From the NCBI RefSeq assembly GCF_965216145.1, contig NZ_OZ244149.1:417011-481010 (forward strand): a DNA stretch of 64,000 nucleotides, given 5' to 3'. A program made the position numbers and the translations under genes. Origin of the DNA: Candidatus Palauibacter sp. GTDB taxonomy: Bacteria; Gemmatimonadota; Gemmatimonadetes; Palauibacterales; Palauibacteraceae. This document shows, in pieces, positions 1 to 64,000 of this stretch; within the stretch, counting starts at the first letter, position 1, and every line of letters begins with the position of its first letter. Under the pieces are notes generated by a model that saw only the letters and a list, made by a program, of their open reading frames with translations, was not told the origin of the DNA and did not search any database.

Positions 1-2799
1 CCGGTGGGCGTGGCGCTGCACGGCGACGTGGGCGCGTTCACGAAGGACGAACGGGAGCGTCTGCTACGCGCCTTCGGCGAACGCGCCGACGAGATCAGGG
101 TCTGGGACTGGCCCGAGGCGGCGCTCACCTCTCTGGTCGACCGGTACACCCCGGGGATCCTCGCAGCCTATCTCCGGGAAGATGACCGAAGCGAGGGAAC
201 GCAAGAGGTCGCCTATCTGCTGCTCACCGCCTTGTCACGCACTTCCGTCCCCCTGCCCCTGGATACGGGACTGGTCGCGACGGTCCGGGATGGCTCTTGG
301 CGATCTCATGTAAGGAGCATGTCCCTGCGCGCGCTCCTTCGCCGCCGAGAACACGACCCCTCATGCCTCCCAGACCTGATGAGCCTGCTTGACGATCTGC
401 GGGGCGGGCGGGTGAAGGACCGCAATCACGAACTACTGGGACTGCTGCTGTGGTATCTCTATCCAGACCAGATCGGTCCGGGGAGCGTGTGGGACTACCT
501 GCTCCCCGACGACGTGCCGCTCGGTGGCTCCTACGGCTTCTTCTGGCGGAGTCAGCTCGTCGACAAAACGGGAGATGACGCGCCCGCGCTGGTCGACGCA
601 CTCTACGAGCGGGGGACGGGATGGCTCGAGACGGGTCCCTACGACGCGATGTCCCGGGTCGTGCACAAGCTGGTTCAGCGGGCGTTGCGCGTCAGCGGGG
701 ATGTTGCCGACACCGAGCGAGTCCTCAACTGGCTGGAGTTGATCGGTTTCGAGGCGTTCGTGTCGGGACCAAGCTCCGAGGCACTCCGGGCGATTCGCGA
801 ATGGCTCACGGCTCGTCCCGACATGCAGAAGCAACTCGCGCTTAACGGTCTCGGTCGGCATGGCGGACGCGAGAACTACCGCCCTTGGGCGTGGAGCGTC
901 CGATGGGCGGAGTTCGGTGCCGCCGCACCGGGCCAAGGATCTCCGGCGCTGCGGACGGACGCGGAGCAGCTTGCGATGCCGCCGCCCGAGCCCATCGTCA
1001 CGACCGTGCGGGAGGAGGCGGCGGAATACGTAACCGCAGCGGAACGCGAGAAGGCCGACGTCGTTTCAGCGGTGCGCGACCAACGGGGACAGTTGCCAGA
1101 CGGGAAGTGCGCGCCAGCATTGCTTGACCGGCTTGCGTCGGCGTACCACGACACCTTCCACGACCAACCCGGCGCGGATCCCGAGTCCCGCCTGCTGGGG
1201 CTTCTCGATGGAGATCGGGGAATGGTTCGGGCGGCCTTTTCCGGGTTCCGTCGCGTACTCGAGCGGGACGACCTGCCGAGTCTGCGAGAGATCATCAGGC
1301 TCGACGAGGACAATCGGAGGTCGTTCTTCGCGCTTCCTTTGCTCGCGGGGCTCGACCTGCTCGGATCCACGGCGCTCCAAGGTCGGGACGCGGCAACTGT
1401 CCTCCGGGCCATCGGCATCTACTACGTCACGCCCGTCAACCCGAACCAGCTGGCGCACCCGGCGTGGTACGACGCAATCCGTCAGACACACCCGGACCTG
1501 GTCGCCGAAGTCCTGGTCAAGGTCACCCGCTCTCGGATCCGCAGGAAGGAGGACTGCCATTATCTCTGGCGTCTGGCGCGCGACCCGGCCTACCGGAAAG
1601 TGACTCGGATCGCGGCTCCTAAGCTGTGGCGCGGATTCCCCACCAAGTGTACTGAACCGCAGATTCTGGCGCTGCGAGAACTCCTGCGGGCCGGAGTTCG
1701 CTGGGAGGCGGACGGGATCGAGGAGGCCCTGCGACGCCGGATCGATACCGATCTGGACGTGGCGCAGCGCGCATTGTGGCTCTCCGCCGGACTGTTGGTA
1801 TCGCCCGTGGAGTACGCACCGCTCGTCGTCTCTTTCGTGCAGGAAGGAGAGGAAGCGCGCGGACGCCACATCGTGGACTTTCTGGCCCCTGCGGACGACG
1901 GGTATCGGCTGCCGATGCCTTCGGGCACACGCGAGCTGCGATCTCTGATCACCCTCGTCGGACGCCGGTACGAACCGTGGGTCAGCGAGGCCAAGAGATC
2001 GAGCCCCTGGACGGACGGGAGCCGAATGAAGGCGGAGCAGCTCATTCACCGCTGGACACGCAGACTCGCCGCACGCACGGACGATGCGTCCGTCGCCGCC
2101 CTCGAAGCGTTGGTGTCGGACGCCTCGCTCAAACCGTGGCAGACGATGCTACGACGGGCCGGGGACGCGCAGATCGTAGCGCGCCGCAGCGCGACATTCG
2201 CCACCCCCAACCTTGCCGCCGTCCAGAGAAACTTGTCCGGCGGACCGCCCGCGAGCGCCGCCGATCTTACTGCCTTCGTCGCAGTCGCGTTCGAGGAAAT
2301 CGGGGAGCACCTCCGGCATGGAGACACCGACAGGTGGCGGCAATTCTGGGACGAACCGATCAGTTCCGCCGACAAGCAGCCCAAGCACGAGAACTTCTGT
2401 CGAGACCGGCTTCTCGACGCGCTACGACCGAAGCTCCCGCCCGGGGTGGACGCCCGTCGCGAGGGAAACTACGCCGAGGACAGGCGGGCGGACATCCGTG
2501 TTTCGTACGGCGGTTTCGCCATCCCCGTCGAGATCAAGAAGAACCGCTATCGGAAACTCTGGAGCGCGGCGAGCGATCAACTGGTGGCGAAATACGCACG
2601 CGATCCTGAGTCGGACGGATACGGCATCTACCTCGTACTTTGGTTGGAGCGGGAACGTACGCCGGTTCCACCGTCCGGCCCGCGACCCAAGACTCCCGAC
2701 GAGCTTCGGGATCGTCTAGAGACAGGTCTCGCCGACCGTGACCGCGTCAAGGTAAGCGTGGTTGTACTGGACGTCAGCCGCCGTGAAACGGCCAAGTAA
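1..2799 (+). CDS. Large hypothetical protein, 5' partial (>930 aa), with C-terminal PD-(D/E)xK nuclease-like motif
   Basis: ORF track 4..2799; frame is open to the window edge, so the gene probably starts upstream. No P-loop in the visible part. C-terminal segment RREGNYAEDRRADIRVSYGGFAIPVEIKK has the E ... D-hydrophobic ... E-x-K spacing of a restriction-endonuclease-like fold. Confidence 0.6.
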   Translation, partial: PVGVALHGDVGAFTKDERERLLRAFGERADEIRVWDWPEAALTSLVDRYTPGILAAYLREDDRSEGTQEVAYLLLTALSRTSVPLPLDTGLVATVRDGSWRSHVRSMSLRALLRRREHDPSCLPDLMSLLDDLRGGRVKDRNHELLGLLLWYLYPDQIGPGSVWDYLLPDDVPLGGSYGFFWRSQLVDKTGDDAPALVDALYERGTGWLETGPYDAMSRVVHKLVQRALRVSGDVADTERVLNWLELIGFEAFVSGPSSEALRAIREWLTARPDMQKQLALNGLGRHGGRENYRPWAWSVRWAEFGAAAPGQGSPALRTDAEQLAMPPPEPIVTTVREEAAEYVTAAEREKADVVSAVRDQRGQLPDGKCAPALLDRLASAYHDTFHDQPGADPESRLLGLLDGDRGMVRAAFSGFRRVLERDDLPSLREIIRLDEDNRRSFFALPLLAGLDLLGSTALQGRDAATVLRAIGIYYVTPVNPNQLAHPAWYDAIRQTHPDLVAEVLVKVTRSRIRRKEDCHYLWRLARDPAYRKVTRIAAPKLWRGFPTKCTEPQILALRELLRAGVRWEADGIEEALRRRIDTDLDVAQRALWLSAGLLVSPVEYAPLVVSFVQEGEEARGRHIVDFLAPADDGYRLPMPSGTRELRSLITLVGRRYEPWVSEAKRSSPWTDGSRMKAEQLIHRWTRRLAARTDDASVAALEALVSDASLKPWQTMLRRAGDAQIVARRSATFATPNLAAVQRNLSGGPPASAADLTAFVAVAFEEIGEHLRHGDTDRWRQFWDEPISSADKQPKHENFCRDRLLDALRPKLPPGVDARREGNYAEDRRADIRVSYGGFAIPVEIKKNRYRKLWSAASDQLVAKYARDPESDGYGIYLVLWLERERTPVPPSGPRPKTPDELRDRLETGLADRDRVKVSVVVLDVSRRETAK

Positions 2800-2878
2800 G
2801 GAAGGACCGAGAGATGAGGACTCCCGGAGACGAGCGTGAACGAGGCGCGGGACGTGAAGACGAGCATGGAGTCCCGCG

Positions 2879-3889
2879 TTGAGCGGCACCGATCGCCAGT
2901 GTCCGCTGTGTCTTCGGCAATGCGGAGGCGGCGGAGGTGAGTGGGGATATTGGTTTGATTGCGAAACGTGCGGGAAGTTCAGCGTCGAGCAGTACCTCAG
3001 GGCCAGCGACGCGACCAATGGTCTGACGGTTACACAGCGGTCCTGGCTGTCGCACTTCGCGCGGACGAAGTGGGACCTCCACGAGTCGTTGCCGAAGAGG
3101 GTTCCCGGCACCACTCCGGAGCCGACCCCTGCCGTGATCGACCGCAAGCTCGTGGAACAAGCCCGAAACGGAGACTTGGCCGTAACCCGTGCGCAGCAGG
3201 CGGCGAACGCGATCAGGCACATTGGAGATCGAGTCCTCGAGGGAGGAGGCGCCATCACTCTCCGATATGGCTCACCCAAGTTCGCAGCGGTCATCGGTGC
3301 TCCGAACTCCGGTAGTGCGCGGGAACTCATGGGCGAACTCGCCGCGGCGGACAGGGTCAAATGGAATGAACCGCCATACTTCCAAGGCGGCGAGGAACCG
3401 TATGCCAGTGCGGACCTTACGCTCACAGGCTGGGAGCAGTACGAGGAGATGAAGCACGGTTCGCTCGATGGAGGGTACGGATTCTTCGCGTGGCAATTCG
3501 GCGGCACAAGAACCGAGCCCATTTTCAAGGATGTCCTCAAGCCGGTCTTCAGGAAGCGGGGCTATCCGCTACGGGATATGAAGGATCTCTCCCAGCCCGG
3601 CCTGATCGACAACATCATGCAGGACCGGATCCGGGGCGCCTCGTTCGTCATCGTCGACCTGACCGACGGCAACCGCGGGTGCTACTGGGAGGGGGGCTTT
3701 GCACAGGCTCTCGAGAAGCCGGTCGTGTACATCTGCCATCAGGAAGCGTTCCACGACCCGGCCACGAAGCCGCACTTCGACACGAACCATTACACGGTCA
3801 TCTTCTGGGGTGCCGACAAGCCGAACGAGGAATTCGTCGAGGAGCTTATCGCGACGCTGCGGCGGCACCCCGGCGGACTGGATCTTTGA
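2879..3889 (+). CDS. Zinc-ribbon protein with C-terminal nucleoside 2-deoxyribosyltransferase-like (SLOG superfamily) domain
   Basis: N-terminal four-Cys ribbon (CPLC ... CETC). C-terminal FVIVDLTDGNRGCYWEGGFAQALEKPVVYICHQ matches the D..G...E.G.A.a..KPv signature of nucleoside deoxyribosyltransferase-like domains. Alternative (TTG) start per ORF track; 80 nt downstream of the preceding gene on the same strand. Confidence 0.6.
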   Translation: MSGTDRQCPLCLRQCGGGGGEWGYWFDCETCGKFSVEQYLRASDATNGLTVTQRSWLSHFARTKWDLHESLPKRVPGTTPEPTPAVIDRKLVEQARNGDLAVTRAQQAANAIRHIGDRVLEGGGAITLRYGSPKFAAVIGAPNSGSARELMGELAAADRVKWNEPPYFQGGEEPYASADLTLTGWEQYEEMKHGSLDGGYGFFAWQFGGTRTEPIFKDVLKPVFRKRGYPLRDMKDLSQPGLIDNIMQDRIRGASFVIVDLTDGNRGCYWEGGFAQALEKPVVYICHQEAFHDPATKPHFDTNHYTVIFWGADKPNEEFVEELIATLRRHPGGLDL

Positions 3890-4194
3890 CCGGGTTCATC
3901 GCCATGGACTGGTTGAGCGTCGGTCAGCGGACGGATGTGCTCGACTGCGGCGGCAACCGGTACGCGCAATCGACCGGCCAAGTGCGGTTCAACGTGGGGG
4001 TGAAGGCGGACTCGGAAACGGTCACGCGGTAACGGTGAACGCGGCGCTGCGCCGGGAGGAGCTGCTGCGCCCGTTGAGCGCGCCGTGGCTGACGTGTTAC
4101 TCTACCGGTGTGCCGCAAGCGGAGATCGCGGAAGCAGCGGAAAGATGGGTCAATCTGCCGGGTGAACCGATGAACAGAGAAGGGAACGTCACAG

Positions 4195-4419
4195 ATGCGT
4201 AATCCACCAACATCTAGTTACGACATTGTTAGTGGTACATTCGATCTTTCTATCGACGGAAGCACCGTAACCGTAAAGGGCGATATCAGCAGTACCTACA
4301 ACACGGCCCTTATCCCCATAAATGTATCGTTCGATGTGGACAACAACCCTATGGACTATTCACTACGGGAGTTGGGCAAAATGGCCATCGTGCAGCACTT
4401 TCAAAAGAATGAGAGTTGA
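4195..4419 (+). CDS. Small hypothetical protein (74 aa) in an AT-rich patch
   Basis: ORF in a locally AT-rich segment that contrasts with the GC-rich surroundings; no recognisable motif. Could be non-coding. Confidence 0.3.
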   Translation: MRNPPTSSYDIVSGTFDLSIDGSTVTVKGDISSTYNTALIPINVSFDVDNNPMDYSLRELGKMAIVQHFQKNES

Positions 4420-4517
4420 GGTCAATTGAGGTCCAAGCTCCACTAGTTGAAGACAACCACTTACATAGGGTGTGTAAATTGGCGACCCGTCCAAAAAGCC
4501 GGGAACACCTCAGGATT

Positions 4518-5354
4518 CTATCCGAGGCTGTCGCGCAGGATTCTCTCCAATTCGTCAACTACGGCCCGCATGTGCAGCTTGTCTTCCGGGCGCTCTTCAC
4601 TATTGCGTATCGTATCGACGACATTTGACCATGTCTTATGGATTTCGGGCAATCTGAGCATCTTGGGATCCGCATTTAGTGCTACGTGTAGCAGCTCTTC
4701 CGCGCGAGTAAGGTCGAAAGCGTCATACGCATTAATTTTTTTGATACAGGCAAGATGCTCATTGGGGAAGTCCAACATCTGATAAAGATTATCAATATCT
4801 CTTGACAGATAAGCAGTATCCTGAAGAGCGCTTACAACTTGCTCTGCGATGTCCGACATGTTTGACTGGTGTCGGATCGCGATGGCCTCCTCAACGGCGT
4901 TGGCCAAATTGTCCCGAATCCACTCGTACCGTTCTTCGCTACTTCGCCCGGGAGGATCGTAACACTTCACCACACGGGAAAGATCTTCATGTGCGCCGAC
5001 AGCGATCCTGAACGGATTCGGACCCCTTGCGGCCACATGTCCATCCCGGTTTCGCAGGCCGTGGATGCGAATCCCGACGACGCCCATCCCATCCTTCCAG
5101 GACTTCTCAATCTCGTATTCGACCCATGGCCGTCCGGTGGTGTGGGTTCCCACCAAGACCACCGTGCAGGAGCGTGCTCGCATCTGGTCGACGATCCACG
5201 CCCTGATGGCCGGAGCACCCTGACGCGTCAATTCCTCCCAACTGGTATCCGTCGCCGGTCTGTTTCCCTCAACCACGCCGATGTTCCGAACCGTCGCCGC
5301 TCGCCAGCGGTCGGTTTCGTAGTTAAAGCTGTAGAACACCCTTCGCTTTAGCAT
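4518..5354 (-). CDS. TIR-like domain protein (DUF1863 / ThsB-like) with AT-rich C-terminal helical extension
   Basis: Start set at the internal ATG (MLKRRVFYSFNYETDRW...), residue 94 of ORF 4518..5633. N-terminal VFYSFNYETD ... CTVVLVGTHTTGRPWVEYEIEKSW ... GVVGIRIHGL fits the flavodoxin-like TIR/DUF1863 pattern. Confidence 0.65.
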   Translation of the reverse strand: MLKRRVFYSFNYETDRWRAATVRNIGVVEGNRPATDTSWEELTRQGAPAIRAWIVDQMRARSCTVVLVGTHTTGRPWVEYEIEKSWKDGMGVVGIRIHGLRNRDGHVAARGPNPFRIAVGAHEDLSRVVKCYDPPGRSSEERYEWIRDNLANAVEEAIAIRHQSNMSDIAEQVVSALQDTAYLSRDIDNLYQMLDFPNEHLACIKKINAYDAFDLTRAEELLHVALNADPKMLRLPEIHKTWSNVVDTIRNSEERPEDKLHMRAVVDELERILRDSLG

Positions 5355-5454
5355 GCCGTTCCTCCACGGCTCCCATCCACTATCACCGGCGACCGCGGGG
5401 GCGACATCGGTCGGAGGAGCGAGAACGAGATAAGATGCAACTCGGACGCCAGTT

Positions 5455-8190
5455 CTATCGCGCGGGCCGGACGCCTCCCTTGCGGCGCAGACCGTAGCCG
5501 ATCCGGAAGACATCCGGGACATCGACGCGGTCATCCCGGAGGCGACGGAAGATACCCAGGGACTCCAAAGCCTCGCGGAGTTCATCGTGGTCATAATCCA
5601 TATGCGGCAGCGGGAGCCGCCACCCGTCTCCACTACCCGCCTGGGCCAGCTGCTTCAAGACGCGTCGCTCACGCCACAGATGAACGACTTCCTCGAAATC
5701 ACACGGAACAACCCGTCCGGAGAGCGGTTGCATCAGCACCTGCACCCATGGATAATCCTCCTGTAGCTCCCGAACCCGCGTCGTGGACGCCTCCCGCACA
5801 CCGTGCTTGATGCTCTGGTAGTGAAGGGCGTAGCCATGATCCGGATGGCGTTCATGAGAATCTTCCGCCGCTGAGCGCAACGCCGTGAGAAACGAGCGCG
5901 GACTGACCTTGCCCCCGGCGTCGGCGAGGTGGTTTGGGATCCATGTGTACGGGTATCCGCGTCTCCGATCAGTGCCCATCCACGGGCCCGCGAATTCGTG
6001 GAACTTGTCGCGCTGGGCCCCCTCGTCGCGGTCGAGCGGATACGGCACTTCGAAGCGCGGTGCCGTATCGTCATCAGTCGTGGACCAGTGTCCGTCCTGC
6101 AAGCGCGGACGGACGAGGTCACCTCGTGGACCGTTGGCCAGGGAATGCCAAAGCAGGCCGTAGAGATCCCGGCGCGGCCAGCTGAGATCGACAGCCGACG
6201 ACAACACTTTCGAAGCGTCCGGAAAGTCCGTGATCCGCCGCTCGTCCACCTGATCAGTTCTCAGGAAGATCTTCGCGCGCAAGCGGCGATACGGACGCAT
6301 GTCGAGGGCGTGCTCCAGCAATCCTCGAATCAGCTCGGACGCAGTCTGCCAGTCGGAGGCGGCGCGATCCAGAGCGTCAAATAGCACGACGGAATACACA
6401 CCCCTTGAGTCCAGTTCGACATCGATAGTCCGCAGGAGGTCGAGGACGACACTCGGGTCATCGAGGACGTACCTCGCGCGTTCAAGCCACGTATCGAACT
6501 GTCGTATCGGATGGTCGGCACCCGCCACCGCGCACGCATGCACGGTTCGCCAGATGATCCGGGGCTCCACGTTGTTGGCGATTAGTCGACAAAGATCGTC
6601 CCTCACCGGATAATCGCCCGGCACATTGGAGACACCGAATCCCGACTCGACGACTGAATCTTCGTTCAAAGGAAAGCCCCGCACCTCTCGCCCCAGCGAG
6701 CGACGAACCTCGGGACTCTGCAGGGCGCGCCACCAGAATGTCTTGCCTGAGCCGCGCATTCCAGTGACGAGCATCGTGTCGGGGTGCATGGCCTTTCGAT
6801 GCGAAGGCGGGATGTACACGGCCGACGACGGGACGGGCTCGCCGTAGCTCGCCGGATCGGGCAGCTCGCTGAACGCGAGGCGCACGGTCTCGGCCCGGGT
6901 CGGGTCGCCGACTGGCTCGGGGCTTCGGTAGAGCAGGTCGAACCGTCGGAGGAACTCCCTGTACGCTTGGGCCACCGTCGTTCGCTCCAGCTTCCGGAGA
7001 GAAATTCCGGCCGCGAACCCTCGTGTCCAATGGATCACCAGCGGATCATGCTGCCCCTCCTCGGACGACAGGTCAGCCGACACCCCCTCATCCGTTTCCC
7101 CGAGATCCACGATCTCGTCCTGCAGGCGATCCCGAAGGAGGATTCGTGCGTTTTCCCGGAACCGTTCGACGTACCGCTCGGTATCCGTCTCGGGCGTCAA
7201 GGCGGAGACGATCGACAGGCGTTCGCGTATCCGGGATGCCATGTTTGTGCGCGCCCAATGATCGAACAGAATCCCGTAGTCCGTCCAATGGCTGTCGGAG
7301 TCGACGGCGAACAGCATCACCTCCGCGTCCAGATCCGTCACCGTTGCCGCCGCAATATCGTGGAGGCCGCTCCGGCTCTCGATGAGCACGACGGTCGGGC
7401 TGAACTCCGTTTCCAGGTTCACCACCAACCGCTTCAAGCGACTCGTCCAAGGATCGATCGCCGTATCCATGTACGTGCGCCCGAGCTTTGCGAGGTATTC
7501 CCCCGGCTTCCTGCCGTGCGCCGGCGCCACCAGCACACGTCCCGGCAAGTCATGAGCCCAAGAGGGCTTCCCCGTCATCCGGCTCACGACATGATCTCCC
7601 TGTCCGACCAATTCTTCGACGAACCAGTCCGTGACGCCGAACTCCGGCTCGGCCGGGGGTTCCAACATGGCCGACGCCAGCCCGGGCGACTCTAGGTCCA
7701 AATCGATGACAAGCACATCCTCCGCCTGCCGGGCGAGGTGCCACGCCAACACCGCCGCCGTCGTGCTGCGCCCCACCCCACCCTTCACCGAGTATAGGAC
7801 GTAGCGGGCCGGGTGGTGTTCGCTCGACGGGTCCGGGACTGTCCACCATTCTTGGCCGACGACGAGCCGGTCGGCCCAATGAACGCCGGGCCTGATCAAC
7901 TGCGCCGTGTCGCCCAGCGTCTCCAGCAACGCGGGATCTACGAAGAGCACTGTCTTCTGCGGCAGGTGTCCGTGGGCCGCGAGCGCATCCGCCAAGCGAC
8001 TCGCCAAGCGGCTCAGCACTTCGCCGAGTTCGCGATCATCCTGGGCTGCTTCCGATACCGATATGCCGACCTTGCCGAAGAGGTTGCGCACGAGGTATAG
8101 CGGCGGTGCGTCGGCTGGGATCTCCATCCCTTCCAGCACCTCCGATACGAGCCGCCGCACTTGGTCGAACGGAACGAAGGTGTCGCTCAT
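5455..8190 (-). CDS. Dual-NTPase protein: ParA/MinD-like domain with deviant Walker A (KGGVGRST) plus a second P-loop NTPase (GMRGSGKT)
   Basis: Start at internal ATG (MSDTFVPF...), which overlaps the stop of the upstream 140-aa gene (ATGA). YSVKGGVGRSTTAAV followed by DVLVIDLDLESPG is ParA/Soj-like; LVTGMRGSGKTFWWRAL with later VVLFDALD gives a second Walker A/B pair. Confidence 0.7.
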   Translation of the reverse strand: MSDTFVPFDQVRRLVSEVLEGMEIPADAPPLYLVRNLFGKVGISVSEAAQDDRELGEVLSRLASRLADALAAHGHLPQKTVLFVDPALLETLGDTAQLIRPGVHWADRLVVGQEWWTVPDPSSEHHPARYVLYSVKGGVGRSTTAAVLAWHLARQAEDVLVIDLDLESPGLASAMLEPPAEPEFGVTDWFVEELVGQGDHVVSRMTGKPSWAHDLPGRVLVAPAHGRKPGEYLAKLGRTYMDTAIDPWTSRLKRLVVNLETEFSPTVVLIESRSGLHDIAAATVTDLDAEVMLFAVDSDSHWTDYGILFDHWARTNMASRIRERLSIVSALTPETDTERYVERFRENARILLRDRLQDEIVDLGETDEGVSADLSSEEGQHDPLVIHWTRGFAAGISLRKLERTTVAQAYREFLRRFDLLYRSPEPVGDPTRAETVRLAFSELPDPASYGEPVPSSAVYIPPSHRKAMHPDTMLVTGMRGSGKTFWWRALQSPEVRRSLGREVRGFPLNEDSVVESGFGVSNVPGDYPVRDDLCRLIANNVEPRIIWRTVHACAVAGADHPIRQFDTWLERARYVLDDPSVVLDLLRTIDVELDSRGVYSVVLFDALDRAASDWQTASELIRGLLEHALDMRPYRRLRAKIFLRTDQVDERRITDFPDASKVLSSAVDLSWPRRDLYGLLWHSLANGPRGDLVRPRLQDGHWSTTDDDTAPRFEVPYPLDRDEGAQRDKFHEFAGPWMGTDRRRGYPYTWIPNHLADAGGKVSPRSFLTALRSAAEDSHERHPDHGYALHYQSIKHGVREASTTRVRELQEDYPWVQVLMQPLSGRVVPCDFEEVVHLWRERRVLKQLAQAGSGDGWRLPLPHMDYDHDELREALESLGIFRRLRDDRVDVPDVFRIGYGLRRKGGVRPAR

Positions 8191-8609
8191 GGCGTCCCTC
8201 CCTGCGCAGCCCATTGAACCATCAGCCGAACCTCTGACGCCGCCCGACGATGCGGCTCGACGTAGGCCTCATCGAAGTTCCCCCGGCTGGCGTAGCGGTT
8301 ATGGTGCGACCAATCGGAGAACGGTTCCCCGCCCGGAAGCTGCGCAAGCAGCGCGCCCGCGCCTCGCTGCGCCGCGAACTGGTCGAACACGTTCCACAGT
8401 TCCTCGATATGTACGCGATGCGCCCGCTCTTCCGGCGCGCCGTCGGGGCGAACGAGCATACCAAGATTCTGCATGAGCGACTTCAGGCCGCACTCGGCGC
8501 TGAACCCGTACAACTGATCCGCGTTGGCCCAGCGACGCGCGGCCGACAGGTACTCGGCATCTTCCCAGTGTCGCTCGTGCGCGTCCTCGAAGTCCGCCGC
8601 GTAGATCAT
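8187..8609 (-). CDS. Hypothetical protein (140 aa), translationally coupled to the dual-NTPase gene
   Basis: Clean ORF starting MIYAADFEDAHERH; stop overlaps the downstream start. N-terminus resembles the methyltransferase C-terminal tail and the 65-aa orphan ORF. Contains RAHRVH, a weak R-x4-H HEPN-like hint only. Confidence 0.55.
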   Translation of the reverse strand: MIYAADFEDAHERHWEDAEYLSAARRWANADQLYGFSAECGLKSLMQNLGMLVRPDGAPEERAHRVHIEELWNVFDQFAAQRGAGALLAQLPGGEPFSDWSHHNRYASRGNFDEAYVEPHRRAASEVRLMVQWAAQGGTP

Positions 8610-8803
8610 GCTAGCTCATGGCCCCGCGCAGCGCGCGTCGTGTTCAGATCCATCAGACGAGCGAGCACCTCATTGCGCACGTCGCCCGGCGGTCGGGTCA
8701 ATAGGGTGTAAGTGCCATGAGGCGGCGACCTTCCGTGGCGCTCATGAGCGTCCGTGAAGTCAGCCGGATGGATCACGAGTCCCCGGCAAGAATAGATCGG
8801 CAA
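8606..8803 (-). pseudogene. Orphan 65-codon ORF: probable remnant of a gene 3' end, homologous to the methyltransferase C-terminus
   Basis: Translation ...HPADFTDAHERHGRSPPHGTYTLLTRPPGDVRNEVLARLMDLN aligns with the methyltransferase C-terminus ...HETDEDERRRARAPHRYRWPNEVRDEVLARLMALN. Alternative start, no upstream context; lies in the 418-nt gap after the truncated ATPase. Confidence 0.3.
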
Positions 8804-9027
8804 TCCGCATGTTCACCCTCCATGGTCGGCTCGTCGCCGTCTGCGGTGCGGTTTCGGCGGTCATGCATGATACTGTGGCGCTCCAAGTTAGACGCCGGAG
8901 CGGTTTCTTGCTCCACCGCAGCCTCGCACGGCTACTGCGGGACATCGCAAGAGGTCGTGTCGATCGACCCTCTTCCGAGAGCTCCGCGGCGGAACTCCGT
9001 CCGGTGAGCGTCCGTTTCCTAAGGGGG

Positions 9028-9822
9028 TCACGGCTGTTCTTGAGGGGGTGTAGCGCTTTCGGCAGCACAGGCGATGGCGTCAAGCTTCTCGCTCACTTCC
9101 GGATCGACATCCGCAGGCGGCATGTGGCCGACGAGCCGGTAGAAGTTGCCCTTCGGCATGAGGTTTGGCAGGCCCAGCTTCGAGAAGTACGCGGTGAGCA
9201 GCGGCTTCAGGAACTCCGTGCTCACCTTCAGGTCGGCGCCCCACGGCGACGGCTTCCCGAGACGCCGCACGTTCACGGCGCCCTCGTCGAGCCGGGTCTC
9301 GGCCGCAGCCAGCCCCGACATCGGCGGCAGGAAGGCCATCCTCACGCTCCCCGCCTCGTCGGGGACGGGCATGCGGTCGGGAACGCGATCCTCCGTCAAC
9401 CGCAGCGGACGGCAGTACACCGACTCGTCGTTCGCGTAATCGAACTCGAGCCCGCACGTCCAGGCACGCCCGCGGGTCACCCCCTCGACGATGATGTCGA
9501 TGCGGATGTTCCTCGTTTGCTGTTTACCGCCTACGTACCGCACATCTCGCACCCGAAGATCCCGCCACGCGAGCTTAACGCTCGGAATTGGAATGGACAC
9601 GAGATCGCGACGGTTGATGGTCACGCCCGGGCGTTTCTCGGGCGTTCTCTTGCCGGCCCGCTTGGCGTTCCACTGGGTCAGCCCCGTGTGCCACAGGGCG
9701 AGCGCCTGCATGGCGGAGGTCTTGCCCGAATTGTTGGGTCCGATGAAGACGACCGGGCTCCCGAGCTCGACTTCGACGTCTTCGAAGCGCTTGAATCTTC
9801 GAATGGTCAGCTTTGTCAGCAT
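9028..9822 (-). CDS. AAA ATPase N-terminal fragment (AAA_15/AAA_21-like, as in GajA/PtuA/OLD-family ATPases), probably truncated
   Basis: Start at internal ATG (MLTKLTIRRFKRFEDVEVELGSPVVFIGPNNSGKTSAMQAL). Walker A present, but no Walker B, signature or H-loop before the stop at 264 aa. Confidence 0.5.
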   Translation of the reverse strand: MLTKLTIRRFKRFEDVEVELGSPVVFIGPNNSGKTSAMQALALWHTGLTQWNAKRAGKRTPEKRPGVTINRRDLVSIPIPSVKLAWRDLRVRDVRYVGGKQQTRNIRIDIIVEGVTRGRAWTCGLEFDYANDESVYCRPLRLTEDRVPDRMPVPDEAGSVRMAFLPPMSGLAAAETRLDEGAVNVRRLGKPSPWGADLKVSTEFLKPLLTAYFSKLGLPNLMPKGNFYRLVGHMPPADVDPEVSEKLDAIACAAESATPPQEQP

Positions 9823-9901
9823 ACGACGCCACCACTTCCCGTCCGGTCGCTTGCATGCGGCTTCAGCCAGCAGAGCAGCGGAACCGCGCATGGCGCACTG
9901 C

Positions 9902-11272
9902 TCATCTGACCCCCTGGAACTCCGCATCCACTCGTTCCAAGTCACGTCTCAGGTCATTCGCCGCTTGGCGCGCAAGGCGGAGCCGTTCCTTCTGATTCCG
10001 GCACCGTTCGCCCAGTTCCGAATAGCATATGGACAGATTGAGAAGTGACGAGAACAGGCCTTGAGCTGCCGTGTCGACCGCCTTGAGATCTTCCGGCGAA
10101 AAAGGCAGATCGCTTCCGCGCTCACCAAGTTCTTGGCCTTGCCCCGCCAGCTCGCGTAGACGCAGATCGCACTCGTTCGGCGTGCTCTTACCCGCTTCGA
10201 GATCGGAGAGGACGCGGATCACATTTTGCACGAGAGGACGGCTGGCTGAAACAAGTGTCTTGATCTCCCTTAGCATGGGCCCCTTCTTGCCCGTATGCTG
10301 TCGATGGAATTCTCTCCAGTGCCCGTACTGGTGATTCCAAAGAATCGAGACACCATCCCAAACTTCGTCACCGTCCCACGGCATCGGACGACAGGATGGA
10401 TCGAGGCCCGGATCAACCCACTGAGTTCGCGCAATCCAGTTCGCGTGACGAACGTCGTCGTGTCCGCCCGCCACATAGAGGTATACGACGTCTGCTCTAT
10501 GCCCGGACCAAAGCGCCTCAAGTTGAGGACTTCGGTGGTATTCCTCTTCGCGAATCTCCGGAAGAGCCCGACTGATCACGTCCCTAACGCCATCGCGCCC
10601 CGCGTGGCGATCAACTACCAGCACCGCTGAATAACGCTTGGCACCCGCATGACTCACGTCCTCGAGCCGCACGATCTCGTACGGCAGGTCGCCCTTCACC
10701 GGCACTTCGAGGATTGCGTCGGGCGCACGACGCTGGCCACAGGCACACGTCCCGTCGTTACGGAACAGCTTCCCGTCCCGAGGGCAGATCTTCTCGTATG
10801 CGATGAGGAGCCGGGCGCAATCAACCGTATCGACGATGAGGTGTGGGACAGTCGCGTCGCTGGCCGTCTGCGCAAAGTCGCGTCGCGCATCATCCTGAAT
10901 GTCCCCTACGGCCATCAGCACTGCCAAACCGAGGTCCGGTATCGTTCGGAGCTTAGCGAACTGATGAGAAACGATTTTGCTCGTAACCTTCGGGAAGGAA
11001 GGACCCTTCAAGACGAAGCCGGCGGTAACCGGACGACCACGTAGGACGATCCGAGTCGTAACGATGTCGGCGATCTCCGTTGGACCGTGTGGCGTTTCGT
11101 TCGGGTCGAAGAGGATCTCACGAACTGCTGATTCCAGCGCACGTTCGTTCAACCGCCGAACCTCCGCGAGCACGTCGTCAGACACGCCTGTGGCTGGAAT
11201 CCGAACCACCTTGGCGAACTGATCGATTTCACCGAGCGCCACCAAACGGGCCCGGTTCACGCCGATCCCCAT
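9902..11272 (-). CDS. Hypothetical protein (456 aa) with Cys cluster and C-terminal coiled coil; candidate partner of the methyltransferase
   Basis: Start at internal ATG (MGIGVNRARL...), 29 nt after the methyltransferase stop. Contains CPRDGKLFRNDGTCACGQ and a charged C-terminal helical region. No confident family assignment. Confidence 0.5.
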   Translation of the reverse strand: MGIGVNRARLVALGEIDQFAKVVRIPATGVSDDVLAEVRRLNERALESAVREILFDPNETPHGPTEIADIVTTRIVLRGRPVTAGFVLKGPSFPKVTSKIVSHQFAKLRTIPDLGLAVLMAVGDIQDDARRDFAQTASDATVPHLIVDTVDCARLLIAYEKICPRDGKLFRNDGTCACGQRRAPDAILEVPVKGDLPYEIVRLEDVSHAGAKRYSAVLVVDRHAGRDGVRDVISRALPEIREEEYHRSPQLEALWSGHRADVVYLYVAGGHDDVRHANWIARTQWVDPGLDPSCRPMPWDGDEVWDGVSILWNHQYGHWREFHRQHTGKKGPMLREIKTLVSASRPLVQNVIRVLSDLEAGKSTPNECDLRLRELAGQGQELGERGSDLPFSPEDLKAVDTAAQGLFSSLLNLSICYSELGERCRNQKERLRLARQAANDLRRDLERVDAEFQGVR

Positions 11273-11303
11273 CCGGTCGTGAAAGACCTGTTCTGCCTTG
11301 TTC

Positions 11304-14300
11304 TCAAGTCGTTCCTCCCGCCGACAGGTGTTGCGTACCCTGCGCACGTTCGGAATTTAGAGCCATCAGGCGGGCCAACACCTCGTCCCGCACCTCGTTG
11401 GGCCAGCGATATCGATGGGGTGCCCTTGCACGGCGACGCTCATCTTCGTCGGTCTCATGGTTGAGCAGGAACTCGCATCGGGTAGGGATGTCGGACCAGC
11501 CGTACGCATCGAGGACGACCCGATCGATGTCCGCGTGAAGCTCGCGGAGCCTCGATACCGCCGGATCCGTTTCGTTCCGGTCGTGGAACCGGTTGTACGT
11601 CTTGGTCAAGCCCTCCTGGTTGTGAAGCATGAGGTCGCCGCGAAACTCGTAGTATGCCTTGCCGACTCGCTCCCGGACGGGATCTGCATGCCAGTCTGGA
11701 GGAAACGGGAAAGTCTCAAAGCAGTCGGACGGCGTGTACCGCAGCCGTTCCTCAAGCGTCGACCCGAAAAAGCGTGCCCAAACCTCGTGAACGCGGGATT
11801 GAAGGACGCAAAACGCTGCGTAAGTGTCCATGGAAAAAATCACAAGAGTGTTGGCGAAAACCATTCGGGCTGGAAGAAACGCTAATGCCAGATGGGGCGT
11901 GGCACCGCAGTTGACGGCCAACACTCGATTCAAATCCGCGATGGTCGCGTAGAGTCCTGCAGCTTTTTCGGCGTGTTGCCACCAACGCTCTCGACGCACC
12001 TTACGGTTCTGTCGCTCACGGTCGGGCTTCACCTTTTCTTCTAGAATCTGCACTAACTCTGGCCATCGCTCGCGGCACTCGTCCTGCCGACGCTTGCCAA
12101 AGTTGATCACGTAGCGGTGATGCGCTTGCGCGAGGCTCGTGTTGACCTCCTGCCCGCCAATGTAGGGGAAGATCACTTGCGCATTGTGCGGATCCTCAGC
12201 GATAAGCCTCCGCATTTCGGCCAAGGGCGTGGCCACTCCCTTGGTGTCGGTGTCGTCGAACGTGAAGCCCATGCCGAGGACGATGCTCCCCTGAAAGCTC
12301 TGCTCCGCGTTTTCCTTGAGCCGCGGCGGGTCGTCGTTCCCACCTGCGTGGAACAGAAATGCCGTGATCCGTTCGACGGCGGCGTCATCGAGCGATTTCT
12401 GGTGCCCGAACCTCCCTTTCACGATGTGCAGGACGCTGACCACTACAGCCGCAACGCCCGGCCACTTGAAGCGGGTTTGCGCGCGGTAGATCTCTCCGCC
12501 GCGCGTGCAGATCCAGCGGAGGCCCGTGGACCGGGTGTCGCCTTGCGAAATCGTGTTCGTCGCGATGAGGCCCAGCGTGCCTTGTTTGCGCAGCAGGTTG
12601 AACGACCGCCGGAAGAAGTGGGCGACCAAATCCGCGTTGCCGTGGCTCCGCGCGTGCAGTTCCTTGAGCCACAGCGGGTAGCCGGGGACGTTCGAGGCCG
12701 CGACGGTGTTCTTGCCCGCGAACGGCGGGTTCCCGACGAAGGCGTCAAAGCCCGGGTTCCGGCGCTCGAACACCTCCGGGAACTCGATCTCCCAGTGGAA
12801 CGGGGCGAACGGCGTGGTCTCCTTCCGTTTCGCGGCGAGGCGCCCCCCGTGGGAGAGAACGGCGAGGCGTTCCGTATCGCTGTCGCCCAGAAGAGACGCG
12901 AAGTGCTGCCGCCGGCGGGCCTCCCGCTGCCTCGCTCTTGTCTCGAGGAAGAACGCCTCCAGCGCCAGATCGCCGAAGAACCGGACGTCCGTCAGCGCCG
13001 CGTTCGCGTCGTCCAGCTTGTCTCGAAGTTCCCGCTGGTCGATGTCGGGCGGCGCGTCCCTGATCTCCCCGCGTAGCGCGACCACGCGGTCCACTGCGTC
13101 CGAGACCACGGTGTTCAGCTCCAGCTGGGGCGGCAGGGATCCCCTCTTCCAGGTGAAGGCGGCGATCTGCGGCTTCGCCAGGCCGACCAGGGAGTCGCCG
13201 TCGCGGAGGGCGTGGTCCACGAAGGTGAGCGGTTCGTCCTTGGCCAGGGTGGCCAGCCACAACGACATCTTGGCGAGGTCCACCGCCATGGGGTTGCGGT
13301 CCACGCCGTAGAGGCAGCGATGCGCCACGAGACGGCGGGCGAACAGATCTTCGTCCTCCCCGGACGGGAGAGCGGGGAGCGTTCCGTGCATCCGCCATGC
13401 GGTGACGAGATGGTCGCCCAGTTGGCGGCAGGCCTCGACGAGGAAGGCGCCCGAACCCATGGCGGGATCGCAGACCTTGAGATCGAGGATCTGCTCGGCG
13501 CGGGGCGGGCCGCCGTCTCCGAGGCGTTCGAGGATCGGTTCCAGCGCTTGCCGCACGATCGGTTCGGTGAGTTCGCGCGGCGTGTAGTGCGATCCCGAGC
13601 GCCGCCGCGCCTCGCTGGGCTGGAGGATCATCGCGCCGCGCGGCACCAGATCCGGTGTGGCCGCCGCGTCGATGACGTTGTGCAGGGAGGCGTGCGCGTC
13701 GGCGAGCGTTTGCGCCGCGCGGAGGGGCTTGCTCACGGTGGGCGTCAGCTTTCGGCCCGTCCGGTCAAGAATCCATTTCGGGCGATCGACGGGCGCAACA
13801 TCCAAGAGCAGTTCCAGATCCACCGTTGTCGAGGCTCCGAGCTTCTTCTGCGCCTTGACGGCGGCGGACCGGCCCGTCGCGGTCTCCAGCCGGAACCCCA
13901 TCATCGTCTCGTACACGGAGCCGATCTGCTCCACGTCGAGCGCGCGGTACGAGATCCGTTCGCCGTCGAGGACCAGCAGCTTGTCGAGCACCCGGTAGAT
14001 CGTTCCGTCCGGCACCAACGGAACGTCGATCCCCTCGTGCACCTGCGGTGCGCCGCTCCCGCGCCATCCCTCGAGGAACGGGAACCGACTCGGGCTGAAC
14101 AGTTCTCCGCGCCGCGGCGGGAGTCTCATTCCGTCGCACTCCGCCCCGTCGTGGACCATGCGAAACAGCACGACGAGCTGTGCCCACGCCCCGTAGCGCT
14201 GGTCCATCGTGTCCGGGTTGAGCGCCGCGTCCTCCCTCAGCCTCTCGTACAGTCCGCCCAGCGAATAGGAGCCGAGGAAGGTCGCGTCGTCCGACAACAT

Positions 14301-15359
14301 CCCGCGCTCTTCGGCGTAGAGCACGAACACGAGGCGCAGTACGACGGTGAGGAGCGCGCGGTACACGTTGTCCGGATCCTCGTCCAGCGCCTCGCGCAGA
14401 AGCTTACCGTGCGACGCGTCGTGCGCCGCCTGGAAGCCACGCAACAACTCGTGCAGGGCGTGCAGCACCTGCTCGGCCAGCCGCTCGCTGACCACGTTCT
14501 GGTACTTGCGGCTGCTCTCCAGAAGGGCCGCCAGCCGTTGCTCCCGCGGCAGCGCCAGCAGCCGCTTCTCGGAGAGGAGGAGGCGTAGCGCCGCACACAG
14601 CGGGCGGCCCGCCGTGGAGAGCATGTCGCCGACCCGGAAGTCCATCCACCCGGAACTCTCGCCCCGCGGCGCGGACATGAGCCGGATCACGCGTCCGTTG
14701 AAGAGCAGCCCGGCGGGGACCCCGGTGCGGCGCAGCAGCCGTTCCATGCGCCCGTGGGGCGAGGCCTCGAGCCGGCCCGCACCCGTGGCGACGCGATCGA
14801 GGTCCTCCCCGGGGTCGAGGACGGTGACGAGCAGTTGCCACGGCACGCCTCCCTCCGCCGGATCCCGTTCGCGCACGGCGAGGCGGGGCCGCAGCACATC
14901 CCGGTATTCCTGGAGGCTGACCTCCAATTCGGGAGGAATGGGCGAATCGCCTATGCCCGCGTAGCCGCTGGGCGAGAAGCGCCAGCCCAGGACGGATCTC
15001 GCAAACGCTTCGAAGTCGGGCAGGTAGGGTTCGGGTTCTGCCGAGGTGCCGAACGCGCGTTCCCGGACGCACTCGTTCAGAAGCCGCTGTCCCCCGATGT
15101 CCCGCCGGTCAAGCACCGCGCCCGCCTGGACGAGCGCGTGTGCGGACACCACGAGCCCGGTCGGCTGGATGAACCCCAGCCACTCGAGGTGGTCCCGGAC
15201 GTAGGGCGAGGGCTTGGCCACGCGGCTCAGCCGGTCTCGGGCCAGAGATACACGAGTCCGACCGGCTCCACGCGACGCGCCCGCACCCGATAGAAGTCCT
15301 CGATCCGCGCCGGCTCGTCGCGCAGGTCGCGCTCGAACTGCTTGAGCCGGTCCCGCCAC
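11304..15359 (-). CDS. Gamma-class N6-adenine DNA methyltransferase (PglX / type IIG / Eco57I-like), ~1350 aa
   Basis: Motif order X-I-IV: SGSHYTP, then DPAMGSGAFL (SAM-binding motif I), then FVGNPPFAGKN (catalytic NPPF). Long N- and C-terminal extensions. ORF-track start is an alternative codon overlapping the helicase 3' end; the true start may be about 45 codons downstream. Confidence 0.8.
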   Translation of the reverse strand: MAGPAQAVRARPARRAGADRGLLSGAGASRGAGRTRVSLARDRLSRVAKPSPYVRDHLEWLGFIQPTGLVVSAHALVQAGAVLDRRDIGGQRLLNECVRERAFGTSAEPEPYLPDFEAFARSVLGWRFSPSGYAGIGDSPIPPELEVSLQEYRDVLRPRLAVRERDPAEGGVPWQLLVTVLDPGEDLDRVATGAGRLEASPHGRMERLLRRTGVPAGLLFNGRVIRLMSAPRGESSGWMDFRVGDMLSTAGRPLCAALRLLLSEKRLLALPREQRLAALLESSRKYQNVVSERLAEQVLHALHELLRGFQAAHDASHGKLLREALDEDPDNVYRALLTVVLRLVFVLYAEERGMLSDDATFLGSYSLGGLYERLREDAALNPDTMDQRYGAWAQLVVLFRMVHDGAECDGMRLPPRRGELFSPSRFPFLEGWRGSGAPQVHEGIDVPLVPDGTIYRVLDKLLVLDGERISYRALDVEQIGSVYETMMGFRLETATGRSAAVKAQKKLGASTTVDLELLLDVAPVDRPKWILDRTGRKLTPTVSKPLRAAQTLADAHASLHNVIDAAATPDLVPRGAMILQPSEARRRSGSHYTPRELTEPIVRQALEPILERLGDGGPPRAEQILDLKVCDPAMGSGAFLVEACRQLGDHLVTAWRMHGTLPALPSGEDEDLFARRLVAHRCLYGVDRNPMAVDLAKMSLWLATLAKDEPLTFVDHALRDGDSLVGLAKPQIAAFTWKRGSLPPQLELNTVVSDAVDRVVALRGEIRDAPPDIDQRELRDKLDDANAALTDVRFFGDLALEAFFLETRARQREARRRQHFASLLGDSDTERLAVLSHGGRLAAKRKETTPFAPFHWEIEFPEVFERRNPGFDAFVGNPPFAGKNTVAASNVPGYPLWLKELHARSHGNADLVAHFFRRSFNLLRKQGTLGLIATNTISQGDTRSTGLRWICTRGGEIYRAQTRFKWPGVAAVVVSVLHIVKGRFGHQKSLDDAAVERITAFLFHAGGNDDPPRLKENAEQSFQGSIVLGMGFTFDDTDTKGVATPLAEMRRLIAEDPHNAQVIFPYIGGQEVNTSLAQAHHRYVINFGKRRQDECRERWPELVQILEEKVKPDRERQNRKVRRERWWQHAEKAAGLYATIADLNRVLAVNCGATPHLALAFLPARMVFANTLVIFSMDTYAAFCVLQSRVHEVWARFFGSTLEERLRYTPSDCFETFPFPPDWHADPVRERVGKAYYEFRGDLMLHNQEGLTKTYNRFHDRNETDPAVSRLRELHADIDRVVLDAYGWSDIPTRCEFLLNHETDEDERRRARAPHRYRWPNEVRDEVLARLMALNSERAQGTQHLSAGGTT

Positions 15360-18300
15360 GAGCGGATGTTGGCCCGAAGCTGCTTCCGGTCCTCGTCGTC
15401 GAGGGCGAGCGTGAGCTGGGGTTCCTTCTCGTGCCGCTGCAGCTCCTTCTCGACGCGATCCCGCTGGCGAGTCAGGGTCTCGCGCAGCTCCCCCGCCTCC
15501 CGCTCACCGCGCTCGCTGAGACGCTCGGCCGCCTTCTTCGCCAACTCCTCCGCTCTGGGTTCCAACTGGGGTCTCAAGTCGCCGATGTCTGCGGGGGCCG
15601 CGGCGAGCAGCCGTTCCCGCACGGTCTCGCTCGGCTGCGACACCCGTTCCGAGTCGAGCACCCGGTCGAGCAGGGCCAGCGTCTTCCGCTCCGCGTCCGC
15701 CCGGTATCGCTCCAGCGGGCCCTGGCGGCGTTCGGGGTCCGTCCAGCGGGCCGTCACCGTAACGATCTCCTCGTGCAGGCGCTCCGCGCGTCGGCCGTAT
15801 AGCGACAGGCGCCCCAGCAGCACGACCCGGGGGATGGAGTCGGCCACCTGCGCGAGACAGGCCCGCGACAGGTCGTGGTGCACGAAGCCCTGCGCCCGGA
15901 ACCGGGCCAAGAGGCGCTGCGCGACCCGCTGTTCAAGGTGCAGGTGCACGACATCGTCCGTCAGTTCGCCCGGATCCTCGAACACGACCGGGCGGACGGG
16001 CGCCTCCCGCCGCCACTCCACGATCTTCTGATCCCGCTTCATCGGTGCGCGCAGCGTGTCGAGGGTCGACGCCCACGAGGGGTCCGCCGCCACCCGTCCG
16101 TCGAGGGCCGGGAACGACCACACCGCCCGCCCGTTCTCGTCGCGCGCCTCCCTCAGCGGCGCCGCGTTCTGAAGCCCCAGCGAGCACGACAGCGCCCTGC
16201 GGAATGCCTCAGGACCGAACCGCACCCACTCGCGCGACTTCTCGAGCAGGTTCCGGCAGCGCTCGATCTGATCCTCAAGATCGCTTTGCCGCTCGCGCGC
16301 CGACTCGAACTCGTCCGCCACGCGGCGCTTGCGGTCCGCCTCCAGATCCATCCCCGCCAGCGTCTCGGCGAGCCCCGTGGCATCACGGCGCCGAATCCCC
16401 TGCTTGAGCCGCTTCTCGATGTCCTCCTCGATCACCTTCGAGAGGCTGCCCAGCTCCCGGCGGATGGTCTCGGTCTTCCTCACCAGCACCTCGAGCACCC
16501 GGTCTTCGTGACGCTGGGGCAGGGTGAAGTAGTGGCAGCGCACTTCGTCCGCGGGCTGGAGCTTGCGGTCGATCCGCCCGTTGCGCTGCTCGATCCGGCC
16601 GGGGTTCCAGGGCAGGTCGAAGTGGAATAGGTCGGTGCAGTGCGCCTGGAAGTTCAGCCCCTCGCGCGCCGCATCCGTCGCCAGCAGGATGCGCAACGGA
16701 TCCCGCGACGGAGGCGTGTTGAAGCGGCGCTGGATTTCCTTGCGCCGCGCGCCGCTCGTGGCCCCCTCGATCACGGCAATCCGCTCCTCCGCCCTGTCCG
16801 TTCCCGCGATCGCGTGCGACAGCGCGTCCCTGAGGAACCGCTTGGTGCCCTCCACATGCTCGGTGAAGATCAGCACCCGGCGCTCGTTCCAGCGGGGCGT
16901 CCCCACTGCAGGCATTCCAAAGGGCGGAAGTTCGGGACACAGGTTCTCCCGGATCCAATCGAGGAGCGCGCGCGTCTTCGCGTCGGGGTGCGTGCGCGCA
17001 GAGTCCGCGACCTCCTGCATGCGGTCGAGCAGGCGCTGCTCCTTCCGCCACAAGTCCTCGATCCGGGCATCGCGCTTCAACGCCGACTCGGCCTCCCGGT
17101 TGGCGGCCTCGATCTGTGCTTCCTCCGCAGCTTCCTCAGCACCGTCGAGGATCTCGTCGTCCGCCCCCGGTGTCGTCAGGAAATCCTCCGCCAGCGCCCG
17201 GCGCGCCGCTCCGCCGCGAGCGTGCCGCTCGTCGCTTCCCGCGTTGCGGCCGGTCCCGGCCTCCCATTGCCTCTTCACCGTCTTCCGGTGCCGCGCGAGA
17301 CTGATGGCGAACGCCTCGATGGACGACAGCAGGCGCTGTTGAAGGCCGACGACGAGCAATCCCGCCGCCGCCCGCCCCCGGGCCGTCGCGTGGGCGAAGC
17401 GCTGGTCGCGCACGGAGCGGTATTCGTCCAGCAGCCTTGAGAGCACGAGTTCCGGCGCGTCCTCCGGCAGGTTGTCGATGACGACCGGTCTCACGTCCCG
17501 CTTGGGGAAGCCGCCCTGGATCTCGCGGATGTCTTCCTTGAGACGGCGGATCATCACGGCGTCGAGGTCCGTCTTCCCGCGCACCGTCACGCCTCGCGTG
17601 AAGCGGTGCGGGTCGAGCAGTTCCAACAGCGTGGAGAAGCTGTTCGAGTGCCCGTTGTGCGGCGTCGCCGACAGGAAGAGACGATGCTCGAAGCGGTAGC
17701 AGAGGTCGCGAATCGCGCGCGTGAACTTCGACTCGATGCCATACCGCCCGCCGTGGCTTGGGGCGGCGTGATGCGCCTCGTCCAGAATCAGCAGGCTTCC
17801 GGGCGACATCGTTCCGAGCCACTCCCGCATAGGATCCGCGTAGGCGGGATCGGCCAACAGCCGGTGCGAAACGAGGAACCGGCTGTGCGTCCGCCACGGA
17901 TTCACGCCGAAGCCGCGCTCGCGGCGCATCGTCGCCACGTAGTGCCGGTCCAGGATCTGGAACACGAGCCCGAACCGCTCCTCCATCTCCGCCTTCCACT
18001 GCTCCAGCACCGAGGGAGGCGCGGCCACAACGATGGTCTTCGCCTTTCGGCGCAGGAGAAGCTCGCGCGCGATCAGCCCGGCCTCGATCGTCTTGCCCAG
18101 ACCGGTGTCGTCCGCGATGAACAGGTTCACGCGCGGCAGGCGGAGGGCCTTCCTCAGCGGCTCCATCTGGTAGGCGTCTAGGGTGATCCCGGCCCGGAAC
18201 GGCGCCTGAAACAGCGACGGATCGGTCGCGGTCGTGCAGCTCCACCGCAACGTGTTGAGGAAGGCCGCGAAGTACTCCGGCGAGTCGAAGCCGCGCTCCG

Positions 18301-18589
18301 CCAAGTTCTCCCACGGCTCATCATCGAGGATGGCGCGGTCGAGCTCGTACTTCCAGAAGACTTCGAGTTCCTGCCCCTGCGCATCGTCATCCGCGCACGC
18401 CAGCCGGACCCGCGCGGACTCACTGGACTGTCGGCCCCCCGTCACCTCCTCCACCAGCCAGCGCCGTGTACGTACCCGCACCATCTCCCCCACCTCCGGA
18501 TCCCGGCTTGGCAAGCCACGGGAAAGCCGAGGGTCACCGTGGGCGTTAGCTGCGTCATGGGAACCGAGCGGTTCCAGGTCAGGCGTCAT
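15227..18589 (-). CDS. SF2 helicase, SNF2/DEAH-type (DISARM DrmD-like / BREX helicase-like), ~1120 aa
   Basis: Helicase motifs I LFIADDTGLGKT, II LLILDEAHH, III LFLSATPHNG, VI QRNGRIDRKLQ; long C-terminal coiled-coil region. Confidence 0.8.
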   Translation of the reverse strand: MTPDLEPLGSHDAANAHGDPRLSRGLPSRDPEVGEMVRVRTRRWLVEEVTGGRQSSESARVRLACADDDAQGQELEVFWKYELDRAILDDEPWENLAERGFDSPEYFAAFLNTLRWSCTTATDPSLFQAPFRAGITLDAYQMEPLRKALRLPRVNLFIADDTGLGKTIEAGLIARELLLRRKAKTIVVAAPPSVLEQWKAEMEERFGLVFQILDRHYVATMRRERGFGVNPWRTHSRFLVSHRLLADPAYADPMREWLGTMSPGSLLILDEAHHAAPSHGGRYGIESKFTRAIRDLCYRFEHRLFLSATPHNGHSNSFSTLLELLDPHRFTRGVTVRGKTDLDAVMIRRLKEDIREIQGGFPKRDVRPVVIDNLPEDAPELVLSRLLDEYRSVRDQRFAHATARGRAAAGLLVVGLQQRLLSSIEAFAISLARHRKTVKRQWEAGTGRNAGSDERHARGGAARRALAEDFLTTPGADDEILDGAEEAAEEAQIEAANREAESALKRDARIEDLWRKEQRLLDRMQEVADSARTHPDAKTRALLDWIRENLCPELPPFGMPAVGTPRWNERRVLIFTEHVEGTKRFLRDALSHAIAGTDRAEERIAVIEGATSGARRKEIQRRFNTPPSRDPLRILLATDAAREGLNFQAHCTDLFHFDLPWNPGRIEQRNGRIDRKLQPADEVRCHYFTLPQRHEDRVLEVLVRKTETIRRELGSLSKVIEEDIEKRLKQGIRRRDATGLAETLAGMDLEADRKRRVADEFESARERQSDLEDQIERCRNLLEKSREWVRFGPEAFRRALSCSLGLQNAAPLREARDENGRAVWSFPALDGRVAADPSWASTLDTLRAPMKRDQKIVEWRREAPVRPVVFEDPGELTDDVVHLHLEQRVAQRLLARFRAQGFVHHDLSRACLAQVADSIPRVVLLGRLSLYGRRAERLHEEIVTVTARWTDPERRQGPLERYRADAERKTLALLDRVLDSERVSQPSETVRERLLAAAPADIGDLRPQLEPRAEELAKKAAERLSERGEREAGELRETLTRQRDRVEKELQRHEKEPQLTLALDDEDRKQLRANIRSWRDRLKQFERDLRDEPARIEDFYRVRARRVEPVGLVYLWPETG

Positions 18590-18831
18590 GCGGAGCGTCC
18601 AAGGGCACGTACCGGGTCATTCCGGTTGGGCGACAGGATGACCGACACCTCAGCCCTCCGGCAAGCTCTCGCGCGTCCCTCCCGCCGTGCCCTCCCATGT
18701 TGCATACTCGCTCCTCGTAGCCAAGCACCCCGCCTCCGATGCAACCTTTCGGATGTCGCCCGGTTTTCCGCATGATCGTATCGTTCGACCGGCTCGACCT
18801 GTCACCGCGTGCGTCCGTCAAAACGCTTATC
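18590..18831. promoter_or_regulatory. Divergent intergenic region between the helicase operon (-) and the SIR2-like gene (+)
   Basis: About 240 nt non-coding spacer between divergent starts; appears to contain a short inverted repeat (GTTGCAT ... ATGCAAC). No promoter consensus confidently identified. Confidence 0.3.
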
Positions 18832-19875
18832 ATGCATATGCTCACGAAAACTGAACTTACGGGCTCTCCACAAAACGGACGCCCTCACGTTGTCCTTCTC
18901 GGCGCGGGTGCAAGTAGGGCCGCGTTTCCCGATGGGGACCGACACGGCAGATCCATACCCCTAATGTCTGACCTCGCAGACCTCCTCGGATCGCCCTGGA
19001 CCGATCTTGTCGTGCGCGCCAGTCCTCCGGTCAACGGCTTTGAGCGCCAATTCACTTGGCTAAGGGATCAGCATCGTTACACGGATTCTCTCCATGAAAT
19101 AGAGTCCTCCCTTTTTGACTATTTCGTGAACCTCGCTCTACCGGACCACGCAACGATTTATGATCATCTTGTCCTAGGACTTCGCCGGAAGGATGTAATT
19201 GCGACGTTCAACTGGGATCCGTTTCTGCTTCTTGCCCATCGACGCAACAGACTTCCTAATCTGCATCTTCCCGACATCAGGTTCCTTCACGGCTGTGTGC
19301 TGTACGCCAGTTGCATTCAGCATTCTGAAGTGCTTGGCTCACCAGGGGAGATCTGCCCTCGCTGTAACAAACCTCTAACTCGAAGCAGTTTGATCTTTCC
19401 CGTTGAAGACAAGAACTACGTCGACGACCGCTTGATCGCTGAGGATTGGAGGGCGGTGACGGATACACTCCCAAGAGCTTTTCAACTGACCATATTCGGA
19501 TACTCCGGTCCGTCGACGGACTACCAAGCCAAGACGTTGCTCCGAGACGCTTGGGGTGCTTCGGCTACTGACGATTCTTCCATGTCCCCCATACGTCAAT
19601 TCAGCCACCTCGAGATTATCGACACCGTGAAGGGCGGTGAACTGTATGAGCGCTGGAAGGATCTCATTCCTCTCGACCACCTCATGTCGACCGATACGTT
19701 CTGGGATTCCTCGATGGCCAGATGGCCCCGCAGAACCGCGGAGTCTAAGTTGCAGGCGAGCATCTTTGCGCGAATAGTTGAACCCCTCGGTCCGTGTCGC
19801 ACGACGAATCTTGGGGAGCTCCAAGAGTTCCACATGGAGCTTGCAAGAGTGGAGAGGGAGAAGGGTGTGGAGTAA
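18832..19875 (+). CDS. SIR2-like (SIR2_2 / DHS-like NAD-binding) protein, stand-alone
   Basis: Start at internal ATG (MHMLTKTEL...). VVLLGAGAS (Rossmann-like), IATFNWDPFL (TTNYD-like), FLHG (catalytic-His position), IFGYSGPSTD (GYSxxD). Locally lower G+C than the flanks. Confidence 0.6.
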   Translation: MHMLTKTELTGSPQNGRPHVVLLGAGASRAAFPDGDRHGRSIPLMSDLADLLGSPWTDLVVRASPPVNGFERQFTWLRDQHRYTDSLHEIESSLFDYFVNLALPDHATIYDHLVLGLRRKDVIATFNWDPFLLLAHRRNRLPNLHLPDIRFLHGCVLYASCIQHSEVLGSPGEICPRCNKPLTRSSLIFPVEDKNYVDDRLIAEDWRAVTDTLPRAFQLTIFGYSGPSTDYQAKTLLRDAWGASATDDSSMSPIRQFSHLEIIDTVKGGELYERWKDLIPLDHLMSTDTFWDSSMARWPRRTAESKLQASIFARIVEPLGPCRTTNLGELQEFHMELARVEREKGVE

Positions 19876-19907
19876 TATGGGATCGGGGTCGTTCAGCGGT
19901 CTGGTGC

Positions 19908-22900
19908 TCAGCGCGGGCCGACCGTCACCTCGGTGACGCCGGGGGGGACCTCGACGCGCTCGACCGCGCCACCCGGCCACCGGACTTCGACGGCCACCGG
20001 ATCGCCCGAGAGACCCATGATCTGCACCGGGTCGTCGTGCGAGCCCGTGCCGGACCCCGCCCTCACCTCCCGGGCCGGGCCCATGCCATCGGCGTACACC
20101 ACGCGCAGGACGGCCCCGATTCCGTAGCGGTTCCCTCCGGGCCCAGCGAGGCGCACCCGCAAACCCGGCGAGGTTCCGCTGCCCCTGAACAGGCGCGCCG
20201 CTCCACCGTTGATCCCCAGCACGAAATCGAGGCGGCCGTCGCCATCGATGTCCGCGGCGGCGACGCCCCGCTGGTCTCCGTAGACGGCGACCCCGGACTC
20301 CGATCCCGGCACGGGGCGGAACCCGCCGAGCCCGTCCCCCTCCAGCCACAGTCCCCGGCCCGCGTCGTAGCGTGGCGTGTCCTCGTCCGTGGCGAAGAAG
20401 TTCTGGGACAGGAACAGATCCTCGCGGCCGTCCCCGTTGGCGTCGGCCACGAGCAGCCCCATCGAAGGAGCCTGCTGCGCCTCGCGGGGCAGCGGAGCCG
20501 CCTCGAAGCGGGCGCCCCGGTTCAGGAACACCATGTGCCGCAGTTCCGTCGCCTCCAGGCGGCCCTCCGGCCAGGCGCCCAGCGCCTCACCCACGTCCGC
20601 CTCCGCGTAGTCCGCGCGCGTCGGCATGCGCTCGCCCACGGGCGGTATGTGTTCGGCGAGGCGGCCCAGCGCGGCCAGCGGCGCCACCGCGCCCAGGCGT
20701 TCGTCGTGCTGCGCCTCCACCAGGTCGAGGGTGCCGTTGAGGTCCACGTCCCCGAACAACAGTTCCAGCGGTGCCCCGGGCGTCGGCCGGTATTCCGTGT
20801 TGTCTCCCCAGGAGACGGCGACGAGATCCGAGCGGCCGTCCCCGTCGAAGTCGCCCGCGGACACGCCATTCCAGCGGCCGAAATACTCGTGGAGACCCAC
20901 CTCTTCGGTGACGTCGGAGAACCGGCCCCGGTCGTTCCGCAGCAGGCGCACCGGACCCCAGTCGACGGAGACGGCGAGGTCCGGATCCCCGTCCACGTCG
21001 TAGTCGGTGAACACGGCGCCGGTCACCATGCCCAGGCGCTCGAAGACCGCGGCATCCCGTCGGTCCTCCTCGAAGCCGCCGCCCGGACGGCCCCGGAAGA
21101 CCCTGGACGGTCCTGACACCGGGTAGCCGCCCGGCACGACCCTCGCACCGGCGAAGAGGTCCAGCCGTCCGTCGAGGTCGTAGTCGGCGACGGCCAGGAC
21201 GCCCACCGAGGCCGATGTCCCCGGCGCAACGCCGCGGTTGATCGGCGTCACGGCCACGCCCGTCATCGCGGCCCCCGGCCATTCCGCGGACACCACGGCC
21301 GGCACCTGGGTCACCTCGGCGGCCGGCGCCTCGTAGCTCGACAACCCGAGCAGCACCCGGACCGTATCCGCCACGGGCAACGGGATTACCGCGGTCTGGT
21401 CGATGGGCGCCCGCGGCCCGGCCAGCGTCACCCGGACCAGCGTCCCGCCGTCGTTCCGGAACAGCACCGGCGCCGCGTTCGCCCCCGAACCCAGGAGCAG
21501 ATCCGGGTCGCCGTCGCCGTCCAGGTCGTGCCACGCCACGCTCGGCCCCATCCGGGACAGACGCAGCGGCAGGAGCGGCTGCCGGGTCACCTCGGCGAAC
21601 GGCGGCTCGTCGTGGATCGGCCCGAAGCTCTCGTCCAGTTCGAACCACGGCGCCGCGACCGGGGTGGGCGCCGCCGTCCGGGTGCCCGCGACCGCCGCTA
21701 CCCCGGTGCCCGCGGCCGCCCCCGTCCGCGTGGCCGATTCGGGCCCCGAGGCTTCCGCCTCGAACACCTCGTACAGACGGTTGGCGCCGTCGACGCGCAC
21801 CACCGACCGGCCCCCGCCCCGCCAATCCACGCCCAGCGTGCCCTCCAAGGCCTCCCCCATCGCGAACGAGACGAGTTCCTCCGACCCGGACAGATACCCC
21901 CCGCCCGCGGCGATCTCCTTCGTCTGCCGCGGCAGCCCCGGGACCTCCAGCCACACCGTGGCTCCGATCCCGGCCGTATTCGGCGCTTCCCCCCGCAGGC
22001 GGACGGCCAGCCGGGGCGCCGCCGCGTCGTTCCTCAGCAGGAGCGCCGGCTGGTCGAGCCGGTTCACCACCGCGTCCAGATCCCCGTCCCCGTCGAAGTC
22101 CGCCAGCGCTGCCCCGTGCGACACGTCCGGCTCCGGCGCCACGCCCCACGCCCCCCCCACCTCCTCGAACCCCCGACCACCCAGATTCCGGAACGCCACG
22201 TTGAGCAGCGGAAGAGGACGGTACAGGAGCGTGGATTCGCGCTCGCCCGAGAGGCCCGCCTCCCGGATGCGGATCTGGGTGTCCGCGTCCATCAGGTCCC
22301 GGATGTGGCCGTTCGGGATCAGGAGATCCTCGAACCCATCCAGGTCCACGTCGAGGAAGAGCGCCGACCACGACCACCCGGACGCTTCCACCCCCGCCTG
22401 GCGCCCGACCTCCGCCCACGTCCCGTCCCCCCGGCTCGCCAGCAGCGTGTTGCGGTTCACCTGCTGCGCCCCGGAGGCCTCGCCCGGCGGCGTCTGCACC
22501 ACGCGCGACACCGGATCCTGCGTCTTCCTCGACCTCGAATCGCGAGCCAGCATGTCGAGCACGAACACATCCGCGTCGCCGTCCCGGTCGAAGTCCGCGA
22601 AGTCCACCGCCATGGAGGAGGCGCTCGTCGTGGGCAGGGCGTGGGGAGGCGGCAGGCGGAAGGTGCCGTCCCCCTGGTTGATCCAGAGCCGGTCGGGACT
22701 GTGCAGGTCGTTCGCCACGTAGAGGTCCGGGTCCCCGTCAGCATCCAGATCCCCGAAGCGGGCCGCCAGCCCCCATTCGGTCGGGGCGGCCTCGAGCGGC
22801 GCCCCCTCGGGGTCGAGGAAGGCCCCCGAGGAGAACGGGACGTGCCGGAAGCGGCCGCCGCCCTCGTTCACATAGAGTTCGTCGGACTCCCCCTTCTCGA

Positions 22901-23678
22901 GCCGCACCACGCCGTCCGCCCGCCACGCGAGTTCGTAGTGCTCCGCGAAACGCTCCACCACCTCGAACCCCCGCCCCGCGCGCCGCACCGTATTGGGGAA
23001 GGCGACCTCGTCCCCGGGGAAGAGGTCGAGCACGGAGCGGCTTTTGTAGCGGGTGAGGTAGAGGTCGAGATCCCCGTCGCCGTCCACATCGGCCAGCGCG
23101 CTCGACATCCCCCCGCGCGAGTCCAGCAGCCCCGCGTCGGGCGCCTCCGCGAAACGCCCCTCGCCATCGTTCAGGAACACGGATCTCGGGCCCTCGACGG
23201 AGGTGAGGATGAGATCGTGGTCGCCGTCACCGTCCACGTCGACGAACGTGGCGCCGGTCGAGAAGCGGTCCCCGGCGGCGACGCCGCTCTCGACGGCCTC
23301 CTCCCGAAACCGCCAGTCCCCGAGATTGATGTAGAGGGCGTTGGGACCTTCCAGGCGCGCGAGGTAGAAGTCCGGCCGGCCGTCCCCGTTCACGTCGCCC
23401 GCGGCCACGCCGGAGCCGTTCCCGCGCATCTGGTTCTCGATGAAGCTCGCGTCCGTGAGCGCGTTGGCGAAGTCCACCCCGGACCACGAGGGCGGAATGG
23501 AGGTGAACCCGGCGTCGCCCCCCTCGACCGCCAGAGGCCGCCAGCGGGCGCCGGACACCTCCGTCCACTCCCCCGGCTGCACGGGGGCGGAGAAATCCGC
23601 CGGACCGCAGGCGGCGATGGCGGCCAGCAGCGCGCATGAGGCGCGACGACGCGCGGCCTGGATTCGTGGGCGGTTCAT
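19908..23678 (-). CDS. FG-GAP/VCBS repeat lipoprotein with C-terminal ASPIC/UnbV domain (CRTAC1 family)
   Basis: Start at internal ATG giving a lipoprotein-type signal (MNRPRIQAARRRASCALLAAIAACG). Many DxDGDGxxD repeats (DVNGDGRPDFYLA, DVDGDGDHDLIL, DLDADGDPDLYV) and the C-terminal WPGG...VEV signature. Confidence 0.75.
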   Translation of the reverse strand: MNRPRIQAARRRASCALLAAIAACGPADFSAPVQPGEWTEVSGARWRPLAVEGGDAGFTSIPPSWSGVDFANALTDASFIENQMRGNGSGVAAGDVNGDGRPDFYLARLEGPNALYINLGDWRFREEAVESGVAAGDRFSTGATFVDVDGDGDHDLILTSVEGPRSVFLNDGEGRFAEAPDAGLLDSRGGMSSALADVDGDGDLDLYLTRYKSRSVLDLFPGDEVAFPNTVRRAGRGFEVVERFAEHYELAWRADGVVRLEKGESDELYVNEGGGRFRHVPFSSGAFLDPEGAPLEAAPTEWGLAARFGDLDADGDPDLYVANDLHSPDRLWINQGDGTFRLPPPHALPTTSASSMAVDFADFDRDGDADVFVLDMLARDSRSRKTQDPVSRVVQTPPGEASGAQQVNRNTLLASRGDGTWAEVGRQAGVEASGWSWSALFLDVDLDGFEDLLIPNGHIRDLMDADTQIRIREAGLSGERESTLLYRPLPLLNVAFRNLGGRGFEEVGGAWGVAPEPDVSHGAALADFDGDGDLDAVVNRLDQPALLLRNDAAAPRLAVRLRGEAPNTAGIGATVWLEVPGLPRQTKEIAAGGGYLSGSEELVSFAMGEALEGTLGVDWRGGGRSVVRVDGANRLYEVFEAEASGPESATRTGAAAGTGVAAVAGTRTAAPTPVAAPWFELDESFGPIHDEPPFAEVTRQPLLPLRLSRMGPSVAWHDLDGDGDPDLLLGSGANAAPVLFRNDGGTLVRVTLAGPRAPIDQTAVIPLPVADTVRVLLGLSSYEAPAAEVTQVPAVVSAEWPGAAMTGVAVTPINRGVAPGTSASVGVLAVADYDLDGRLDLFAGARVVPGGYPVSGPSRVFRGRPGGGFEEDRRDAAVFERLGMVTGAVFTDYDVDGDPDLAVSVDWGPVRLLRNDRGRFSDVTEEVGLHEYFGRWNGVSAGDFDGDGRSDLVAVSWGDNTEYRPTPGAPLELLFGDVDLNGTLDLVEAQHDERLGAVAPLAALGRLAEHIPPVGERMPTRADYAEADVGEALGAWPEGRLEATELRHMVFLNRGARFEAAPLPREAQQAPSMGLLVADANGDGREDLFLSQNFFATDEDTPRYDAGRGLWLEGDGLGGFRPVPGSESGVAVYGDQRGVAAADIDGDGRLDFVLGINGGAARLFRGSGTSPGLRVRLAGPGGNRYGIGAVLRVVYADGMGPAREVRAGSGTGSHDDPVQIMGLSGDPVAVEVRWPGGAVERVEVPPGVTEVTVGPR

Positions 23679-23694
23679 GAAGCGGGAAAGACGC

Positions 23695-24330
23695 TCAGAA
23701 TCCGGAGAGGATGGCATCCGCACGGCCGACCAGGGCCCGGTTCAGCGACAGCCACGTCTCCACCGTGGTCGGGTCCGCCCAGCCGGAGGCGGCAGCCGCC
23801 ACCAGCCCCGAGGTTTGGGGCCACGGGCGGCCCTCGGCGAACTCCCGCACGTCCTCGAAGGCGGAGAACACGGTGGGATCCACCTCGGCCCCGATCGAGG
23901 TGAGACGGTTGGACACGGCGCGCCACTCCGCGCGCGTTGCCGCGTCCACGGCGAGCTGGGGCAGGCGCACAGCGCCCGCCAGCGAACCCGTCAGCGGGCC
24001 GGCGGAGCCGTCGGCGGCCCCGGGAACGACCCAGGTCACGATCTGTCCCTCGAGCCCGAACCGCCTGAACTCCTGCAGCCGGTAGAAGAGGGCGAGCGCG
24101 AGTTCCCGCTGCAGCCGGGCCGCCTCGTCCGCCGCCTCCGTGAGCCGCCCGAGTCGCCGGCCCTGCCGCTCGGCCATGCCCGCCAGGATGTCCGCCGCCG
24201 CGTCGCCATCGCCCGCAGGCCCCCCACCGGGCCCACCCAATGCGACCCCCGCGACGCCGCCCAGGACGAGGCCCATCAGGAGACCCGCCGCCGCGGCCCG
24301 AACCGGCTTCGCCGAAACACGCCACGTCAT
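23695..24330 (-). CDS. Hypothetical membrane-anchored protein
   Basis: Start at internal ATG (MTWRVSAKPVRAAAAGLLMGLVLGGVAGVALGG), which overlaps the stop of the upstream gene (ATGA). Hydrophobic N-terminal segment then a helical region. Confidence 0.45.
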   Translation of the reverse strand: MTWRVSAKPVRAAAAGLLMGLVLGGVAGVALGGPGGGPAGDGDAAADILAGMAERQGRRLGRLTEAADEAARLQRELALALFYRLQEFRRFGLEGQIVTWVVPGAADGSAGPLTGSLAGAVRLPQLAVDAATRAEWRAVSNRLTSIGAEVDPTVFSAFEDVREFAEGRPWPQTSGLVAAAASGWADPTTVETWLSLNRALVGRADAILSGF

Positions 24331-25448
24331 CGCCGGTTGTGGTGCTCGTCGTAGTGTTTGCCGAGCCAATCCTCGCCGTAGTCGTTGCCGGGGTCGCGCA
24401 TGATGCTGTGCACATGGTTGGCGGCGCCGCCGTCCCCGACGCCGCGCTCGACGATGTACTCGATGAGGACGGAGGGTCCGTGGACACGGTAGTAGTAGCG
24501 TGCGGACACGTCATCCACGGGCCCGATCCACGCGAAATGCAGGGCATCCAGGCCGTCCGCACGGATCTTCTCGAGCTGGGTCTCCGCCGCACCGTGATCC
24601 GCGTTGGCCACATACTCCTCCACGAGCTCCCACAGAAGGGCATGCTGAGTTTCGGAGAGCGCGGACGCCGGGAGACCGGCGAACGCGTTCAGGTTCCCTT
24701 TCCGGCCGGGCCCGGTGAGCACGTCGCGGGGGATGTCTTCCCCGAGGACCGCCCGCGCGCGCTGGTCGCCATCCAGCGCCTGCAGCAGCCGCCAGCCCCG
24801 TTCGCCCTCGTTGGCGAGCACCCGCCAGCCGGCGTCGAGCCCGTGAAGAATTTCGTGCGGCTCCGCTCCCAGGAAGAGCGGCGTGAAGCTGATCCGGCCG
24901 TCCGCCACCGTGAAGTTGGCCGCCAGGTGGTGACCCGAGATCTGCCAGCCCCAGTTGGCTTCCTCGCCGGGGCGGCCGAAGAAGGAGATCCAGTAGTTGG
25001 CCGATGTCCAGCTCTCGACGAGGTCCGACGGGAGCCGTCGCTCGCCGCTCGCCACGGCCGCCGTCGCTTCTTCGTGCAGCATTTCATCCAGGCGCACGAC
25101 CCCGGCCATCTTCTGGTATCCCTGGCTGCTCGTCGACGCACGCAGGAGGTCGTGCAGCCGTCTTCGTTGGAGGTCGGTGAAGTCGCCGATCCGCGCCCCG
25201 CTCCGCGCCACGATGCTGGCCGGCAGGTTGCTCCAACTGGTGCGGGCCGTGTCGGCCTCGAAGGGGAATTGCGCGGCCGCACGCTGCGCCGGAGACAGCG
25301 AGGCGAGGAACTCCCGAGCCGCCTCGGTCATGCGCGCGGGCGACAATTCGGCTTCGATGGCCACTCCCGCCCTGGCGGGCCGCGCTTCCGCCTCTCCGCC
25401 ACAGGCGGCCAGCAGCCCGGCGACGACAACACCCTGCAACGTCGACAT
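24327..25448 (-). CDS. Secreted lipoprotein of unknown function (possibly DUF3500-like)
   Basis: Start at internal ATG (MSTLQGVVVAGLLAACGGEA, lipobox-like); the 775-codon ORF in the track is an upstream extension. Family name is from memory, not verified. Confidence 0.55.
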   Translation of the reverse strand: MSTLQGVVVAGLLAACGGEAEARPARAGVAIEAELSPARMTEAAREFLASLSPAQRAAAQFPFEADTARTSWSNLPASIVARSGARIGDFTDLQRRRLHDLLRASTSSQGYQKMAGVVRLDEMLHEEATAAVASGERRLPSDLVESWTSANYWISFFGRPGEEANWGWQISGHHLAANFTVADGRISFTPLFLGAEPHEILHGLDAGWRVLANEGERGWRLLQALDGDQRARAVLGEDIPRDVLTGPGRKGNLNAFAGLPASALSETQHALLWELVEEYVANADHGAAETQLEKIRADGLDALHFAWIGPVDDVSARYYYRVHGPSVLIEYIVERGVGDGGAANHVHSIMRDPGNDYGEDWLGKHYDEHHNRR

Positions 25449-25637
25449 GATCCGGCGGGGGCCGGCGGCGCTCCGACCGTTCACTGAATCCCTCCTCCCA
25501 AGTGTGGCTTCCGGCGAGGCCGGAGTCTCCGAATCGGGTTCCCGAACGTAACCCGCCCGGGGGCATGCGTACATCGTTGGCAGGGTCTTAGGTTGCAACC
25601 CCATCCCCGGAAGAAGGCCACCGGAAGGAGGCGCCCC

Positions 25638-27377
25638 ATGGTCTTGCACGGCACACGTCTCAACGCACTCCGATTCGTCACCGTGGTCCTCGGTGTCGGC
25701 ACCCTCTCGCTCCCGACACCGACGAGCGCCCAGGAGACCGCGCCCGCCATCGAATCGATCACGGGGGCCGACCTTCGCGCCGACCTCTTCTTCCTGGCCG
25801 GAGACGAGATGCGCGGCCGCCTCGCCGGCTCGCCCGAGGGCCGCCTCGCGAGCGCCTTCATCAAGTCGCGCTTCGAGCGGCTCGGGCTCACGCCGGCTGC
25901 CCCCGGTGGCTCCTACTACCACTCCTTCAACGTCGTCCAGGCCGAGGTCGGGGAGGACAACCGCCTGGCCGTCGAGTACGACGACGGGCGGGTGATCTCG
26001 AAGGAGCGCGGCCAGGAGTTCTACCCCCTGCGAGAGAGCGGGAGCGGCACGGCCGGCGGGCAGGTCGTGTTCGCCGGCTTCGGGATCTCCGCGCCGGAAC
26101 TGGGCCACGACGACTACGGTGCCGGCGTGGCGGGCAACGTCGTCCTCATCCTCGATCACGAACCGGAAGAGACGGACCCCGAGAGCGCCTTCGATGGCCT
26201 CGTCACTTCGGAGGCCTCCGCCGCCTACCGGAAGCTCGCCGCCGCGCAGGAGGCCGGGGCGGTCGCCGCCCTCCTGGTGACGGACGTCCACAACCACCCC
26301 GAACCCGGCAACTTCAGCGCCGAGGCCGCCGGCTACTGGCCCGAGACCGTCCGCCGCGGGGGACGCTACACACTCGAGAGCCGCCTGAACCGGATCCGCA
26401 TCCCCGCCGTCCGCATCTCGACGGCGCTGGCGGAGAGTCTCGTCGAGGGCACCGGTCGCACGCTGGCGGAGCTGGCGCGCGGCGCGGAGGCGGCGGGAGG
26501 CGCCGCACCCGTTTCCCTCCCCGGTCTCGAGGTGATGGTCTCGGCGGACGTGCGACGGGAGGTCCACACCGCACGCAACGTAGTCGGCCTCATCGAAGGC
26601 TCGGACCCGGAGCTCAGGGACGAGTGGGTCATCGTGTGCGCGCACTTCGACCACGACGGCGCCGAGGGCGCGATGATCTACAACGGCGCGGACGACGATG
26701 GCTCGGGCACCGTGGCGCTGATCGAGATCGCCGAGGCCTACGCCGAGGCCGCGCGCATGGGCGAGGGCCCCCGCCGCTCGGTCCTGCTCGCGGCGTGGGA
26801 CTTCGAGGAGAAGGGACTGCTGGGCGCGTGGGCCTACGTCGAGAACCCGCTACATCCTCTCGACAAGACGGTGGCCGTCCTCAACATGGACATGATCGGG
26901 CGCAACGAGGAGGTCGTCGTGGGAGGCGGCCGCCGCTTCCGGGGGCTCGACATCCAGTCGGCCGGATCCAACGCCAACGCGATCAACATCCTCGGGACCA
27001 CCCGGAGCGACGACCTGCTGTCCGAGGTCCAGCGAGCCAACGCCGAGACGGGCCTCGATCTGCGCTTCCGCTACGACAACCACCCGATCCAGCTCCTGCG
27101 CCGCAGCGACCACTGGCCGTTCATGCAGGTGGGCGTCCCCGCGCTCTTCTATCACACGGGGCTGCACCCGGACTACCACCGCCAGGACGATATCCCCGAG
27201 CGCATCAACTACGAGAAGCTGGAGAAGGTGGCCCGGCTCGTGTACCAGACGAGCTGGAGCCTGGCCCAGCGGCCAAGCGGACCGGCGAGGATCAGCATGT
27301 CACCTCCCGCGACCTGTCCATCACGTCGACGATGTCCGGCGCCTCGGCAAGGTACTCCTTCTTTGCCCTGGCAATGA
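25638..27377 (+). CDS. M28 family zinc aminopeptidase with PA domain
   Basis: Start at internal ATG (MVLHGTRLNALRFVTVVLG, signal-like). HFDH ... GADDDGSG ... EEKGLLGA ... NMDMIG are M28 metal-binding/catalytic motifs. Confidence 0.75.
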   Translation: MVLHGTRLNALRFVTVVLGVGTLSLPTPTSAQETAPAIESITGADLRADLFFLAGDEMRGRLAGSPEGRLASAFIKSRFERLGLTPAAPGGSYYHSFNVVQAEVGEDNRLAVEYDDGRVISKERGQEFYPLRESGSGTAGGQVVFAGFGISAPELGHDDYGAGVAGNVVLILDHEPEETDPESAFDGLVTSEASAAYRKLAAAQEAGAVAALLVTDVHNHPEPGNFSAEAAGYWPETVRRGGRYTLESRLNRIRIPAVRISTALAESLVEGTGRTLAELARGAEAAGGAAPVSLPGLEVMVSADVRREVHTARNVVGLIEGSDPELRDEWVIVCAHFDHDGAEGAMIYNGADDDGSGTVALIEIAEAYAEAARMGEGPRRSVLLAAWDFEEKGLLGAWAYVENPLHPLDKTVAVLNMDMIGRNEEVVVGGGRRFRGLDIQSAGSNANAINILGTTRSDDLLSEVQRANAETGLDLRFRYDNHPIQLLRRSDHWPFMQVGVPALFYHTGLHPDYHRQDDIPERINYEKLEKVARLVYQTSWSLAQRPSGPARISMSPPATCPSRRRCPAPRQGTPSLPWQ

Positions 27378-28077
27378 TGTAGTCCGGAACCCCGTGCATC
27401 GCCTCGGCGATCGGGCCGGCGACGGCCGCGAGGGTGTCGGAGTCGCCGCCCAGGGATATCGCGTTGCGCACCGCGTCTTCAAAGCTCTCCGCTTCCAGTG
27501 CGCAGGTAATCGCTTCCGGGACCGTCCCCTGGCACGTCACATCGAAATGATAGCCGGGCCGGATCTCGTCCACGGACCGCGAGAGGTCGTATCCGAACTC
27601 ATCCACAATCTTCGCGCGGATCTCGGCGGGACTCCTGCCCCGGAGCGCAAGCCAGATGGCGCGGGTGGTCGCCCGCGCACCCTTCAGACCCTCGGAGTGA
27701 TTGTGCGTGACCTCCGTGACCCGATCCGAGGCCGCGAGCGCGTCCTGGATCGTTCGACCGCGGTTCAGAAATGCGGCGGGCGAGACCCGCATGGCCGCCC
27801 CGTTCCCGTAGCTCCCGTAGGCTTCGGGATCCGCCTCATGGATCCAGCGACGGAAGAAGCCTCCATAGCCACGCCCGGGATGACGCCTGCACCACCGCTG
27901 CAGGGTGGAGGCGGCGGGCAGGTCGTCCAGCAGAATCTCCGCCACGGCGGCCGTGCAGACCGAATCGTCGGTATAGCGGCAGTGCGGTCCGAAGAACTCG
28001 AACGCCTTCGTCTTGATCTTCTTCCCTCGCCCCTCGTACACCGACCCCACAATGTCTCCGATGATCGCTCCCCACAC
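27292..28077 (-). CDS. ADP-ribosylglycohydrolase family protein (DraG/ARH-like)
   Basis: N-terminal GAIIGDIVGSVYE, then YGNGAAMR and C-terminal GGDSDT. 3' end overlaps the convergent M28 gene by about 86 nt. Confidence 0.7.
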   Translation of the reverse strand: MWGAIIGDIVGSVYEGRGKKIKTKAFEFFGPHCRYTDDSVCTAAVAEILLDDLPAASTLQRWCRRHPGRGYGGFFRRWIHEADPEAYGSYGNGAAMRVSPAAFLNRGRTIQDALAASDRVTEVTHNHSEGLKGARATTRAIWLALRGRSPAEIRAKIVDEFGYDLSRSVDEIRPGYHFDVTCQGTVPEAITCALEAESFEDAVRNAISLGGDSDTLAAVAGPIAEAMHGVPDYIIARAKKEYLAEAPDIVDVMDRSREVTC

Positions 28078-28084
28078 GGCGCGA

Positions 28085-30652
28085 CTACTCCCCGGCCCCG
28101 CTTCGACCGCCTTCCGTCGTCGTGTGGGCGTCGGCCTCCCCTGCCCCCTTCACGTAGCGGTCGAACCAGCCGATCCAGCGCGCCCACATGTCGAGGTTGT
28201 TCTCGATCGCGCGCGGCGTGTGCGACTCGAAGGGATACTCGAACAGGGCGGCGGTCTTCCCGAGCCCGGTAAGGGCCTGGATCATTCGCCTCGACTGTAT
28301 GGGATACGTGCCCGAGTTGTTGTCGTCCGCCCCGTGGTACATGAGGAGCGGGGTGTTGATCTGGTCCGCCTTGAAGAAGGGGGACATCTCCATGTACACG
28401 TGCGGCGCCGCCCAGATGTCGCGCGGCTCGGCCTGGAACCCCATCGGCGTGAGCGACCGGTTGTAGGCGCCGTCCCCCGCGATCCCCGCCTTGAAGAAGG
28501 GCGTGTGCGCGAGGAAGTTCGCGGTCGCGAAGGCGCCGTAGCTGTGGCCCCCGTGCCCGATCCGGTCCATGTCGACCACGTCGAGGCCGTCGACGGCGCG
28601 GATCGCGGCGTACATCCCGTCGACCATGTTCGAGATGTAGTAGTCGTTGTAGTTCTGCCCCACGATCGGGATATCCGGATAGACCAGCGCGTACCCCTGG
28701 GTGAGCCAGATGTCGGACCAGCGCAGCCACGTCAGGTTCGTGTACGCGTTGTGGTTCCGGGCGCGGATCGTCGCGTTGTCGAAGTCGTCCTCGCTCCGGT
28801 ATTCGCGCGGATAGGTCCAGAAGATGGCGGGCACCTTCGTCCCCTCGACGTAGTCCACCGGCAACGACACCCGCCCCTGGATCTCCAGGCCGTCGCGACG
28901 GGTGAACTCGAAGTCGATGCGGCGCGCGGCGGTCAACCGAGGGAACGGATCCACATTCCGCGTCAGATTCTCCATGCCGCCGTCCCGGGTCCACATGTGG
29001 CTGTCCGGGAACATGTTCTTCCCCTCCCGGCTCACGATCATGCGCTCCAAGTCGGCGTCGAGCGGCACCAACGGCTGATCGAAGCTGTCGCGCGAGCCCT
29101 CGAACAACCGCTCCGTGGCTCCATCCGCAATCGACAGGCGGTCGACGAAAGGCTGCGGCCGGAAGTCCTCCTTCAAACCGTCGCCACGCAGGTAGGCGCT
29201 CTCCCCGCCGGAGGACATCCACGCGTACTCGATCCCGTTCCCGGTCCGGGCCGTGAGGAGGTCGCCCGGCAGTTCGACCGCGTCTCCGGGGTCGTGGAAC
29301 GGGACGAGGGTGCTTCCCTCCGCGTCGCCCTCCCCCAGCGCGTAATGCACCAGCGCGGCCTCGCCGTCCCGGCGCACCGAGGCGAAGGCGTGGCCGCCGT
29401 CCGCGGAATAGGTGACGCCCGAGATCCGGTCATCGCTCGCCGCCACCTCCTCCGCGTCTCCGTCGCCGAACGGGGCGCGCAGCAGCATGATGCGGTCGGG
29501 GCGATCGTCCTCCCCCTCCTCGTCCTCCCCCTCTTCGGCTTCCGCGCGGTGCAGGTAGGAGATCCCGCTCCCGTCCGGACGCCACACCCGGTCTCGCGGT
29601 CCGTTGTCCGGGCCGCCGCCGGAGCCTTCGCGCAGTTCGCGCTCCTCGAGCGTGGCGAGCATGTCGCCGCTCTCCACCTCCAACACCTCGGTCACGCGCG
29701 GGAATCCTGTGTAGCTCGCGATGTAGGAGAAGGGGCGCGCCAGGCGCGTCGCCATCACGTGACGTCCGTCGGGGCTCATCGACAGCGATTCGTACATGCC
29801 CGGCTCGCCGATAGCCCGCGCGGGCCGGCCGGGCGCCAACTCGACGATCTGGCTCCGCGTGTAGTACTCGAACAGATCGCCGGCGTGCGCGTCCTCGAGC
29901 AGGAAGGGCATCGTGCGCGTCGGCGTGGCCGTCGCGCGCGTGTGACGGATGGTCGGGCCCGAGGGCAGCCCGGGAGGCGGAGGCGGGGGTCCGCGGTCCG
30001 CCGGCGCCGCGAGCGTGAGGATCGAGCCCGCCGGCGTCCACTGCAGCATCCTCGAAGGCGCCGATCCCTGTCCCCGTGACGAAGTCCCGATCGTCGCGAT
30101 CACCCGCGCGTCGCCGGCCGGCGTCACGCTGCCGTCGCTCGTGTCGGCGATCCAGACTTCGGTGCGTTCCTCGAGGTGCGCGAGGAAGGCGAGCCGGGAA
30201 CCGTCCGGCGACCACATGAGGTCGCTCACGAAGATGCCTTCGGGCAGTTGCACGTCGGTGAAGGCGCGCGCGCTCAGCGAGTAGAAGCGAAAGCCGTACA
30301 GGCCGTAGATGTCGAGGTGCCATGGCCGGTCGGTGCGCGCCCGGATCTCCAGCATCCCGAGGCGCAGCGTCTCCTCCCCCACCTCCGCGAGCGTCGAAAG
30401 CTCCGTCGAGAGCGGGACGACGAAGTGGTCGCCGTCCGGACTGATGTGGTCCAGCGTGGCGAAGTTCGGGTCGGTCGCGAACAGATCCTGGACGGTCTGG
30501 CCCGGGAGGATGTAGCCGGACGGGATGTCCAGTTCCGGCGCCTCTTCGGACGCGTTCTGGGCGGCGAGCGGCGACGCCGCGGACCCGTAGGACACAGCGA
30601 TCGCCAGCAACAGCGCCGGCAGCACGGAACGAAGACGGCGGAAGACCCTCAT
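28085..30652 (-). CDS. S9 family serine peptidase (prolyl oligopeptidase / DPP-like) with N-terminal beta-propeller
   Basis: Start at internal ATG (MRVFRRLRSVLPALLLAIAVSYG, signal). Catalytic GGHSYGAF (GxSxG nucleophile elbow) and C-terminal His region. Confidence 0.8.
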   Translation of the reverse strand: MRVFRRLRSVLPALLLAIAVSYGSAASPLAAQNASEEAPELDIPSGYILPGQTVQDLFATDPNFATLDHISPDGDHFVVPLSTELSTLAEVGEETLRLGMLEIRARTDRPWHLDIYGLYGFRFYSLSARAFTDVQLPEGIFVSDLMWSPDGSRLAFLAHLEERTEVWIADTSDGSVTPAGDARVIATIGTSSRGQGSAPSRMLQWTPAGSILTLAAPADRGPPPPPPGLPSGPTIRHTRATATPTRTMPFLLEDAHAGDLFEYYTRSQIVELAPGRPARAIGEPGMYESLSMSPDGRHVMATRLARPFSYIASYTGFPRVTEVLEVESGDMLATLEERELREGSGGGPDNGPRDRVWRPDGSGISYLHRAEAEEGEDEEGEDDRPDRIMLLRAPFGDGDAEEVAASDDRISGVTYSADGGHAFASVRRDGEAALVHYALGEGDAEGSTLVPFHDPGDAVELPGDLLTARTGNGIEYAWMSSGGESAYLRGDGLKEDFRPQPFVDRLSIADGATERLFEGSRDSFDQPLVPLDADLERMIVSREGKNMFPDSHMWTRDGGMENLTRNVDPFPRLTAARRIDFEFTRRDGLEIQGRVSLPVDYVEGTKVPAIFWTYPREYRSEDDFDNATIRARNHNAYTNLTWLRWSDIWLTQGYALVYPDIPIVGQNYNDYYISNMVDGMYAAIRAVDGLDVVDMDRIGHGGHSYGAFATANFLAHTPFFKAGIAGDGAYNRSLTPMGFQAEPRDIWAAPHVYMEMSPFFKADQINTPLLMYHGADDNNSGTYPIQSRRMIQALTGLGKTAALFEYPFESHTPRAIENNLDMWARWIGWFDRYVKGAGEADAHTTTEGGRSGAGE

Positions 30653-30770
30653 GGTCTGGCTCCTGGGCGAGGTGGGAGGCCTGAAGGCCCAAGCTGGACC
30701 GCGCGAACGACCCTCCGCAAGCGGCACTCCTGCGCCGAGATTCGACCGCGCTGCGGATGAGGGGCAGCGG

Positions 30771-32018
30771 TCAGTTGTTCTCTGCTTCTTGCTGGACTCT
30801 CTGAAGAATCGCCCGATCGAGTACGGAGCGAACGGTCGGGCTGACGCCTCTGAGCTGGATCGCCGCCATGAATCGGAGCGCCCCGATCCGCACGAAGAGC
30901 TTGCCCAGGAACTCGTCAGCGAAACTGCTCGAAATCACCGAAATGCCGTCAAAGTCGACGTTGATGGGGTAGCTCGGATACATCGCCAGCAGGTTCTCGA
31001 TCTTCGTCCGCGCTGACCTCCCGGAGAACCTCGATCCGACCGAGCCGACTTCCTTTGTCACAACGAAGTTGAGGACGTCGTCTGTCTCATCTTCGTAGCG
31101 AAGTTCCACGTAGTCGGCTGAATCAAACCGATCTCTATCCTCAAGGGCCTGCCACAGCGCCTCCGGCTCCGAGTAGTCGAGCCGAACGACGACGAGAGTG
31201 CCGACTACGGGGATCGTTTCGTCGCGGGAGCCGGACTCGGAACCGATGCTTGCGTAACCGGAGTGAATCGCAAAGCTGCCCGTACCCACGCGCGACGCCT
31301 GTTGAGTACCGAACAGACCGTGTCCCATCCCGGCTTCTGTGCTGGTGATTCCGCGCTCGATGGAGAGTCCGAGGGCCTCTGCGTCGGACAGTCCGGGCCT
31401 CGTCGTTCTCATGGTTTGGGGGATTCCTCTTCCTGCATCGGCGACGACGAACTCCACCTGCTGCCTTGTCGGGTATTGACTCAGTTGAACAAAGCCGCCC
31501 TGTGGAGAGTCGGCGTGCCGGAGCACGTTGTCCGCGATCTCGAACACGGCCCACTCGAACGCCGCGAGATCGCGGCGCGTCAAGCCTGCCGGAGAGGAGA
31601 GAACCGCGTCGACGATTTGGCGTACGATGTTCTCCTGTTCCTCAGGGGAGCTAAAGCGCCTTGCAGGCATGACGTCCGTCGGTTGCCACGTCGATCCTTC
31701 GAACTTCCGGGAAGTTGCAAGGTGCGCCCAGTTGGCGTTGGCAAACAGGCGTCTCAACTTCCCTTCTGTGGGGCGAATCAAGGTTAGGTCGACATCCCGT
31801 TCATCCCGCAGTCGGGCACAGATTGCGAGCAAGGCGCACATCGGAGCGGGGAATGCGCTGGTAGTGGCGGAAAAGTCCAGCGTGATGTCCGCGAACCCCT
31901 TCTCTTCCGTAGCTTGGTGTATCGCGGCGAGAAGACGCCGGAACGAACCGAGCGTGAGGTCGCCGGCGATCTTAATGAGACCGCCATCGCGATTGACTCG
32001 TAGATTGCCAGGGTTCAT
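30771..32018 (-). CDS. STAS-like / GHKL ATPase (anti-sigma regulatory-factor-like) / C-terminal STAS-like (DUF4325-type) protein
   Basis: N-terminal STAS-like LIKIAGDLTLGSFRRLLAAIH; central FEIADNVLRHADSPQGGFVQ ... VADAGRGIP is HATPase_c-like; C-terminal VDFDGISVISSSFADEFLGKLF. Somewhat lower G+C than neighbours. Confidence 0.5.
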   Translation of the reverse strand: MNPGNLRVNRDGGLIKIAGDLTLGSFRRLLAAIHQATEEKGFADITLDFSATTSAFPAPMCALLAICARLRDERDVDLTLIRPTEGKLRRLFANANWAHLATSRKFEGSTWQPTDVMPARRFSSPEEQENIVRQIVDAVLSSPAGLTRRDLAAFEWAVFEIADNVLRHADSPQGGFVQLSQYPTRQQVEFVVADAGRGIPQTMRTTRPGLSDAEALGLSIERGITSTEAGMGHGLFGTQQASRVGTGSFAIHSGYASIGSESGSRDETIPVVGTLVVVRLDYSEPEALWQALEDRDRFDSADYVELRYEDETDDVLNFVVTKEVGSVGSRFSGRSARTKIENLLAMYPSYPINVDFDGISVISSSFADEFLGKLFVRIGALRFMAAIQLRGVSPTVRSVLDRAILQRVQQEAENN

Positions 32019-32130
32019 GACACCAGTGTCGGGAAGGGTCGGGGGTCAGGGCGCCGCGCGGGCTCGACCGGCTGCAAAACTCGGGACCGCTCTCGTTTGG
32101 GTCAATCTCTTGCACGGAAGCCGTGACAGG

Positions 32131-32628
32131 ATGGACATGAAGAACTTGGGGAAGGCTGGCGCATGTCTCGCCCTCTGGGCGGGTGTTGGCTGTCAGGCGA
32201 ACGCGGCGGCGCTCTCGGAAGCCCGTGCCGCCTCGATCCGCGACAGCGTGGCGACCGCGATGGACACGTTCCGGGAGATCGGGTCGGGCCCGGACCCCTC
32301 GGCGGTCGCCGGCCTCTATTCCGAATCGCCGACCTTCCGCTTCTACGAGAACGGGGAGCTGCGCTACCGCTCGGCGGCCGACGTGCGCGCCGCACTCGAG
32401 GGTCTTCCCCCGAGCATGCGGATCTCGACCGAATACTCGGACACGGACATCGAGGCGCTGGCGCCGGGACTCGCGCTCGTCCGGTCCCTGTTCGAGAGCA
32501 CGATCGAGGGCGAGGGCGGGTTCGAGTTCGGCTACGGCGGGGCCGTGACGATGCTGTGGACCCACGAGCCCGGGGGCTGGCGCATCCTGAGCGGCCATAC
32601 TTCCGCGCCGGTCCCGCGCGGAGGGTAG
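32131..32628 (+). CDS. NTF2-like / SnoaL-like (DUF4440-type) lipoprotein
   Basis: Start at internal ATG (MDMKNLGKAGACLALWAGVGCQA). Length and hydrophobic pattern fit the NTF2 fold. Confidence 0.5.
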   Translation: MDMKNLGKAGACLALWAGVGCQANAAALSEARAASIRDSVATAMDTFREIGSGPDPSAVAGLYSESPTFRFYENGELRYRSAADVRAALEGLPPSMRISTEYSDTDIEALAPGLALVRSLFESTIEGEGGFEFGYGGAVTMLWTHEPGGWRILSGHTSAPVPRGG

Positions 32629-32648
32629 CGGCCCGTGGCGAGCCGGGA

Positions 32649-33209
32649 GTGATCGCGACGGAAGCGGGCGATGGCCCCCGGGAAGCCGTCGAGTCGCTCT
32701 TTCAGCGGGGGATGGGCGCACGGCGGGAAGGCCGCCCGGACGAGGCCATACGCCACATGAAGGCGGCGGTCGCACTGGCCCGGCGGCACGACGATCCCGT
32801 GGCGCTCGCCCGCGCCCTGCACGGTCGGGCGAACGTGGAGCGCGACCGGGGGCGGCGCGACCTCGCCCTTCGGCTCTATCGGGAAGCCATCCCGCTCTGC
32901 CGGCAGGGGGACGATCCGCTCGCCCTCGCCCACACCGTGCGCCACCTCGGCGATGTCCTCCGCGAGCTGGGCGACCTCACGGAGGCGGAGCCGTGCTACG
33001 CGGAGGCGCTGGCCCTCTACCGGGCGCACCCGTCGCCGCCCACGCTCGACCTCGCCAACGCCGTGCGGCGGATGGCCATCCTCAGGGAGGCGCTCGGCGA
33101 GAACGAGCACGCCCGGGCGCTGTGGCGGGAGGCCGGCGCGCTGTACCGCGAGGTCGGCATCGAAGCCGGCGTGTCGGAGAGTTCGGCCCACCTCGAACGG
33201 CTCGGCTGA
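32649..33209 (+). CDS. TPR-like helical repeat protein
   Basis: Repeated A/L-rich helix pairs (ALARALHGRANVERDRGRRDLALRLYREA, LALAHTVRHLGDVLRELGDLTEAEPCYAEALALY). Start uncertain: GTG at 32649 or ATG at 32712. Confidence 0.45.
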   Translation: MIATEAGDGPREAVESLFQRGMGARREGRPDEAIRHMKAAVALARRHDDPVALARALHGRANVERDRGRRDLALRLYREAIPLCRQGDDPLALAHTVRHLGDVLRELGDLTEAEPCYAEALALYRAHPSPPTLDLANAVRRMAILREALGENEHARALWREAGALYREVGIEAGVSESSAHLERLG

Positions 33210-33286
33210 CGCGCCGCCCGTCTTGCCAGATCGGCACGTTTGGACCACCGTGATTCAGAAGGGCGGTTGTCATCCGCCATCGGGAA

Positions 33287-34672
33287 ATGTCGAAGGAGGA
33301 CTCGCAAATGCTTCGGAATCACGGGCTGAACCGTCGGGCGTTTCTCAGGAGCACCGGAGCCACCGCCGTACTGGGCGCCGTCGGCGCGCGTTCGGCGCTG
33401 GCGAGCGAGGTGGCCGCGACGAAGGCGGCCGCGACCGGGTTCGGCCCCTCCCGCGCAGACTTCGACTTCGATGAGATCTACGACCGCCGCGGCAGCGACT
33501 GCGTCAAGTGGGACCGCGCGATCGAACAGTTCGGCCCGGAGATCGAGGTCGGCATGGGCATCGCCGACATGGACTTCCGCGCCGCGCCATGCATCACGCA
33601 GGCGATCGCAGAACGCTGCGGCCATGAGAACTGGGGCTACCAGCACCGCGACAGCTCGTTCACGGACGCCGTCGTGGCCTGGAACCAGCGCCGCTACGAC
33701 CTCGACATCGACCCCTCGAGCATCGTCTGGACGTCGGGCGTCCACCCCGGGATCATCGCCGGACTTCACACCTTCGCCCCTCCCGGCAGCCGGGTCCTCA
33801 TGACGACCCCCACCTACAACGGCTTCTACTCGGACCTGCGCTTCACGCGCACGATCGCCGAAGACAGCCAGATGAAGGTCGTTGACGGCCGCTACGAGAT
33901 CGACTGGGAGGACTTCGAGCGCCGGGTGCAGCGGGTGCACGCCTTCATCCTCTGCAATCCCCAGAACCCGACCGGGAACTGCTGGTCGGCGGAAGACATG
34001 ACCCGGATGGGCGAAATCTGTCTCGAGCACCGGGTCCCGGTGCTTTCCGACGAAATCCACTGTGATTTCGTGATGAAGGGACAGAAGTACACGCCGTTCG
34101 CCAGCCTCGACCGGAGGATCGCCGACAACAGCGTCACCTTCAAATCCAACAGCAAGACCTTCAGCCTCGCCGCGAACAAGGTCGCCTGGTACTTCTCGAC
34201 GAACCCCGCCTTCATGGAGCGCCTGCGCCCGTACACGCGCGCGGATCTGAGCACGATCGGCATGGTCGCCGCCCGCGCCGCCAACAACGAGGGCGAGGAA
34301 TGGCTCGACCAGCTCCTCGTCTACCTCGACGGCAACCACGACTTCACGGAGTCCTACATCGGCGAGAAGATGCCCAGCGTAGAGTACACGAAGGCGCAGG
34401 GCACCTTCCTCGCGTGGCTCGACATGAGCGGGCTGATGGACCGCATCGACGCGCAGGGGCAGGCGGACTACGAGAATCGCACGGCTGCGCAGCCGGTCGA
34501 TCCCGAGACGATCCTGCAGCGCTGGCTGGCCGAGAACGCACGCATCTATCTCAACAACGGGCCCAGCTACGGGACCGGCGGGGAGGGGCACATGCGGATG
34601 AACATCGCGACCTCGCGGCAACTCGTGCAGCGCGCCCTCGACAACCTGTCCGGCGCCATCGCGGCTCTCTAG
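33287..34672 (+). CDS. PLP-dependent aminotransferase class I/II, MalY/PatB-type C-S lyase; Tat-type signal
   Basis: N-terminal NRRAFLRSTGATAVLGAVGA (twin-arginine-like). Fold-type I pattern including FKSNSKTFSLA (PLP-lysine region) and CNPQNPTG. Confidence 0.75.
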   Translation: MSKEDSQMLRNHGLNRRAFLRSTGATAVLGAVGARSALASEVAATKAAATGFGPSRADFDFDEIYDRRGSDCVKWDRAIEQFGPEIEVGMGIADMDFRAAPCITQAIAERCGHENWGYQHRDSSFTDAVVAWNQRRYDLDIDPSSIVWTSGVHPGIIAGLHTFAPPGSRVLMTTPTYNGFYSDLRFTRTIAEDSQMKVVDGRYEIDWEDFERRVQRVHAFILCNPQNPTGNCWSAEDMTRMGEICLEHRVPVLSDEIHCDFVMKGQKYTPFASLDRRIADNSVTFKSNSKTFSLAANKVAWYFSTNPAFMERLRPYTRADLSTIGMVAARAANNEGEEWLDQLLVYLDGNHDFTESYIGEKMPSVEYTKAQGTFLAWLDMSGLMDRIDAQGQADYENRTAAQPVDPETILQRWLAENARIYLNNGPSYGTGGEGHMRMNIATSRQLVQRALDNLSGAIAAL

Positions 34673-34706
34673 AGCGCGGCACCATAGACGGATTTGGGAG
34701 CCTGAC

Positions 34707-35120
34707 ATGACGCGCGCCGTCGCCTCGTTCGACGTCAAGGGATGGGACCAGGGCGAACCCGAGTCGGAAGCCGGAGGCCCCACCCTCTCGAGTGCGGTGG
34801 TCCGCAAGCAGTTCGACGGGGACCTGGTCGCCGAGAGCGAAGCCCGGCTGATGATGTGCCAAGCCGACACGAGCGACATCTCGGCGGGCGCGGGCTACAT
34901 CGCCAGCGAGGTCGTGCGGGGGACGCTCGCGGGGAAACAGGGCACGTTCGTGATGCAGCACTGGGGCCTGAGCGCGGACGGGCGCGAGCGAACGGGCGGG
35001 CACGTCGTTCCCGGCTCCGGCACCGGGGATCTGAAGGGGCTGACGGGCTCGGTCGAGATCTCGGTCGACGGCGCCGGCACGCACACCCTCACGATCGACT
35101 ACGAACTCCCGGACGGTTGA
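34707..35120 (+). CDS. DUF3224 domain protein
   Basis: FDVKGWDQ ... GTFVMQHWG ... VVPGSGTGDLKGLTGS pattern typical of this family. Confidence 0.55.
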   Translation: MTRAVASFDVKGWDQGEPESEAGGPTLSSAVVRKQFDGDLVAESEARLMMCQADTSDISAGAGYIASEVVRGTLAGKQGTFVMQHWGLSADGRERTGGHVVPGSGTGDLKGLTGSVEISVDGAGTHTLTIDYELPDG

Positions 35121-35199
35121 CGACGGCTCCGGGTTTCGGCACCGTAACTTCCACGCCGGTCGAGGTGCGCCGGCGTTTCTTCCTGAGAGGGATAGTACG

Positions 35200-36798
35200 A
35201 TGAAAAGATGGTCCATGGTCCTGACGGCGTTCCTCCTCGTCGCGACGCTTTCGATCGTTCCCGGGAGTGTCGAAGCGCAGTTCGACGAGGTCGGGTCGAT
35301 CGACTTCCCGACCTCCGCCACCGGCGAAGCGCAGGAGCATTTCCTTCGCGGCGTCGCGATCCTGCACAGCTTCGGATGGAAGCAGGCCCGCGAGCAGTTC
35401 CACGCGGCGCAGGAACTCGATCCCGACTTCGCGATGGCCTACTGGGGCGAGTCGCTGGCGTACAATCACCCGCTCGTCTCGCAGATGGACGCGACGGATC
35501 CGCGCGAGGCGCTGCAGAGGTTGGGGGCGACCCCGGCGGAGCGTATGGTGAAGGCGCCGACGGATCGTGAGAAGGGGTTCCTGAAGGCGGTCGAAATCCT
35601 GTGGGGCGAGGCGGACCACACGGAGCGGCGCGTCGGGTACATGGAGGCGATGCGCGAGCTGTACGAGGCCTATCCCGAGGATCCCGAAATCGCCGCCTTC
35701 TACGCGCTCTCGCTGCTCGGCGCGACCGCGGCGACGCGAGATCTGAGCCAGCGCTGGAATGTCATGGCCGGCACGATCGCGCTCAAGATGTTCAACCAGA
35801 ATCCGATGCACCCGGGCGCGGCGCACTACACGATCCACTCGTTCGACAACCCGATCATGGCGCCGCTCGCGCTGGACGCGGCCTACGCCTTCGCCGACAT
35901 CGCGCCGGCCGTCTCGCACGCCCGCCACATGCCGACGCACATCTTCATCCAGCACGGGATGTGGGACCGGGTGTCCGGCAACAACCAGTCGGCCTACGGC
36001 GTCGCCCAGGAGTTGTGGCAGCCGGGCGACCCGGTGGGTGACGCCGTGCACGCGCTCGACTGGGGGCAGTACGGTGACCTGCAGCGGGGCGACTACGCCA
36101 AGGCGCAGCTCTGGATGGACCGTCTCGGCGACATGGTCGACAACGAGGGGTTCGGGACGGCGAGCGGCGCACGCGGCGCCGCCGGGATCGCGCGGGCTCA
36201 GGGCGCGGTCTCGCTGCTCAAGGCGCGCTACATCGTCGACACCGAGGAGTGGGAGGTGCAGCCGATCACCGAGGACTCGCCGGCGCACGAACTCCTCGCC
36301 ACGGGGCTCAGCGCTCACCGCACGGGCGACCAGTTGATCGTCACCGAGGCGGAAGCCGCGCTCGGGGAGCTGTCCGACGGCAGCGGCTACACGCACGTGA
36401 TGCACAAGCAGATCGGCGCGCTCCGGCACGCCGCGATGGGCCACCCGGGCGTGGCGATCGGCCTCATGGATGAAGCCGAGGCCGAGGTCATGACCATGGC
36501 GCCGCCGCGCGGTTCGGCGAGCCCGGTCAAGCCGCTGCACGAACTGTACGGCGAGGTGCTTCTGGACCTCGACATGCCGGCGGAGGCGATCGAGAAGTTC
36601 GAGACGTCGCTGCTCCGCATGCCGAACCGGCCGCGGTCCCTGCTCGGTCTGGCCCGCGCGCACGCGGCCAACGGCGATGCGGCGCTGGCCGCCGAGTTCT
36701 ATGCGAAGGTCGCCGACCTCTGGCAGGGCCATGCACACGCCGGCCTGCGTGAGGCGGAGGACTTCCTGGCGCAGTCCATGAACGAGGGGAACCGCTAG
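35200..36798 (+). CDS. Secreted hypothetical protein (helical, possibly TPR-like)
   Basis: Signal-like N-terminus MKRWSMVLTAFLLVATLSIVPGSVEA; long clean ORF; no catalytic motif recognised. Confidence 0.6.
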   Translation: MKRWSMVLTAFLLVATLSIVPGSVEAQFDEVGSIDFPTSATGEAQEHFLRGVAILHSFGWKQAREQFHAAQELDPDFAMAYWGESLAYNHPLVSQMDATDPREALQRLGATPAERMVKAPTDREKGFLKAVEILWGEADHTERRVGYMEAMRELYEAYPEDPEIAAFYALSLLGATAATRDLSQRWNVMAGTIALKMFNQNPMHPGAAHYTIHSFDNPIMAPLALDAAYAFADIAPAVSHARHMPTHIFIQHGMWDRVSGNNQSAYGVAQELWQPGDPVGDAVHALDWGQYGDLQRGDYAKAQLWMDRLGDMVDNEGFGTASGARGAAGIARAQGAVSLLKARYIVDTEEWEVQPITEDSPAHELLATGLSAHRTGDQLIVTEAEAALGELSDGSGYTHVMHKQIGALRHAAMGHPGVAIGLMDEAEAEVMTMAPPRGSASPVKPLHELYGEVLLDLDMPAEAIEKFETSLLRMPNRPRSLLGLARAHAANGDAALAAEFYAKVADLWQGHAHAGLREAEDFLAQSMNEGNR

Positions 36799-36830
36799 TC
36801 GCTCCCCGCCGTCGGCGACGGCGAAGACCA

Positions 36831-36870
36831 GGCCCCGGGGCGCGAGCGACGGCTTCGCGTCCCGGGGCCG
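36831..36870. terminator. GC-rich hairpin between convergent genes (candidate bidirectional terminator)
   Basis: Inverted repeat approximately CCGGGGCGCGA ... TCGCGTCCCGG in the 79-nt gap between convergent gene ends. No clear U-tract, so factor-dependent or weak intrinsic. Confidence 0.3.
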
Positions 36871-36877
36871 CGGTCCA

Positions 36878-37897
36878 TCAGTAGATCGCGAGCAGATCCA
36901 GCACCGGGACACCCATGAGGGCCGAACGGCCCGTCCTGACCTGTACCAGGATGTCGAGGGTCTGGAGGGGCCGGAGGTCCTCGGCCGCCGCCAGCAGTTG
37001 CGCGGGGACCGCCACGTAGACGAGACCATCCCCGGGATCGGGCGCCCTCGCGAGCAGGAACGGTTCCCCCTCGTAGAAATCGATCCGCTCGGGCTCGGCC
37101 CGCTCCAGAGACAGGAACTGGACCGCCCACCGGAGCCTCGCTCCCGCGTAGTCATCCGGGTTCGCGCGCAGGGCGGCGGCCGAGACCCCGGCCACGACCG
37201 AGTCCGGATCCGCCGTCACCAACTGCTCGGAGGGGGCCCAGCCTTCGACGCGCACCCGCGTCCAGCCGCTCCGGCGCTCGACGACCGTGACGGGAGTCCC
37301 CGTCTCCACCGTCACGATCGTCCGCCCCTCCGGCGCCGCGTACAGGACGAGCGCGGCCTCGCCCGCCGTGATTTCGCTCCCCGGGGCGACGAGCGGAGGC
37401 GGTCGGCCGACCTCGCTCTCCGGCGGAGCGAAGGATGTCGCCGGCGCCCCGAGCGCGGCGTCCCGCACCCAGCCCGTTCGACGGACGCGGCTCCACTCCT
37501 CCCGGTCTTCCACCCGGTCCACCAGGAACCCCTCGAGAAGCAGCCCGGTCACGGGCCCGGAAGGCTCGTCCCTGAGCGGTTCGCCGCCCCGCGTGGCGAT
37601 GAGCCCGTTGTGACCCTCGCGCGTGGACGCGGCGATCGCGGCGGATGGAACCCAGCCTTCGATGTCGACTTCCGCCCAGGACCCGTCGGTGCGGCGGACC
37701 ACGACCCGCGTGCCCCGATTCAGCTCGGCGAGCCGCAGGCCGTCGGCCGTCTTCCGGAACGTCTCGCTCTCGAGGACAACCTCACGCACCTGCCCGGACA
37801 TCTGAAACGGCAGGCAGAGCAGCGCCGCCGGGAGGAGGATTCCCGGCCGCAAGCGATTGCAACGAGACGTTTTTCTGGTAAGGACCCCGTCCGCCAC
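36878..37897 (-). CDS. Secreted protein with repeated SH3b-like modules
   Basis: Signal-like N-terminus; two similar segments (RTDGSWAEVDIEGWVPSAAI and RRSGWTRVRVEGWAPSEQL) typical of bacterial SH3-like domains. Confidence 0.5.
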   Translation of the reverse strand: MADGVLTRKTSRCNRLRPGILLPAALLCLPFQMSGQVREVVLESETFRKTADGLRLAELNRGTRVVVRRTDGSWAEVDIEGWVPSAAIAASTREGHNGLIATRGGEPLRDEPSGPVTGLLLEGFLVDRVEDREEWSRVRRTGWVRDAALGAPATSFAPPESEVGRPPPLVAPGSEITAGEAALVLYAAPEGRTIVTVETGTPVTVVERRSGWTRVRVEGWAPSEQLVTADPDSVVAGVSAAALRANPDDYAGARLRWAVQFLSLERAEPERIDFYEGEPFLLARAPDPGDGLVYVAVPAQLLAAAEDLRPLQTLDILVQVRTGRSALMGVPVLDLLAIY

Positions 37898-37989
37898 CTA
37901 CATTCCCCGCGCCGCGACCCCGTCGTGAGATCGAGATCTCTCTGATTCAGGAACCTGCTCGTCGAATATATGGAAGCCGCGTCAAACCA

Positions 37990-38745
37990 GTGTCAAACAG
38001 ATTGAACCTCCGCCGACGCAGCCGCCCGGTCACCGGCCTCTTCGTCATCGGGCTGGCAGCGCTCGCGTCCTACCCCGCGGCCCTCGAAGCTCAGGCCGAG
38101 CGCATCGACTCGCCATTCCGCTGGCGCGAGAAGGGCTTCCGCGTCGGCCTGTTCGGGGGATACCACGCGGCGAACCGGGGCCGGCTCGAGTTCGGCCAGG
38201 GGCCGACGAGCGTGGCCGGCGCCAAGATGCGCGTACGCGCGTCGAGCCCGCTGTCGCTCGAACTCGGCGCCACCTACGGCGCCGCGAGCCGCTGGACGCT
38301 GGACGTCACCGGGGAGGGCGGGCCCGCGATCGTGGACACGGTCGCAGCGGGGTGGCTGCGGGCCGACGCCGGGGCGCAGATCGGCCTCACCGGAGCACGG
38401 ACCTGGAACGGCATCCACCCCTACGGGATGATCGGAGGGGGGTTGGTGTTCGGCGTCAACGAGGGCGCTTCGGAGGCCCTCGCCGATCAGGCGCTCGAGC
38501 CGTTCCGTTACGACATCTCCACGGCGCCCCACATCTACGTCGGGCTCGGGTTCGAGATCTTTCCCTCGGAGAAGATCGGCATCGGGTTCGAGATCCGGGA
38601 CTACCTCGTCCGCGTCACCGCCCCGGAAGGGTATCTCTTCTCCGGGACCCTCGATCTGTTCGAGGCGTCTGGCGCCCCCGCGCCGGAGGGGACGGTGTGG
38701 GGTCACAACCCGGAGTTCGGCATCTCCATCTGGTACTACTTCTAA
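37990..38745 (+). CDS. Outer-membrane beta-barrel protein
   Basis: Signal peptide, alternating hydrophobic beta-strand pattern, aromatic C-terminus (WYYF). Confidence 0.5.
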   Translation: MSNRLNLRRRSRPVTGLFVIGLAALASYPAALEAQAERIDSPFRWREKGFRVGLFGGYHAANRGRLEFGQGPTSVAGAKMRVRASSPLSLELGATYGAASRWTLDVTGEGGPAIVDTVAAGWLRADAGAQIGLTGARTWNGIHPYGMIGGGLVFGVNEGASEALADQALEPFRYDISTAPHIYVGLGFEIFPSEKIGIGFEIRDYLVRVTAPEGYLFSGTLDLFEASGAPAPEGTVWGHNPEFGISIWYYF

Positions 38746-38815
38746 CCTTCTGGCGCCGAGGCCCGGCGGGAAGGCACCCGCCGTCGAGACGCGGCGGACC
38801 CGGGAGCGGGCGAGC

Positions 38816-40069
38816 ATGAGCGACGCGGACTGGATCTCCTTCGAAGAGGCGCGTGGTCGCGTCCTCGCGGCCGTCTCGCCTCTCGGGACCGAGCGCGTGG
38901 CGCTGCCCGATGCGTTGGGCCGCGCCCTCGGCCGTCGCGTCTCCGCCGTCGTCGCGCATCCTCCGTGGGACAACAGCGCCATGGACGGCTTCGCCGTGCG
39001 ATCGGACGACGTCCAGGGCGCGAGTCCGGAGCGGCCGGTCGTCCTCCCCATCTCCGACGATATCCCGGCCGGGGCCTTCCCTCGAGGACCGCTCGAGCCC
39101 GGCTCGGCCGCGCGCGTGATGACGGGCGCACCGGTCCCCGCGGGCGCGACGGGCGTGGTTCGTGTCGAGCACACGGATGGAGGCCCCGGACGGAGCGTGC
39201 GGATCTTCGACGACGCGGACGCTGCGCGGCACATCCGCTTGCTCGGTGAGGATGTGGAGGCGGGCGACACGCTCGTGGATCGGGGCGAAGAGGTCGGACC
39301 GGCGGCGCTCGCGCTGCTGGCCACGGCCGGCCTTCGAGAGGTTGAAGTGGGGCGCCGCCCCCGCGTCGCGGTGCTCGCCAACGGAGACGAACTGGCGGAC
39401 CTGGACGAATTCGAGGAGGTACTCGCCAGCCGCCGAATCCTGAATTCGAACAGCTACGCGCTGGCGGCCCAACTCGCAGCCTCGGGGGCCGAACCGGTAT
39501 CACTCGGCATCGCGCGCGACGATCCCGCTGACCTGCGGCGATGCCTGGAGCGGGCCGACGATTGCGACGGGATCGTCTCCGCCGCGGGAGTGAGCGTCGG
39601 CGAACACGATTACGTGAAGCAGGTGCTCGACGAACTGGGCTTCGATCGCTCGTTCTGGCGCCTCCAAATGCGGCCCGGCAGCGCGACGGTCTTCGGTACG
39701 CTGGGCGGGCGGCCCCTCTGGGGGGTCCCGGGCAACCCGGCCTCCGCGCTCGTCACCTTCGAGACGCTGGTGCGTCCGGCCGTGCGGAAGATGGCCGGCT
39801 TCGCGCGGCCCTGCCGCCGGCCGATCACGTGCATCGCGGCGCGGGATGTCCGCGGCCCGAGAGATGTGGTCTCGTTCCTGCGCGTGCTCGTCGAGGCGAC
39901 CCCGTCCGGCGAACTCGTCGCTCGCCCGAGCGGGCCGCAGGGGTCGGGCAACCTGAGCTCGATGCTGGCCGACGGACTGCTCGCGCTGCCGCTCGGCACG
40001 GACGTGGTCCGAGCGGGCGAGCGGGCGCTGGTGATTCCCCTGCGGGAGTGGGCGAGTCCGCCCGGCTGA
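38816..40069 (+). CDS. moeA: Molybdopterin molybdenumtransferase MoeA
   Basis: MoeA N-terminal pattern (SPLGTERVALPDALGR ... SAMDGFAV), MoCF-binding core (GDELADLD ... SGGVSVGEHDY) and C-terminal domain. Confidence 0.8.
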   Translation: MSDADWISFEEARGRVLAAVSPLGTERVALPDALGRALGRRVSAVVAHPPWDNSAMDGFAVRSDDVQGASPERPVVLPISDDIPAGAFPRGPLEPGSAARVMTGAPVPAGATGVVRVEHTDGGPGRSVRIFDDADAARHIRLLGEDVEAGDTLVDRGEEVGPAALALLATAGLREVEVGRRPRVAVLANGDELADLDEFEEVLASRRILNSNSYALAAQLAASGAEPVSLGIARDDPADLRRCLERADDCDGIVSAAGVSVGEHDYVKQVLDELGFDRSFWRLQMRPGSATVFGTLGGRPLWGVPGNPASALVTFETLVRPAVRKMAGFARPCRRPITCIAARDVRGPRDVVSFLRVLVEATPSGELVARPSGPQGSGNLSSMLADGLLALPLGTDVVRAGERALVIPLREWASPPG

Positions 40070-40102
40070 GGCGGTTTGTAGCGGGGCCGTCGGGGCGCCG
40101 GG

Positions 40103-41176
40103 TCAGACCCGGATGACCGCCGCCGCCATCGTGTAGCCTCCGCCGATCGACGTGAGCAGGATCGTGGCCGGATCGGGCACAGGCCCGTGCTTGCCGCGGA
40201 GGACCTCGTCGAGCGTGATGGCCACCGTCGAAGCCGACATGTTGCCGTAATCGGCGATGTTGTGGACGACCCGCCCATTCGGAAGTTCGAGCTTCTGCTC
40301 GAGCCCGCGTGTGATCCGCATGTTCGCCTGGTGCGGAATCACGAAGTCCACGGCCGACCAGTCCAGGCCCGCCCTCTCGAGCGCCTGCTCGCCGACGTCG
40401 GCCATCTTCATGATCGCGTTTCTCACGATGCGAGGACCGCCGTCCATATGAAGGATCGGGATCCGGTCATCGTCCCGCCGCCAGCCCTGTCCCGCCAGAT
40501 ACAGCGGATCGCGGGCGAACTCGCCCGATGAGGCCGGAGGCCCGAGGACGCCCCGGTCGCCTTCACAGCGCTCGAGCACGGCCGCCCCCGCCCCGTCGCC
40601 GAAGAGCACCGCGGTTCGAACGTCGGTGTAATTCACGAGCCGGGTGAGAGCGTCGCCCGAAATAACGAGAACCCGCTCCGCCATGCCGCTCACGATGGCC
40701 GACCAGCCCGCGCCGACGCCGTACACGAAGCCGGCGCAGGCGGCATTGATCGTGAACCCGCCCAACTGCGGGTTCCCCATCTTCGTCGCCACCGTGCACG
40801 CCATGTTCGGCACTTCGTCGGACGGCGACACGGTCGCGACGTACAGCAGGTCGATCTCGTCCGGTTCGCGTCCAGCCGCCTCCAGCGCGGCGAGTCCCGC
40901 GCGGGCGCACATGTCTTCGGTTGTCACGTCGCTTTCCGGCGGGATCCGCCGGCGTGACCTGATTCCGGTCACCTGGCGTGCCCACTGATCGAACACCTCG
41001 GGAGCCGAGAGCCCGTTGGCCCCTTCGATGCCTCGAAGCGCGGATCGGGCCTGCTCGACATCGAACGACGCGCACAGGGTGCCCATCTCGAAGAGCTGGA
41101 AGTTGTTCACGGCGTCGGGCGGCAGGTAACTCCCGGTCCCCGTTACCGCGGCAGTGACTCTGGCTGCCAAGGGCAC
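40103..41176 (-). CDS. 3-oxoacyl-ACP synthase III family (FabH-like KAS III)
   Basis: Catalytic triad context: INAACAGFVYG (Cys), VIPHQANMRI (His), and Asn region near the C-terminus. Confidence 0.75.
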   Translation of the reverse strand: MPLAARVTAAVTGTGSYLPPDAVNNFQLFEMGTLCASFDVEQARSALRGIEGANGLSAPEVFDQWARQVTGIRSRRRIPPESDVTTEDMCARAGLAALEAAGREPDEIDLLYVATVSPSDEVPNMACTVATKMGNPQLGGFTINAACAGFVYGVGAGWSAIVSGMAERVLVISGDALTRLVNYTDVRTAVLFGDGAGAAVLERCEGDRGVLGPPASSGEFARDPLYLAGQGWRRDDDRIPILHMDGGPRIVRNAIMKMADVGEQALERAGLDWSAVDFVIPHQANMRITRGLEQKLELPNGRVVHNIADYGNMSASTVAITLDEVLRGKHGPVPDPATILLTSIGGGYTMAAAVIRV

Positions 41177-41272
41177 ACCTTCCCCGGTGGATTGGGAGTT
41201 GGATTGGAGAGTCCGGGAGTATAGGCGGGGACGGGGAGCGTTGCCAACCCGCCCGGCTGGACCCTCGAGGGT

Positions 41273-41953
41273 CTAGGGGAGGGACCCGGCCATGAGGAAT
41301 CGTTCGGCTGCCGAGCGGGCGGCCGCGGCCAGCGCTTCCGTCGGACAGGGGCGGGCCGGCAGCGCCCGCGCGCACTCACGGACGGCCGCGCGGGACCAGC
41401 AATCCGCCGGCTGGCCGCCGCCGCACTCTCGCACGAGGAGCTTCACGCTGGCCGGAAGGCGGAGCACCGCGTCGCTGTCCAGTTCCTCGGACAGGGCGTA
41501 GCGGACCAGCTCCTCGGCGGGGCCCAGTTCGACCCCGGCGTCGAGCAGCTCCTCGAGAGAGACGACGACGATCGCGAAGTCGTCCGGGCGATCGCGCCCG
41601 AGCGTGGTCAGGAGCCCGCGCGCCACCCCGCGGCGCAGCGCATCGGCCGCCTTCTCGAGCGCGATCGGCTCGGCGCCGGGACCCACGACTGCCACCGCGG
41701 CCCGTAGTTCGTCGGCGAACGCGTTCACCGCAGCGAGGACGACCTCCGGGGCCATCCGCTTGGCGACGCCCTCCATGGCCTTGTCGATGAGGAGGCTGCG
41801 GGGGAGCCCGTCGCGCACGCCGGCCTCGATGACGGAGAGGGTACGGGCCGCGTAGACCGCGCCGAGGTGCTGGCTGAAGCGGGCTCGCGCGTCCTGCCCC
41901 GCCAGCGGGCCCGCCACCAGCAGCGCCGCGACGAGGAGCAGGGCCTTGGCCAC
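41273..41953 (-). CDS. Hypothetical secreted protein
   Basis: Signal-like MAKALLLVAALLVAGPLAGQ; helical; no family recognised. Confidence 0.45.
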   Translation of the reverse strand: MAKALLLVAALLVAGPLAGQDARARFSQHLGAVYAARTLSVIEAGVRDGLPRSLLIDKAMEGVAKRMAPEVVLAAVNAFADELRAAVAVVGPGAEPIALEKAADALRRGVARGLLTTLGRDRPDDFAIVVVSLEELLDAGVELGPAEELVRYALSEELDSDAVLRLPASVKLLVRECGGGQPADCWSRAAVRECARALPARPCPTEALAAAARSAAERFLMAGSLP

Positions 41954-41959
41954 GAGCTG

Positions 41960-42601
41960 CTAGGGAGCCAGCGAGCGGGCGCCCGCGCCGCCCGTGATGG
42001 CGATGACGGCGTTCTGGTTGCCGTATCCGTCTTCCACATAGCGTTCCGCGTGTGGATCGGTCATCCAGGTCTCGCCGTCCACGAGGAACATGTACTTGTG
42101 CACCCCCGGCGGAAGCCGGACACGGCCGGACCACAGGCCGGTCCCGTAGGGGTCGGCCAGCGCGATCTCCGGCTGCCAGTCGTTGAAATCGCCGGCCACG
42201 TAGACCGACGTCGCCCCCGGCGCCTCGAGGCGGAACTGCACGTAGTGCACCTCTTCGCTGACGAGCGTCGCGGCCGCGCCCGCGGGCTCCGAGAGCACGT
42301 TTTCGCGCGGCAGGAACAGGAAGGTGGCCAGCGCGGCGGCAGCCGCGAGCCCGAGCCACGGTCGCACCCGTACGGAACGGGGATGGACCCACCAGTCGAC
42401 GAGACCGGACCAGGGACGCCGGTCCTCGGCCCGGATCGCGTCGAGCACCCTCGACTCGAGCCCGACCGGGGCACCTTCAACTCCCGAATCTCGGACGTCC
42501 GAGAGGAAGAGGTCCCAGCGCTCGGCCTCCCGCGCAACATCGGGCGGGAGTTCCGAACGGTCCATTCCCCCGTCCAGATACAGATTCAGATCGTCTCTCA
42601 T
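41960..42601 (-). CDS. Anti-sigma factor with C-terminal glycogen-binding (AMPK-CBM/CBM48-like) domain
   Basis: Start overlaps the stop of the upstream ECF sigma gene; central transmembrane segment; C-terminal VYVAGDFNDWQP ... GVHKYMFLVDG. Confidence 0.5.
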   Translation of the reverse strand: MRDDLNLYLDGGMDRSELPPDVAREAERWDLFLSDVRDSGVEGAPVGLESRVLDAIRAEDRRPWSGLVDWWVHPRSVRVRPWLGLAAAAALATFLFLPRENVLSEPAGAAATLVSEEVHYVQFRLEAPGATSVYVAGDFNDWQPEIALADPYGTGLWSGRVRLPPGVHKYMFLVDGETWMTDPHAERYVEDGYGNQNAVIAITGGAGARSLAP

Positions 42602-43113
42602 CGGTAATCCTCTAACAGCACCTGTAACTGATCCCGCGCCCGGTGCACGCGCATCTTCAGCGCGGACACGGAGACTTCCAGTTTCTCAGCCATCTCTTCG
42701 TACGACCAGCCCTCGACGTGCTTCAGGACGAAGGCTTCGCGCTGTTCATCGCTCAGCGACTGCAACGCCCGGTAGATCTGTTCCCGGATCTCCGCCCGTT
42801 CGGCTCTCGCCTCCGGGAGACCCCGCGTCGCGGTCAGGGGACCGACCGATTCCAGGGAGACTTCCCTCTTCGCCCGACCCTTCAACTGATCCTTGCACAG
42901 GTTCACGGTGATTCGAAACAGCCAGCCTCCCACGCGCTCCGGATCACGGCACCGGTCGAGCCGACGGAAACCCCGGATGAAAGTGCGCTGCACGACATCC
43001 GCGGCGTCGTCCGCACGGCCGGTCATCCGCTCCGCGTAGCGGTACAACACATCCTTGTACCGCCGGACGAGAATCCCGTAGGCCTCGCGGTCGCCTGCCA
43101 GAACGGCCGACAC
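42598..43113 (-). CDS. RNA polymerase sigma-70 factor, ECF subfamily
   Basis: Region 2 (YKDVLYRYAERMTGRADDAADVVQRTFIRGFRRL) and region 4 (SDEQREAFVLKHVEGWSYEEMAEKLEVSVSALKMRVHRARDQL). Confidence 0.8.
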   Translation of the reverse strand: MSAVLAGDREAYGILVRRYKDVLYRYAERMTGRADDAADVVQRTFIRGFRRLDRCRDPERVGGWLFRITVNLCKDQLKGRAKREVSLESVGPLTATRGLPEARAERAEIREQIYRALQSLSDEQREAFVLKHVEGWSYEEMAEKLEVSVSALKMRVHRARDQLQVLLEDYR

Positions 43114-43313
43114 CGTTTCCGCGTCGCTCGGCTCCTCGCGGGCAATCCGACCCTCCCGCCCGACCCGAAAGATCTTCTCTTCGGGAATAAGACGACCTCT
43201 ACCGCGTTACGGTCACTCGCTTCGATCATCGGCCCCGGGGCGGCGTCCCCTCGAGACCCCGAACCTGCAGCGAGAACTTAGCGGAGGCGGGGTTCCCCAA
43301 CTACCTTGCGCGC

Positions 43314-44456
43314 GTGAACGCCGGGAACCATGCCACCCACGAGAGCCGCGATGCCGCGACGCGGGCGGCACCGGATCTGTCCGGTCTCCCCACCCCGGCG
43401 CTCCTCCTCGATCTCGATGTTCTCGAGAACAATCTCCGGGTCATGCAGGAGCGCGCGGACGCACTCGGCGTCCGGCTTCGCCCCCATGTGAAGACGCACA
43501 AGTGCGTGGAGATCGCCGAACGGCAGCGCGCCGGGGCGGCGAGGGGAATCACCGTGTCCACGCTGGCGGAGGCCCGGGTCTTCGCGGAGGCGGGGTTCGA
43601 CGACATCCTCTGGGCCTTCCCGCTCAACCTGTCCCGGGTCGGCGAGGCGGCGGAACTCTCCCGTGAGATCGAACTGGGCGTGACGGTGGACTCGCACGCG
43701 GCGGTGGCCGCGCTCGAGACGGCCGCCGCGCGCTTCTCCGTCTGGCTCGAGATCGACTGCGGCTACGGCCGTTCGGGAGTCCCCCACGACAGCGACCGAG
43801 TCGTGGAGGTGGCGGCACGGATCGCGCGCGCGGACAGGCTCACGCTGCGCGGCTGCCTGACCCACGCGGGCCACACTTACGCGGCGGACTCACCCGCCGC
43901 GATCGCGGCGGTGGCGGAAGAGGAGCGGCAAGCCATGGTCGACGCGGGGCGGGCACTCCGCGCGGCGGGGATCGAACCCGGCACGCTGTCGCTCGGATCC
44001 ACGCCCGGGATGAGCCGGGTCGAGACGCTGGCGGGGGTCGACGAGGCGCGGCCGGGCAACTACGCCCTCTACGACTATTCGCAGACGCGCCTGGGCTCGT
44101 GCTCGGTGCGGGACTGCGCGGTCACGGTACTGTCGACTGTCGTCTCCGCCGGGGGCGGATCGAGCGGATCGATCGCCGACTGCGGGGCGCTCGCGCTCTC
44201 GAAGGATCTCGGACCCGACGACCCGCCGCACTACGGGCGGCTCTTTCTCGACCTCGCGGGAGGCGAACTCGGGGACGACCGCGTGACGTCGGTGAGCCAG
44301 GAACACGGGCGCATCTCCGGCCGGTCCGCGGTGGGGGAGAAGATCCGGGTGCTGCCGAATCACGCCTGCCTGACCGTCGCGCAATTCGATCACTTCGATG
44401 TCGTGCGCGGGCGTCGGGTGGTCGACGGCTGGAAGATCAGGCGAACGCGCGACTGA
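43314..44456 (+). CDS. Alanine racemase-domain protein (D-serine deaminase-like / D-threonine aldolase family)
   Basis: RLRPHVKTHKC (PLP-lysine motif of fold-type III enzymes) and overall length. Confidence 0.6.
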   Translation: MNAGNHATHESRDAATRAAPDLSGLPTPALLLDLDVLENNLRVMQERADALGVRLRPHVKTHKCVEIAERQRAGAARGITVSTLAEARVFAEAGFDDILWAFPLNLSRVGEAAELSREIELGVTVDSHAAVAALETAAARFSVWLEIDCGYGRSGVPHDSDRVVEVAARIARADRLTLRGCLTHAGHTYAADSPAAIAAVAEEERQAMVDAGRALRAAGIEPGTLSLGSTPGMSRVETLAGVDEARPGNYALYDYSQTRLGSCSVRDCAVTVLSTVVSAGGGSSGSIADCGALALSKDLGPDDPPHYGRLFLDLAGGELGDDRVTSVSQEHGRISGRSAVGEKIRVLPNHACLTVAQFDHFDVVRGRRVVDGWKIRRTRD

Positions 44457-44495
44457 GCGAGTCGGGCCGGGATCGCGGGTGGAGGGCGGTCCGGG

Positions 44496-45536
44496 TCAGG
44501 GCGCGCGGCCGAGCGCGATGAGCTGCGCGAGGATCGAGACCGCGATCTGCTCGGGTGTGCGGGCGCCGATGTCGAGCCCCACCGGGCCATGTATGCGGTC
44601 GCACGCGGCCTCGTCCAGCCCGCGCGCGCGCAGCGCTTCCCGGCGCTTGCGCTGCGTCCGTCGTCCCCCGAGCAGACCGACGTAGCCGCAGCGCGAGGCG
44701 AGCGCGCTCTCGAGCGCGGGTTCGTCCAGCTTGGCGTCGTGCGTGAGGGTGACGACGCTCGTGCGGGGGTCGAGATCGAGCGCCTCCAGCGCCTCGTCCG
44801 GCCAGCGGGCGTCGAGCGCGGCGGCCCCGGGGAAGCGCTCCGGCCGCAGGAACGCCTCACGCGGGTCGACGACCAGGACCTCGAAGCCGGTTCGGGCGGC
44901 CATGGCGCAGAGCGCGTGAGCGATGGGCGTCGCCCCCACGATGACGAGGCGCGGCGGCGGGACGAAGGACTCGACGAAGACGGCGCTCTCCGGGTCGCCG
45001 CGCACGAGTTCGACGACCTGCGCGTCCGACCGGTCGAGCCATTCGTTGACGCGGGAGCGGGCCCGTCGGTCGAACTCCGCGGATCCCAGCGTTCCCAGCG
45101 ACCTGTCGGCCTCGAGGAGGAGGTGCCGCGAGCGCGTCGACGCCGCGGCGCCGGTGAGGAGGACGCTCGGTGCGCCGGCCTCCTGGAGCTGCCACAGCCG
45201 GTGCCAGACGGGGTCACCGGGATCGTACGGGTCGAGGAGTACGTCGATCTCCCCGCCGCAGGAGAGGCCGACGCCCGCGGCCATCTCGTCGGTGATCCCG
45301 TAGGTGACGGTGGCCGGCGCGCCGCCGCCCAGCAGCGCGGTGAGCCGTTCGTGAAGGTCGCCCTCGACACAGCCGCTGGAGATCGAGCCGGCGAGTTCCC
45401 CGGTCCCGGAGATGGCGAACCGCGCGCCCGGTGGCCGCGGGGCCGACCGGCGCACCGCGATCAGCGTCGCGATGGCGATCGGATCGCCCCGCCCGGCCCA
45501 GCGCGTGATGTCCTCGCGTACGTCCCGTAGACTCAT
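44496..45536 (-). CDS. XdhC/CoxI family accessory protein
   Basis: Start at internal ATG (MSLRDVREDITRW...). N-terminal XdhC_CoxI pattern plus Rossmann-like VIVGATPIAHALCAMAARTGFEVLVVDPRE. Confidence 0.65.
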   Translation of the reverse strand: MSLRDVREDITRWAGRGDPIAIATLIAVRRSAPRPPGARFAISGTGELAGSISSGCVEGDLHERLTALLGGGAPATVTYGITDEMAAGVGLSCGGEIDVLLDPYDPGDPVWHRLWQLQEAGAPSVLLTGAAASTRSRHLLLEADRSLGTLGSAEFDRRARSRVNEWLDRSDAQVVELVRGDPESAVFVESFVPPPRLVIVGATPIAHALCAMAARTGFEVLVVDPREAFLRPERFPGAAALDARWPDEALEALDLDPRTSVVTLTHDAKLDEPALESALASRCGYVGLLGGRRTQRKRREALRARGLDEAACDRIHGPVGLDIGARTPEQIAVSILAQLIALGRAP

Positions 45537-45555
45537 GGCGACCGAAGGCGGGTGG

Positions 45556-46539
45556 CTACCCGCCCTGACGGACCTCGCGAACCGCCTCGGTGAGTGCGGG
45601 CAGAATCTCGAACACGTCGCCCACCAATCCGTAGTCGGCCACGCCGAAGATGGGGGCGTCGGCATCGCGATTGATCGCGACGATGATCTTCGCGGTGCGC
45701 ATGCCCGCCAGATGCTGGATCGCCCCGCTGATCCCGACCGCGAAATAGAGATTGGGGGAGACGGTCTTCCCGGTCTGCCCCACCTGCTCGCCGTGCGGCC
45801 GCCACCCCGCGTCCACGACGGCCCGGCTGGCGCCGAGCGCCGCCTCGTCGCCCAGCGCGTCCACGAGTCCCTCGAGGAGCGGCCAGTTCTCGGGGCCCTG
45901 CATGCCGCGCCCGCCCGAGACGATGATCGTCGCTTCGCTCACATCGAGGCGGTCGCGATCGCCCTGCTCGGCGGCGACGGTGCGCACGCGCCCCTCGATC
46001 CCGCCGAGATCGAGCGCGGAGATCTCCCCCGCCGCGGCCTGTTCGACGGGGGCGAAGACGTTGGCCCGAATCGTCATCACGGCCGGTCCCTCGCCGAACC
46101 TGAGGGTGGCGATCGCCTTCCCTGCGTACATCGGGCGCCGGACGACGATCTCGCCGTCTTCCAGCCGGCAGTCGATGACCTCCGACGCGACCCCCCGCCC
46201 GAGGCGGGCGCCGACCCGTGGAGCGACATCCTTTCCCTGTGCGGTGGCGGCGAAGATGACCGCCCCGTAGTCCCCGGCCTCCACGAGGCGGGCCACGACC
46301 TTCGCGGCGATGTCCGGCTGGCAGAGCGCGAGATCGTCAGATTCCCCGACGAAGATGCGGTCGGCGCCCAGGCCGGCGAGCGGCGCAGCCGCCGCCTCCG
46401 TGCCCTCGGGGCCGAGCGCGACCGCGTGCGCTTCGCCGCCGAGTTCGTCGGCGAGCCTGCGCGCCAGCGCCACCGCCTCCTGCGACGGGCGTCCAGCCGA
46501 CCCTTCCCGGATCTCGGCGTAGGCGAGCACATCCGACAT
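45556..46539 (-). CDS. etfA: Electron transfer flavoprotein alpha subunit
   Basis: Start at internal ATG ([13 protein letters not shown]...), overlapping the etfB stop. FAD-binding C-terminal region (IVSGGRG ... SRAVVDAGW ... QVGQTGK ... [16 protein letters not shown]). Confidence 0.8.
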
Positions 46540-47288
46540 CAGAGCACCCCGGCTTCCTCGCGCAGCGCGCGCACGAGTTCGGGCACCGCGTCCGCCCCTT
46601 CGCCCACGATGCGGCCGGCCGCCGGGGCCGGCGGCTCCTCCAGACGCACGAAGTCGATCGTGGGCGCGCGGAGCGTGACCTCCCGCTCCTCGAGCGGCTT
46701 CCGCTTCGCCGCCATGATCCCCTTGAGGCTCGGATAGCGCGGCTCGTTCAGCCCCTTCTGCGTCGACACGACGGCGGGCAGCGTGAACTCGAGCACCTCG
46801 TGTCCGCCCTCGACCTCGCGGCGGGCCCTCGCCTCCCGTCCCTCGATCTCCAGACCGACGACGACGGTCGCGCACGGGAGTTCGAGGAATTCGGCCACCA
46901 TCTGGGGGACCTGCATGTTGTCGTCATCGATCGCCTGCTTCCCGAACAGGACCAGATCGTACTCGCGGCCGCGGATCTCGTCCGCCAGCGCGCGCGCCAC
47001 CGGCAGCGCGTCGTGCGAACCCTCGCAGCTGAGGAGCACCCCTTCATCGGCTCCCATGGCGAGCGCCTGTCGGATCGACTCGGCGCTCTGCGGCGGCCCG
47101 AGCGCAATGACGGTCACCCTGCCCTCCCCCGCCTCTTCCCTGCGGCGGATGGCATCCTCGAGCGCGAACTCGTCGTAGGGGTTCACGACGTATTTCACCC
47201 CGGCCGGGTCCAGCCCCGTCCCATCCGGGGTCACGCGCACCCGGGTCGCCGAGTCCGGGACGCGCTTCATGCAGACGATCGTGTTCAT
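46539..47288 (-). CDS. etfB: Electron transfer flavoprotein beta subunit
   Basis: MNTIVCMKRVPD ... VNPYDEFALE ... characteristic EtfB N-terminus; immediately upstream of etfA. Confidence 0.8.
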   Translation of the reverse strand: MNTIVCMKRVPDSATRVRVTPDGTGLDPAGVKYVVNPYDEFALEDAIRRREEAGEGRVTVIALGPPQSAESIRQALAMGADEGVLLSCEGSHDALPVARALADEIRGREYDLVLFGKQAIDDDNMQVPQMVAEFLELPCATVVVGLEIEGREARARREVEGGHEVLEFTLPAVVSTQKGLNEPRYPSLKGIMAAKRKPLEEREVTLRAPTIDFVRLEEPPAPAAGRIVGEGADAVPELVRALREEAGVL

Positions 47289-47308
47289 CGCGTCTTTATC
47301 GTTTCGCG

Positions 47309-47893
47309 TCAGGCGTTCTGGTAGGTCTCGATTTCTTCGTTGCGGAGGGCACAGATGCGAAACGCGATGATGTCGACGAGGGCGTCGGTGACGTCCCGCT
47401 GGCGGTGGATCGTGGCCCGTTCGTGCTCCGACCGGGGCCGCGCCTCGCGAAGCTTCACGAGCCGCGTACCCAACCAGTCGAGGAAGTCGTGCGCCACGTC
47501 GCGGCGTTCACGGTCGCGATCCGGTTCCCCGTTCGGGGCCCTCGGAAGGAAGGCGTCGATCAGTGTGAGCAGTCCGGGAAAGACCATCTCGGTGAGTTCC
47601 TCGTCTCCGACGAGTTCCTCCTCGGTGATCTCCTCCCAACTCATCTCGTTCCAGTACAGTTCGCAGGCTTCTTCGAACAGATGCCGGCGCACCTCGGGGG
47701 GCGTTCTTCGCAGGACGAGGTCGCCCGGCCCGAGCCTTCGGCCGACGACTTTGCGAATCCCGCGGATGCGTTCCCGGACGAGGGTCCGGCCGGCCAGGGC
47801 GAGGGCGTCGTCCCCTGGATCCTCGGGCGAGGTTCGGGCTTGCGTTGCGTTGTTCACGGGGCCGAAGATGCGATGGCCACGGTGAAGGAACAA
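47309..47893 (-). CDS. Hypothetical protein
   Basis: ORF of 194 codons divergent from the ECF sigma gene; no motif recognised; start uncertain. Confidence 0.4.
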   Translation of the reverse strand: MFLHRGHRIFGPVNNATQARTSPEDPGDDALALAGRTLVRERIRGIRKVVGRRLGPGDLVLRRTPPEVRRHLFEEACELYWNEMSWEEITEEELVGDEELTEMVFPGLLTLIDAFLPRAPNGEPDRDRERRDVAHDFLDWLGTRLVKLREARPRSEHERATIHRQRDVTDALVDIIAFRICALRNEEIETYQNA

Positions 47894-47958
47894 GCACCGC
47901 GCCGGACGATGCGGGGGGCGGTTGCAACGGCCGGTATCGAGGGAGTGTTACCCAAGCG

Positions 47959-48612
47959 ATGGTGACGCCTTTGGCGGAGGACACGCGAACGCATACACAT
48001 CGACCGGCCGCCGGGACCCGCTCCGGCGCCGGGCCTGATGAGCAGACGGACCCCGGGGCGGACGAGCCCGGCCTCGTGGAGGCCGTGCAGGCGGGCGATG
48101 TGGAGGCGTTCTCGCGGTTCGTGACGCGGTATGCGGATCCGGCGTACGCCGTGGCGCTTTCGATCCTGCGTCAGGAACAGGACGCGGAAGACGCGGTGCA
48201 GGCCGCGTTCATCCGCGCGCTGGAGAGAATCGGGCAGTTGCGGCCGGGGAGTCGCTTCGGCCCGTGGTTTTATCGTGTGCTGCGGAGTACGTGTCTTAAT
48301 CTCCGGCGGCGCGAGATGCTGCGGACGCACTCGGAACTCACGGACACCGCGGCGTCGCGGGACGATCCGCACCGGGAGTTCGAACGAAGTCACGCCCGGG
48401 GCCGAGTGCTCGAGGCGCTGGAACGGCTTCCGGAGCGGCAGCGGACGGCGGTCATGATGTACGACCTGGAGGGATACGATCACGCCGAAATCGCCGGGAT
48501 CCTCGGGATCGCGGTGGGCACGTCGAGGGCGAACCTTCATCACGGGAGGCACGCGCTGCGCCGAGTTCTGGGCGAGAGTGCGTCTCCTACCGAAGGAGCA
48601 GAAGATGAGTAG
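47959..48612 (+). CDS. RNA polymerase sigma-70 factor, ECF subfamily
   Basis: Start at internal ATG (MVTPLAEDT...). Region 2 (VTRYADPAYAVALSILRQEQDAEDAVQAAFIRA) and region 4 (RQRTAVMMYDLEGYDHAEIAGILGIAVGTSRANLHHGRHALR). Confidence 0.75.
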   Translation: MVTPLAEDTRTHTHRPAAGTRSGAGPDEQTDPGADEPGLVEAVQAGDVEAFSRFVTRYADPAYAVALSILRQEQDAEDAVQAAFIRALERIGQLRPGSRFGPWFYRVLRSTCLNLRRREMLRTHSELTDTAASRDDPHREFERSHARGRVLEALERLPERQRTAVMMYDLEGYDHAEIAGILGIAVGTSRANLHHGRHALRRVLGESASPTEGAEDE

Positions 48613-49009
48613 CACGAATCACGGGCGATCCGGCGGGCGGCGACCCGCCTGGCCCGCATACCTCGAGCCGCTGCGGCCGGACCAACTCACGCGGCGCCGG
48701 CTGCGCCGGAACGTGATGGCCGCGGCGGGGGCGCTGCTGGAGCGACGGCCGCTCTCGTGGATCGACATCACCGCCAGTTGGTCGGCGGCTCTGACACCGA
48801 TCGCGGCGGGCCTGCTGGTCGCCGCCGGGGTGCTGGCCTATCGCGCCTCGGGACCGGCCGCACCGGCGGTCGTCGCAGAAGCGGAGGCGGAGTCGGTCGG
48901 GCTGGTGCGCTCGCTGGCGCCGGACGCAGAGGCGCCGCCCGCGTTGCTGATCGACCTCGTAGAGCCGAGCCGGGACGCGGTGCTCACGGCCGCGCTCATC
49001 AACCCCTAG
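48605..49009 (+). CDS. Putative membrane anti-sigma factor
   Basis: Start overlaps the sigma gene stop; one hydrophobic helix (LTPIAAGLLVAAGVLAY); position conserved for anti-sigma partners. Confidence 0.45.
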   Translation: MSSTNHGRSGGRRPAWPAYLEPLRPDQLTRRRLRRNVMAAAGALLERRPLSWIDITASWSAALTPIAAGLLVAAGVLAYRASGPAAPAVVAEAEAESVGLVRSLAPDAEAPPALLIDLVEPSRDAVLTAALINP

Positions 49010-49040
49010 CACGCTGAAACGCGATTACGGCCGGGTGCGT

Positions 49041-49502
49041 ATGGACACTTCAAGATTCCGGGCGATGCTGCTGCTGGGCGTCATCTTCGCGGCGGGCGCC
49101 GTGGTCGGCGTCGCGGTCGACCGGCTCGATCTCTTCACTGGCGGAGCCGCGGCCGATGAGCCGGCGGACACCGCCACTTCCGAGTCGGAGGAAAGTGACG
49201 GAGAGCGGCGCGGACGGCAGACGACGATCGAGGCCTTCGCGGACGAACTCGGCCTCACGGCCGATCAGCGGACGCAGATCGAGGCTTACCTGGACCATTT
49301 CCGGGGGGGTGCGAGGATGCTGCAGCAGGAGGTCCGCCCGCGGTACCGCGCACTCATGGATTCGGTCCGGACGGAGATCGAATCGGTGCTCACCGACGAG
49401 CAGGTCGAGGGGTACCGGGAACTGCTGAGGCAGCGCTACAGCGGTGGACGGGAGCGAGAGCCCGGTCGGTCGGGCAACGAGAACCCGGAGTCGGACAGCT
49501 GA
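49041..49502 (+). CDS. Periplasmic LTXXQ-motif protein (Spy/CpxP-like)
   Basis: Signal-like N-terminus plus two LTXXQ-type motifs (LTADQRTQIEAY, LTDEQVEGYREL). Confidence 0.5.
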   Translation: MDTSRFRAMLLLGVIFAAGAVVGVAVDRLDLFTGGAAADEPADTATSESEESDGERRGRQTTIEAFADELGLTADQRTQIEAYLDHFRGGARMLQQEVRPRYRALMDSVRTEIESVLTDEQVEGYRELLRQRYSGGREREPGRSGNENPESDS

Positions 49503-49551
49503 GAGACGGCTGACACTGCGAAAAACCAGCCCCTCCGGGGGCGAGGAAACG

Positions 49552-50910
49552 ATGATCACTCTACATAGATCGGGACCCGAAGGCCGGCGCTGCGCCGGTC
49601 TTCGTCGATGGGGGTTCGCCCTGCTGCCGGGGATTCTGTTCGCCTCGGCCATGCCAACCGGGACGGCCGTCGCGCAGGTACAGGCGACCGACGACGTCCG
49701 CGCGATCACGGTCGACGAGGCCGTGGAGATCGCACTCCGCCGCAACCCCACGCTGCTTCAGGCCTACTCGTCGATCGAGATGGCGGAGCACAACCGGCTG
49801 AGCGCCTTTGGTTCGTTGCTGCCGTCGCTCAACATGAGCTTCGGCTATCAGAATTCGTCCACGGGCCGCCTCGATCCGCTCGGCGAGGGGATCGTGGCGA
49901 CGAGCTACTCCACGCGGCTCAACGCCTCCTACAACCTGTTCAACGGCTGGAGCCGCTTCACGGACCTCAAGGGCGCGCGGCTCGGCGTCGTCGAGCAGAA
50001 CGCCCGCTACCGCGAGGTCGAGTTTCAGGTCATCCAGCAGGTGAAGCAGGAGTACGCGGCGACCGTGGCCGCGCGTGAACTCGTCGCGGTCGAGGAACGC
50101 CGCGTCCAGCGGGCGGCCGACCAGCTCGAATTCGTGCGGCAGCAGCTGGAACTGGGGCGGGCGACGCGCTCGGACTCCCTTCGCTCTCAGGTTGATCTCA
50201 ACAACGCGCGACTCGCGCTCCTCAACGCGGAGAACGACGTGCGCACGACGATCTTCCGGCTCGCGGCAGTCGTGGGGTCGGAGACGCTGATCGGACCGAC
50301 CGCCGAGGCGGAACTCGCCGGGACGCCGATCCCCTACACCCGCGACGAGCTGTTCGCGATGGCGGATGTGACGGCGCCCGCCCTGCAGGCCGCCTCCGCG
50401 GCCGTCGAGGCCGCCGAGGCGTCGGTATCAAGCGCGCGCTCCAGCTACCTGCCCTCGATCAACGTCGGCGGCGGCTGGGGCTGGTCGAACCAGGAGTTCC
50501 CCCCGAGCAATCGCTCGTGGCAGTTCTCGTTGAGCGGCTCCTACCCGCTCTTCAACGGCTTCCAGCGCGAGACCCAGGTGTTCCGGGCCCGGTCGCAGGC
50601 GGACCAGGCCCAACAGTCGGAGCGGGCGGCCCGGCTCAACCTGAGTTCGCAACTCGACGCGGCGTACGCGACATCCCAGTCCGCCCTCGCGGGCGTGGAC
50701 CTCGCGGCACAGAACGTCGAACTCAGCGAGGAGAGCCTGCGGGTGGTCCAGGAACGGTACCGGCTCGGTCTCGCCACCATCCTCGAACTGCAGGACGCGC
50801 AGATCACGCTCACGCAGGCGGAGGTCGACCTCGTCACGCGGCGCTTCGAGTATGAGGTCGCGGTCTCGGCGATCGAAGCCCTTCTCGGCCGGAGACTCGA
50901 CCAGCCGTAA
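49552..50910 (+). CDS. TolC-family outer-membrane efflux protein
   Basis: Start at internal ATG (MITLHRSGPEGRR...). Signal peptide and two repeated helical/beta halves with typical TolC patterns (SYLPSINVGGGWGW ... LFNGFQRE). Confidence 0.7.
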   Translation: MITLHRSGPEGRRCAGLRRWGFALLPGILFASAMPTGTAVAQVQATDDVRAITVDEAVEIALRRNPTLLQAYSSIEMAEHNRLSAFGSLLPSLNMSFGYQNSSTGRLDPLGEGIVATSYSTRLNASYNLFNGWSRFTDLKGARLGVVEQNARYREVEFQVIQQVKQEYAATVAARELVAVEERRVQRAADQLEFVRQQLELGRATRSDSLRSQVDLNNARLALLNAENDVRTTIFRLAAVVGSETLIGPTAEAELAGTPIPYTRDELFAMADVTAPALQAASAAVEAAEASVSSARSSYLPSINVGGGWGWSNQEFPPSNRSWQFSLSGSYPLFNGFQRETQVFRARSQADQAQQSERAARLNLSSQLDAAYATSQSALAGVDLAAQNVELSEESLRVVQERYRLGLATILELQDAQITLTQAEVDLVTRRFEYEVAVSAIEALLGRRLDQP

Positions 50911-51050
50911 CGAGCGGTCCGGCCGAACGGACCGCGGACGGCCGAACTGTTCAACGTCCCGCTGGCTCCGGGTGTCGTGTCAAGCGTGTTCGTCGGCACC
51001 CGCAGCCGCCGGATTGTCTTGAAGTTTACCTGACACGAGACGAGATCCCG

Positions 51051-52523
51051 ATGTCCATGACGCAACGCTGCTCCCGGCGCTCCGCGCCCCTTGCCGCGGT
51101 CTTCGGCGCCCTGGCCGTCGTGGCCTCGGGTTGCGCGATCGGCGAGGCCAACGAGCCTGAGCAGACCCTCCAGGCGCTGAGCGCGTCCCGCCAGACGATC
51201 ATCTCGAGCGTCGAGGCGACGGGCACGATCGAGCCGATCCGCGTGATCGAGGTCAAGTCGCAGGCGGGTGGCGAGGTGCTCGAACTTCCCGTCGAACTTG
51301 GTGACAACGTCGAGCAGGGAACGCTCCTCGTGCGGATCGATCCACGCGACGTGAACAACGCGTTCGCCCAGGCGGAAGCGGACCTCGACGTGGCTCTGGC
51401 GCAGAACGAGGTCGCGCAGCTGCAGCTGGAACGCATCACCACGCTGCACGATTCGGACATCGTCACGGCGGAGGAACTCGAGAACGCGACGCTCTCGGCG
51501 GCCACCGCGAGAGCCTCGCTCGTGCGCGCCCGGACGAACCTCGAGCTCGCGGAGGACAAGCTCGACGACGTCACGCTGCGGGCACCGATCACCGGGACGA
51601 TCGTGGAACGGACGCTCGAAGAGGGTCAGGTCGTCACGGGGACGCGTGATCTGACGGGTGGCACGGTGCTCATGCGCATGGCCGACCTCAACGAGGTGCA
51701 GGTGCGCACGCTCGTGGATGAGACGGACATCGGGCGCCTCGAGCGGGGGCTCCCGGCCAACATCACGGTCGAAGCCTACCCCAACCGGACGTTCCGGGGA
51801 TCGGTCCTAAAGATCGAACCGCAAGCCGTCGTCGAGCAGAACGTGACCATGTTCGCGGTGTTGACGCGGATCTCGAACGATGAGGATCTGCTGCGGCCGG
51901 GGATGAACGCGGATGTCGAGGTCGTGATCGGGCGCCAGGAAGGCGTGCTGGCCGTCGCGAACAGCGGGATCAAGTCCCAGCAGGAGGCCGCCCAGATTGT
52001 CCGCGCCCTCGAGATCGACGCCGATGTGAACGCCCTCATCACCGATCTCCGCGAGCAGAATCGGCCGCCGGAGCCCCTGGAGACGGCGGACGGAACGACG
52101 GCCGAGGCGGACGGCGAGGCCGAGGAGGAACCCGAGATCGGCGGCGTGCCGATGTCCGAGTTCCAGTCGATGTCGCAGCAGGAGCGGATGCGGGTGATCC
52201 AGAACCTGTCCGCGGAAGACCGCGGCCGCCTGATGCAGCAGTTCCGCGGCGGCGGGCCCGGTGGGGCCGGCGGCGGGGCCGGCGACCCCCGGCGACGGCC
52301 GGATGAGCCGCGGCCCGCGTTCGTGTTCAAGTACGACGAGATGGGCGCCCTCACCGTCAAGGCCGTCATGATCGGGCTCAGCGACTTCGACCACACACAG
52401 ATCGTGCAGGGACTCGAGGAGGGCGAGGAGATCGTGGCGGTTCCCCTCTCCCTCATCCAGCAGCAGGAGTTCCTGAATCGGATCCGCAGCAGGTCGGCGC
52501 TGCCGGGCGTCGGCGGAAGGTGA
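51051..52523 (+). CDS. Efflux transporter periplasmic adaptor subunit (HlyD/MFP family)
   Basis: Lipoprotein-like N-terminus, ATGTIEPIRVIEVKSQAGGEV (barrel-sandwich hybrid), coiled-coil hairpin, RAPITGTIVER. Confidence 0.75.
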   Translation: MSMTQRCSRRSAPLAAVFGALAVVASGCAIGEANEPEQTLQALSASRQTIISSVEATGTIEPIRVIEVKSQAGGEVLELPVELGDNVEQGTLLVRIDPRDVNNAFAQAEADLDVALAQNEVAQLQLERITTLHDSDIVTAEELENATLSAATARASLVRARTNLELAEDKLDDVTLRAPITGTIVERTLEEGQVVTGTRDLTGGTVLMRMADLNEVQVRTLVDETDIGRLERGLPANITVEAYPNRTFRGSVLKIEPQAVVEQNVTMFAVLTRISNDEDLLRPGMNADVEVVIGRQEGVLAVANSGIKSQQEAAQIVRALEIDADVNALITDLREQNRPPEPLETADGTTAEADGEAEEEPEIGGVPMSEFQSMSQQERMRVIQNLSAEDRGRLMQQFRGGGPGGAGGGAGDPRRRPDEPRPAFVFKYDEMGALTVKAVMIGLSDFDHTQIVQGLEEGEEIVAVPLSLIQQQEFLNRIRSRSALPGVGGR

Positions 52524-52533
52524 CGAGGACCGC

Positions 52534-53745
52534 ATGATCTTCTTCGAGGTGCTTCGCGTGGCCATGGACGCGATCCGGGCCAACAAGCTGCGCTCGTTCC
52601 TGACGATGCTCGGGATCGTCATCGGCGTGGGGGCCGTCATCACGATGGTGGCGCTCGGCGAGGGCGCACAGCGTCAGGTCGAGCAGCAGATCGCCTCCCT
52701 GGGGACGAACGTGCTCACGGTTCGCGCCGGACAGGGGATGTTCCGCGGCGTACGGGGCGGCTCGAGTTCGCGCCTCACGGCCGACGACGTGGAAGCGGTG
52801 CGAAACGGGGCCCCCGCGCTGGTCCAGATCGCGCCCGAGATGCAGGGGCAGTTGCAGGTTCAGTACGGACGCAACAACGCGAACGTCCGCATCCTCGGCA
52901 CGACGCCGAACTATGCCGAAGTCGGCAACTATACGGTCGCCCTGGGCAGGTTCTTCGACGAATCGGAGAACCAGGGACGGCGGAGGGTCGCGGTGCTCGG
53001 GGGGGCGGTTCCGACAGTCCTGGGCACGGACCCGGCCGAACTCGTCGGCCGCTCGATCTCGATCCGGAACATCAGGTTCGAGGTCGTGGGCGTTCTGGAG
53101 GAGAAGGGCGGGCAGAGCTGGTTCAACGAAGACGAGCAGATCTTCGTCCCGCTCCAGACGGCGCAGTTCCGGCTCCTCGGGACGGACCGGGTGAACCAGT
53201 TCAAGGTCGTCGTCGAGAGCGAGGCCGCGATTCCCATCGCGATGGTGCAGATCGAGGACGTGCTCCGGCGAGAGCACCGTCTGCCCCTCGGGCGGGCGAA
53301 CGATTTCTTCATCTCCGACAGCGCGCAGTTTCTCCAGGCGGCGGAGGAAACGACCCAGACCTTCACCATGCTGCTGGCGGGCATCGCCGCCGTCAGTCTT
53401 CTCGTCGGCGGGATCGGCATCATGAACATCATGCTGGTGTCGGTCACCGAGCGGACGAAGGAGATCGGCGTCCGCAAGGCGCTCGGCGCCACGCGGAGCG
53501 CGGTCATGCTCCAGTTCCTGTTCGAAGCCACCACGCTCTGCGTGACGGGCGGGATCCTGGGCGTCGGCTTCGCGTACGGCGCGGCGGAGATCCTCTCGCG
53601 CTCGGCCGGCTGGACGATGGCGATCGCTCCGGAGGCGATCGGGCTTGCGGTGGTGTTCGCGGCCGTGGTCGGCGTGTTCTTCGGCATCTGGCCGGCTCGC
53701 CGCGCCGCGCGGCTCGATCCGATCGTGGCGCTGCGGTACGAATAG
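52534..53745 (+). CDS. ABC transporter permease (MacB-like periplasmic domain + FtsX)
   Basis: N-terminal transmembrane helix, periplasmic core, C-terminal FtsX four-helix region (GIGIMNIMLVSVTERTKEIGVRKALGA). No ATPase gene adjacent. Confidence 0.8.
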   Translation: MIFFEVLRVAMDAIRANKLRSFLTMLGIVIGVGAVITMVALGEGAQRQVEQQIASLGTNVLTVRAGQGMFRGVRGGSSSRLTADDVEAVRNGAPALVQIAPEMQGQLQVQYGRNNANVRILGTTPNYAEVGNYTVALGRFFDESENQGRRRVAVLGGAVPTVLGTDPAELVGRSISIRNIRFEVVGVLEEKGGQSWFNEDEQIFVPLQTAQFRLLGTDRVNQFKVVVESEAAIPIAMVQIEDVLRREHRLPLGRANDFFISDSAQFLQAAEETTQTFTMLLAGIAAVSLLVGGIGIMNIMLVSVTERTKEIGVRKALGATRSAVMLQFLFEATTLCVTGGILGVGFAYGAAEILSRSAGWTMAIAPEAIGLAVVFAAVVGVFFGIWPARRAARLDPIVALRYE

Positions 53746-53896
53746 CCCGCTTCCCGCGCCGCTTCTTCCGGCCACCTCTCCCCGCGGCGGGATTGGCGGT
53801 ACGTCGCGGGCGGACGTATGGTCCCGGCGTGAGCCCTGACACCCGCGCGGGCCTTGCCCCGGGGTGTTTATTCAACCCGGTCCCGGACGCAATCGA

Positions 53897-54406
53897 ATGA
53901 GCGTTCCGCTGAGAGAACTGCCCGACACCGCCCGTCTCTGGATCTACGGGACGGACCGTCCGCTGTCGGACGGGGAGCGCGAGGCGCTCGTGGGCGACCT
54001 GCGCGCGTTCGTCGACGTGTGGACGGCCCACGGGGCGGCGCTCCGCGCCGGCGTGGAGTGGGTCGAGGGGCGCTTCGCGGTCATCGCCGTGGACGAGGCT
54101 TCGGCGCCGGCCTCGGGGTGCTCGATCGATGCCATGGTGCGGCGGCTCGCCGCGCTCGAGGCGCGGCTCGCCTGCTCGCTGCTCGACGGCACGCGCGTGT
54201 TTTATCGCGGCGAGTCCGGCGAGATCGTGGGGTGCGCCCGGGCCGCGTTCCGGGCCCGGGCGGCGGCCGGCCAGGTCGACGATTCGACCGCGGTCTTCGA
54301 TCCCACCATCGAGACGCTCGCGGAACTGCGTGCGGGCGACCTGGAGCGGCCGGCCTCCCGCTCCTGGCATCGACGGCTCGTGGACCGGCCGGACGGACGG
54401 TCCTGA
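53897..54406 (+). CDS. Hypothetical protein
   Basis: Start at internal ATG (MSVPLRELPD...); clean ORF directly upstream of the patatin-like gene; no family recognised. Confidence 0.45.
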   Translation: MSVPLRELPDTARLWIYGTDRPLSDGEREALVGDLRAFVDVWTAHGAALRAGVEWVEGRFAVIAVDEASAPASGCSIDAMVRRLAALEARLACSLLDGTRVFYRGESGEIVGCARAAFRARAAAGQVDDSTAVFDPTIETLAELRAGDLERPASRSWHRRLVDRPDGRS

Positions 54407-54419
54407 TCCGGGGACCGGT

Positions 54420-55580
54420 GTGACGGGAGGTCCGGGGGGGAGCGCACCGGGCTCGGCGGAGGGGAAGCTGGCCTTCGCCCTCTCCGGGGGAGGTGCCCGG
54501 GCCGCCTACCAGACCGGAGTCCTGTGCCACATCGGCGAGCGGCTGCCCAGGCTGCAGATCCCCCTTCTCACCGGCGTCTCGGCGGGCGCGATCAACGTCG
54601 GGTTCCTCGCCTCCTATCGTGGCGACTTCCGGCAGGCGACGCGGGCCTTGAAGCGGCGCTGGCTGTCGCTGACGACCGAGGAAGTGCTGCGGACGAACCC
54701 GACTTCGCTCCTGAAGGTGGGGATCCGGCTCGGCGGTTCGCTTCTCGGGGGCGGGATCGGACTGAGTCCGCAGTTTCGGAGCCTCGTGGACACCGCGCCG
54801 CTGCGTGAGTTCATCGAGCGCAACCTCGTCGTCGGGGCCATCGGGGAGCGGATAGCGGCGGGCTACGTCGAGGCGATCGGTCTCACGGCGATGTCCTACC
54901 AGACGGGGCGTACCGTGCTCTTCCTCCAGGGGGAATCGAGCGCGCGGCCGTGGCCCGCCACCGCGCGCAACCGGCTCGTGCGGACCGACATCTCGGTCGA
55001 CCACATCCTCGCCTCCGCGTCGATCCCGCTCGTGTTCCCAGCCGTCAAACTGGGGCAGCAGTACTACGGGGACGGCAGCTTTCGCACCGCGGCGCCGCTG
55101 GCGCCCGCCATCCACATGGGCGCGGATCGCATCTTCACGATTTCGGCGCGTTATCGGCGCTCGGAACTGGAGACGAGGCGACCGGACATGGCCGGCTACC
55201 CGCCCCCGGCGCGCGTGCTCGGCCTGCTTCTCAACTCGGTCTTTCTCGACACACTCGACTGGGACGCGGCGGCGTTACGCAGAATCAATCATCTCATCGA
55301 CAGCCTTCCGCCCGAAGTGGCGGAGGAGCAGGGTCTGCGCCACGTCGACCTGCTCATCCTCAGACCCTCCCGCGACATCGGGAGACTCGCACGCCAGTTC
55401 GAGATCGAACTGCCCCCGGCGCTGAGGTTCCTGGTGCGCGGCCTCGGAACGCCACGGGCGAAGAACGCGGATTTCCTCAGCTATCTCCTGTTCGAGAGCG
55501 AATACGTCCGAGCGCTCGTCGAACTCGGGGAAGCCGACGCGGAATCGAACTGGGACCGCATCGAGTCGTTCCTCACCTGA
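54420..55580 (+). CDS. Patatin-like phospholipase
   Basis: LSGGGARAAYQTG (oxyanion Gly-rich), GVSAGA (GxSxG serine), YYGDGS (catalytic Asp of the DG dyad). Start is a GTG by residue arithmetic, 14 nt after the upstream stop. Confidence 0.7.
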   Translation: MTGGPGGSAPGSAEGKLAFALSGGGARAAYQTGVLCHIGERLPRLQIPLLTGVSAGAINVGFLASYRGDFRQATRALKRRWLSLTTEEVLRTNPTSLLKVGIRLGGSLLGGGIGLSPQFRSLVDTAPLREFIERNLVVGAIGERIAAGYVEAIGLTAMSYQTGRTVLFLQGESSARPWPATARNRLVRTDISVDHILASASIPLVFPAVKLGQQYYGDGSFRTAAPLAPAIHMGADRIFTISARYRRSELETRRPDMAGYPPPARVLGLLLNSVFLDTLDWDAAALRRINHLIDSLPPEVAEEQGLRHVDLLILRPSRDIGRLARQFEIELPPALRFLVRGLGTPRAKNADFLSYLLFESEYVRALVELGEADAESNWDRIESFLT

Positions 55581-55588
55581 CCGTGCAC

Positions 55589-56698
55589 GTGAAGATCGTC
55601 CATTTCGCCGACCTTCACCTTGACTCTCCCTTCGCCTGGTGCGAGGCGAGCGGGGACGTGGCCCGTCGGCGGCGCGAGGCGCTGCGCGAGACGCTCCTCG
55701 CGATCACGGCTCTTGCGAGGGATACAGATGCCGACGCGCTCCTCTGCGGCGGCGATCTGTACGAACACGACCGCGTGACGCTGGACACGGAGAAGTTCCT
55801 CCGGCAGACGTTCGCCGGTCTCGACCCGATGCCCGTCTACATCGCTCCGGGCAATCACGACTGGTACGGGCCGACGAGCCTCTATGCGACGGAGGAGTGG
55901 AGCAGCAACGTCCACATCTTTCGCGAAGCGGTTCTGCGCCCCGTCCCGGTCGCACCCGGGATCACGCTCTGGGGCGGCGCGCACTGCGCCCCCGCGAATA
56001 CGGACAACTTTCTCGGCGGCGGCTTCCGGGTGGAGGGGCCGGGCGTCCATCTCGCGCTCTTCCACGGCGCGGAACAGTCGTGGCTCGCCGCGCAGGGAGA
56101 GGGGAAGGTGCCGCACGCCCCCTTCGACACGGCGGACATCCGGACGGCGGGCCTCGACCACGCGTTCCTCGGCCACTATCACCGGCCCGCGGACGGCGCA
56201 CACCACACCTATCCGGGCAATCCCGATCCCCTGCAGTTCGGAGAGGACGGGGAGCGCGGGGCCGTCGTGGCGACGTTCACGGCGGAGGGCGCGGTGGAGT
56301 GCGAACGTCGTGTCGTCGCGATGACGCACGTCCACGACCTCGCACTCGACGTCACGGAGTTCACGAGCCGACAGCAGATTCGAGACACCCTGCGCGAGGT
56401 CGCCGCGGGCCGGGGCGGTCTCGCGCGCCTTACGGTGACCGGGGACCTCGAACCCTCGCTCGATCTTCAGGAGGAAACGATCCGGGAACAGTTGCTCGAG
56501 ACCTTCGAGGCCGTCCAGATCCGAAAATCGGGTCTGCACCTGGCGTACGACCTGGATCAGATCCGCGAGGAACCCACCGTGCGGGGCCAGTTCGTGAGAG
56601 ATGTGATCGGGGCGGATCTGCCGGAGGACGAACGACGCCGCGTGTTGAGGATGGGACTCCGAGCCCTCGACGGGCGGGACGATCTGGAGGTGCTCTGA
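55589..56698 (+). CDS. Metallophosphoesterase, SbcD/Mre11-like nuclease subunit
   Basis: KIVHFADLHLD, GGDLYEH, IAPGNHD, FHGA, GHYHR are calcineurin-like phosphoesterase motifs. GTG start just after the patatin stop. Confidence 0.7.
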   Translation: MKIVHFADLHLDSPFAWCEASGDVARRRREALRETLLAITALARDTDADALLCGGDLYEHDRVTLDTEKFLRQTFAGLDPMPVYIAPGNHDWYGPTSLYATEEWSSNVHIFREAVLRPVPVAPGITLWGGAHCAPANTDNFLGGGFRVEGPGVHLALFHGAEQSWLAAQGEGKVPHAPFDTADIRTAGLDHAFLGHYHRPADGAHHTYPGNPDPLQFGEDGERGAVVATFTAEGAVECERRVVAMTHVHDLALDVTEFTSRQQIRDTLREVAAGRGGLARLTVTGDLEPSLDLQEETIREQLLETFEAVQIRKSGLHLAYDLDQIREEPTVRGQFVRDVIGADLPEDERRRVLRMGLRALDGRDDLEVL

Positions 56699-56701
56699 GC
56701 C

Positions 56702-59587
56702 GTGCGTTTCGAGTCTGTCGTAGCGTACGCCTTCGGCCCCCTGCGGGACGAGAGCCTCGAGTTCGCGCCGGGCATGAACGTCGTCTACGGTCCCAACGAG
56801 GCGGGGAAATCCTCCTGGCACGCCGCGGTCTACGCCGGCCTGTGCGGGATGCGGAGGCGGCGGGGAATGCCGCGCAGGGACGAGAAGGTCTTCGCGGAAC
56901 GGCACAGGCCCTGGGGGGGCGACGGATGGGAGGTGGGGGCCGTCATCGCGCTGGAGGACGGACGGCGCGTCGAGTTGCGGCATGATCTCGCGGGCAGGGT
57001 CGACAGCAGCGCGCGGGATGCGAGCGTCGCGGGCCGCGACTACTCGAGCGAGATCATCCACGAGGGCGCGCCCGATGGCTCGCGCTGGCTGGGACTCAAC
57101 CGCCGCTCGTTCCTTCACACGGCCTGTGTACGGCAGGCGGACATCCTCAGGGTGCGGGACGACCCCCTGTCCCTTCAGGAGGACATGCAGCGCGCCGCTG
57201 CCACGGCCGGGGCGGATGCGACGGCCGCCGCGGCGCTTCAGCGGCTCGATGACTACCTGAGGGACCGGGTCGGCTCGACACGGGCGCCGACGAAGCCGCT
57301 GGTGAGGACCGAACGGGAAACCGACGACGCGCGCGCGGCGCTCGAGACCGCGCAGGAGGCCCATCGCGACTACCTGCGGCGGCGTGTGCAGGTGGAGGAT
57401 CAGGAGCAAGCGGCCAGGGAGGCGGAACTGCGGGTCGAGGCCATGCACGCCGCGCTCGCCGATGCTGAAGCGAACGCGCTCGCCGAACGGCTGGGAGACG
57501 CGCGAGCGCTCGATGAACAGTTTCCGGAGGGCGTGCCTCACCCGCTGCCCGATGGCGGCGTACTGCACAGGAGAGTCATCGAAACGCTGACGACGTGGAG
57601 TAACCGGCCGGTATTGCAGGAGCTGGCGGGGCCCTCGGCGCAGGAACTGGCGGAGAGGATCAACCGGGCCCACCGCGGGCTCCTCGCGGCACGCGCCGCG
57701 GTGGCGGAAGCCGGGGCGCTCGACATCGAGCGCCGCGTCGCGCGGGCACATGAGCTGGGGGCTCTCTTCCCGGCGGGCGCTCCGCGCACCTCCGCCGCCG
57801 AGGAAGCGCACGCGAGCCTGGTTCGGGACGCGCTCAACGCCTGGGAGTCGCTACCATCCCTCCGGGAGCCGGACGGGCCGGACGTCGAGCAACTCGAATT
57901 CAGCCTGGCTGATTTCGACAAGAAGCGTCGGGGGGGCGGCGGCGCATCGGGGGCGCGACGATCCGGATCACATCTCCTCGCCTGCGGTGTCGCTGCAGTG
58001 GTGGGGATCGTCGCGGCCCTGCTGCTGCCCGATTTGCGGGTCGTGGGTCTGACCCTGGCCGCCACCGGGGCCGCGGCGTTCCTCTGGCTCCGGTTCGTGG
58101 ACTCGCGGCCCGGCGGGGCGGACATCGCTCTCGTGCTCGAGACGCAACGCGACGCCATGGCGCGCAGTCTCGCGGTGCGCCGCACCGAACAGGCTGGCTA
58201 CGAAGCCGCACTCGAGCGCAGAGCCGCGCTGATCGAGCAACTGGTCGACAACGGCGCGCTCGACAACGGCGCGGGATCGGAGCCGGAGACGGTCGTCCGA
58301 AGGCTGCGCGAGTGGGAGGCGTCGTGGCGCGATGAGAAGCTGGCGCGTGCCCAGTTGGGCCTCGAGTGGGACGAGCTTCAGGGACTGCTGGGCGGGTCGT
58401 CGCTGGAGGAACTCGTCGCGGAGGCCGGTCGACTCCGGGAAGAAGCCGATGGCCTCAGCGCATCCGCGGACGAATCCCGGCTGGACGAACCGCGGGCACG
58501 AAGCGTATCCGCGCGTGAACTCGCCGAGATGGAGCAGCACGTCGACGACGAACTCCGCGGGTGGCAGGAAGAACGAGCCGAACGCCTCGCGGCGGAAGCC
58601 CGGCACCGCCTGGACACCGAGCGGGTCGCCGCCGCCACGGAGACGCTGCGAGCGACCGCCGCGCGGATCGGCGTGACGGGCGACGACCCGGAAGAGCTGG
58701 CCGACGCGCTCGAGGTGTGGCGGGCAGGCCGGGAACGAGCCCTGGGGGAAGCCGGACGGCGCAGTGAATCGTGGGACCGGCTACAGCAGCTGCTCGGCGA
58801 CCGAACGCTGGATGAGTTCGCCGCGGAGGCGGAGCGGCTCCGCGCCCGCGCGGACCGGCTGGCGCACGAGGTGGGGCCGCGCGCGCTTGCCATGGCCCGC
58901 GAAAGCGGGCCCACGGCCGAGAGACTGGAAGCTCTTCGTTCGACAGCGGAGGCCGCGCGCTCGGAGGTGGACAGAGCGCACGGCCAGCTCACGGAACGCG
59001 AGCAGAACCTCCCCCGCGTGGCGGACGCCGAAGACGCTCTGGCTGCGGTCGAGCGCGAACAGGCCCGCGTTGGGCGACTCAAGCGCACACTGGACAGCAC
59101 GATCGCCTTCCTGCGGGAGGCGGAGGAACGCGTCCTCCGTGACATCGCGCCGATCCTCACGAGCACGATCCTCGAATGGCTTCCCGGGGTGACGGAAGGA
59201 CGCTATACGGGCTGTCGCATCGACCCCGAGTCCCTGCTCGTGGAGGTCCGCACGAACCGGGGACGCTGGCGTGCCGCCGAGCTGCTGTCGCACGGGACGG
59301 CCGAGCAGATCTATCTGCTCCTCAGGTTCGCACTCTCCCGCCATCTCACCGGGACGGGCGAGACCTGTCCTCTGATCCTCGACGATGTCGTGGGCGCGTC
59401 GGACGCGGAACGCAAGGAGGCGATGCTCCGGACGCTGCGCGCGGTCGGGGAATCGACCCAGGTCATCCTCTTCACCCATGAGGACGATGTCCGGGACTGG
59501 GCCAGGCGGAACCTCCACGCCCCGCGCAACCGTCTAATCGAACTCGCGGGACCCCGGCCGCACGCCGAGGAGCGGCCGGCTACCTGA
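56702..59587 (+). CDS. SbcC/Rad50-like (YhaN-like) AAA ATPase with long coiled coil
   Basis: N-terminal Walker A (VVYGPNEAGKSS), C-terminal AEQIYLLLRFAL (signature-like), LILDDV (Walker B), FTHE (H-loop). Central hydrophobic hairpin is unusual for SbcC. Confidence 0.7.
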   Translation: MRFESVVAYAFGPLRDESLEFAPGMNVVYGPNEAGKSSWHAAVYAGLCGMRRRRGMPRRDEKVFAERHRPWGGDGWEVGAVIALEDGRRVELRHDLAGRVDSSARDASVAGRDYSSEIIHEGAPDGSRWLGLNRRSFLHTACVRQADILRVRDDPLSLQEDMQRAAATAGADATAAAALQRLDDYLRDRVGSTRAPTKPLVRTERETDDARAALETAQEAHRDYLRRRVQVEDQEQAAREAELRVEAMHAALADAEANALAERLGDARALDEQFPEGVPHPLPDGGVLHRRVIETLTTWSNRPVLQELAGPSAQELAERINRAHRGLLAARAAVAEAGALDIERRVARAHELGALFPAGAPRTSAAEEAHASLVRDALNAWESLPSLREPDGPDVEQLEFSLADFDKKRRGGGGASGARRSGSHLLACGVAAVVGIVAALLLPDLRVVGLTLAATGAAAFLWLRFVDSRPGGADIALVLETQRDAMARSLAVRRTEQAGYEAALERRAALIEQLVDNGALDNGAGSEPETVVRRLREWEASWRDEKLARAQLGLEWDELQGLLGGSSLEELVAEAGRLREEADGLSASADESRLDEPRARSVSARELAEMEQHVDDELRGWQEERAERLAAEARHRLDTERVAAATETLRATAARIGVTGDDPEELADALEVWRAGRERALGEAGRRSESWDRLQQLLGDRTLDEFAAEAERLRARADRLAHEVGPRALAMARESGPTAERLEALRSTAEAARSEVDRAHGQLTEREQNLPRVADAEDALAAVEREQARVGRLKRTLDSTIAFLREAEERVLRDIAPILTSTILEWLPGVTEGRYTGCRIDPESLLVEVRTNRGRWRAAELLSHGTAEQIYLLLRFALSRHLTGTGETCPLILDDVVGASDAERKEAMLRTLRAVGESTQVILFTHEDDVRDWARRNLHAPRNRLIELAGPRPHAEERPAT

Positions 59588-60581
59588 ACGCCTTCGAGCT
59601 CGTGGAGTGGCCCGGGTCCACCTTCGCACTCGGGTCCATGTAGTGCACCGCGTTGTTGACGGCGATGGCGGCCTCGCCGAAGCCGGTGGAGATGAGTTCC
59701 AGCTTGCCCTCGTAGGTGGCGATGTCTCCCGCCGCGTACACCCCCGGGATGTTCGTCCGCATGCGCGAGTCGACCAGGATCGCATTCTTTTGGAGTTCGA
59801 GTCCCCATTCGGCGATCGGACCGATGTTGGGGACGAACCCGATGAGGGCGATGATCTCGTCCACTTCGAGCCGGACCGTTTCCTTCGTCTTCGTGTGCTG
59901 GAGCGTCGCGGCCTCGACCCGGTCGCTCCCGTGGATCTCCGTCACGGTGTGGAAGGTCCGGAGCTCCAACTCGCCCCTCTCGTGCGCCCCCTCGACCTGC
60001 GCCACCGTACGCTCGTGCGCGCGATACCGGTCCGAGCGGTGAATGTGGGTCAGCTCGCCGGCGATCTCGCGCAGCGCCCAACTCCAGTCGAAGGCGGAAT
60101 CGCCCCCACCCACGAGGAGGACCCTCTTCCCGCGGCATGATTCGGGGTCCTTCACATGGGCGGTCAGCCCCCGCTTCCAGAACTCGTCCCAGCCCGGCAC
60201 GGCCAGGGTCCGGCTCCTGAAGGCGCCCTTCCCCCCGGCGATGACGACGGTCCGCGTTGGACGCGGTCCTTCATCCGTGCGAAGGTCGAACGATTCGTTT
60301 CCGGGATTCAGGGCGAGCACGCGTTCTTCGAGGCAGACTTCCGCGTTGAACTGCATCGCCTGCGTCACGAGATCCCGCGCCAGATCCTTGGCCAGGATCC
60401 GTGGGAACCCGGCCACGTCAAAGACGTTCTTCTCGGGATAGAGAGCGGTCAACTGACCGCCGAGTTCGGGCAGAACGTCGATGATACGGGCCGACACACC
60501 CCGCATTCCGGCGTAGAACAACCCGTAGAGACCGGTCGGGCCCCCTCCGATGATTGTGATATCGACCGTTTCGTTGCGCAC
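59580..60581 (-). CDS. FAD-dependent ferredoxin-NADP+ reductase type 2 / thioredoxin-reductase-like oxidoreductase
   Basis: ITIIGGGPTGLY (FAD), VLLVGGGDSAFDW (NAD(P)H), GVYAAGDIAT. Confidence 0.75.
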   Translation of the reverse strand: MRNETVDITIIGGGPTGLYGLFYAGMRGVSARIIDVLPELGGQLTALYPEKNVFDVAGFPRILAKDLARDLVTQAMQFNAEVCLEERVLALNPGNESFDLRTDEGPRPTRTVVIAGGKGAFRSRTLAVPGWDEFWKRGLTAHVKDPESCRGKRVLLVGGGDSAFDWSWALREIAGELTHIHRSDRYRAHERTVAQVEGAHERGELELRTFHTVTEIHGSDRVEAATLQHTKTKETVRLEVDEIIALIGFVPNIGPIAEWGLELQKNAILVDSRMRTNIPGVYAAGDIATYEGKLELISTGFGEAAIAVNNAVHYMDPSAKVDPGHSTSSKAFR

Positions 60582-60611
60582 GCCGTCGTTGTCCCCGCCA
60601 TCCGGAACCGG

Positions 60612-61244
60612 TCACGCCACGCTATTCCATTTGCGGCGCAGACAGTGCGTCCCGTAATCGATGATCGCCCACACGGAGGTGACCCCGACGAGGAGCACGA
60701 GTGCCGGAACATATCGGGGGTCGAAGATCAGAGCGAGAAGCGTAAGGAACTGCAGTCCCGTGGCGATCTTGCCCGGCCAGCGTGGTCTGAAGGGGATGAT
60801 GAGAGACACCAGGCGAGCGAGAAAGTATGACCCGGCAGTGTACAGGTCCCTCAGGATCAGGATGAGGAATGACGCCCCGTCGAGTCCGCCCGAGGCGAGG
60901 AAACCCGCAAGCGCGAGGAGGACGAACAGCTTGTCGCAGAGCGGATCGAGCAGGAGTCCGATCTGCGAGCGGGTCCCGCTGACGCGGGCGATGAACCCAT
61001 CCAGGACATCGGTCGCGCCGGCCGTGCCCACGAGCACGGCCATGAGCCCGGGGTCCGTCACCACGGTGAACGCGAGTCCGAGCGGAATGCGACTCAGCGA
61101 CATGAGATTGGAGAGGGTCAGGAACCCCGGGTCGTGCGTCTGTATCGGAATCCTCCGCTTCCTGGTCTCCAAGCCTTCCGGGTCACCGGGAAGATGCACG
61201 TTGCGGGGGCGCGTCTCCAGTGCTCGCGCAACTCTACCCACCAC
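60612..61244 (-). CDS. CDP-alcohol phosphatidyltransferase family protein (PgsA-like)
   Basis: DVLDGFIARVSGTRSQIGLLLDPLCDK matches the D-G-x2-A-R-x8-G-x3-D-x3-D motif; multiple transmembrane helices. N-terminus probably shorter than the ORF. Confidence 0.7.
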   Translation of the reverse strand: MVGRVARALETRPRNVHLPGDPEGLETRKRRIPIQTHDPGFLTLSNLMSLSRIPLGLAFTVVTDPGLMAVLVGTAGATDVLDGFIARVSGTRSQIGLLLDPLCDKLFVLLALAGFLASGGLDGASFLILILRDLYTAGSYFLARLVSLIIPFRPRWPGKIATGLQFLTLLALIFDPRYVPALVLLVGVTSVWAIIDYGTHCLRRKWNSVA

Positions 61245-61271
61245 CCCCCGGGCACCCGGCGGCGAATCCGA

Positions 61272-61646
61272 TTACGCCGGGAGTTCCGCGTTCTCGGCCT
61301 CGATTTCCGACCCGCCCGGTCGCGGGTCGAGCATGACGAGATCCTCGACGACGACGTCCACGGTCGGAATCGCGATCCCGTCCCGTTCGAAGGATCCGTA
61401 TTCGAGGTGGCCTTCAACGTACAGCCGCGATCCCTTGCGAACGTATTCCCCGACCGTCTCCGCCTGCTTCCGCCAGAAGGTGAGACGGTGCCAGTCGGTG
61501 CGACGCCGGGTCTCCCCGTTCGCTCGAAAGATACGGTTCGTCGCGAGTGAGAGGTGTGCGACCGGGGTGCCGGAGGTCGTCTCGCGGACATCGGGGTCGC
61601 TCCCGGCGTTACCTACCAGGATGACCCGGTTCACGGTTCTCGACAT
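61272..61646 (-). CDS. ssb: Single-stranded DNA-binding protein
   Basis: MSRTVNRVILVGNAGSDPDVRETTSGTPVAHLSLATNR ... DWHRLTFW ... YVRKGSRLYVEGHLEY: OB-fold SSB pattern. Confidence 0.75.
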   Translation of the reverse strand: MSRTVNRVILVGNAGSDPDVRETTSGTPVAHLSLATNRIFRANGETRRRTDWHRLTFWRKQAETVGEYVRKGSRLYVEGHLEYGSFERDGIAIPTVDVVVEDLVMLDPRPGGSEIEAENAELPA

Positions 61647-61795
61647 GCCTGCCTTCTCCCTTCGTGTTCATGGACGGGTGTTGGGGGACGTGCCAGTATC
61701 CGGTCTGGACGACGGGCTCCCAAGGCCGACACCTCCACCGGACGAGGTGGTGGATCGGATCTTGACGTCATCGTCGCAAGTGGATCTGCTCAGGG

Positions 61796-62776
61796 ATGGT
61801 CGACATCGATTCTCGTTCCAGATTGGCGCGGGGCCGGGCCCGGACGGGCTTCCTCCTGATCGGCGGCGGCGCGCTGCTGGCGGGAGCCGTCTTCTCCAGC
61901 GACCTCATCGTTCGCTGGAGTCTCGAAGGGTCGCGCATCACCGTGCTGGCGCACTCGGCGGCGGGACTCTCGCCAGGTTCGACCGTCTGGGTGGCGGGGC
62001 GACCGGTGGGGCGCGTCTCATCCATCTCCTTCCGCCCGCTCGACGCGAGCCCCCATGAGCCGACGCAGGCGCATGTCGTGGTCGAGGCCGTGATCGAACG
62101 GGTGGCCGTGCCGATCCTTCGAGAGGACGCCACGGCCGAGGTGCGGGCGTCCGACCCTCTCGCGTCGGCGATCGTGACCATCGATCCGGGGAGCGGATCC
62201 GCGCCGCCCTGGAACTTCTCCGATACGCTCCGCGCGGCGGGGCCGCCGCTCGACACCGAAGCCGTCCTCGCACGCGCGGACACGCTGGCGATGGCGGTGC
62301 GATCGCTCGAGGCTCTCGCGGCGGAGGCCGGGAAAGCGATCACGTCGGGTCGCGGCTCACTTGCGCGCCTGCGCGAGGAGCCCGAGACGCTGGAGGGGCT
62401 GAGGCGCGAGTTCGGAACGCTGCGAGAACTTCTCGAAGGCGACCTCTCACGGTCTTCGCTGGCTCGGCTCGTGACGGACACGCTCGTGGGGGCGGCCACC
62501 GACCGGGTCGGCGAACGGCTCGCGGCGTGGGACGCGTCCCCGGAGCGTTGGGCTTCGCGCCGCAGCATCGAGACGGCCGCGGCGGCCGTCGAGGCGATGG
62601 GAACCCGTCTTGCGTCGCTCGCGCAGCGGATCGAGCGGGGGGAAGGCACGGTGGGGCGCGCGCTGATGGACGGCGAAATCCGCCGGCAGGTCGACGCCCT
62701 GCGCGCCACGGTCGCCGCCCTCGCCGAGGAGTTGAAGTACAGCCCGTCGCGGTGGCTGCGCGTCCGGGTCTTCTAG
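61796..62776 (+). CDS. MlaD/MCE-family protein
   Basis: N-terminal membrane anchor (FLLIGGGALLAGAVF), MCE-like beta region (VWVAGRPVGRVSSISF), long helical C-terminus. Confidence 0.55.
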   Translation: MVDIDSRSRLARGRARTGFLLIGGGALLAGAVFSSDLIVRWSLEGSRITVLAHSAAGLSPGSTVWVAGRPVGRVSSISFRPLDASPHEPTQAHVVVEAVIERVAVPILREDATAEVRASDPLASAIVTIDPGSGSAPPWNFSDTLRAAGPPLDTEAVLARADTLAMAVRSLEALAAEAGKAITSGRGSLARLREEPETLEGLRREFGTLRELLEGDLSRSSLARLVTDTLVGAATDRVGERLAAWDASPERWASRRSIETAAAAVEAMGTRLASLAQRIERGEGTVGRALMDGEIRRQVDALRATVAALAEELKYSPSRWLRVRVF

Positions 62777-63305
62777 CGGCCCGTCAGCTTCTCCGGCTCG
62801 GCAGCGCGCCATGCACGGCGAACTTCAGGAGTTCGGTCGTACGGCCACGCCTTCGCCGGACGGCGATGACGATGTGATCGACGACCTGGTCGCGGTCCTC
62901 GAGCGACACGGCGACATCGACGGATCCATCCGCCGCCGTGATCCGCGTACGGATGGCGCGACCCGGCTCGGCGTCCGCCGCGCGGGCCGGGTTCCGGCAC
63001 AGCGTGCGGGAGGAGCGGCGTCCCCCCGGTACCGGGCACGACAACTTCAACAGCCGGAACCAGTCCGGCTGATAGCTTATACGCCACAGATTGCCGAGCT
63101 GGTCGAGTCCTCTTCCCTCGCGATTGTGTCTGGCCATCGGGCGCTCGACGGTGAGAGTTGACTTGCGGGCGGTCGCTTGACCCTGTCAGGCGGCCCCATT
63201 ATGGTCGTCAGGTCCGCCCCGGACCACATCCCCTGGCTGTAGCTGCCGGCAGTACCTCACGACCGCAATCCGGCTCACTCACGCTCCCACTCTCTCTTCC
63301 GGAGG
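62777..63305 (+). promoter_or_regulatory. Probable long 5' leader/regulatory region of rho
   Basis: About 530 nt without a convincing protein-coding ORF directly upstream of rho; rho genes commonly carry long autoregulatory leaders. Confidence 0.3.
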
Positions 63306-64000
63306 ATGGCGTTGGATATCGCCGAACTCAAATCGAAGTCGATCGGCGAGCTTCATGACCTGGCCGAAGAACTCGACCTTCTCAACTTCTCGGGTCTTCG
63401 CAAGCAGGACCTGATCTTCCGAATCGAGCAGAACCTGCTCGATTCGGATGTCGTCCTCCGCGGCGAGGGCGTACTCGAGATCCTGCCGGAAGGCTACGGA
63501 TTCCTCCGGAGCCAGGACTGGAACTATCTGTACGGGCCGGATGACATCTACGTCTCCCCCTCGCAGATCAAACGTTTCGACATGCGGACGGGAGACACGA
63601 TCCAGGGCCGGGTCCGGCCGCCGAAGGAAGGAGAGAGGTATCTCGCCCTCCTCAAGGTGGAGACGCTCAACGGCGTGGATCCGGACAAGGCGAAACACCG
63701 CATCGCATTCGACAACCTGCGGCCCCGCTACCCCGAGGAGAGGCTCGTTCTCGAGAGCGAGGACGGCGATGTGTCGATGCGGATTCTCGATCTCATCGCG
63801 CCCATCGGGAGGGGGCAGCGGAGCCTGATCGTGTCTCCGCCGAAGGCCGGGAAGACGATCCTCCTCCAGAAGATCGCGAACGCCATCGTCGCGAACCAGC
63901 CGGACGCGAAGGTGATCGTGCTTCTCATCGACGAGAGGCCCGAAGAGGTCACGGACATGGAGGAGAACGTCCCGGCCGAGATCATCTCCTCGACCTTCGA
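63306..64000 (+). CDS. rho: Transcription termination factor Rho (3' partial)
   Basis: Translated directly from the sequence (not in the ORF track because it runs off the window end): MALDIAELKSKSIGELHDLAEEL ... GVLEILPEGYGFLRS ... GPDDIYVSPSQIKRFDMRTGDTIQGRVRPPKEGERYLALLKV ... PIGRGQRSLIVSPPKAGKT ... LLIDERPEEV; near-collinear with E. coli Rho N-terminal, CSD and P-loop. Confidence 0.85.
   Translation, partial: MALDIAELKSKSIGELHDLAEELDLLNFSGLRKQDLIFRIEQNLLDSDVVLRGEGVLEILPEGYGFLRSQDWNYLYGPDDIYVSPSQIKRFDMRTGDTIQGRVRPPKEGERYLALLKVETLNGVDPDKAKHRIAFDNLRPRYPEERLVLESEDGDVSMRILDLIAPIGRGQRSLIVSPPKAGKTILLQKIANAIVANQPDAKVIVLLIDERPEEVTDMEENVPAEIISSTF

What the first reader, a model, noticed from the sequence alone, without database searches (positions are those of the whole stretch)
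9902..18589. SNF2-type helicase + PglX-like N6-adenine methyltransferase + 456-aa unknown: DISARM/BREX-like but lacking the other core genes
A DEAH/SNF2 helicase (~1120 aa) overlaps a ~1350-aa gamma-class N6A methyltransferase (motifs X, I, IV), followed by a 456-aa Cys-rich protein. This resembles DISARM (DrmD + DrmMI) or a BREX methylase/helicase pair, but no DrmA/B/C (DUF1998, PLD) and no PglZ/BrxC/BrxL genes are present. It could be a reduced or distinct methylation-based restriction system with the 456-aa protein as effector.
Basis: partly seen in the sequence, partly recalled or inferred. Interest (0 to 1): 0.7.

Follow-up and report, generated by a model that had tools for sequence, protein, structure and literature searches.

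The report
Truncated DISARM operon with embedded defence genes
The helicase and methylase are the first two genes of a known anti-phage system (class 1 DISARM) that has lost its three effector genes here, and the 456-aa "unknown" is a separate, uncharacterised nuclease-like gene lodged inside that operon rather than its missing effector.

Summary
The three ORFs are real. The helicase is DrmD: it scores 1030 bits against the NCBIfam DISARM_DrmD model, whose cut-off is 610. The methylase is DrmMI, with a full-length PADLOC match of 1266 bits. It is not PglX. At their true starts the two genes are separated by 5 nt and do not overlap.

No DrmA, DrmB or DrmC is present in the window. Relatives show this is a secondary loss. 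In two sister contigs the same drmD-drmMI-456aa block continues into drmA-drmB(-drmC). Among 63 informative loci from other species, 48 have DrmA within 10 kb.

The window's copy sits with a dead ATPase, PDC-M28 and a TIR gene in the drmMI-to-drmA slot. Defence genes embedded in DISARM operons have already been published.

Verdict: a decayed class 1 DISARM carrying embedded cargo. The only modestly new element is the nuclease-like family as a defence candidate.

The parts
15227..18484 (-). drmD, the SNF2-like helicase of class 1 DISARM (1085 aa). It is intact.
   Evidence: NCBIfam NF038317 DISARM_DrmD scores 1029.8 bits against a cut-off of 610. PADLOC DrmD scores 1022 bits over the full length. 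It has GLGKT128 and DEAH235. It keeps 314 of the 315 columns that are invariant in 57 orthologues.
11304..15221 (-). drmMI, the N6-adenine DNA methyltransferase of class 1 DISARM (1305 aa, GTG start). It has an MmeI-like MTase and TRD, and its N-terminal nuclease-like domain is degenerate.
   Evidence: PADLOC DrmMI scores 1266 bits over the full length. Pfam finds Eco57I, MmeI_Mtase and MmeI_TRD. It has DPAMGSG585 and NPPF831. MmeI_N is only sub-threshold at 21 bits, and no conserved PD...ExK motif is present. The sequence is identical to P0121.
9902..11272 (-). 456-aa gene of an uncharacterised solitary family. It comprises an N-terminal PD-(D/E)xK-fold domain (about residues 55-160), a Cys/His loop (163-180), a middle alpha/beta domain (198-312) and a C-terminal helical bundle (316-452). 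It is embedded cargo, not a DISARM component.
9028..9822 (-). Remnant of an AAA_15/AriA-like ABC ATPase (264 aa). An in-frame deletion of about 316 aa removes the signature motif, Walker B and H-loop, so it is probably non-functional.
   Evidence: Alignment to the 580- and 581-aa orthologues in L007 and L171. Only the Walker A end matches Pfam and PADLOC models. The full-length relative matches AriA and AriAB weakly.
8187..8609 (-). PDC-M28A (140 aa), a candidate defence gene.
   Evidence: PADLOC PDLC04558 scores 161 bits over the full length.
5455..8190 (-). PDC-M28B and PDC-M28C fused in one 911-aa ORF. It combines a KGGVGR-motif ParA-like ATPase with an Sll1717-family P-loop ATPase.
   Evidence: PADLOC M28B scores 397 bits and M28C scores 537 bits on the two halves. 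NCBIfam NF047398 and NF047389 also match.
4518..5354 (-). ThsB-like TIR protein (278 aa, PDC-M50B type). It is the last gene of the co-oriented chain.
   Evidence: Pfam ThsB_TIR, PADLOC ThsB and PDC-M50B match. The exact RefSeq protein is WP_420463147.1, annotated as a TIR domain-containing protein. No PDC-M50A partner is present in the window.
4483..4513 (.). Synteny breakpoint just after the TIR stop codon. In relative L008 drmA starts at this point. The window carries a 31-bp stretch that is 87% identical to the terminal inverted repeat of an IS3-family element. That element is inserted at 4504-4506, with a 3-bp duplication, in a 99.97%-identical contig.
4..3889 (+). Neighbouring opposite-strand module. 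It comprises the C-terminal 931 aa of an EruA-like NACHT antiphage protein (4-2799) and a 336-aa ORF (2879-3889). It occupies the place where DrmABC would be expected.
   Evidence: NCBIfam NF058535 antiphage_EruA scores 415 bits on the truncated protein. The L010 gene table shows a 1354-aa protein followed by a PDC-S01 ATPase.

Best explanation
The locus is the 5' half (drmD-drmMI) of a class 1 DISARM operon. It lies in a low-GC3 defence island of a Candidatus Palauibacter (Gemmatimonadota) chromosome. In this protein family the junction between drmMI and drmA is a frequent landing site for other defence genes. In the Palauibacter lineage that slot holds the 456-aa nuclease-fold gene, an AriA-like ATPase (internally deleted here), PDC-M28 and a TIR gene.

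In sister genomes drmA-drmB(-drmC) follow this cargo. In this genome they are gone. Synteny ends a few bases after the TIR stop codon, next to an IS-end-like sequence, and an unrelated module on the opposite strand follows.

Shown: the gene identities, their integrity, the synteny, and the absence of DrmABC from the window.

Inferred: DrmMI still deposits m6A at a non-palindromic site as an orphan-like methylase. Its catalytic motifs and all family-invariant residues are intact. DrmD is intact but has no partner. DISARM-type interference is lost or strongly weakened, because DrmAB carry most of the protection in the characterised class 1 system.

Also inferred: the 456-aa protein acts on its own as a stand-alone immune nuclease. 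On this reading its conserved C-terminal module (middle domain plus helical bundle) senses or regulates, and the N-terminal PD-(D/E)xK domain cleaves nucleic acid.
For: Identity: DrmD passes the NCBIfam equivalog cut-off, and DrmMI gives a full-length PADLOC match.

Canonical relatives: L009 has DrmA-DrmB(MZB)-DrmC(PLDc_2)-x-DrmD-..-DrmMI, with DrmMI 70% and DrmD 76% identical.

Sister loci: L008 has DrmD (94%)-DrmMI (86%)-455aa-M28A-M28BC-TIR-DrmA-DrmB. L171 has DrmMI-451aa-ATPase-x-x-HEC-01A/B-DrmA-DrmB-DrmC. The L008 1142-aa protein belongs to the family that NCBI names 'DISARM system helicase DrmA'.

Census of 80 species-representative loci: 48 have DrmA within 10 kb. The drmMI-to-drmA gap is at most 730 bp in 13 loci and 1.8-9.6 kb in 27 loci. 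The gaps are filled with HEC-01, PDC-M50, PDC-M28, IetAS, DarTG and Dsr2.

Loss: there is no tblastn hit to DrmA/B/C in the window. No DrmA at 63% identity or more lies on the 4,317,876-bp contig of this genome, although other proteins of that contig are in the same collection.

Integrity.

Autonomy of the 456-aa family. Its nuclease fold is shown. Modular reuse of its domains, including as the C-terminal domain of a NACHT-type 1348-aa protein and in fusion with an SF2 helicase, is.

Literature: DISARM I is defined by five core genes (PMC9252829). DrmAB give the main protection, and DrmMI methylates ACACAG (bioRxiv 10.1101/2021.12.28.474362). Embedding of defence genes in DISARM is described in bioRxiv 10.1101/2024.01.29.577857.
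Against: The rest of the 4.3-Mb genome could not be read. A diverged DrmABC elsewhere, or one more than 14 kb downstream beyond the opposite-strand module, is therefore not excluded.

DrmD and DrmMI show no decay at all. That fits either a recent loss or a retained function of the pair.

In all four related loci the 456-aa gene lies directly after drmMI (a gap of about 30-60 nt), so lineage-specific coupling cannot be ruled out.

The nuclease active site is atypical. D69 and K89 are invariant, but the residue two positions before the lysine is hydrophobic.

The IS-end match is short: 27 of 31 bases, E = 0.002 in an 800-bp search space.
Confidence: 0.72

Rival explanations
1. DrmD, DrmMI and the 456-aa protein form a reduced, self-sufficient methylation-based restriction system. 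DrmMI marks self DNA, DrmD translocates, and the 456-aa nuclease cuts unmethylated DNA.
For: The three genes are adjacent, on the same strand and closely spaced. The 456-aa gene follows drmMI directly in all four related loci. Its N-terminal domain has a restriction-endonuclease fold. DrmD and DrmMI are fully intact despite the absence of DrmABC.
Against: Two of the related loci still carry DrmA-DrmB(-DrmC) downstream, so the trio is not a replacement for them. None of 83 other loci with the 456-aa family has DrmD/DrmMI orthologues or any conserved partner. None of 80 other DrmMI loci has the 456-aa family. The slot it occupies holds unrelated autonomous defence systems in other genomes.
Confidence: 0.07
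2. DISARM is complete but split. DrmA/B/C are encoded elsewhere in the 4.3-Mb chromosome and act in trans with this DrmD-DrmMI pair.
For: DrmD and DrmMI show no sign of decay. Only 64 kb plus about 2.6 kb of the genome could be inspected. The DrmA search lists only the best 120 of 7995 hits.
Against: No DrmA at 63% identity or more comes from the 4,317,876-bp contig. The cognate DrmA would be expected at about 90% identity, given that DrmD is 94% identical to the L008 copy. In all 48 informative loci with DrmA, the gene lies within 10 kb and on the same strand as drmMI.
Confidence: 0.12
3. The pair belongs to a BREX or ARMADA system, or is a Type IIG/IIL restriction-modification enzyme with a helper helicase.
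For: There are weak PglX and BrxH hits, and a 557-bit PADLOC REase_MTase_IIG hit to the methylase. A sub-threshold MmeI_N match is also present. ARMADA also pairs an Snf2 helicase with an adenine methylase (PMC13463889; bioRxiv 10.1101/2025.09.15.676423).
Against: PglX models score 30-34 bits against cut-offs of 400-900. The DrmD and DrmMI models score far higher than the BrxH, PglX and IIG models. No YprA/DUF1998 helicase-nuclease (ArmC) or UvrD-like ArmD is in the window. The MmeI-type PD...ExK motif is not conserved in the family, and the 'PD' aspartate is Arg in this copy.
Confidence: 0.02

Closest known systems
Class 1 DISARM (drmD, drmMI, drmA, drmB, drmC; Ofir et al. 2018, recalled from memory; Serratia sp. 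SCBI system in bioRxiv 10.1101/2021.12.28.474362; DrmAB structure in PMC9142583)
   Same: DrmD and DrmMI are orthologues. DrmD passes the equivalog model, and the two proteins are 57-76% identical to copies that sit in complete loci. The gene order drmD-drmMI is the same, and the helicase and MTase motifs are intact.
   Different: DrmA, DrmB and DrmC are missing from the locus and probably from the genome. The operon is interrupted by unrelated cargo.
Defence genes embedded within DISARM, BREX, Type I RM and Hma operons (Payne et al. 2024, bioRxiv 10.1101/2024.01.29.577857)
   Same: Co-oriented foreign defence genes lie between core genes. PDC-M28, PDC-M50 and HEC-01, which come from that study, are the cargo seen here and in related loci.
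   Different: The 456-aa family is not in PADLOC-DB v2.0. The host system here has since lost its distal half, so the cargo is no longer formally embedded.
Stand-alone or effector Mrr-like PD-(D/E)xK nucleases (AF1548, the nuclease domains of the Type ISP enzyme LlaBIII, MspJI/AspBHI, and the Avs4 effector domain)
   Different: There is no detectable sequence similarity. The active-site motif is atypical (D69 ... V-L-K89). The middle domain and C-terminal helical bundle have no assigned counterpart.
ARMADA type II (ArmA Snf2, ArmB methylase, ArmC YprA-nuclease, ArmD UvrD; PMC13463889)
   Same: An Snf2-type helicase is paired with an adenine methylase at the head of the operon.
   Different: The proteins here are DISARM-clade orthologues, and no ArmC or ArmD is present.

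Membership tests
DISARM class 1 (PADLOC definition: DrmA, DrmB, DrmC, DrmD and DrmMI all required; PMC9252829) | DrmD SNF2-like helicase | tested here: met
   NF038317 scores 1029.8 bits against a cut-off of 610. PADLOC DrmD scores 1022 bits.
DISARM class 1 | DrmMI N6-adenine methyltransferase | tested here: met
   PADLOC DrmMI scores 1266 bits over the full length. Motifs I and IV are present.
DISARM class 1 | DrmA helicase | tested here: not met
   No tblastn hit in the 64-kb window, nor in about 2.6 kb beyond its left end. No close DrmA comes from this genome's contig.
DISARM class 1 | DrmB (DUF1998/MZB) | tested here: not met
   No tblastn hit in the window with the L009 or L008 DrmB.
DISARM class 1 | DrmC (PLD nuclease) | tested here: not met
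   No tblastn hit in the window with the L009 DrmC.
BREX | PglX methyltransferase | tested here: not met
   NCBIfam BREX-1, BREX-2 and BREX-6 PglX models score 30-34 bits against cut-offs of 400-900.
BREX | PglZ, BrxC and BrxL | tested here: not met
   No such Pfam or PADLOC hit was found among the ORFs chosen by length or codon bias in window 1-31 kb (16 scanned). Smaller ORFs there and the rest of the window were not scanned.
ARMADA | YprA-family helicase with DUF1998 and a C-terminal nuclease (ArmC) | tested here: not met
   No helicase other than DrmD was found among the scanned island ORFs, and no DrmA/DrmB-like tblastn hit was found.
Type IIG/IIL (MmeI-like) restriction-modification enzyme | N-terminal PD-ExK endonuclease domain with its catalytic residues | tested here: not met
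   MmeI_N scores 21 bits, below the gathering score of 27. The aspartate position is Arg here, and no ExK is conserved across 23 homologues.
PD-(D/E)xK nuclease superfamily (456-aa protein) | Restriction-endonuclease alpha/beta fold | tested here: met
PD-(D/E)xK nuclease superfamily (456-aa protein) | Complete catalytic D...(D/E)xK motif | tested here: inconclusive
   E66, D69 and K89 are invariant, but the K-2 position is hydrophobic. Q104, D127 and D132 are invariant candidate substitutes.
Embedded defence candidate (guilt-by-embedding criterion of Payne et al. 2024) | Gene lies between core genes of a complete known system, on the same strand, and is not a mobility or housekeeping gene | tested here: met
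   This holds for the homologues in L008 and L171, which lie between drmMI and drmA. It does not hold in the window itself, where drmA is absent.
PDC-M28 candidate system | M28A, M28B and M28C proteins | tested here: met
   PADLOC scores are 161, 397 and 537 bits. B and C are fused in one ORF.
PDC-M50 candidate system | M50A small membrane protein together with the M50B TIR protein | tested here: not met
   M50B matches at 183 bits. No M50A homologue is present in the window.

The most novel reading that the evidence does not exclude
The family of about 450 aa represented by the 456-aa gene is an undescribed, widespread stand-alone immune nuclease of bacteria and archaea. It would combine an exchangeable N-terminal PD-(D/E)xK effector with a conserved sensor or regulatory module (middle domain plus four-helix bundle). 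In the Palauibacter lineage it is lodged inside DISARM, directly after drmMI. There it may back up the methylation-based system or even read its state.
Probability: 0.45. Interest if true: 0.45.

Novelty: new member of a known kind. Interest (0 to 1): 0.3.

Why it matters
For annotation, a lone DrmD-DrmMI pair should be read as a truncated or cargo-split class 1 DISARM. It should not be read as a new minimal restriction system. In this protein family DrmA can lie up to about 10 kb downstream of drmMI, behind embedded systems, so short-range gene-neighbourhood rules will miscall such loci.

For discovery, the 456-aa family meets the published guilt-by-embedding criterion. It has a nuclease fold and swaps effector domains in the way immune proteins do. 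It has 1012 cluster representatives at E <= 0.001, yet it is absent from Pfam, NCBIfam and PADLOC. That makes it a cheap, testable single-gene defence candidate.

Tried and rejected
(1) Extending the view to the left of the window. The 251-aa protein P0242 is in the protein collection but not in the contig index. P0244 could not be looked up. The TIR protein gave only a 35-kb ENA contig that ends about 2.6 kb beyond the window.

(3) Sequence searches of the 456-aa family against Pfam, NCBIfam, PADLOC and PDB chains found nothing meaningful.

(4) Viral contigs and GenBank phages contain no member of the family.

(5) The promoter and terminator scan and the tRNA scan were uninformative.

(6) I first read the IS3/IS110 block in L010 as the agent of the DrmABC deletion. 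It turned out to be a simple insertion with a 3-bp duplication into the site that is empty in the window. Only the 31-bp IS-end-like sequence in the window hints at an older IS event.

(7) The idea that the 456-aa gene and the neighbouring 580-aa ATPase form a two-gene system was rejected. The ATPase is absent from L008 and from all 83 other loci.
Full report
**Observation**

The window is GC-rich, and host genes have a third-position GC of about 0.9. The first ~19.9 kb has lower third-position GC and looks like an acquired island. The 456-aa ORF is 100% identical to a protein of a Candidatus Palauibacter sp. (Gemmatimonadota) that lies on a 4,317,876-bp contig.

Seven genes follow each other closely on the minus strand. 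Most intergenic gaps are 100 nt or less, and the largest is about 420 nt:
- DrmD, 15227-18484
- DrmMI, 11304-15221
- the 456-aa gene, 9902-11272
- a short ATPase ORF, 9028-9822
- PDC-M28A, 8187-8609
- a PDC-M28B/C fusion, 5455-8190
- a ThsB-like TIR gene, 4518-5354

With the starts shared by homologues, DrmD (1085 aa) and DrmMI (1305 aa, GTG start) are separated by 5 nt. The helicase motifs (GLGKT, DEAH) and the methylase motifs (DPAMGSG, NPPF) are present. The 456-aa protein has only 8 cysteines.

**Identity of the helicase and the methylase**

DrmD exceeds the NCBIfam equivalog cut-off for 'DISARM system SNF2-like helicase DrmD' (1029.8 bits against 610). The BREX PglX models score only 30-34 bits on the methylase, against cut-offs of 400-900. 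PADLOC gives full-length DrmD (1022 bits) and DrmMI (1266 bits) matches. These are far above the BrxH, PglX, Hma and Type IIG models.

DrmMI has the MmeI-type methylase and target-recognition domains. Its MmeI_N match is only sub-threshold, and no PD...ExK motif is conserved. I therefore infer that it is not a nuclease.

Both proteins are intact. DrmMI keeps every column that is invariant in 23 homologues. DrmD keeps 314 of the 315 columns that are invariant in 57 orthologues, and the single change is shared with its closest relatives.

**Where are DrmA, DrmB and DrmC?**

None is in the window (tblastn), and none is in the ~2.6 kb beyond its left edge. Relatives tell the story:
- L009 (DrmMI 70% identical) is a canonical DrmA-DrmB-DrmC-x-DrmD-..-DrmMI locus.
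- L008 (DrmD 94%, DrmMI 86%) reads DrmD-DrmMI-455aa-M28A-M28BC-TIR-DrmA-DrmB up to the contig end.
- L171 reads DrmMI-451aa-ATPase(581 aa)-x-x-HEC-01A/B-DrmA-DrmB-DrmC.
- L007 is syntenic with the window, down to the host FG-GAP gene, but its contig ends within the TIR gene.

In the window, similarity to L008 stops at the end of the TIR gene. In L008 drmA starts at exactly that point.

A contig that is 99.97% identical to the window (L010) carries an IS3-family element with a nested IS110. It is inserted 12-14 nt after the TIR stop, with a 3-bp duplication. The window has the empty site, but it also has a 31-bp stretch that is 87% identical to that element's terminal repeat.

Beyond this point lie genes on the opposite strand. 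They are a 336-aa ORF and an EruA-like NACHT protein, followed in L010 by a PDC-S01 ATPase.

A search with the L008 DrmA returned thousands of DrmA homologues. None of the best 120 (63% identity or more) comes from the 4,317,876-bp contig, although other proteins of that contig are in the same collection. The cognate DrmA is therefore most probably lost. A diverged copy elsewhere cannot be excluded.

**How general is the pattern?**

I examined 80 loci from species-representative genomes that encode DrmMI relatives (57-68% identity), covering Acidobacteriota, Spirochaetia, Latescibacterota, Planctomycetota, Actinomycetota, Proteobacteria and others. The counts are:

| Category | Loci |
|---|---|
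| DrmA within 10 kb | 48 (39 in order D-MI..A, 1 MI..A without DrmD, 8 in order ABC-D-MI) |
| DrmD plus DrmMI, full flanks, no DrmA within 10 kb | 8 |
| DrmMI alone, full flanks | 7 |
| Flanks too short to judge | 17 |

The distance from drmMI to drmA is at most 730 bp in 13 loci and 1.8-9.6 kb in 27 loci. The long gaps are filled with known or candidate defence systems:
- HEC-01A/B (10 loci)
- PDC-M50 (a small membrane protein plus a TIR protein)
- PDC-M28
- IetA/IetS
- DarT/DarG
- Dsr2
- a GNAT protein

Several of the eight loci without DrmA carry the same long cargo families, so DrmA may simply lie further away in them.

This embedding has already been described for DISARM, BREX, Type I RM and Hma by Payne et al. 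(bioRxiv 10.1101/2024.01.29.577857). That study is the source of the PDC and HEC families.

**The 456-aa protein**

It belongs to a well-conserved family of about 451 aa with members in bacteria and archaea, including Gammaproteobacteria, Thermotogae, Thermoplasmatales and a Paenibacillus megaplasmid. A profile search of 1.84 billion cluster representatives finds 1012 proteins at E <= 0.001 and 251 at E <= 1e-30. The family has no Pfam, NCBIfam, PADLOC or PDB sequence match.

In 83 further loci it is never next to DrmD/DrmMI orthologues, and no neighbour is conserved. Its neighbours are rich in RM enzymes, GmrSD, HEPN, Abi, MADS, Old and similar genes. It was not found on viral contigs or in phage genomes.

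The family is modular. The nuclease module (profile positions 1 to about 177) also occurs in three other settings: at the C-terminus of a 1348-aa protein with an N-terminal P-loop (NACHT-like by eye), fused to an SF2 helicase, and behind other domains.

The C-terminal module (positions from about 185 to 451) occurs in proteins of about 411 aa. These carry a different N-terminal domain with a 'DxGID...QxK' motif, which by eye is another Mrr/DUF4365-type nuclease.

Exchange of effector domains of this kind is typical of immune proteins. This last point is my own inference from established knowledge of Avs, CBASS and similar systems.

**The ATPase ORF**

Compared with the 580- and 581-aa orthologues in L007 and L171, the window copy has an in-frame deletion of about 316 residues. 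The deletion removes the ABC signature, Walker B and H-loop, so the copy is a remnant. The full-length protein resembles AriA/AriAB-type ATPases only weakly.

**Mechanism, with shown and inferred steps separated**

Shown:
- the gene content and the integrity of the genes;
- the synteny with complete DISARM loci;
- the absence of DrmABC from the window;
- the independence of the 456-aa family from DISARM.

Inferred from the characterised Serratia class 1 system:
- In that system DrmMI methylates ACACAG, DrmAB provide most of the protection, and methylation switches interference off (bioRxiv 10.1101/2021.12.28.474362).
- Here DrmMI probably still methylates the chromosome.
- DrmD and DrmMI alone probably do not restrict.
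- The remaining protection from this stretch would come from the embedded genes (the 456-aa nuclease-like protein, PDC-M28 and the TIR protein) and from the neighbouring EruA-like module.

**Verdict**

Comparative data contradict the proposal of a reduced or distinct system with the 456-aa protein as its effector.

The locus is a truncated class 1 DISARM with embedded cargo. It fails the five-gene DISARM definition (PMC9252829), and it is not BREX, ARMADA or a Type IIG enzyme.

Its novelty is low. The one item worth following up is the 456-aa family as a candidate stand-alone immune nuclease.

Noticed in passing
window 9028-9822 (-): This AAA_15/AriA-like ATPase carries an in-frame internal deletion of about 316 aa relative to the 580- and 581-aa orthologues in L007 and L171. 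The ABC signature, Walker B and H-loop are gone. It is a dead gene that still reads as an ORF.
   Followed up: yes
window 4483-4513, with L010:10852-13719: A 31-bp stretch right after the TIR stop codon is 87% identical to the terminal inverted repeat of an IS3-family element. In a 99.97%-identical contig, that element (with a nested IS110) is inserted at window 4504-4506 with a GTT duplication. Identity between the two contigs drops from 99.97% to 89% and then 65% at this point.
   Followed up: partly
window 4-2799 (+) and 2879-3889 (+): The window begins inside an EruA-like NACHT antiphage protein (NCBIfam NF058535, 415 bits on the C-terminal 931 aa; 1354 aa in L010). A 336-aa ORF follows, with only weak TIR and nucleoside deoxyribosyltransferase-like similarity. 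Both converge on the DISARM chain.
   Followed up: partly
window 5455-8190 (-): PDC-M28B and PDC-M28C, which are separate profiles in PADLOC, are fused into one 911-aa protein here and in L007 and L008. NCBIfam calls the two halves a KGGVGR-motif AAA ATPase and an Sll1717-family P-loop ATPase.
   Followed up: partly
window 18739-19875 (+): A 378-aa ORF with no Pfam, PADLOC or NCBIfam match lies in the low-GC stretch between drmD and the host FG-GAP gene. The syntenic relative L007 has PDC-M07A/B at this position instead.
   Followed up: no
L011-L090 (drmMI-to-drmA junction): In 27 of 40 loci from many phyla, 1.8-9.6 kb of co-oriented defence cargo lies between drmMI and drmA. The cargo includes HEC-01, PDC-M50, PDC-M28, IetAS, DarTG and Dsr2. 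A PDC-M50A/B pair directly follows drmMI in L053, L072, L076 and L083. Some loci also have 0.7-3.3 kb inserted between drmD and drmMI.
   Followed up: yes
L031, L040, L047, L056, L070, L080 and L035 (Spirochaetia MAGs): These genomes carry solo DrmMI-like genes without DrmD or DrmABC within 10 kb, with several copies per genome (four to five in OZ251575.1). In L031, L047 and L080 the next gene has a sequence resembling Rpn-family recombination-promoting nucleases. That call was made by eye and was not scanned against a family library.
   Followed up: no
P0427, P0437, P0451, P0438, P0470 and P0369 (relatives of the 456-aa family): The family is modular. Its nuclease module is reused as the C-terminal domain of a 1348-aa P-loop (NACHT-like) protein and is fused to an SF2 helicase. 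Its C-terminal module is combined with a different N-terminal 'DxGID...QxK' domain in proteins of about 411 aa.
   Followed up: partly
window 10733-10784 (residues 163-180 of the 456-aa protein): The family's conserved C...C-x-x-G-H loop reads C-A-C-G-Q in the window protein and C-T-C-G-R in P0004. The His is lost and an extra Cys appears two residues after the conserved one. This may be a compensating change of a metal ligand.
   Followed up: no

Follow-up and report, generated by a model that had tools for sequence, protein, structure and literature searches.

SIR2-domain NADases are among the commonest immune effectors of bacteria, and the well-studied ones come with a sensor or a partner: a SLOG domain, HerA, a pAgo, a STAND module, the C-terminal domain of the DSR proteins or KomB. 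In type I Thoeris, the C-terminal SLOG domain of ThsA (PDB 7uxt, 8bto) binds a TIR-made signal, and the gene adjoins that of ThsB. KomC of the Kongming system (PDB 9v0g, 8zsf) acts in complex with KomB and is activated by dITP made with KomA. Class 1 DISARM has a drmA, drmB and drmC core with drmD and drmMI, and a SIR2 protein is not one of its defined components. A single-gene system, ‘sole-Sir2’, consists of a small Sir2 protein that is an NADase in vitro and has a close homologue that protects against phages T2 and T4; it is ∼440 aa long, and in it a non-Sir2 part at the N-terminus precedes a DSR2-like Sir2 domain at the C-terminus (bioRxiv 10.1101/2024.12.27.630466).

The gene described here lies in a defence island that makes up the window (the whole stretch of DNA analysed, 64,000 nt), as an intact open reading frame at 18832..19875 on the + strand that encodes 347 aa plus a stop codon. 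The open frame spans 18739-19875 (+) and comprises 378 aa when counted from the first ATG, at 18739, which lies in frame upstream and would add 31 poorly conserved residues. Family homologues are ∼335 aa long and begin 13–20 residues ahead of the PHVV strand; their length and N-termini support the start at 18832 (ATG CAT ATG) chosen in the first-pass annotation, which we take as the best start.

The AF2 model of the encoded protein (pLDDT 90.3, pTM 0.90) predicts a SIR2 fold, with one SIR2 core and its zinc ribbon accounting for all 347 aa, and SLOG, Macro, STAND and APAZ domains are absent from it. The top 33 Foldseek matches are all SIR2 proteins, the best being SIR2/HerA (8wld, E 3e-8), and both CobB and the SIR2 of SPARSA appear among the matches. 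The first-pass annotation had proposed a Pfam SIR2_2 match as a check. A Pfam scan of the protein at E<=0.1 gave no match to any family, SIR2 (PF02146) and SIR2_2 (PF13289) included, and a scan at E<=10 that covered 53 members of the family returned noise only, again with no match to either model, so that the proposed hit did not materialise. None of the families in PADLOC 2.0 (E<=0.1) or NCBIfam 20.0 (E<=0.01) matched the protein, the ThsA models among them, and searches of the PDB by phmmer and by profile returned nothing relevant. Alignment of the family profile with E. coli CobB by hhalign gave a probability of 0.5%. When a 113-sequence profile was compared with CobB and Sir2Tm, the global hhalign alignment was junk and the local segments were collinear and non-significant, pairing GAGAS with CobB LTGAGIS/GAGIS, FLHG with MHG and FGYS with IGTS; the best of these segments, FLHG with CobB MHG, reached E 0.011, which is not significant. 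Because the motifs escape every sequence model, Pfam SIR2 and SIR2_2 included, the SIR2 assignment rests on the predicted fold.

All four of the SIR2-type motifs noticed at first reading (GAGAS, FNWDP, RFLHG and FGYSGPSTD) were found, and across 113 family sequences with pairwise identity <=50% they hold the most conserved positions of the family. The GAGAS loop (residues 24–28; 18901..18915, +) directly follows strand beta-1, the model placing a strand at 19–23 and a helix at 25–31 around it. G24, G26 and S/T28 are present in 113/113 sequences, A25 in 109 and A27 in 110, and the loop presumably binds the NAD pyrophosphate. FNWDP (residues 126–130; 19207..19221, +) sits at the end of a Rossmann strand (122–125), with N127 and D129 in all 113 sequences and F126 and W128 in 112. 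It is presumed, from motif order and not from residue-level superposition, to be the counterpart of sirtuin TQNID and ThsA-type TTNYD. RFLHG (residues 150–154; 19279..19293, +), at a strand modelled over 148–152, includes the presumed catalytic histidine H153 (112/113) and G154 (113/113). FGYSGPSTD (residues 222–230; 19495..19521, +) is flanked by a strand at 218–222 and a helix at 231–242; G223 and P227 are invariant (113/113), D230 is found in 112 and Y224 in 108 of the 113 sequences, and the motif is the presumed counterpart of sirtuin GTS and SIR2_2 GYSxxD. GAGAS, FNWDP and LHG (152–154) lie at strand ends of the model in SIR2 order, and N127 and H153 would be equivalent to the SIR2 catalytic residues, as judged only by motif order and secondary structure.

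Directly 3′ of the HG motif, in the same placement as in classical sirtuins, lies a zinc-ribbon-like module, C161-x2-H164-x10-C175-x2-C178 (19312..19365, +), for which the model has short beta elements over residues 155–185 and which may bind metal. C161, C175 and C178 are found in 103, 104 and 103 of the 113 sequences, respectively, while position 164 is H in 39, D in 34 and C in 22 (95 in total); the sirtuin-type zinc ribbon is kept in ∼91% of family members. This module was absent from the first list of motifs. Towards the C-terminus, a family-specific basic motif, WPRRTAESK (residues 298–306; 19723..19749, +), is conserved at P299 (100 of 113), R300 (109), R301 (107), S/T302 (107) and E304 (97), and we know of no counterpart to it in known SIR2 families.

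The Paenibacillus SIR2-HerA (Nezha) protein PsSIR2 (PDB 8w9l, 8wld) has only 15% sequence identity to the window protein and no sequence-model match in common, and the HerA gene that is adjacent in Nezha is found neither beside the SIR2-fold gene nor at 83 homologous loci. HerA-associated SIR2 proteins are not known to have the conserved C-x2-[H/D/C]...C-x2-C zinc ribbon. Unlike ThsA, the protein has no SLOG domain and its family no conserved TIR neighbour, and KomA- or KomB-like genes do not accompany the family as they do KomC. DSR1 and DSR2 (∼1000 aa) join an N-terminal SIR2 domain to a large C-terminal sensor, whereas the present protein has 347 aa, and DSR2 is not among the structural matches listed. 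The likeness to SPARSA, in which SIR2-APAZ is paired with a short pAgo, is one of fold only, the SIR2-fold gene having no APAZ or pAgo neighbour. Avs5 (SIR2-STAND) has a fused STAND NTPase and sensor, whereas this protein is single-domain. Classical sirtuins (CobB, Sir2Tm, Sir2-Af1, SIRT1-7) share the zinc ribbon inserted directly after the catalytic-type histidine. However, where they have an acyl-lysine-binding FGE loop, the present family has (L/I)xFPxxDKxY; it also has its own C-terminal PRR(S/T) motif and does not match PF02146, and their vertically inherited housekeeping pattern contrasts with its patchy, mobile distribution. Like ‘sole-Sir2’, the protein is small, stand-alone and Sir2-like, without a partner gene and sometimes at CRISPR-Cas loci (bioRxiv 10.1101/2024.12.27.630466), but it has 347 aa with a core that begins at residue ∼19, a comparison made by description and not by sequence.

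The family is large and widely spread, with 2808 clusters at 90% identity and 1313 at 50% identity (E<=1e-3), and occurs in at least 528 species genomes drawn from many phyla, CPR bacteria among them, and from some archaea, one of them a Methanolinea. Members are mostly 320–360 aa long; some have 441–442 aa, with N-terminal extensions of ∼105 aa, and Pfam gave no match on members with N- or C-terminal extensions. Eight plasmids carry a match (seven near full length, one a fragment), as do 16 IMG/VR contigs, and no match was found in GenBank phage genomes. At two loci (L002 and L007), transposases and toxin-antitoxin genes adjoin the family gene. In its behaviour the family resembles accessory genes that move horizontally and act autonomously, and its taxonomic distribution is sporadic; a literature search found no paper describing it. 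An Enterococcus plasmid match (H8) considered as a bridge to another SIR2 subfamily was rejected, as it is a 78-aa gene remnant.

The AT-rich composition remarked on in the first-pass annotation is borne out, with a GC content of 54.5% in the gene against ∼71% in its 5-kb flanks, and 0.51–0.55 over the gene against 0.66–0.75 on either side in a 500-nt profile. GC3 agrees, at 59% compared with 88% for the DrmD-like gene, 82% for the DrmMI-like gene and 91% for the FG-GAP gene. The horizontal acquisition that had been read from this composition stands only in part. The composition is foreign, but low GC is a trait of the whole family and not of the Palauibacter gene alone: the homologue lies more than 3 points below the GC of its flanks in 56/74 loci, with a median of −8.4 points. 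Furthermore, the gene is no recent arrival in its lineage, because a relative carries an 89.6%-identical orthologue that is syntenic and under purifying selection (dN/dS 0.21, dS 0.24). No convincing direct or inverted repeats were found to flank the low-GC patch.

On one side of the SIR2-fold gene, and divergent from it, is a gene for a DrmD-like SNF2 helicase of 1120 aa (15227..18589, −; PADLOC DrmD E = 0 over the full length; Pfam SNF2-rel_dom and Helicase_C), followed by one for a DrmMI-like MmeI/Eco57I-type N6-adenine methyltransferase of 1351 aa (11304..15359, −; PADLOC DrmMI E = 0; Pfam Eco57I, MmeI_Mtase and MmeI_TRD); on the other side is an FG-GAP gene. The 242-bp divergent intergenic region (18590..18831) presumably holds the promoters of both the DrmD-like and the SIR2-fold gene, and a sequence scan of it found no sigma-70-type consensus or terminator. 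The earlier statement that no SLOG, HerA or pAgo partner is adjacent holds in the window and can be widened. When the 1397 ORFs of 88 loci were clustered all against all, no conserved partner emerged, the largest neighbour cluster being present at 7/83 loci, and no ATPase partner recurs in the 83 loci. No Pfam family dominates among the nearest genes (74 upstream, 73 downstream). The commonest in the nearest upstream gene are Eco57I (4 of 74), MmeI_Mtase, N6_Mtase, AAA_21 and SMC_N (3 each), with Fic and HEPN_AbiU2 at 2 each. At roughly three quarters of loci, nothing recognisable as a defence gene adjoins the family gene, and any enrichment is qualitative only.

We give about an even chance to the explanation that the gene encodes an autonomous, horizontally mobile SIR2-fold effector that consumes NAD+ and is probably defensive. 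Such a protein would be a minimal, self-contained enzyme, made up of a Rossmann NAD-binding core in which GAGxS, N-x-D and HG are the catalytic motifs, a zinc ribbon of sirtuin type and a short, helical C-terminal segment that bears the conserved P-R-R-(S/T) motif. Its activity would most likely be that of an NAD+ glycohydrolase, or possibly ADP-ribosyl transfer, and once triggered it would deplete NAD+ or modify a target, thereby shielding the population from phages and other mobile elements. Because there is no sensor domain or partner gene, we infer that control would most likely lie in the oligomeric state of the protein itself, or in direct binding of an invader-derived cue. In favour of this explanation we count the predicted SIR2 fold, the near-invariant active-site-type residues, the purifying selection, the size and spread of the family, the lack of a conserved partner, the signs of mobility, the single-gene precedent of ‘sole-Sir2’, and the recurrence of the gene next to or within type I, IIG and ISP restriction, DISARM and CRISPR loci, as on the Legionella plasmid pLPL, where it lies just upstream of type I-F CRISPR-Cas. 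Because the gene moves between genomes alone and often neighbours antiviral systems, a one-gene immune effector is plausible. Against it count the absence of a match to any PADLOC or NCBIfam defence model, the many loci with no defence gene adjoining, and the fact that no sensor domain is visible that would hold a toxic NADase in check.

A bolder form of this explanation, which we regard as distinctly improbable, is that the family constitutes a new and very widespread class of immune enzymes, minimal and sirtuin-like, that retain the ancestral zinc ribbon. Infection would be self-sensed, with the zinc ribbon and/or the P-R-R-(S/T) motif binding invader nucleic acid or nucleotide, or else the enzyme would guard an adjacent restriction, DISARM or CRISPR system, and NAD+ depletion or target ADP-ribosylation would follow. 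In that case, sensor and effector would be united in one domain, and the protein would bridge housekeeping sirtuins and defence NADases in evolution.

What is at stake is a family that is essentially a catalytic core and a zinc ribbon, unnamed in sequence libraries and carried by hundreds of species in many phyla and by plasmids. Should it prove to be a defence effector, a large and presently invisible family would join defence-system annotation, and the question would become what keeps a potentially lethal NADase off, and what turns it on, when there is no separate sensor. Modification of a specific target would instead make it a mobile sirtuin activity of a new kind. In both cases, the homologues in cultured hosts (Aeromonas rivuli DSM 22539, Vibrio sp. 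HA2012 and the Legionella pneumophila plasmid pLPL, WP_011212644.1) are open to direct testing.

That second possibility, a target-modifying sirtuin, is one we consider rather unlikely. The protein would then act on a specific substrate, protein or nucleic acid, as a protein deacylase or a SirTM-like mono-ADP-ribosyltransferase, and would not deplete NAD+; the zinc ribbon and the P-R-R-(S/T) motif would serve in substrate binding, and its role would be in mobile-element conflict or in regulation.

The DrmD-like and DrmMI-like genes are neighbours of the SIR2-fold gene and may be its partners. The protein could be an accessory of restriction-type modules, which we think unlikely: as a guard or second-line effector, it would be set off once the restriction or DISARM machinery next to it either meets an invader or is blocked by one. 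Adjacency to an SNF2-helicase/N6-methyltransferase or restriction gene does recur in unrelated hosts and distant subclades, namely in the window and the Gemmatimonadota-like loci L003-5, and at L069, L024, L087, L084 and L001. In a Pontiellaceae locus (L024), where HKD-Snf2 is also present, the family gene and a type IIG methyltransferase gene share 4 nt, an overlap that suggests co-translation; elsewhere it lies immediately 3′ of a Type ISP methyltransferase gene (L087, gap −1) or has a type IIG restriction-modification gene nearby (L084). In Cyanobium (L069) it is found within a complete class 1 DISARM operon (DrmD-DrmMI-...-DrmA-DrmB-DrmC). In a relative, the DrmMI-DrmD-SIR2 block has stayed together, with 87.9% nucleotide identity, whereas the DNA on its left is divergent. 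The full-length DrmD and DrmMI matches of the window also form a DISARM-like pair that differs from class 1 DISARM in standing without DrmA, DrmB and DrmC, none of which was found in the window, and the ORFs downstream of the DrmMI-like gene have no Drm matches. However, such a neighbour is absent at most of the 83 loci, the Cyanobium slot is shared with other cargo (PDC-S09), and in the window the SIR2-fold gene is divergent from the helicase. Moreover, because each member found beside restriction genes is more closely related to members in other settings (the nearest to the Cyanobium member being Aeromonas L041, at 78%), the association is polyphyletic, as would be expected of cargo landing in defence hotspots.

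A housekeeping CobB-like protein deacetylase, beside a defence island by chance, is highly improbable: the SIR2 fold, the CobB structure among the Foldseek matches and the conserved sirtuin-style zinc site, which the first-pass annotation had named as a sign of such an enzyme, would fit it, but the Pfam and hhalign results against CobB do not, nor do the sporadic taxonomy, the variable neighbourhood, the carriage on plasmids and (pro)viral contigs and a composition AT-richer than the host. Equally remote is the Thoeris-like two-component effector suggested at first reading, in which the protein would act with the TIR-domain gene at 4518-5633 (4518-5354 in the first-pass annotation), since a SIR2 core plus zinc ribbon leaves no SLOG or Macro domain for signal binding, and the TIR gene, separated from the SIR2-fold gene by ∼13 kb and at least four unrelated genes, abuts a KGGVGR/PDC-M28B+C ATPase gene that is its likelier partner. 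Nor is TIR among the listed commonest Pfam families of the homologues' nearest flanking genes. The lone TIR gene nearby, at L001, where the family gene lies beside type I HsdR, TIR and AbiE, has its own SLOG-type neighbour, LD_cluster2. The same locus has a downstream FG-GAP gene, which was considered as a syntenic anchor and rejected; it is not homologous to that of the window, and the resemblance is a coincidence.

The open frame of the SIR2-fold gene runs from 18739 to 19875 on the + strand, and its first ATG would give 378 aa. Because homologues in the family are typically ~335 aa long and begin 13-20 residues ahead of a conserved PHVV strand, the start at 18832 (ATG CAT ATG), the one adopted in the first-pass annotation, is the likeliest and would yield a 347-aa product. 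Public annotation appears to hold just a fragment of this gene: in its 90% cluster only WP_420463154.1 (RefSeq) is named, a 'hypothetical protein' of 161 aa that Candidatus Palauibacter sp. encodes on this same 4.3-Mb contig.

The product is almost certainly a SIR2-fold NAD-binding enzyme. It matched no model in Pfam (including PF02146 and PF13289), PADLOC or NCBIfam, none of 53 family members matched SIR2 or SIR2_2 (Pfam) even at E ≤ 10, and nothing among PDB sequences was matched by phmmer or by profile. The AlphaFold2 model, from an alignment of 53 homologues, reached a pLDDT of 90.3 and a pTM of 0.90. All of the first 33 ranks in Foldseek were SIR2 structures, independently of a second fold comparison that was itself unambiguous (unrelated Rossmann folds begin at 7.5). 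The four motifs that had first drawn attention to the gene are present and represent the family's most conserved positions; in the model, GAGAS follows strand 19-23, FNWD follows 122-125, LHG follows strand 148-152 and FGYS follows strand 218-222, which is the canonical order of SIR2 NAD-site motifs. A profile of 113 family sequences (mutual identity ≤50%) aligned with CobB and Sir2Tm in collinear segments that paired the expected motifs. As these segments were non-significant, we infer catalytic equivalence of the motif residues to those of SIR2 enzymes, while the predicted structure shows the fold. Among the 113 sequences, G24, G26, N127 and D129 never vary, and H153 is kept in 112. Right after HG, where sirtuins carry their zinc ribbon, lies a C-x2-[H/D/C]-x~10-C-x2-C element kept in ~91%, and close to the C-terminus the family has a nearly invariant P-R-R-(S/T)-x-E motif of its own.

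In its mode of action the protein would come closest to the SIR2 effectors of the SIR2-HerA, Kongming and Thoeris systems, with a partial likeness to classical sirtuins owing to its zinc ribbon. However, HerA and KomA/B are missing beside the gene, as is the SLOG plus TIR of Thoeris, and no pAgo, STAND or DSR sensor accompanies the protein. Since it fails the defining features of every named system, and a literature search found no paper that describes it, the family is classed as a large, unannotated, minimal SIR2-fold family. The best fit is an autonomous, mobile NAD+-using enzyme acting as a defence-type effector; by analogy with the structurally closest proteins, its likeliest action would be NAD+ hydrolysis that arrests the growth of infected cells. 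We give autonomous NAD+ depletion in defence roughly an even chance. Lacking both a sensor domain and a partner, the enzyme would have to regulate itself, by oligomerising or forming filaments or by binding a ligand directly. The single-gene 'sole-Sir2' system, set apart by its described architecture, provides a precedent, having NADase activity and a close homologue that protects against phages T2 and T4 (bioRxiv 10.1101/2024.12.27.630466). It is rather unlikely that the protein is a sirtuin that modifies a target, as a deacylase or as an ADP-ribosyltransferase; in favour of this reading are the zinc ribbon that it has kept and its additional invariant residues. A SIR2 defence candidate is, as such, no surprise; the family merits testing for its breadth, its invisibility to annotation, its retained zinc ribbon and the puzzle of how an NADase lacking a sensor would be regulated.

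The protein is matched (E ≤ 1e-3) by 2808 clusters at 90% identity; all that bear a name are called 'hypothetical protein', and none contains a Pfam domain. An exhaustive profile search gave 1313 clusters at 50% identity, mostly of 320-360 aa, with 369 below 1e-30. At least 528 species-representative genomes encode the family, those listed including Acidobacteriota, Nitrospirota, Planctomycetota, Verrucomicrobiota, Proteobacteria (Aeromonas, Vibrio), Bacillota, Bacteroidota, Cyanobacteria, CPR lineages and one Methanolinea archaeon. It occurs on 16 IMG/VR contigs, in none of the GenBank phage genomes, and on eight plasmids, conjugative Legionella plasmids among them (seven matches near full length, one a fragment). 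The Enterococcus faecalis plasmid LR962441.1 (locus L091, 5073-5309) carries a 78-aa remnant that spans the FGYS motif through the HTHHY region; it sits in a multiresistance region, with the aminoglycoside resistance genes spw and apmA on its two sides. Two members, P0154 (at residues 1-160) and P0159 (at ~385-471), share an extra module beginning MPSNFRFLVICR, N-terminal in one and C-terminal in the other and without a Pfam match, which suggests that a small gene recurs as a neighbour and is in some cases fused. Other members have unrelated extensions of 105-165 aa (N-terminal) or 130-200 aa (C-terminal).

Among homologue-bearing loci from other genomes and plasmids (L handles), the family gene directly follows a type I HsdR gene with TIR and AbiE genes near (L001), has a 4-nt overlap with the tail end of a gene for a type IIG methyltransferase, itself preceded by an HKD-Snf2 helicase (L024), immediately follows a Type ISP-like methyltransferase (L087), or has a type IIG enzyme nearby (L084). 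Elsewhere it comes after a helicase-nuclease (L017) or a Lon-like protease (L062), lies just upstream of type I-F CRISPR-Cas (Legionella plasmid pLPL), adjoins PIN toxin and transposase genes (L002, L007) or sits between plain housekeeping genes (L006, L008). In a complete class 1 DISARM operon (L069) it lies between drmMI and drmA with other small cargo. The commonest Pfam domains of the nearest upstream genes (n = 74) were Eco57I (4), MmeI_Mtase, N6_Mtase, AAA_21 and SMC_N (3 each), and Fic and HEPN_AbiU2 (2 each); the nearest downstream genes were heterogeneous. This recurrent, sometimes translationally coupled adjacency could point to a functional accessory or guard of restriction or DISARM modules, but restriction-associated members are scattered across the family, and the closer relatives of each lie in other surroundings. 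A dedicated partnership thus fits less well than recurrent insertion into defence hotspots, and we consider an accessory role improbable. When ORFs were called in 88 loci and their 1397 products clustered, the largest cluster besides the family itself occurred in 7 of the 83 non-redundant loci; the family therefore has no obligate partner, in line with the first-pass annotation, which had seen no SLOG, HerA or pAgo gene adjacent, and none was found.

In L001 (2482-4493, - strand), genes for a 394-aa TIR_2 protein and a 276-aa LD_cluster2 (SLOG-like) protein separate hsdS from hsdR of the type I system, adjoining an AbiEi/AbiEii pair; this is a further case of defence cargo nested in a restriction operon. 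The L069 operon (DrmD, DrmMI, DrmA, DrmB, DrmC; 1695-18359 of the Cyanobium MAG contig CALRUA020000016.1) has a four-gene drmMI-drmA insert: PDC-S09-like (103 aa), 118 aa, SIR2-fold and a 293-aa unknown.

The low-GC patch proposed from the first reading is borne out, and it maps onto the gene: GC is 0.51-0.55 against 0.66-0.75 on either side (500-nt windows), 54.5% against 71% in the 5-kb flanks, and GC3 is 59% against 88%, 82% and 91% in three neighbouring genes. The patch is not bordered by repeats, and neither a promoter consensus nor a terminator marks it. In 56 of 74 loci the family gene is AT-richer than its surroundings by >3 points, and in just four it is GC-richer (median GC offset -8.4 points). 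The compositional signal, read as horizontal acquisition, characterises the family as a whole and is not peculiar to this gene, which is resident in this lineage. A relative carries a collinear DrmMI-DrmD-SIR2-FG-GAP block with 87.9% nucleotide identity, and the gene's dN/dS of 0.21 (dS 0.24) is similar to that of its neighbours. To the right of the FG-GAP gene, ~3 kb at 24313-27295 is missing from the relative (L003, 15566-15568), an insertion or deletion in core-like genes with identities of 87.9% and then 82% on its two sides.

The first 20 kb of the window form a defence island, of which the SIR2-fold gene is the last member, transcribed divergently from the DrmD-like helicase and followed by a core FG-GAP/ASPIC gene. 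A ThsB-like TIR gene (4518-5633, - strand; PADLOC 2.7e-58, also PDC-M50B) abuts or overlaps a gene (5455-8214, - strand) for a 919-aa protein with a KGGVGR-motif AAA ATPase and a Sll1717-type P-loop domain, where PDC-M28B and PDC-M28C matches are joined. The two are a candidate system, without an adjacent Thoeris effector. The suggested Thoeris-like pairing of the TIR and SIR2-fold proteins is very improbable, as the distant TIR gene abuts its own ATPase gene and the SIR2-fold protein has no SLOG. A CobB-like housekeeping role is no more credible, given the missing PF02146 match and an hhalign comparison of the family with E. coli CobB at noise level.

At the window edge, an ORF entering at 4-2799 (+ strand) encodes an EruA-like NACHT protein, matching the C-terminal 590 residues of the antiphage protein EruA (NCBIfam NF058535; 415 bits, under the 1000-bit cutoff) and HyoA more weakly. 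A 305-aa AAA ORF (9028-9945, - strand) may be a fragment; its match to the P-loop region of Gabija GajA, AriA, OLD and MADS3-type ATPases is confined to their N-terminal ~45 residues. The adjoining 481-aa ORF (9902-11347, - strand) has no match in PADLOC or NCBIfam. Both the DrmMI-like gene (1351 aa) and the DrmD-like gene (1120 aa) are full length (11304-18589, - strand; PADLOC E = 0) but have no DrmA, DrmB or DrmC with them in the window, and the same two-gene arrangement occurs in the relative (L003-L005); the pair may be a degenerate DISARM or an independent system of SNF2 helicase and MmeI-type methyltransferase.

Follow-up and report, generated by a model that had tools for sequence, protein, structure and literature searches.

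Organization of the four-gene locus

The window, a stretch of 64,000 nt from a Candidatus Palauibacter sp. contig (NZ_OZ244149.1), carried four co-directional genes for a hypothetical protein, a patatin-like phospholipase, a metallophosphoesterase nuclease and an SMC-like ATPase. They lay behind an envelope cluster and faced a convergent reductase gene. The genes of the locus were as follows:

47845-53745, + strand, upstream envelope cluster (Pfam assignments), with the next five genes
47845-48612, + strand, ECF sigma factor (Pfam)
49035-49502, + strand, LTXXQ-like protein (Pfam)
49444-50910, + strand, outer-membrane efflux protein (Pfam)
51051-52523, + strand, HlyD-type membrane-fusion protein (Pfam)
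52534-53745, + strand, MacB/FtsX-type permease (Pfam)
53897 (ATG) to 54406 (TGA), + strand, hypothetical gene, 169 aa (direct sequence reading)
54420 (GTG) to 55580 (TGA), + strand, patatin gene, 386 aa (direct sequence reading)
55583 (GTG) or in-frame 55589 (GTG) to 56698 (TGA), + strand, metallophosphoesterase nuclease gene, 369-371 aa
56702 (GTG) to 59587, + strand, SMC-like ATPase gene, 961 aa (direct sequence reading)
59580-60581, - strand, convergent ferredoxin-NADP-reductase/thioredoxin-reductase-like flavoprotein gene (Pyr_redox_2, E=2e-34)

The hypothetical and patatin genes of the window were separated by 13 nt, the patatin stop and the nuclease start by 2 nt (GTG 55583, the start kept in most relatives) or 8 nt (GTG 55589), and the nuclease and ATPase genes by 3 nt. 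The 3' end of the ATPase gene overlapped the stop of the convergent reductase gene by 8 nt. Direct sequence reading confirmed the coordinates and spacing given in the preliminary description (about 8 nt from patatin to SbcD, 3 nt from SbcD to SbcC), and the operon-like packing of the four genes reported there was right. The same co-directional layout was found, almost to the nucleotide, in 20 of 20 other loci of the Candidatus Palauibacter clade (junction 2-8 nt). A search of 52400-60800 gave no sigma-70-like promoter, and terminator-like sites in this interval did not exceed the shuffled expectation. For this reason, and because the patatin-nuclease junction was conserved in all 20 related loci, co-transcription of the four genes in Candidatus Palauibacter is plausible. 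A junction that stayed tight in a clade whose ATPases have diverged to 57-60% identity is also compatible with selection for co-expression.

The patatin and the 169-residue protein

The catalytic and ATP-binding motifs of the patatin, the nuclease and the ATPase were located at the following positions:

54486-54503, + strand, patatin, oxyanion loop GGGARA
54573-54587, + strand, patatin, nucleophile motif GVSAG (Ser54)
55071-55079, + strand, patatin, DGS with the catalytic Asp218
55610-55624, + strand, nuclease, phosphoesterase motif DLHLD
55751-55765, + strand, nuclease, phosphoesterase motif GDLYE
55850-55861, + strand, nuclease, phosphoesterase motif GNHD
56060-56068, + strand, nuclease, phosphoesterase motif FHG
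56171-56182, + strand, nuclease, phosphoesterase motif GHYH
56789-56812, + strand, ATPase, Walker A GPNEAGKS
57962-58102, + strand, ATPase, central hydrophobic helical hairpin (aa 421-467) containing LLLPD
59288-59308, + strand, ATPase, ABC signature SHGTAEQ
59372-59386, + strand, ATPase, Walker B LILDD
59471-59479, + strand, ATPase, H-loop FTH

The patatin matched PF01734 over residues 20-231 (83.8 bits, cut-off 27.7, E=2e-23), and all of its catalytic motifs were intact, including the Ser-Asp dyad. Its orthologues within Gemmatimonadota were 48-97% identical and were named in the source databases "patatin-like phospholipase family protein" or, by JGI, "NTE family protein". By these sequence features, the protein is classified as an RssA/NTE-type phospholipase. 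The 169-residue protein showed no match to Pfam, NCBIfam or PADLOC models. The family of this protein, whose members have about 165 residues, is widespread (2970 cluster representatives in a profile search) and uncharacterised. NCBI misnames it "ABC transporter ATPase"; no Walker A motif was found in the 169-residue protein. The residues H45, C75 (in SGCSID), D78 and W157-H158 were invariant. An AF2 model (pLDDT 92.6) predicted a ferredoxin-like alpha/beta fold, and no informative match was found in the PDB. An orthologue of this protein preceded the patatin gene in every Gemmatimonadota locus carrying the MacB cluster. The order of the envelope cluster was identical in the loci L001-L008, L090, L091 and L173-L175; the gap from the permease gene to the hypothetical gene was only 3-5 nt in L091 and L175, and the hypothetical and patatin genes of L091 overlapped by 4 nt.

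The nuclease/ATPase pair

The nuclease matched Metallophos (PF00149, 54.2 bits, E=3e-14) and carried five of the five Mre11 phosphoesterase motifs. Its matches among PDB sequences were Thermotoga Mre11/SbcD (E about 1e-6), and its score against the sbcD model TIGR00619 was 38.7 bits, below the cut-off of 77.65. The ATPase matched AAA_27 (PF13514, 40.6 bits, cut-off 22) as well as SMC_N and AAA_23; its best PDB sequence match was Rad50, and it scored 46.1 bits against NF003034 (Rad50), for which the cut-off is 700. A Bacillus yhaO-yhaN-yhaM-like locus (L092) also gave matches, with 29% identity over 271 aa for the nuclease (E=2e-29) and 23-36% identity for the ATPase heads to the YhaN-like protein (E=2e-8 for the N-terminal and 2e-11 for the C-terminal head).

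No CxxC zinc hook was found anywhere in the 961 residues of the ATPase, nor in the homologues tested. The position of the hook was taken by the hydrophobic hairpin, flanked by long helical arms, and a central hydrophobic segment was present in most of the homologues tested. The secondary structure of the AF2 model placed the predicted N-head at residues 1-190 and the C-head at 835-937, with helices at 199-411, the hairpin helices at 421-441 and 443-467, and further helices at 472-830 between them. The hydrophobic apex suggests that the ATPase associates with the membrane. The central domain of B. subtilis SbcE is unique, hydrophobic in its first half, and carries a conserved proline; the protein has no CxxC, and the SbcD-like gene yhaO lies directly upstream of its gene (PMC2811018). 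The window pair is assigned, on sequence grounds, to this SbcF/SbcE (YhaO/YhaN) type. The gene identities of the preliminary description agreed with the domain matches (Patatin, Metallophos, AAA_27/SMC_N/AAA_23), but its naming of the pair as SbcD- and SbcC-like needs correction, since a pair of the SbcF/SbcE type without a zinc hook is not a canonical SbcCD. Canonical SbcCD was ruled out by the missing CxxC and by the scores below the SbcD and Rad50 cut-offs.

Synteny of the patatin and the pair

The nuclease gene lay directly 5' of the ATPase gene in 80 of 80 related loci. The pairs were of two types, A (that of the window) and B (found in other Gemmatimonadota). The Palauibacter loci all derive from one arrangement event, and their shared layout is a single evolutionary observation. 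Outside Gemmatimonadota, none of 61 type-A loci (Chloroflexota, Acidobacteriota, Gammaproteobacteria and Actinomycetota) had a patatin or a hypothetical-family ORF within ±10 kb. The preliminary description had tied the lipase to the SbcCD-like pair and had named beforehand, as the observation that would speak against this, homologous pairs without a patatin neighbour; the neighbour was absent in 61/61, and the proposed functional tie does not hold. No other neighbour family of the type-A pair was common across phyla, and the neighbours were metabolic genes. The type-B pairs of L097 and L099 had no patatin or hypothetical-family ORF nearby either.

In other Gemmatimonadota, the orthologous hypothetical and patatin genes kept their position behind the ECF-sigma/MacB-type efflux cluster. 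They were followed in six lineages (L001, L003, L005, L091, L173 and L175) by a convergent type-B pair on the opposite strand, and in two lineages (L008 and L174) the slot after them was empty. In L090 the pair lay 5.8 kb from the patatin, with four sugar-utilisation-type genes in between. What stayed constant beside the patatin was the MacB-type cluster with the 169-aa gene upstream of the patatin, and not the nuclease/ATPase pair. On its right, the variable slot was bounded by the reductase gene, 73-91% identical across all relatives. In the relatives carrying type B, the pair lay directly 3' of the reductase gene in the same direction, with a reductase-nuclease gap of 10-39 nt. Because type B was linked to the reductase gene as tightly as this, tight spacing was not diagnostic here. 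The hypothetical and patatin genes on the one hand and the nuclease/ATPase genes on the other are two separate modules, adjacent in the Palauibacter lineage only.

Probable replacement of the resident pair

The window nuclease was 80-84% identical to those of its clade, 49-66% to those of other phyla and 27-29% to type B. For the ATPase, identity within the clade was 60-66%, and similarity to type B could barely be detected. Type-B identities were 49-67% and tracked host divergence. By these comparisons, type A is not an orthologue of type B. In relatives, the slot held a metallophosphoesterase/AAA pair on the other strand, as would be expected if a local inversion had moved the resident Gemmatimonadota pair out of the reductase operon and onto the strand of the patatin. 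The flanking genes, however, were still 56-91% identical between loci with types A and B, far above the 27-29% of the nuclease. The ATPases differed in length (961 aa in type A, 712-843 aa in type B) and could be aligned only in short head segments, and type A was far closer to pairs of other phyla than to type B. The lack of orthology between the two pairs refuted the inversion, to which we give next to no credence.

In a neighbour-joining tree, calculated without support values, the Palauibacter clade fell inside a type-A crown of mixed phyla, at a large distance from type B. These identity levels, together with that tree, make a horizontal origin of the type-A pair in Palauibacter likely. 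The pair was not anomalous in composition, and neither boundary repeats nor mobility genes were seen around it.

A two-module account of the locus reads as follows. The first module, the hypothetical and patatin genes, is the conserved tail of the cluster of ECF sigma factor, outer-membrane factor, membrane-fusion protein and MacB-type permease, and most likely acts on envelope lipids. The second module consists of an Mre11-like Mn-phosphoesterase nuclease and a Rad50-like ABC ATPase in which a hydrophobic-hairpin apex replaces the zinc hook. Its probable role, judged from Bacillus SbcEF, is the processing of DNA ends and double-strand breaks, and it may be tethered to the membrane while doing so. 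The slot, into which the patatin and reductase genes point with their 3' ends, appears to be permissive and repeatedly remodelled. Its resident state, in most Gemmatimonadota, would be a vertically inherited type-B pair transcribed after the reductase. The Palauibacter ancestor probably exchanged this pair for a type-A pair, with closest relatives in Chloroflexota, Acidobacteriota and Gammaproteobacteria, in the opposite orientation and abutting the patatin stop. Since the type-A pair abuts this stop in the same direction, its expression now probably depends on transcriptional read-through out of the patatin gene. We consider this account as a whole, with independent modules, replacement in the slot, hitch-hiking expression and no functional coupling, to be probable. 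As a counterpoint, the presence of two different Rad50/Mre11-like pairs beside the same patatin could mean selection for adjacency and not a permissive site.

Defence readings of the locus

LmuA of Lamassu systems is an effector domain fused to a conserved LmuA domain that docks on LmuB/LmuC. Lamassu has the small subunit LmuC in most subtypes and no Mre11-type nuclease. PADLOC called no defence system. Its matches to the ATPase were partial and generic to ABC heads (LmuB 46 bits, mad3 63 bits); the LmuB model PDLC03859 (E=1e-12) covered the C-terminal head only, N-terminal P-loop matches were at E about 1e-5, and both were at the generic ABC-head level. The patatin had no LmuA match in PADLOC. 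The Lamassu-like coupling of lipase, ATPase and nuclease suggested in the preliminary description was not borne out, given these weak, partial matches, the missing LmuA and the variable neighbours of the patatin across Gemmatimonadota.

The four genes would form one functional unit if a membrane-anchored Rad50-like sensor/nuclease controlled a membrane-damaging patatin, in abortive infection like that of Lamassu-Lipase or CBASS-CapV. The tight junction conserved in 20/20 clade members, the intact Ser-Asp dyad and a hydrophobic hairpin that could place the ATPase at the membrane agree with such a unit, and SMC-like immunity including Lamassu has evolved from SbcCD, with lipase effectors among its known forms (PMC12663957). 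However, the link arose once and was absent in all 61 homologous pairs elsewhere, and the same patatin orthologue persisted unchanged with a different, opposite-strand pair or with none. The patatin lacked an LmuA-type domain and LmuC was missing, the nuclease kept its full active site as in repair enzymes, and no defence genes lay nearby, the nearest RM-like genes being about 35 kb away. We judge this unit to be very unlikely. Slightly less probable still is that capture of the foreign, membrane-anchored pair behind the patatin gene made a new unit in Palauibacter, in which a DNA-end sensor at the membrane would gate the phospholipase. Such a Lamassu-like abortive defence would combine an intact SbcEF repair complex and a housekeeping patatin, and would have neither LmuA nor LmuC as adaptor.

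The type-A pair alone might be a horizontally mobile module against foreign DNA among marine and sponge-associated bacteria, immune and not housekeeping repair in function. The cross-phylum identity of the nuclease (49-66%) and the mixing of phyla in the tree crown are consistent with mobility, as are the polymorphic slot (presence, absence, replacement) in Gemmatimonadota and the two copies on one Tepidiformaceae chromosome (L031/L032). A weak PADLOC likeness to SMC-like defence ATPases and the SbcCD ancestry of SMC-like immunity (PMC12663957) point the same way. Against this, the neighbourhoods in other phyla were lineage-stable, consisted of metabolic genes and contained no integrases, transposases or defence islands, and no close relatives were found on plasmids or phages (identity at most 30%). 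The PADLOC matches were partial and generic, and the only family member studied experimentally, SbcEF of B. subtilis, acts in double-strand-break repair and competence (PMC2811018). An immune role of the pair alone is unlikely, though less so than either coupling with the patatin.

The candidate for a lipase-armed defence system is to be set aside; tight spacing alone was misleading here. In these compact genomes, a two-gene cassette in a convergent gap becomes "operonic" with whichever neighbour is co-directional, as illustrated by type A behind the patatin gene and type B behind the reductase gene. SbcE/SbcF-type pairs, with a hydrophobic hairpin for the Rad50 zinc hook, are widespread beyond Gram-positive bacteria. 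Among the MAG loci retrieved, several of which came from sponge or coral symbionts, at least four phyla shared the type-A form with high identity. The two-module account would make the slot a clear case of one such pair replaced in place by a distant homologue. The small ferredoxin-fold protein and the patatin lipase behind the ECF-sigma/MacB-type efflux cluster are a conserved, uncharacterised pairing.

Comparison with known systems

The window patatin shares with the CapV effectors of CBASS the patatin fold with its oxyanion loop, GxSxG serine and DG aspartate. Unlike CapV, it had no adjacent CD-NTase or other signalling gene, all neighbours being identified, and the orthologous genes, chromosomal and conserved, lie downstream of an efflux cluster. 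CBASS with CapV was rejected on the missing cyclase and on a score of just 14.5 bits (E=0.004) against the PADLOC model for CBASS phospholipase effectors. Lamassu, including its lipase subtypes, resembles the locus in an SMC-like ATPase of SbcC ancestry encoded beside a lipid hydrolase. The window patatin, however, consists of PF01734 only, without the LmuA-type conserved domain, and in place of LmuC an active-site-intact metallophosphoesterase of 369-371 aa is encoded between lipase and ATPase. The effector and SMC genes are not co-inherited (0/61 pairs outside Gemmatimonadota with a patatin within 10 kb), and the full-length patatin is conserved in genomes without a pair at the locus.

RssA/NTE-family bacterial patatins agree with the window patatin in their domains and motifs and in a length of about 380 aa, whereas the window patatin matched no NCBIfam model. 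The conserved association of this patatin with the MacB-type cluster and the 169-aa ferredoxin-fold protein seems to be specific to Gemmatimonadota, and no description of it was found in the literature searched. With SbcCD/Mre11-Rad50 the window pair shares the two-gene module of nuclease and ABC ATPase, with the Mre11 motifs, Walker A, signature, Walker B and H-loop; it differs in the missing zinc hook and in scores far under the NCBIfam cut-offs (SbcD 38.7 against 77.65, Rad50 46 against 700). The window pair differs from Bacillus SbcEF in its Gram-negative-type Gemmatimonadota host, in the low identity (23-36% for the heads, 29% for the nuclease), and in being appended to a patatin gene without a downstream yhaM exoribonuclease gene. 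Both have an SbcD-like metallophosphoesterase gene directly 5' of a gene for an SMC-like ATPase of about 960 aa, with an AAA_27 N-terminal head, no CxxC and a hydrophobic centre with proline between long helical arms. The similarity to the Bacillus yhaO/yhaN locus, which also has a YhaM-like HD/OB gene, was weak but specific, and the gene order was the same.

Organization of the four genes

Direct reading of the sequence bore out the coordinates and spacing of the four genes in the preliminary description, and the domains of the last three were confirmed by Pfam.

Genes of the stretch 53897-59587 and the convergent gene that follows
53897-54406, + strand: 169-aa hypothetical gene, ATG to TGA
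54420-55580, + strand: patatin-like gene (386 aa), GTG to TGA; Pfam Patatin, 83.8 bits
55583 or 55589 to 56698, + strand: metallophosphoesterase gene, from either of two in-frame GTG codons to TGA; Pfam Metallophos, 54.2 bits
56702-59587, + strand: ATPase gene (961 aa), starting with GTG; Pfam AAA_27, 40.6 bits, plus SMC_N and AAA_23
59580-60581, - strand: convergent flavoprotein-reductase gene

The intergenic gaps across the four genes were 13, 2-8, and 3 nt, and the 3' end of the ATPase gene overlapped the reductase stop by 8 nt. The genes upstream encoded an ECF sigma factor, an LTXXQ-like protein, an outer-membrane efflux protein, an HlyD-type fusion protein, and a MacB/FtsX-type permease (the MacB cluster), and downstream the reductase gene was followed by an MlaD-domain gene and rho. 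The closest homologues carried the name Candidatus Palauibacter (Gemmatimonadota). A consensus scan of 52400-60800 found no promoter, and its three terminator-like matches equalled the shuffled expectation and were uninformative on operon structure. A weak terminator might be formed by a short GC hairpin with GTTTATT behind it (53851-53865), located in the 151 nt that separate the 169-aa gene from the MacB permease gene, although the scan overall did not rise above that expectation.

The gene order of the upstream cluster (47845-53745) was kept across Gemmatimonadota, with the hypothetical and patatin genes as its tail. Its permease was 403 aa long with no fused ATPase domain, and no ABC ATPase gene was present within this ECF-sigma/OEP/HlyD cluster. 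About 35 kb from the four genes, a lower-GC patch (0.59-0.61) at 11304-18616 on the - strand codes for a 1399-aa MmeI/Eco57I-type fused restriction-modification enzyme and a 1129-aa SNF2/ResIII helicase, and is a real defence-like island.

The nuclease and ATPase are of the SbcF/SbcE type

All five Mre11/SbcD phosphoesterase motifs were present in the nuclease, whose best PDB sequence matches were Thermotoga Mre11/SbcD, and the ATPase carried Walker A, the signature SHGTAEQ, Walker B, and the H-loop, with Rad50 as its best PDB sequence match. The pair was not canonical SbcCD, however: its scores fell far short of the curated thresholds set for canonical SbcD and Rad50, and the ATPase contained no CxxC zinc hook. 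Where the hook would be, residues 421-467 formed a hydrophobic segment with "LLLPD", modeled by AlphaFold as two helices (421-441 and 443-467) amid long helical arms (199-411 and 472-830) and a split head (mean pLDDT 74.9). SbcE (YhaN) of Bacillus subtilis is an SMC-like protein with no CxxC and a unique central domain that has a conserved proline and is hydrophobic in its first half, and its gene comes immediately after the SbcD-like yhaO (SbcF) (PMC2811018); the window ATPase fits this published definition. Both window proteins aligned to L092, a Bacillus locus with a trio of nuclease, AAA_27 ATPase, and YhaM-like genes (nuclease 29% identical, E=2e-29; ATPase heads E=2e-8 and 2e-11). The missing CxxC, the hydrophobic central segment, the similarity to L092, and the scores below the cut-offs therefore identified the pair as SbcF/SbcE-type rather than canonical SbcCD. 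The L092 record (NZ_CP093325.1), with its yhaO-yhaN-yhaM-like trio, is entered in PLSDB as "Bacillus sp. N5-665 plasmid p1" but is 5.5 Mb long and evidently represents a mislabelled chromosome.

The arms of the ATPase contained duplicated modules with residues invariant across phyla. In the C-arm, a "WDxLQxLLG...EA.RLR" module occurred twice, 135 aa apart, encoded by a 72-nt repeat that was 71% identical (58366-58437 and 58771-58842), and in the N-arm two "FPxGxP...W" modules were located at about aa 270-305 and 352-385. These modules may interrupt the coiled coil as pairs.

The patatin and its 169-aa partner

The catalytic motifs of the patatin were intact, namely the oxyanion loop GGGARA, the nucleophile elbow GVSAG, and the catalytic aspartate DGS. 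Homologues of the 169-aa protein carry the NCBI name "ABC transporter ATPase", but no P-loop was found in the protein, and the name looks like a misnomer for this family. The invariant residues of the family were H45, C75 (in SGCSID), D78, and W157-H158. The AF2 model of the 169-aa protein was confident (pLDDT 92.6) and showed a ferredoxin-like fold, and a search for its structural neighbours gave none that was informative. The family is large and uncharacterised, with 2970 cluster representatives in a profile search, mostly stand-alone proteins; rare fusions to rhodanese (P0334) and to DUF2911 (P0274) were seen.

Gene contexts of the patatin orthologues

The contexts of patatin orthologues were retrieved at decreasing identity. 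The co-directional four-gene layout was found in the window and in 20 further Palauibacter-clade loci (L006, L007, L009-L023, L026, L033, and L040), where the patatin/nuclease junction was kept almost to the nucleotide, mostly as TGA, 2 nt, and GTG, and where the ATPase stop overlapped the reductase stop by 8 nt in 15 of the 20. In five of these loci (L014, L021-L023, and L033), the nuclease lacked both conserved GTG starts while the N-terminal "IVHFADLH" coding was intact, which suggests that translation either begins at a non-canonical start or is tightly coupled to that of the patatin.

In six other Gemmatimonadota lineages (L001, L003, L005, L091, L173, and L175), with patatins 56-76% identical, the hypothetical and patatin genes still lay behind the MacB cluster, but the metallophosphoesterase/ATPase pair was on the opposite strand, convergent with the patatin, and started 10-39 nt downstream of a co-directional reductase gene. 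In two lineages (L008 and L174) the patatin gene faced the reductase gene directly with an empty slot between their 3' ends, and in L090 the pair was 5.8 kb from the patatin with four unrelated genes between. The 169-aa gene was upstream of the patatin in all these Gemmatimonadota loci; in L091 the permease, 169-aa, and patatin genes were separated by only 3 nt and a 4-nt overlap. One patatin relative of 48% identity (L089) lacked both the MacB cluster and the 169-aa partner; as a probable paralogue it was left out of the counts.

Two non-orthologous pairs

The flanking genes were well conserved across loci (patatin 56-88% identical, reductase 73-91%, MacB permease 74-90%). The nuclease of the window pair (type A) was 80-84% identical to those of its clade versus 27-29% to those of the opposite-strand pairs (type B), and the ATPases, 961 aa in type A versus 712-843 aa in type B, were alignable only in short head segments. 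By sequence, the two types are not orthologous, and a simple inversion of a resident pair was ruled out for this reason. Type B likewise lacked CxxC and carried a hydrophobic segment at its centre, and both types are therefore of the SbcEF kind. Type-B nucleases were 49-67% identical among themselves, tracking host divergence, which suggests vertical inheritance. In a neighbour-joining nuclease tree (unsupported), the Palauibacter clade fell within a mixed-phylum type-A crown, separated from type B by a long branch.

Gene contexts of the pairs

A genome scan with the type-A ATPase alignment gave 80 loci, and the nuclease gene directly preceded the ATPase gene in every one. Nineteen belonged to the Palauibacter clade, all with the layout of the window. 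The other 61 were from Chloroflexota (Dehalococcoidia, Tepidiformaceae, Caldilineaceae, and Chloroflexia), Acidobacteriota (Vicinamibacterales and Bryobacteraceae), Gammaproteobacteria (Pseudomonadales and Azotimanducaceae), and Actinomycetota, with nucleases 49-66% identical to that of the window, far closer than the type B of sister Gemmatimonadota. As what would refute its reading, the preliminary description had named homologous SbcCD-like pairs that in related genomes lack the patatin neighbour and behave as standard repair genes. By this measure the outcome went against the coupling of lipase and pair: in 0 of the 61 did the ±10 kb of flank contain an ORF matching the patatin profile HMM (120 orthologues, E<=0.01) or one of the 169-aa family. 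Beside type-B pairs, a metagenome scan with type-B nucleases gave few close relatives with enough flank to inform, and patatin was absent in the two distant loci that had it (L097 and L099). A true Palauibacter-specific coupling of the patatin and the pair, with which the conserved junction of the clade would agree, is very improbable.

The neighbour families of the other-phylum pairs were common only within lineages, and the Pfam-matched ones were metabolic or transport genes, including glucose/sorbosone dehydrogenase, M28 peptidase, CoA-transferase, ABC transporter, and a lipase-maturation-factor-like protein. Genes for defence or mobility were not seen among these neighbours. Close nuclease relatives were absent from plasmid and phage collections, where the matches had <=30% identity and came from unannotated fragments, from chromosomes with a wrong label, or from large secondary replicons. 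The window pair was not anomalous in GC or GC3, and a look at its boundaries (around 55581/59590) gave no convincing repeats or scars of mobile elements. That the pair itself is a mobile anti-DNA module, a reading that its spread over several phyla might invite, is unlikely.

Other features of the type-A loci were also observed. In Pseudomonadales (L064, 7049-8827, and related loci), a DCC1-like plus lipase-maturation-factor (LMF1) gene lay directly upstream of the nuclease; it was the only other lipid-related neighbour seen and is probably a coincidence. One complete Tepidiformaceae chromosome (OZ253575.1) carried two type-A pairs about 0.8 Mb apart (L031 and L032). Match lengths (L054-L088 versus L024-L041) gave ATPase classes of roughly 600, 720, and 950 aa, with about 1440 aa in L054, which suggests that coiled-coil arm length differs between lineages while the head domains stay similar.

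History of the locus

Two modules are present, the lipase and the nuclease/ATPase pair. What stayed with the patatin throughout were the 169-aa protein and the envelope/efflux cluster, and what stayed with the ATPase was its nuclease only. The patatin/reductase gap behaves as a permissive slot, occupied by type A, by type B, or by extra genes, or left empty. Without a promoter of its own, a two-gene cassette in this slot would depend for its expression on read-through from the neighbour that points the same way, and because of such read-through type A could hug the patatin gene and type B the reductase gene with no shared function. The history that we favour, as an inference, is that the Palauibacter ancestor gained type A horizontally, though the pair is not anomalous in composition and has no boundary repeats. 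The window holds a probable repair pair of the SbcF/SbcE type, most likely set beside a conserved hypothetical and patatin module by a lineage-specific replacement event.

Comparison with known defence systems

PADLOC, proposed as a check in the preliminary description, and NCBIfam gave no match to a defence-system model other than generic similarity to ABC heads. The mad3 match of 63 bits reflected partial head similarity, and the CBASS phospholipase model of PADLOC scored the window patatin at 14.5 bits. A literature search for a defence system combining patatin with an SMC-like protein found none. Lamassu, which evolved from SbcCD, consists of the SMC-like LmuB, usually LmuC, and LmuA, a variable effector, lipase included, fused to a conserved domain (PMC12663957). 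The analogy drawn with Lamassu was reasonable in concept, but its defining features fail here, and a Lamassu-like coupling of lipase and ATPase was unsupported: the window patatin has no LmuA-type domain, there is no LmuC, and the pairs of the other phyla have no patatin beside them. The PADLOC LmuB match of the window ATPase was 46 bits, a partial head similarity, and, unlike Lamassu, the window has an Mre11-type nuclease with active-site motifs that is predicted to be active.
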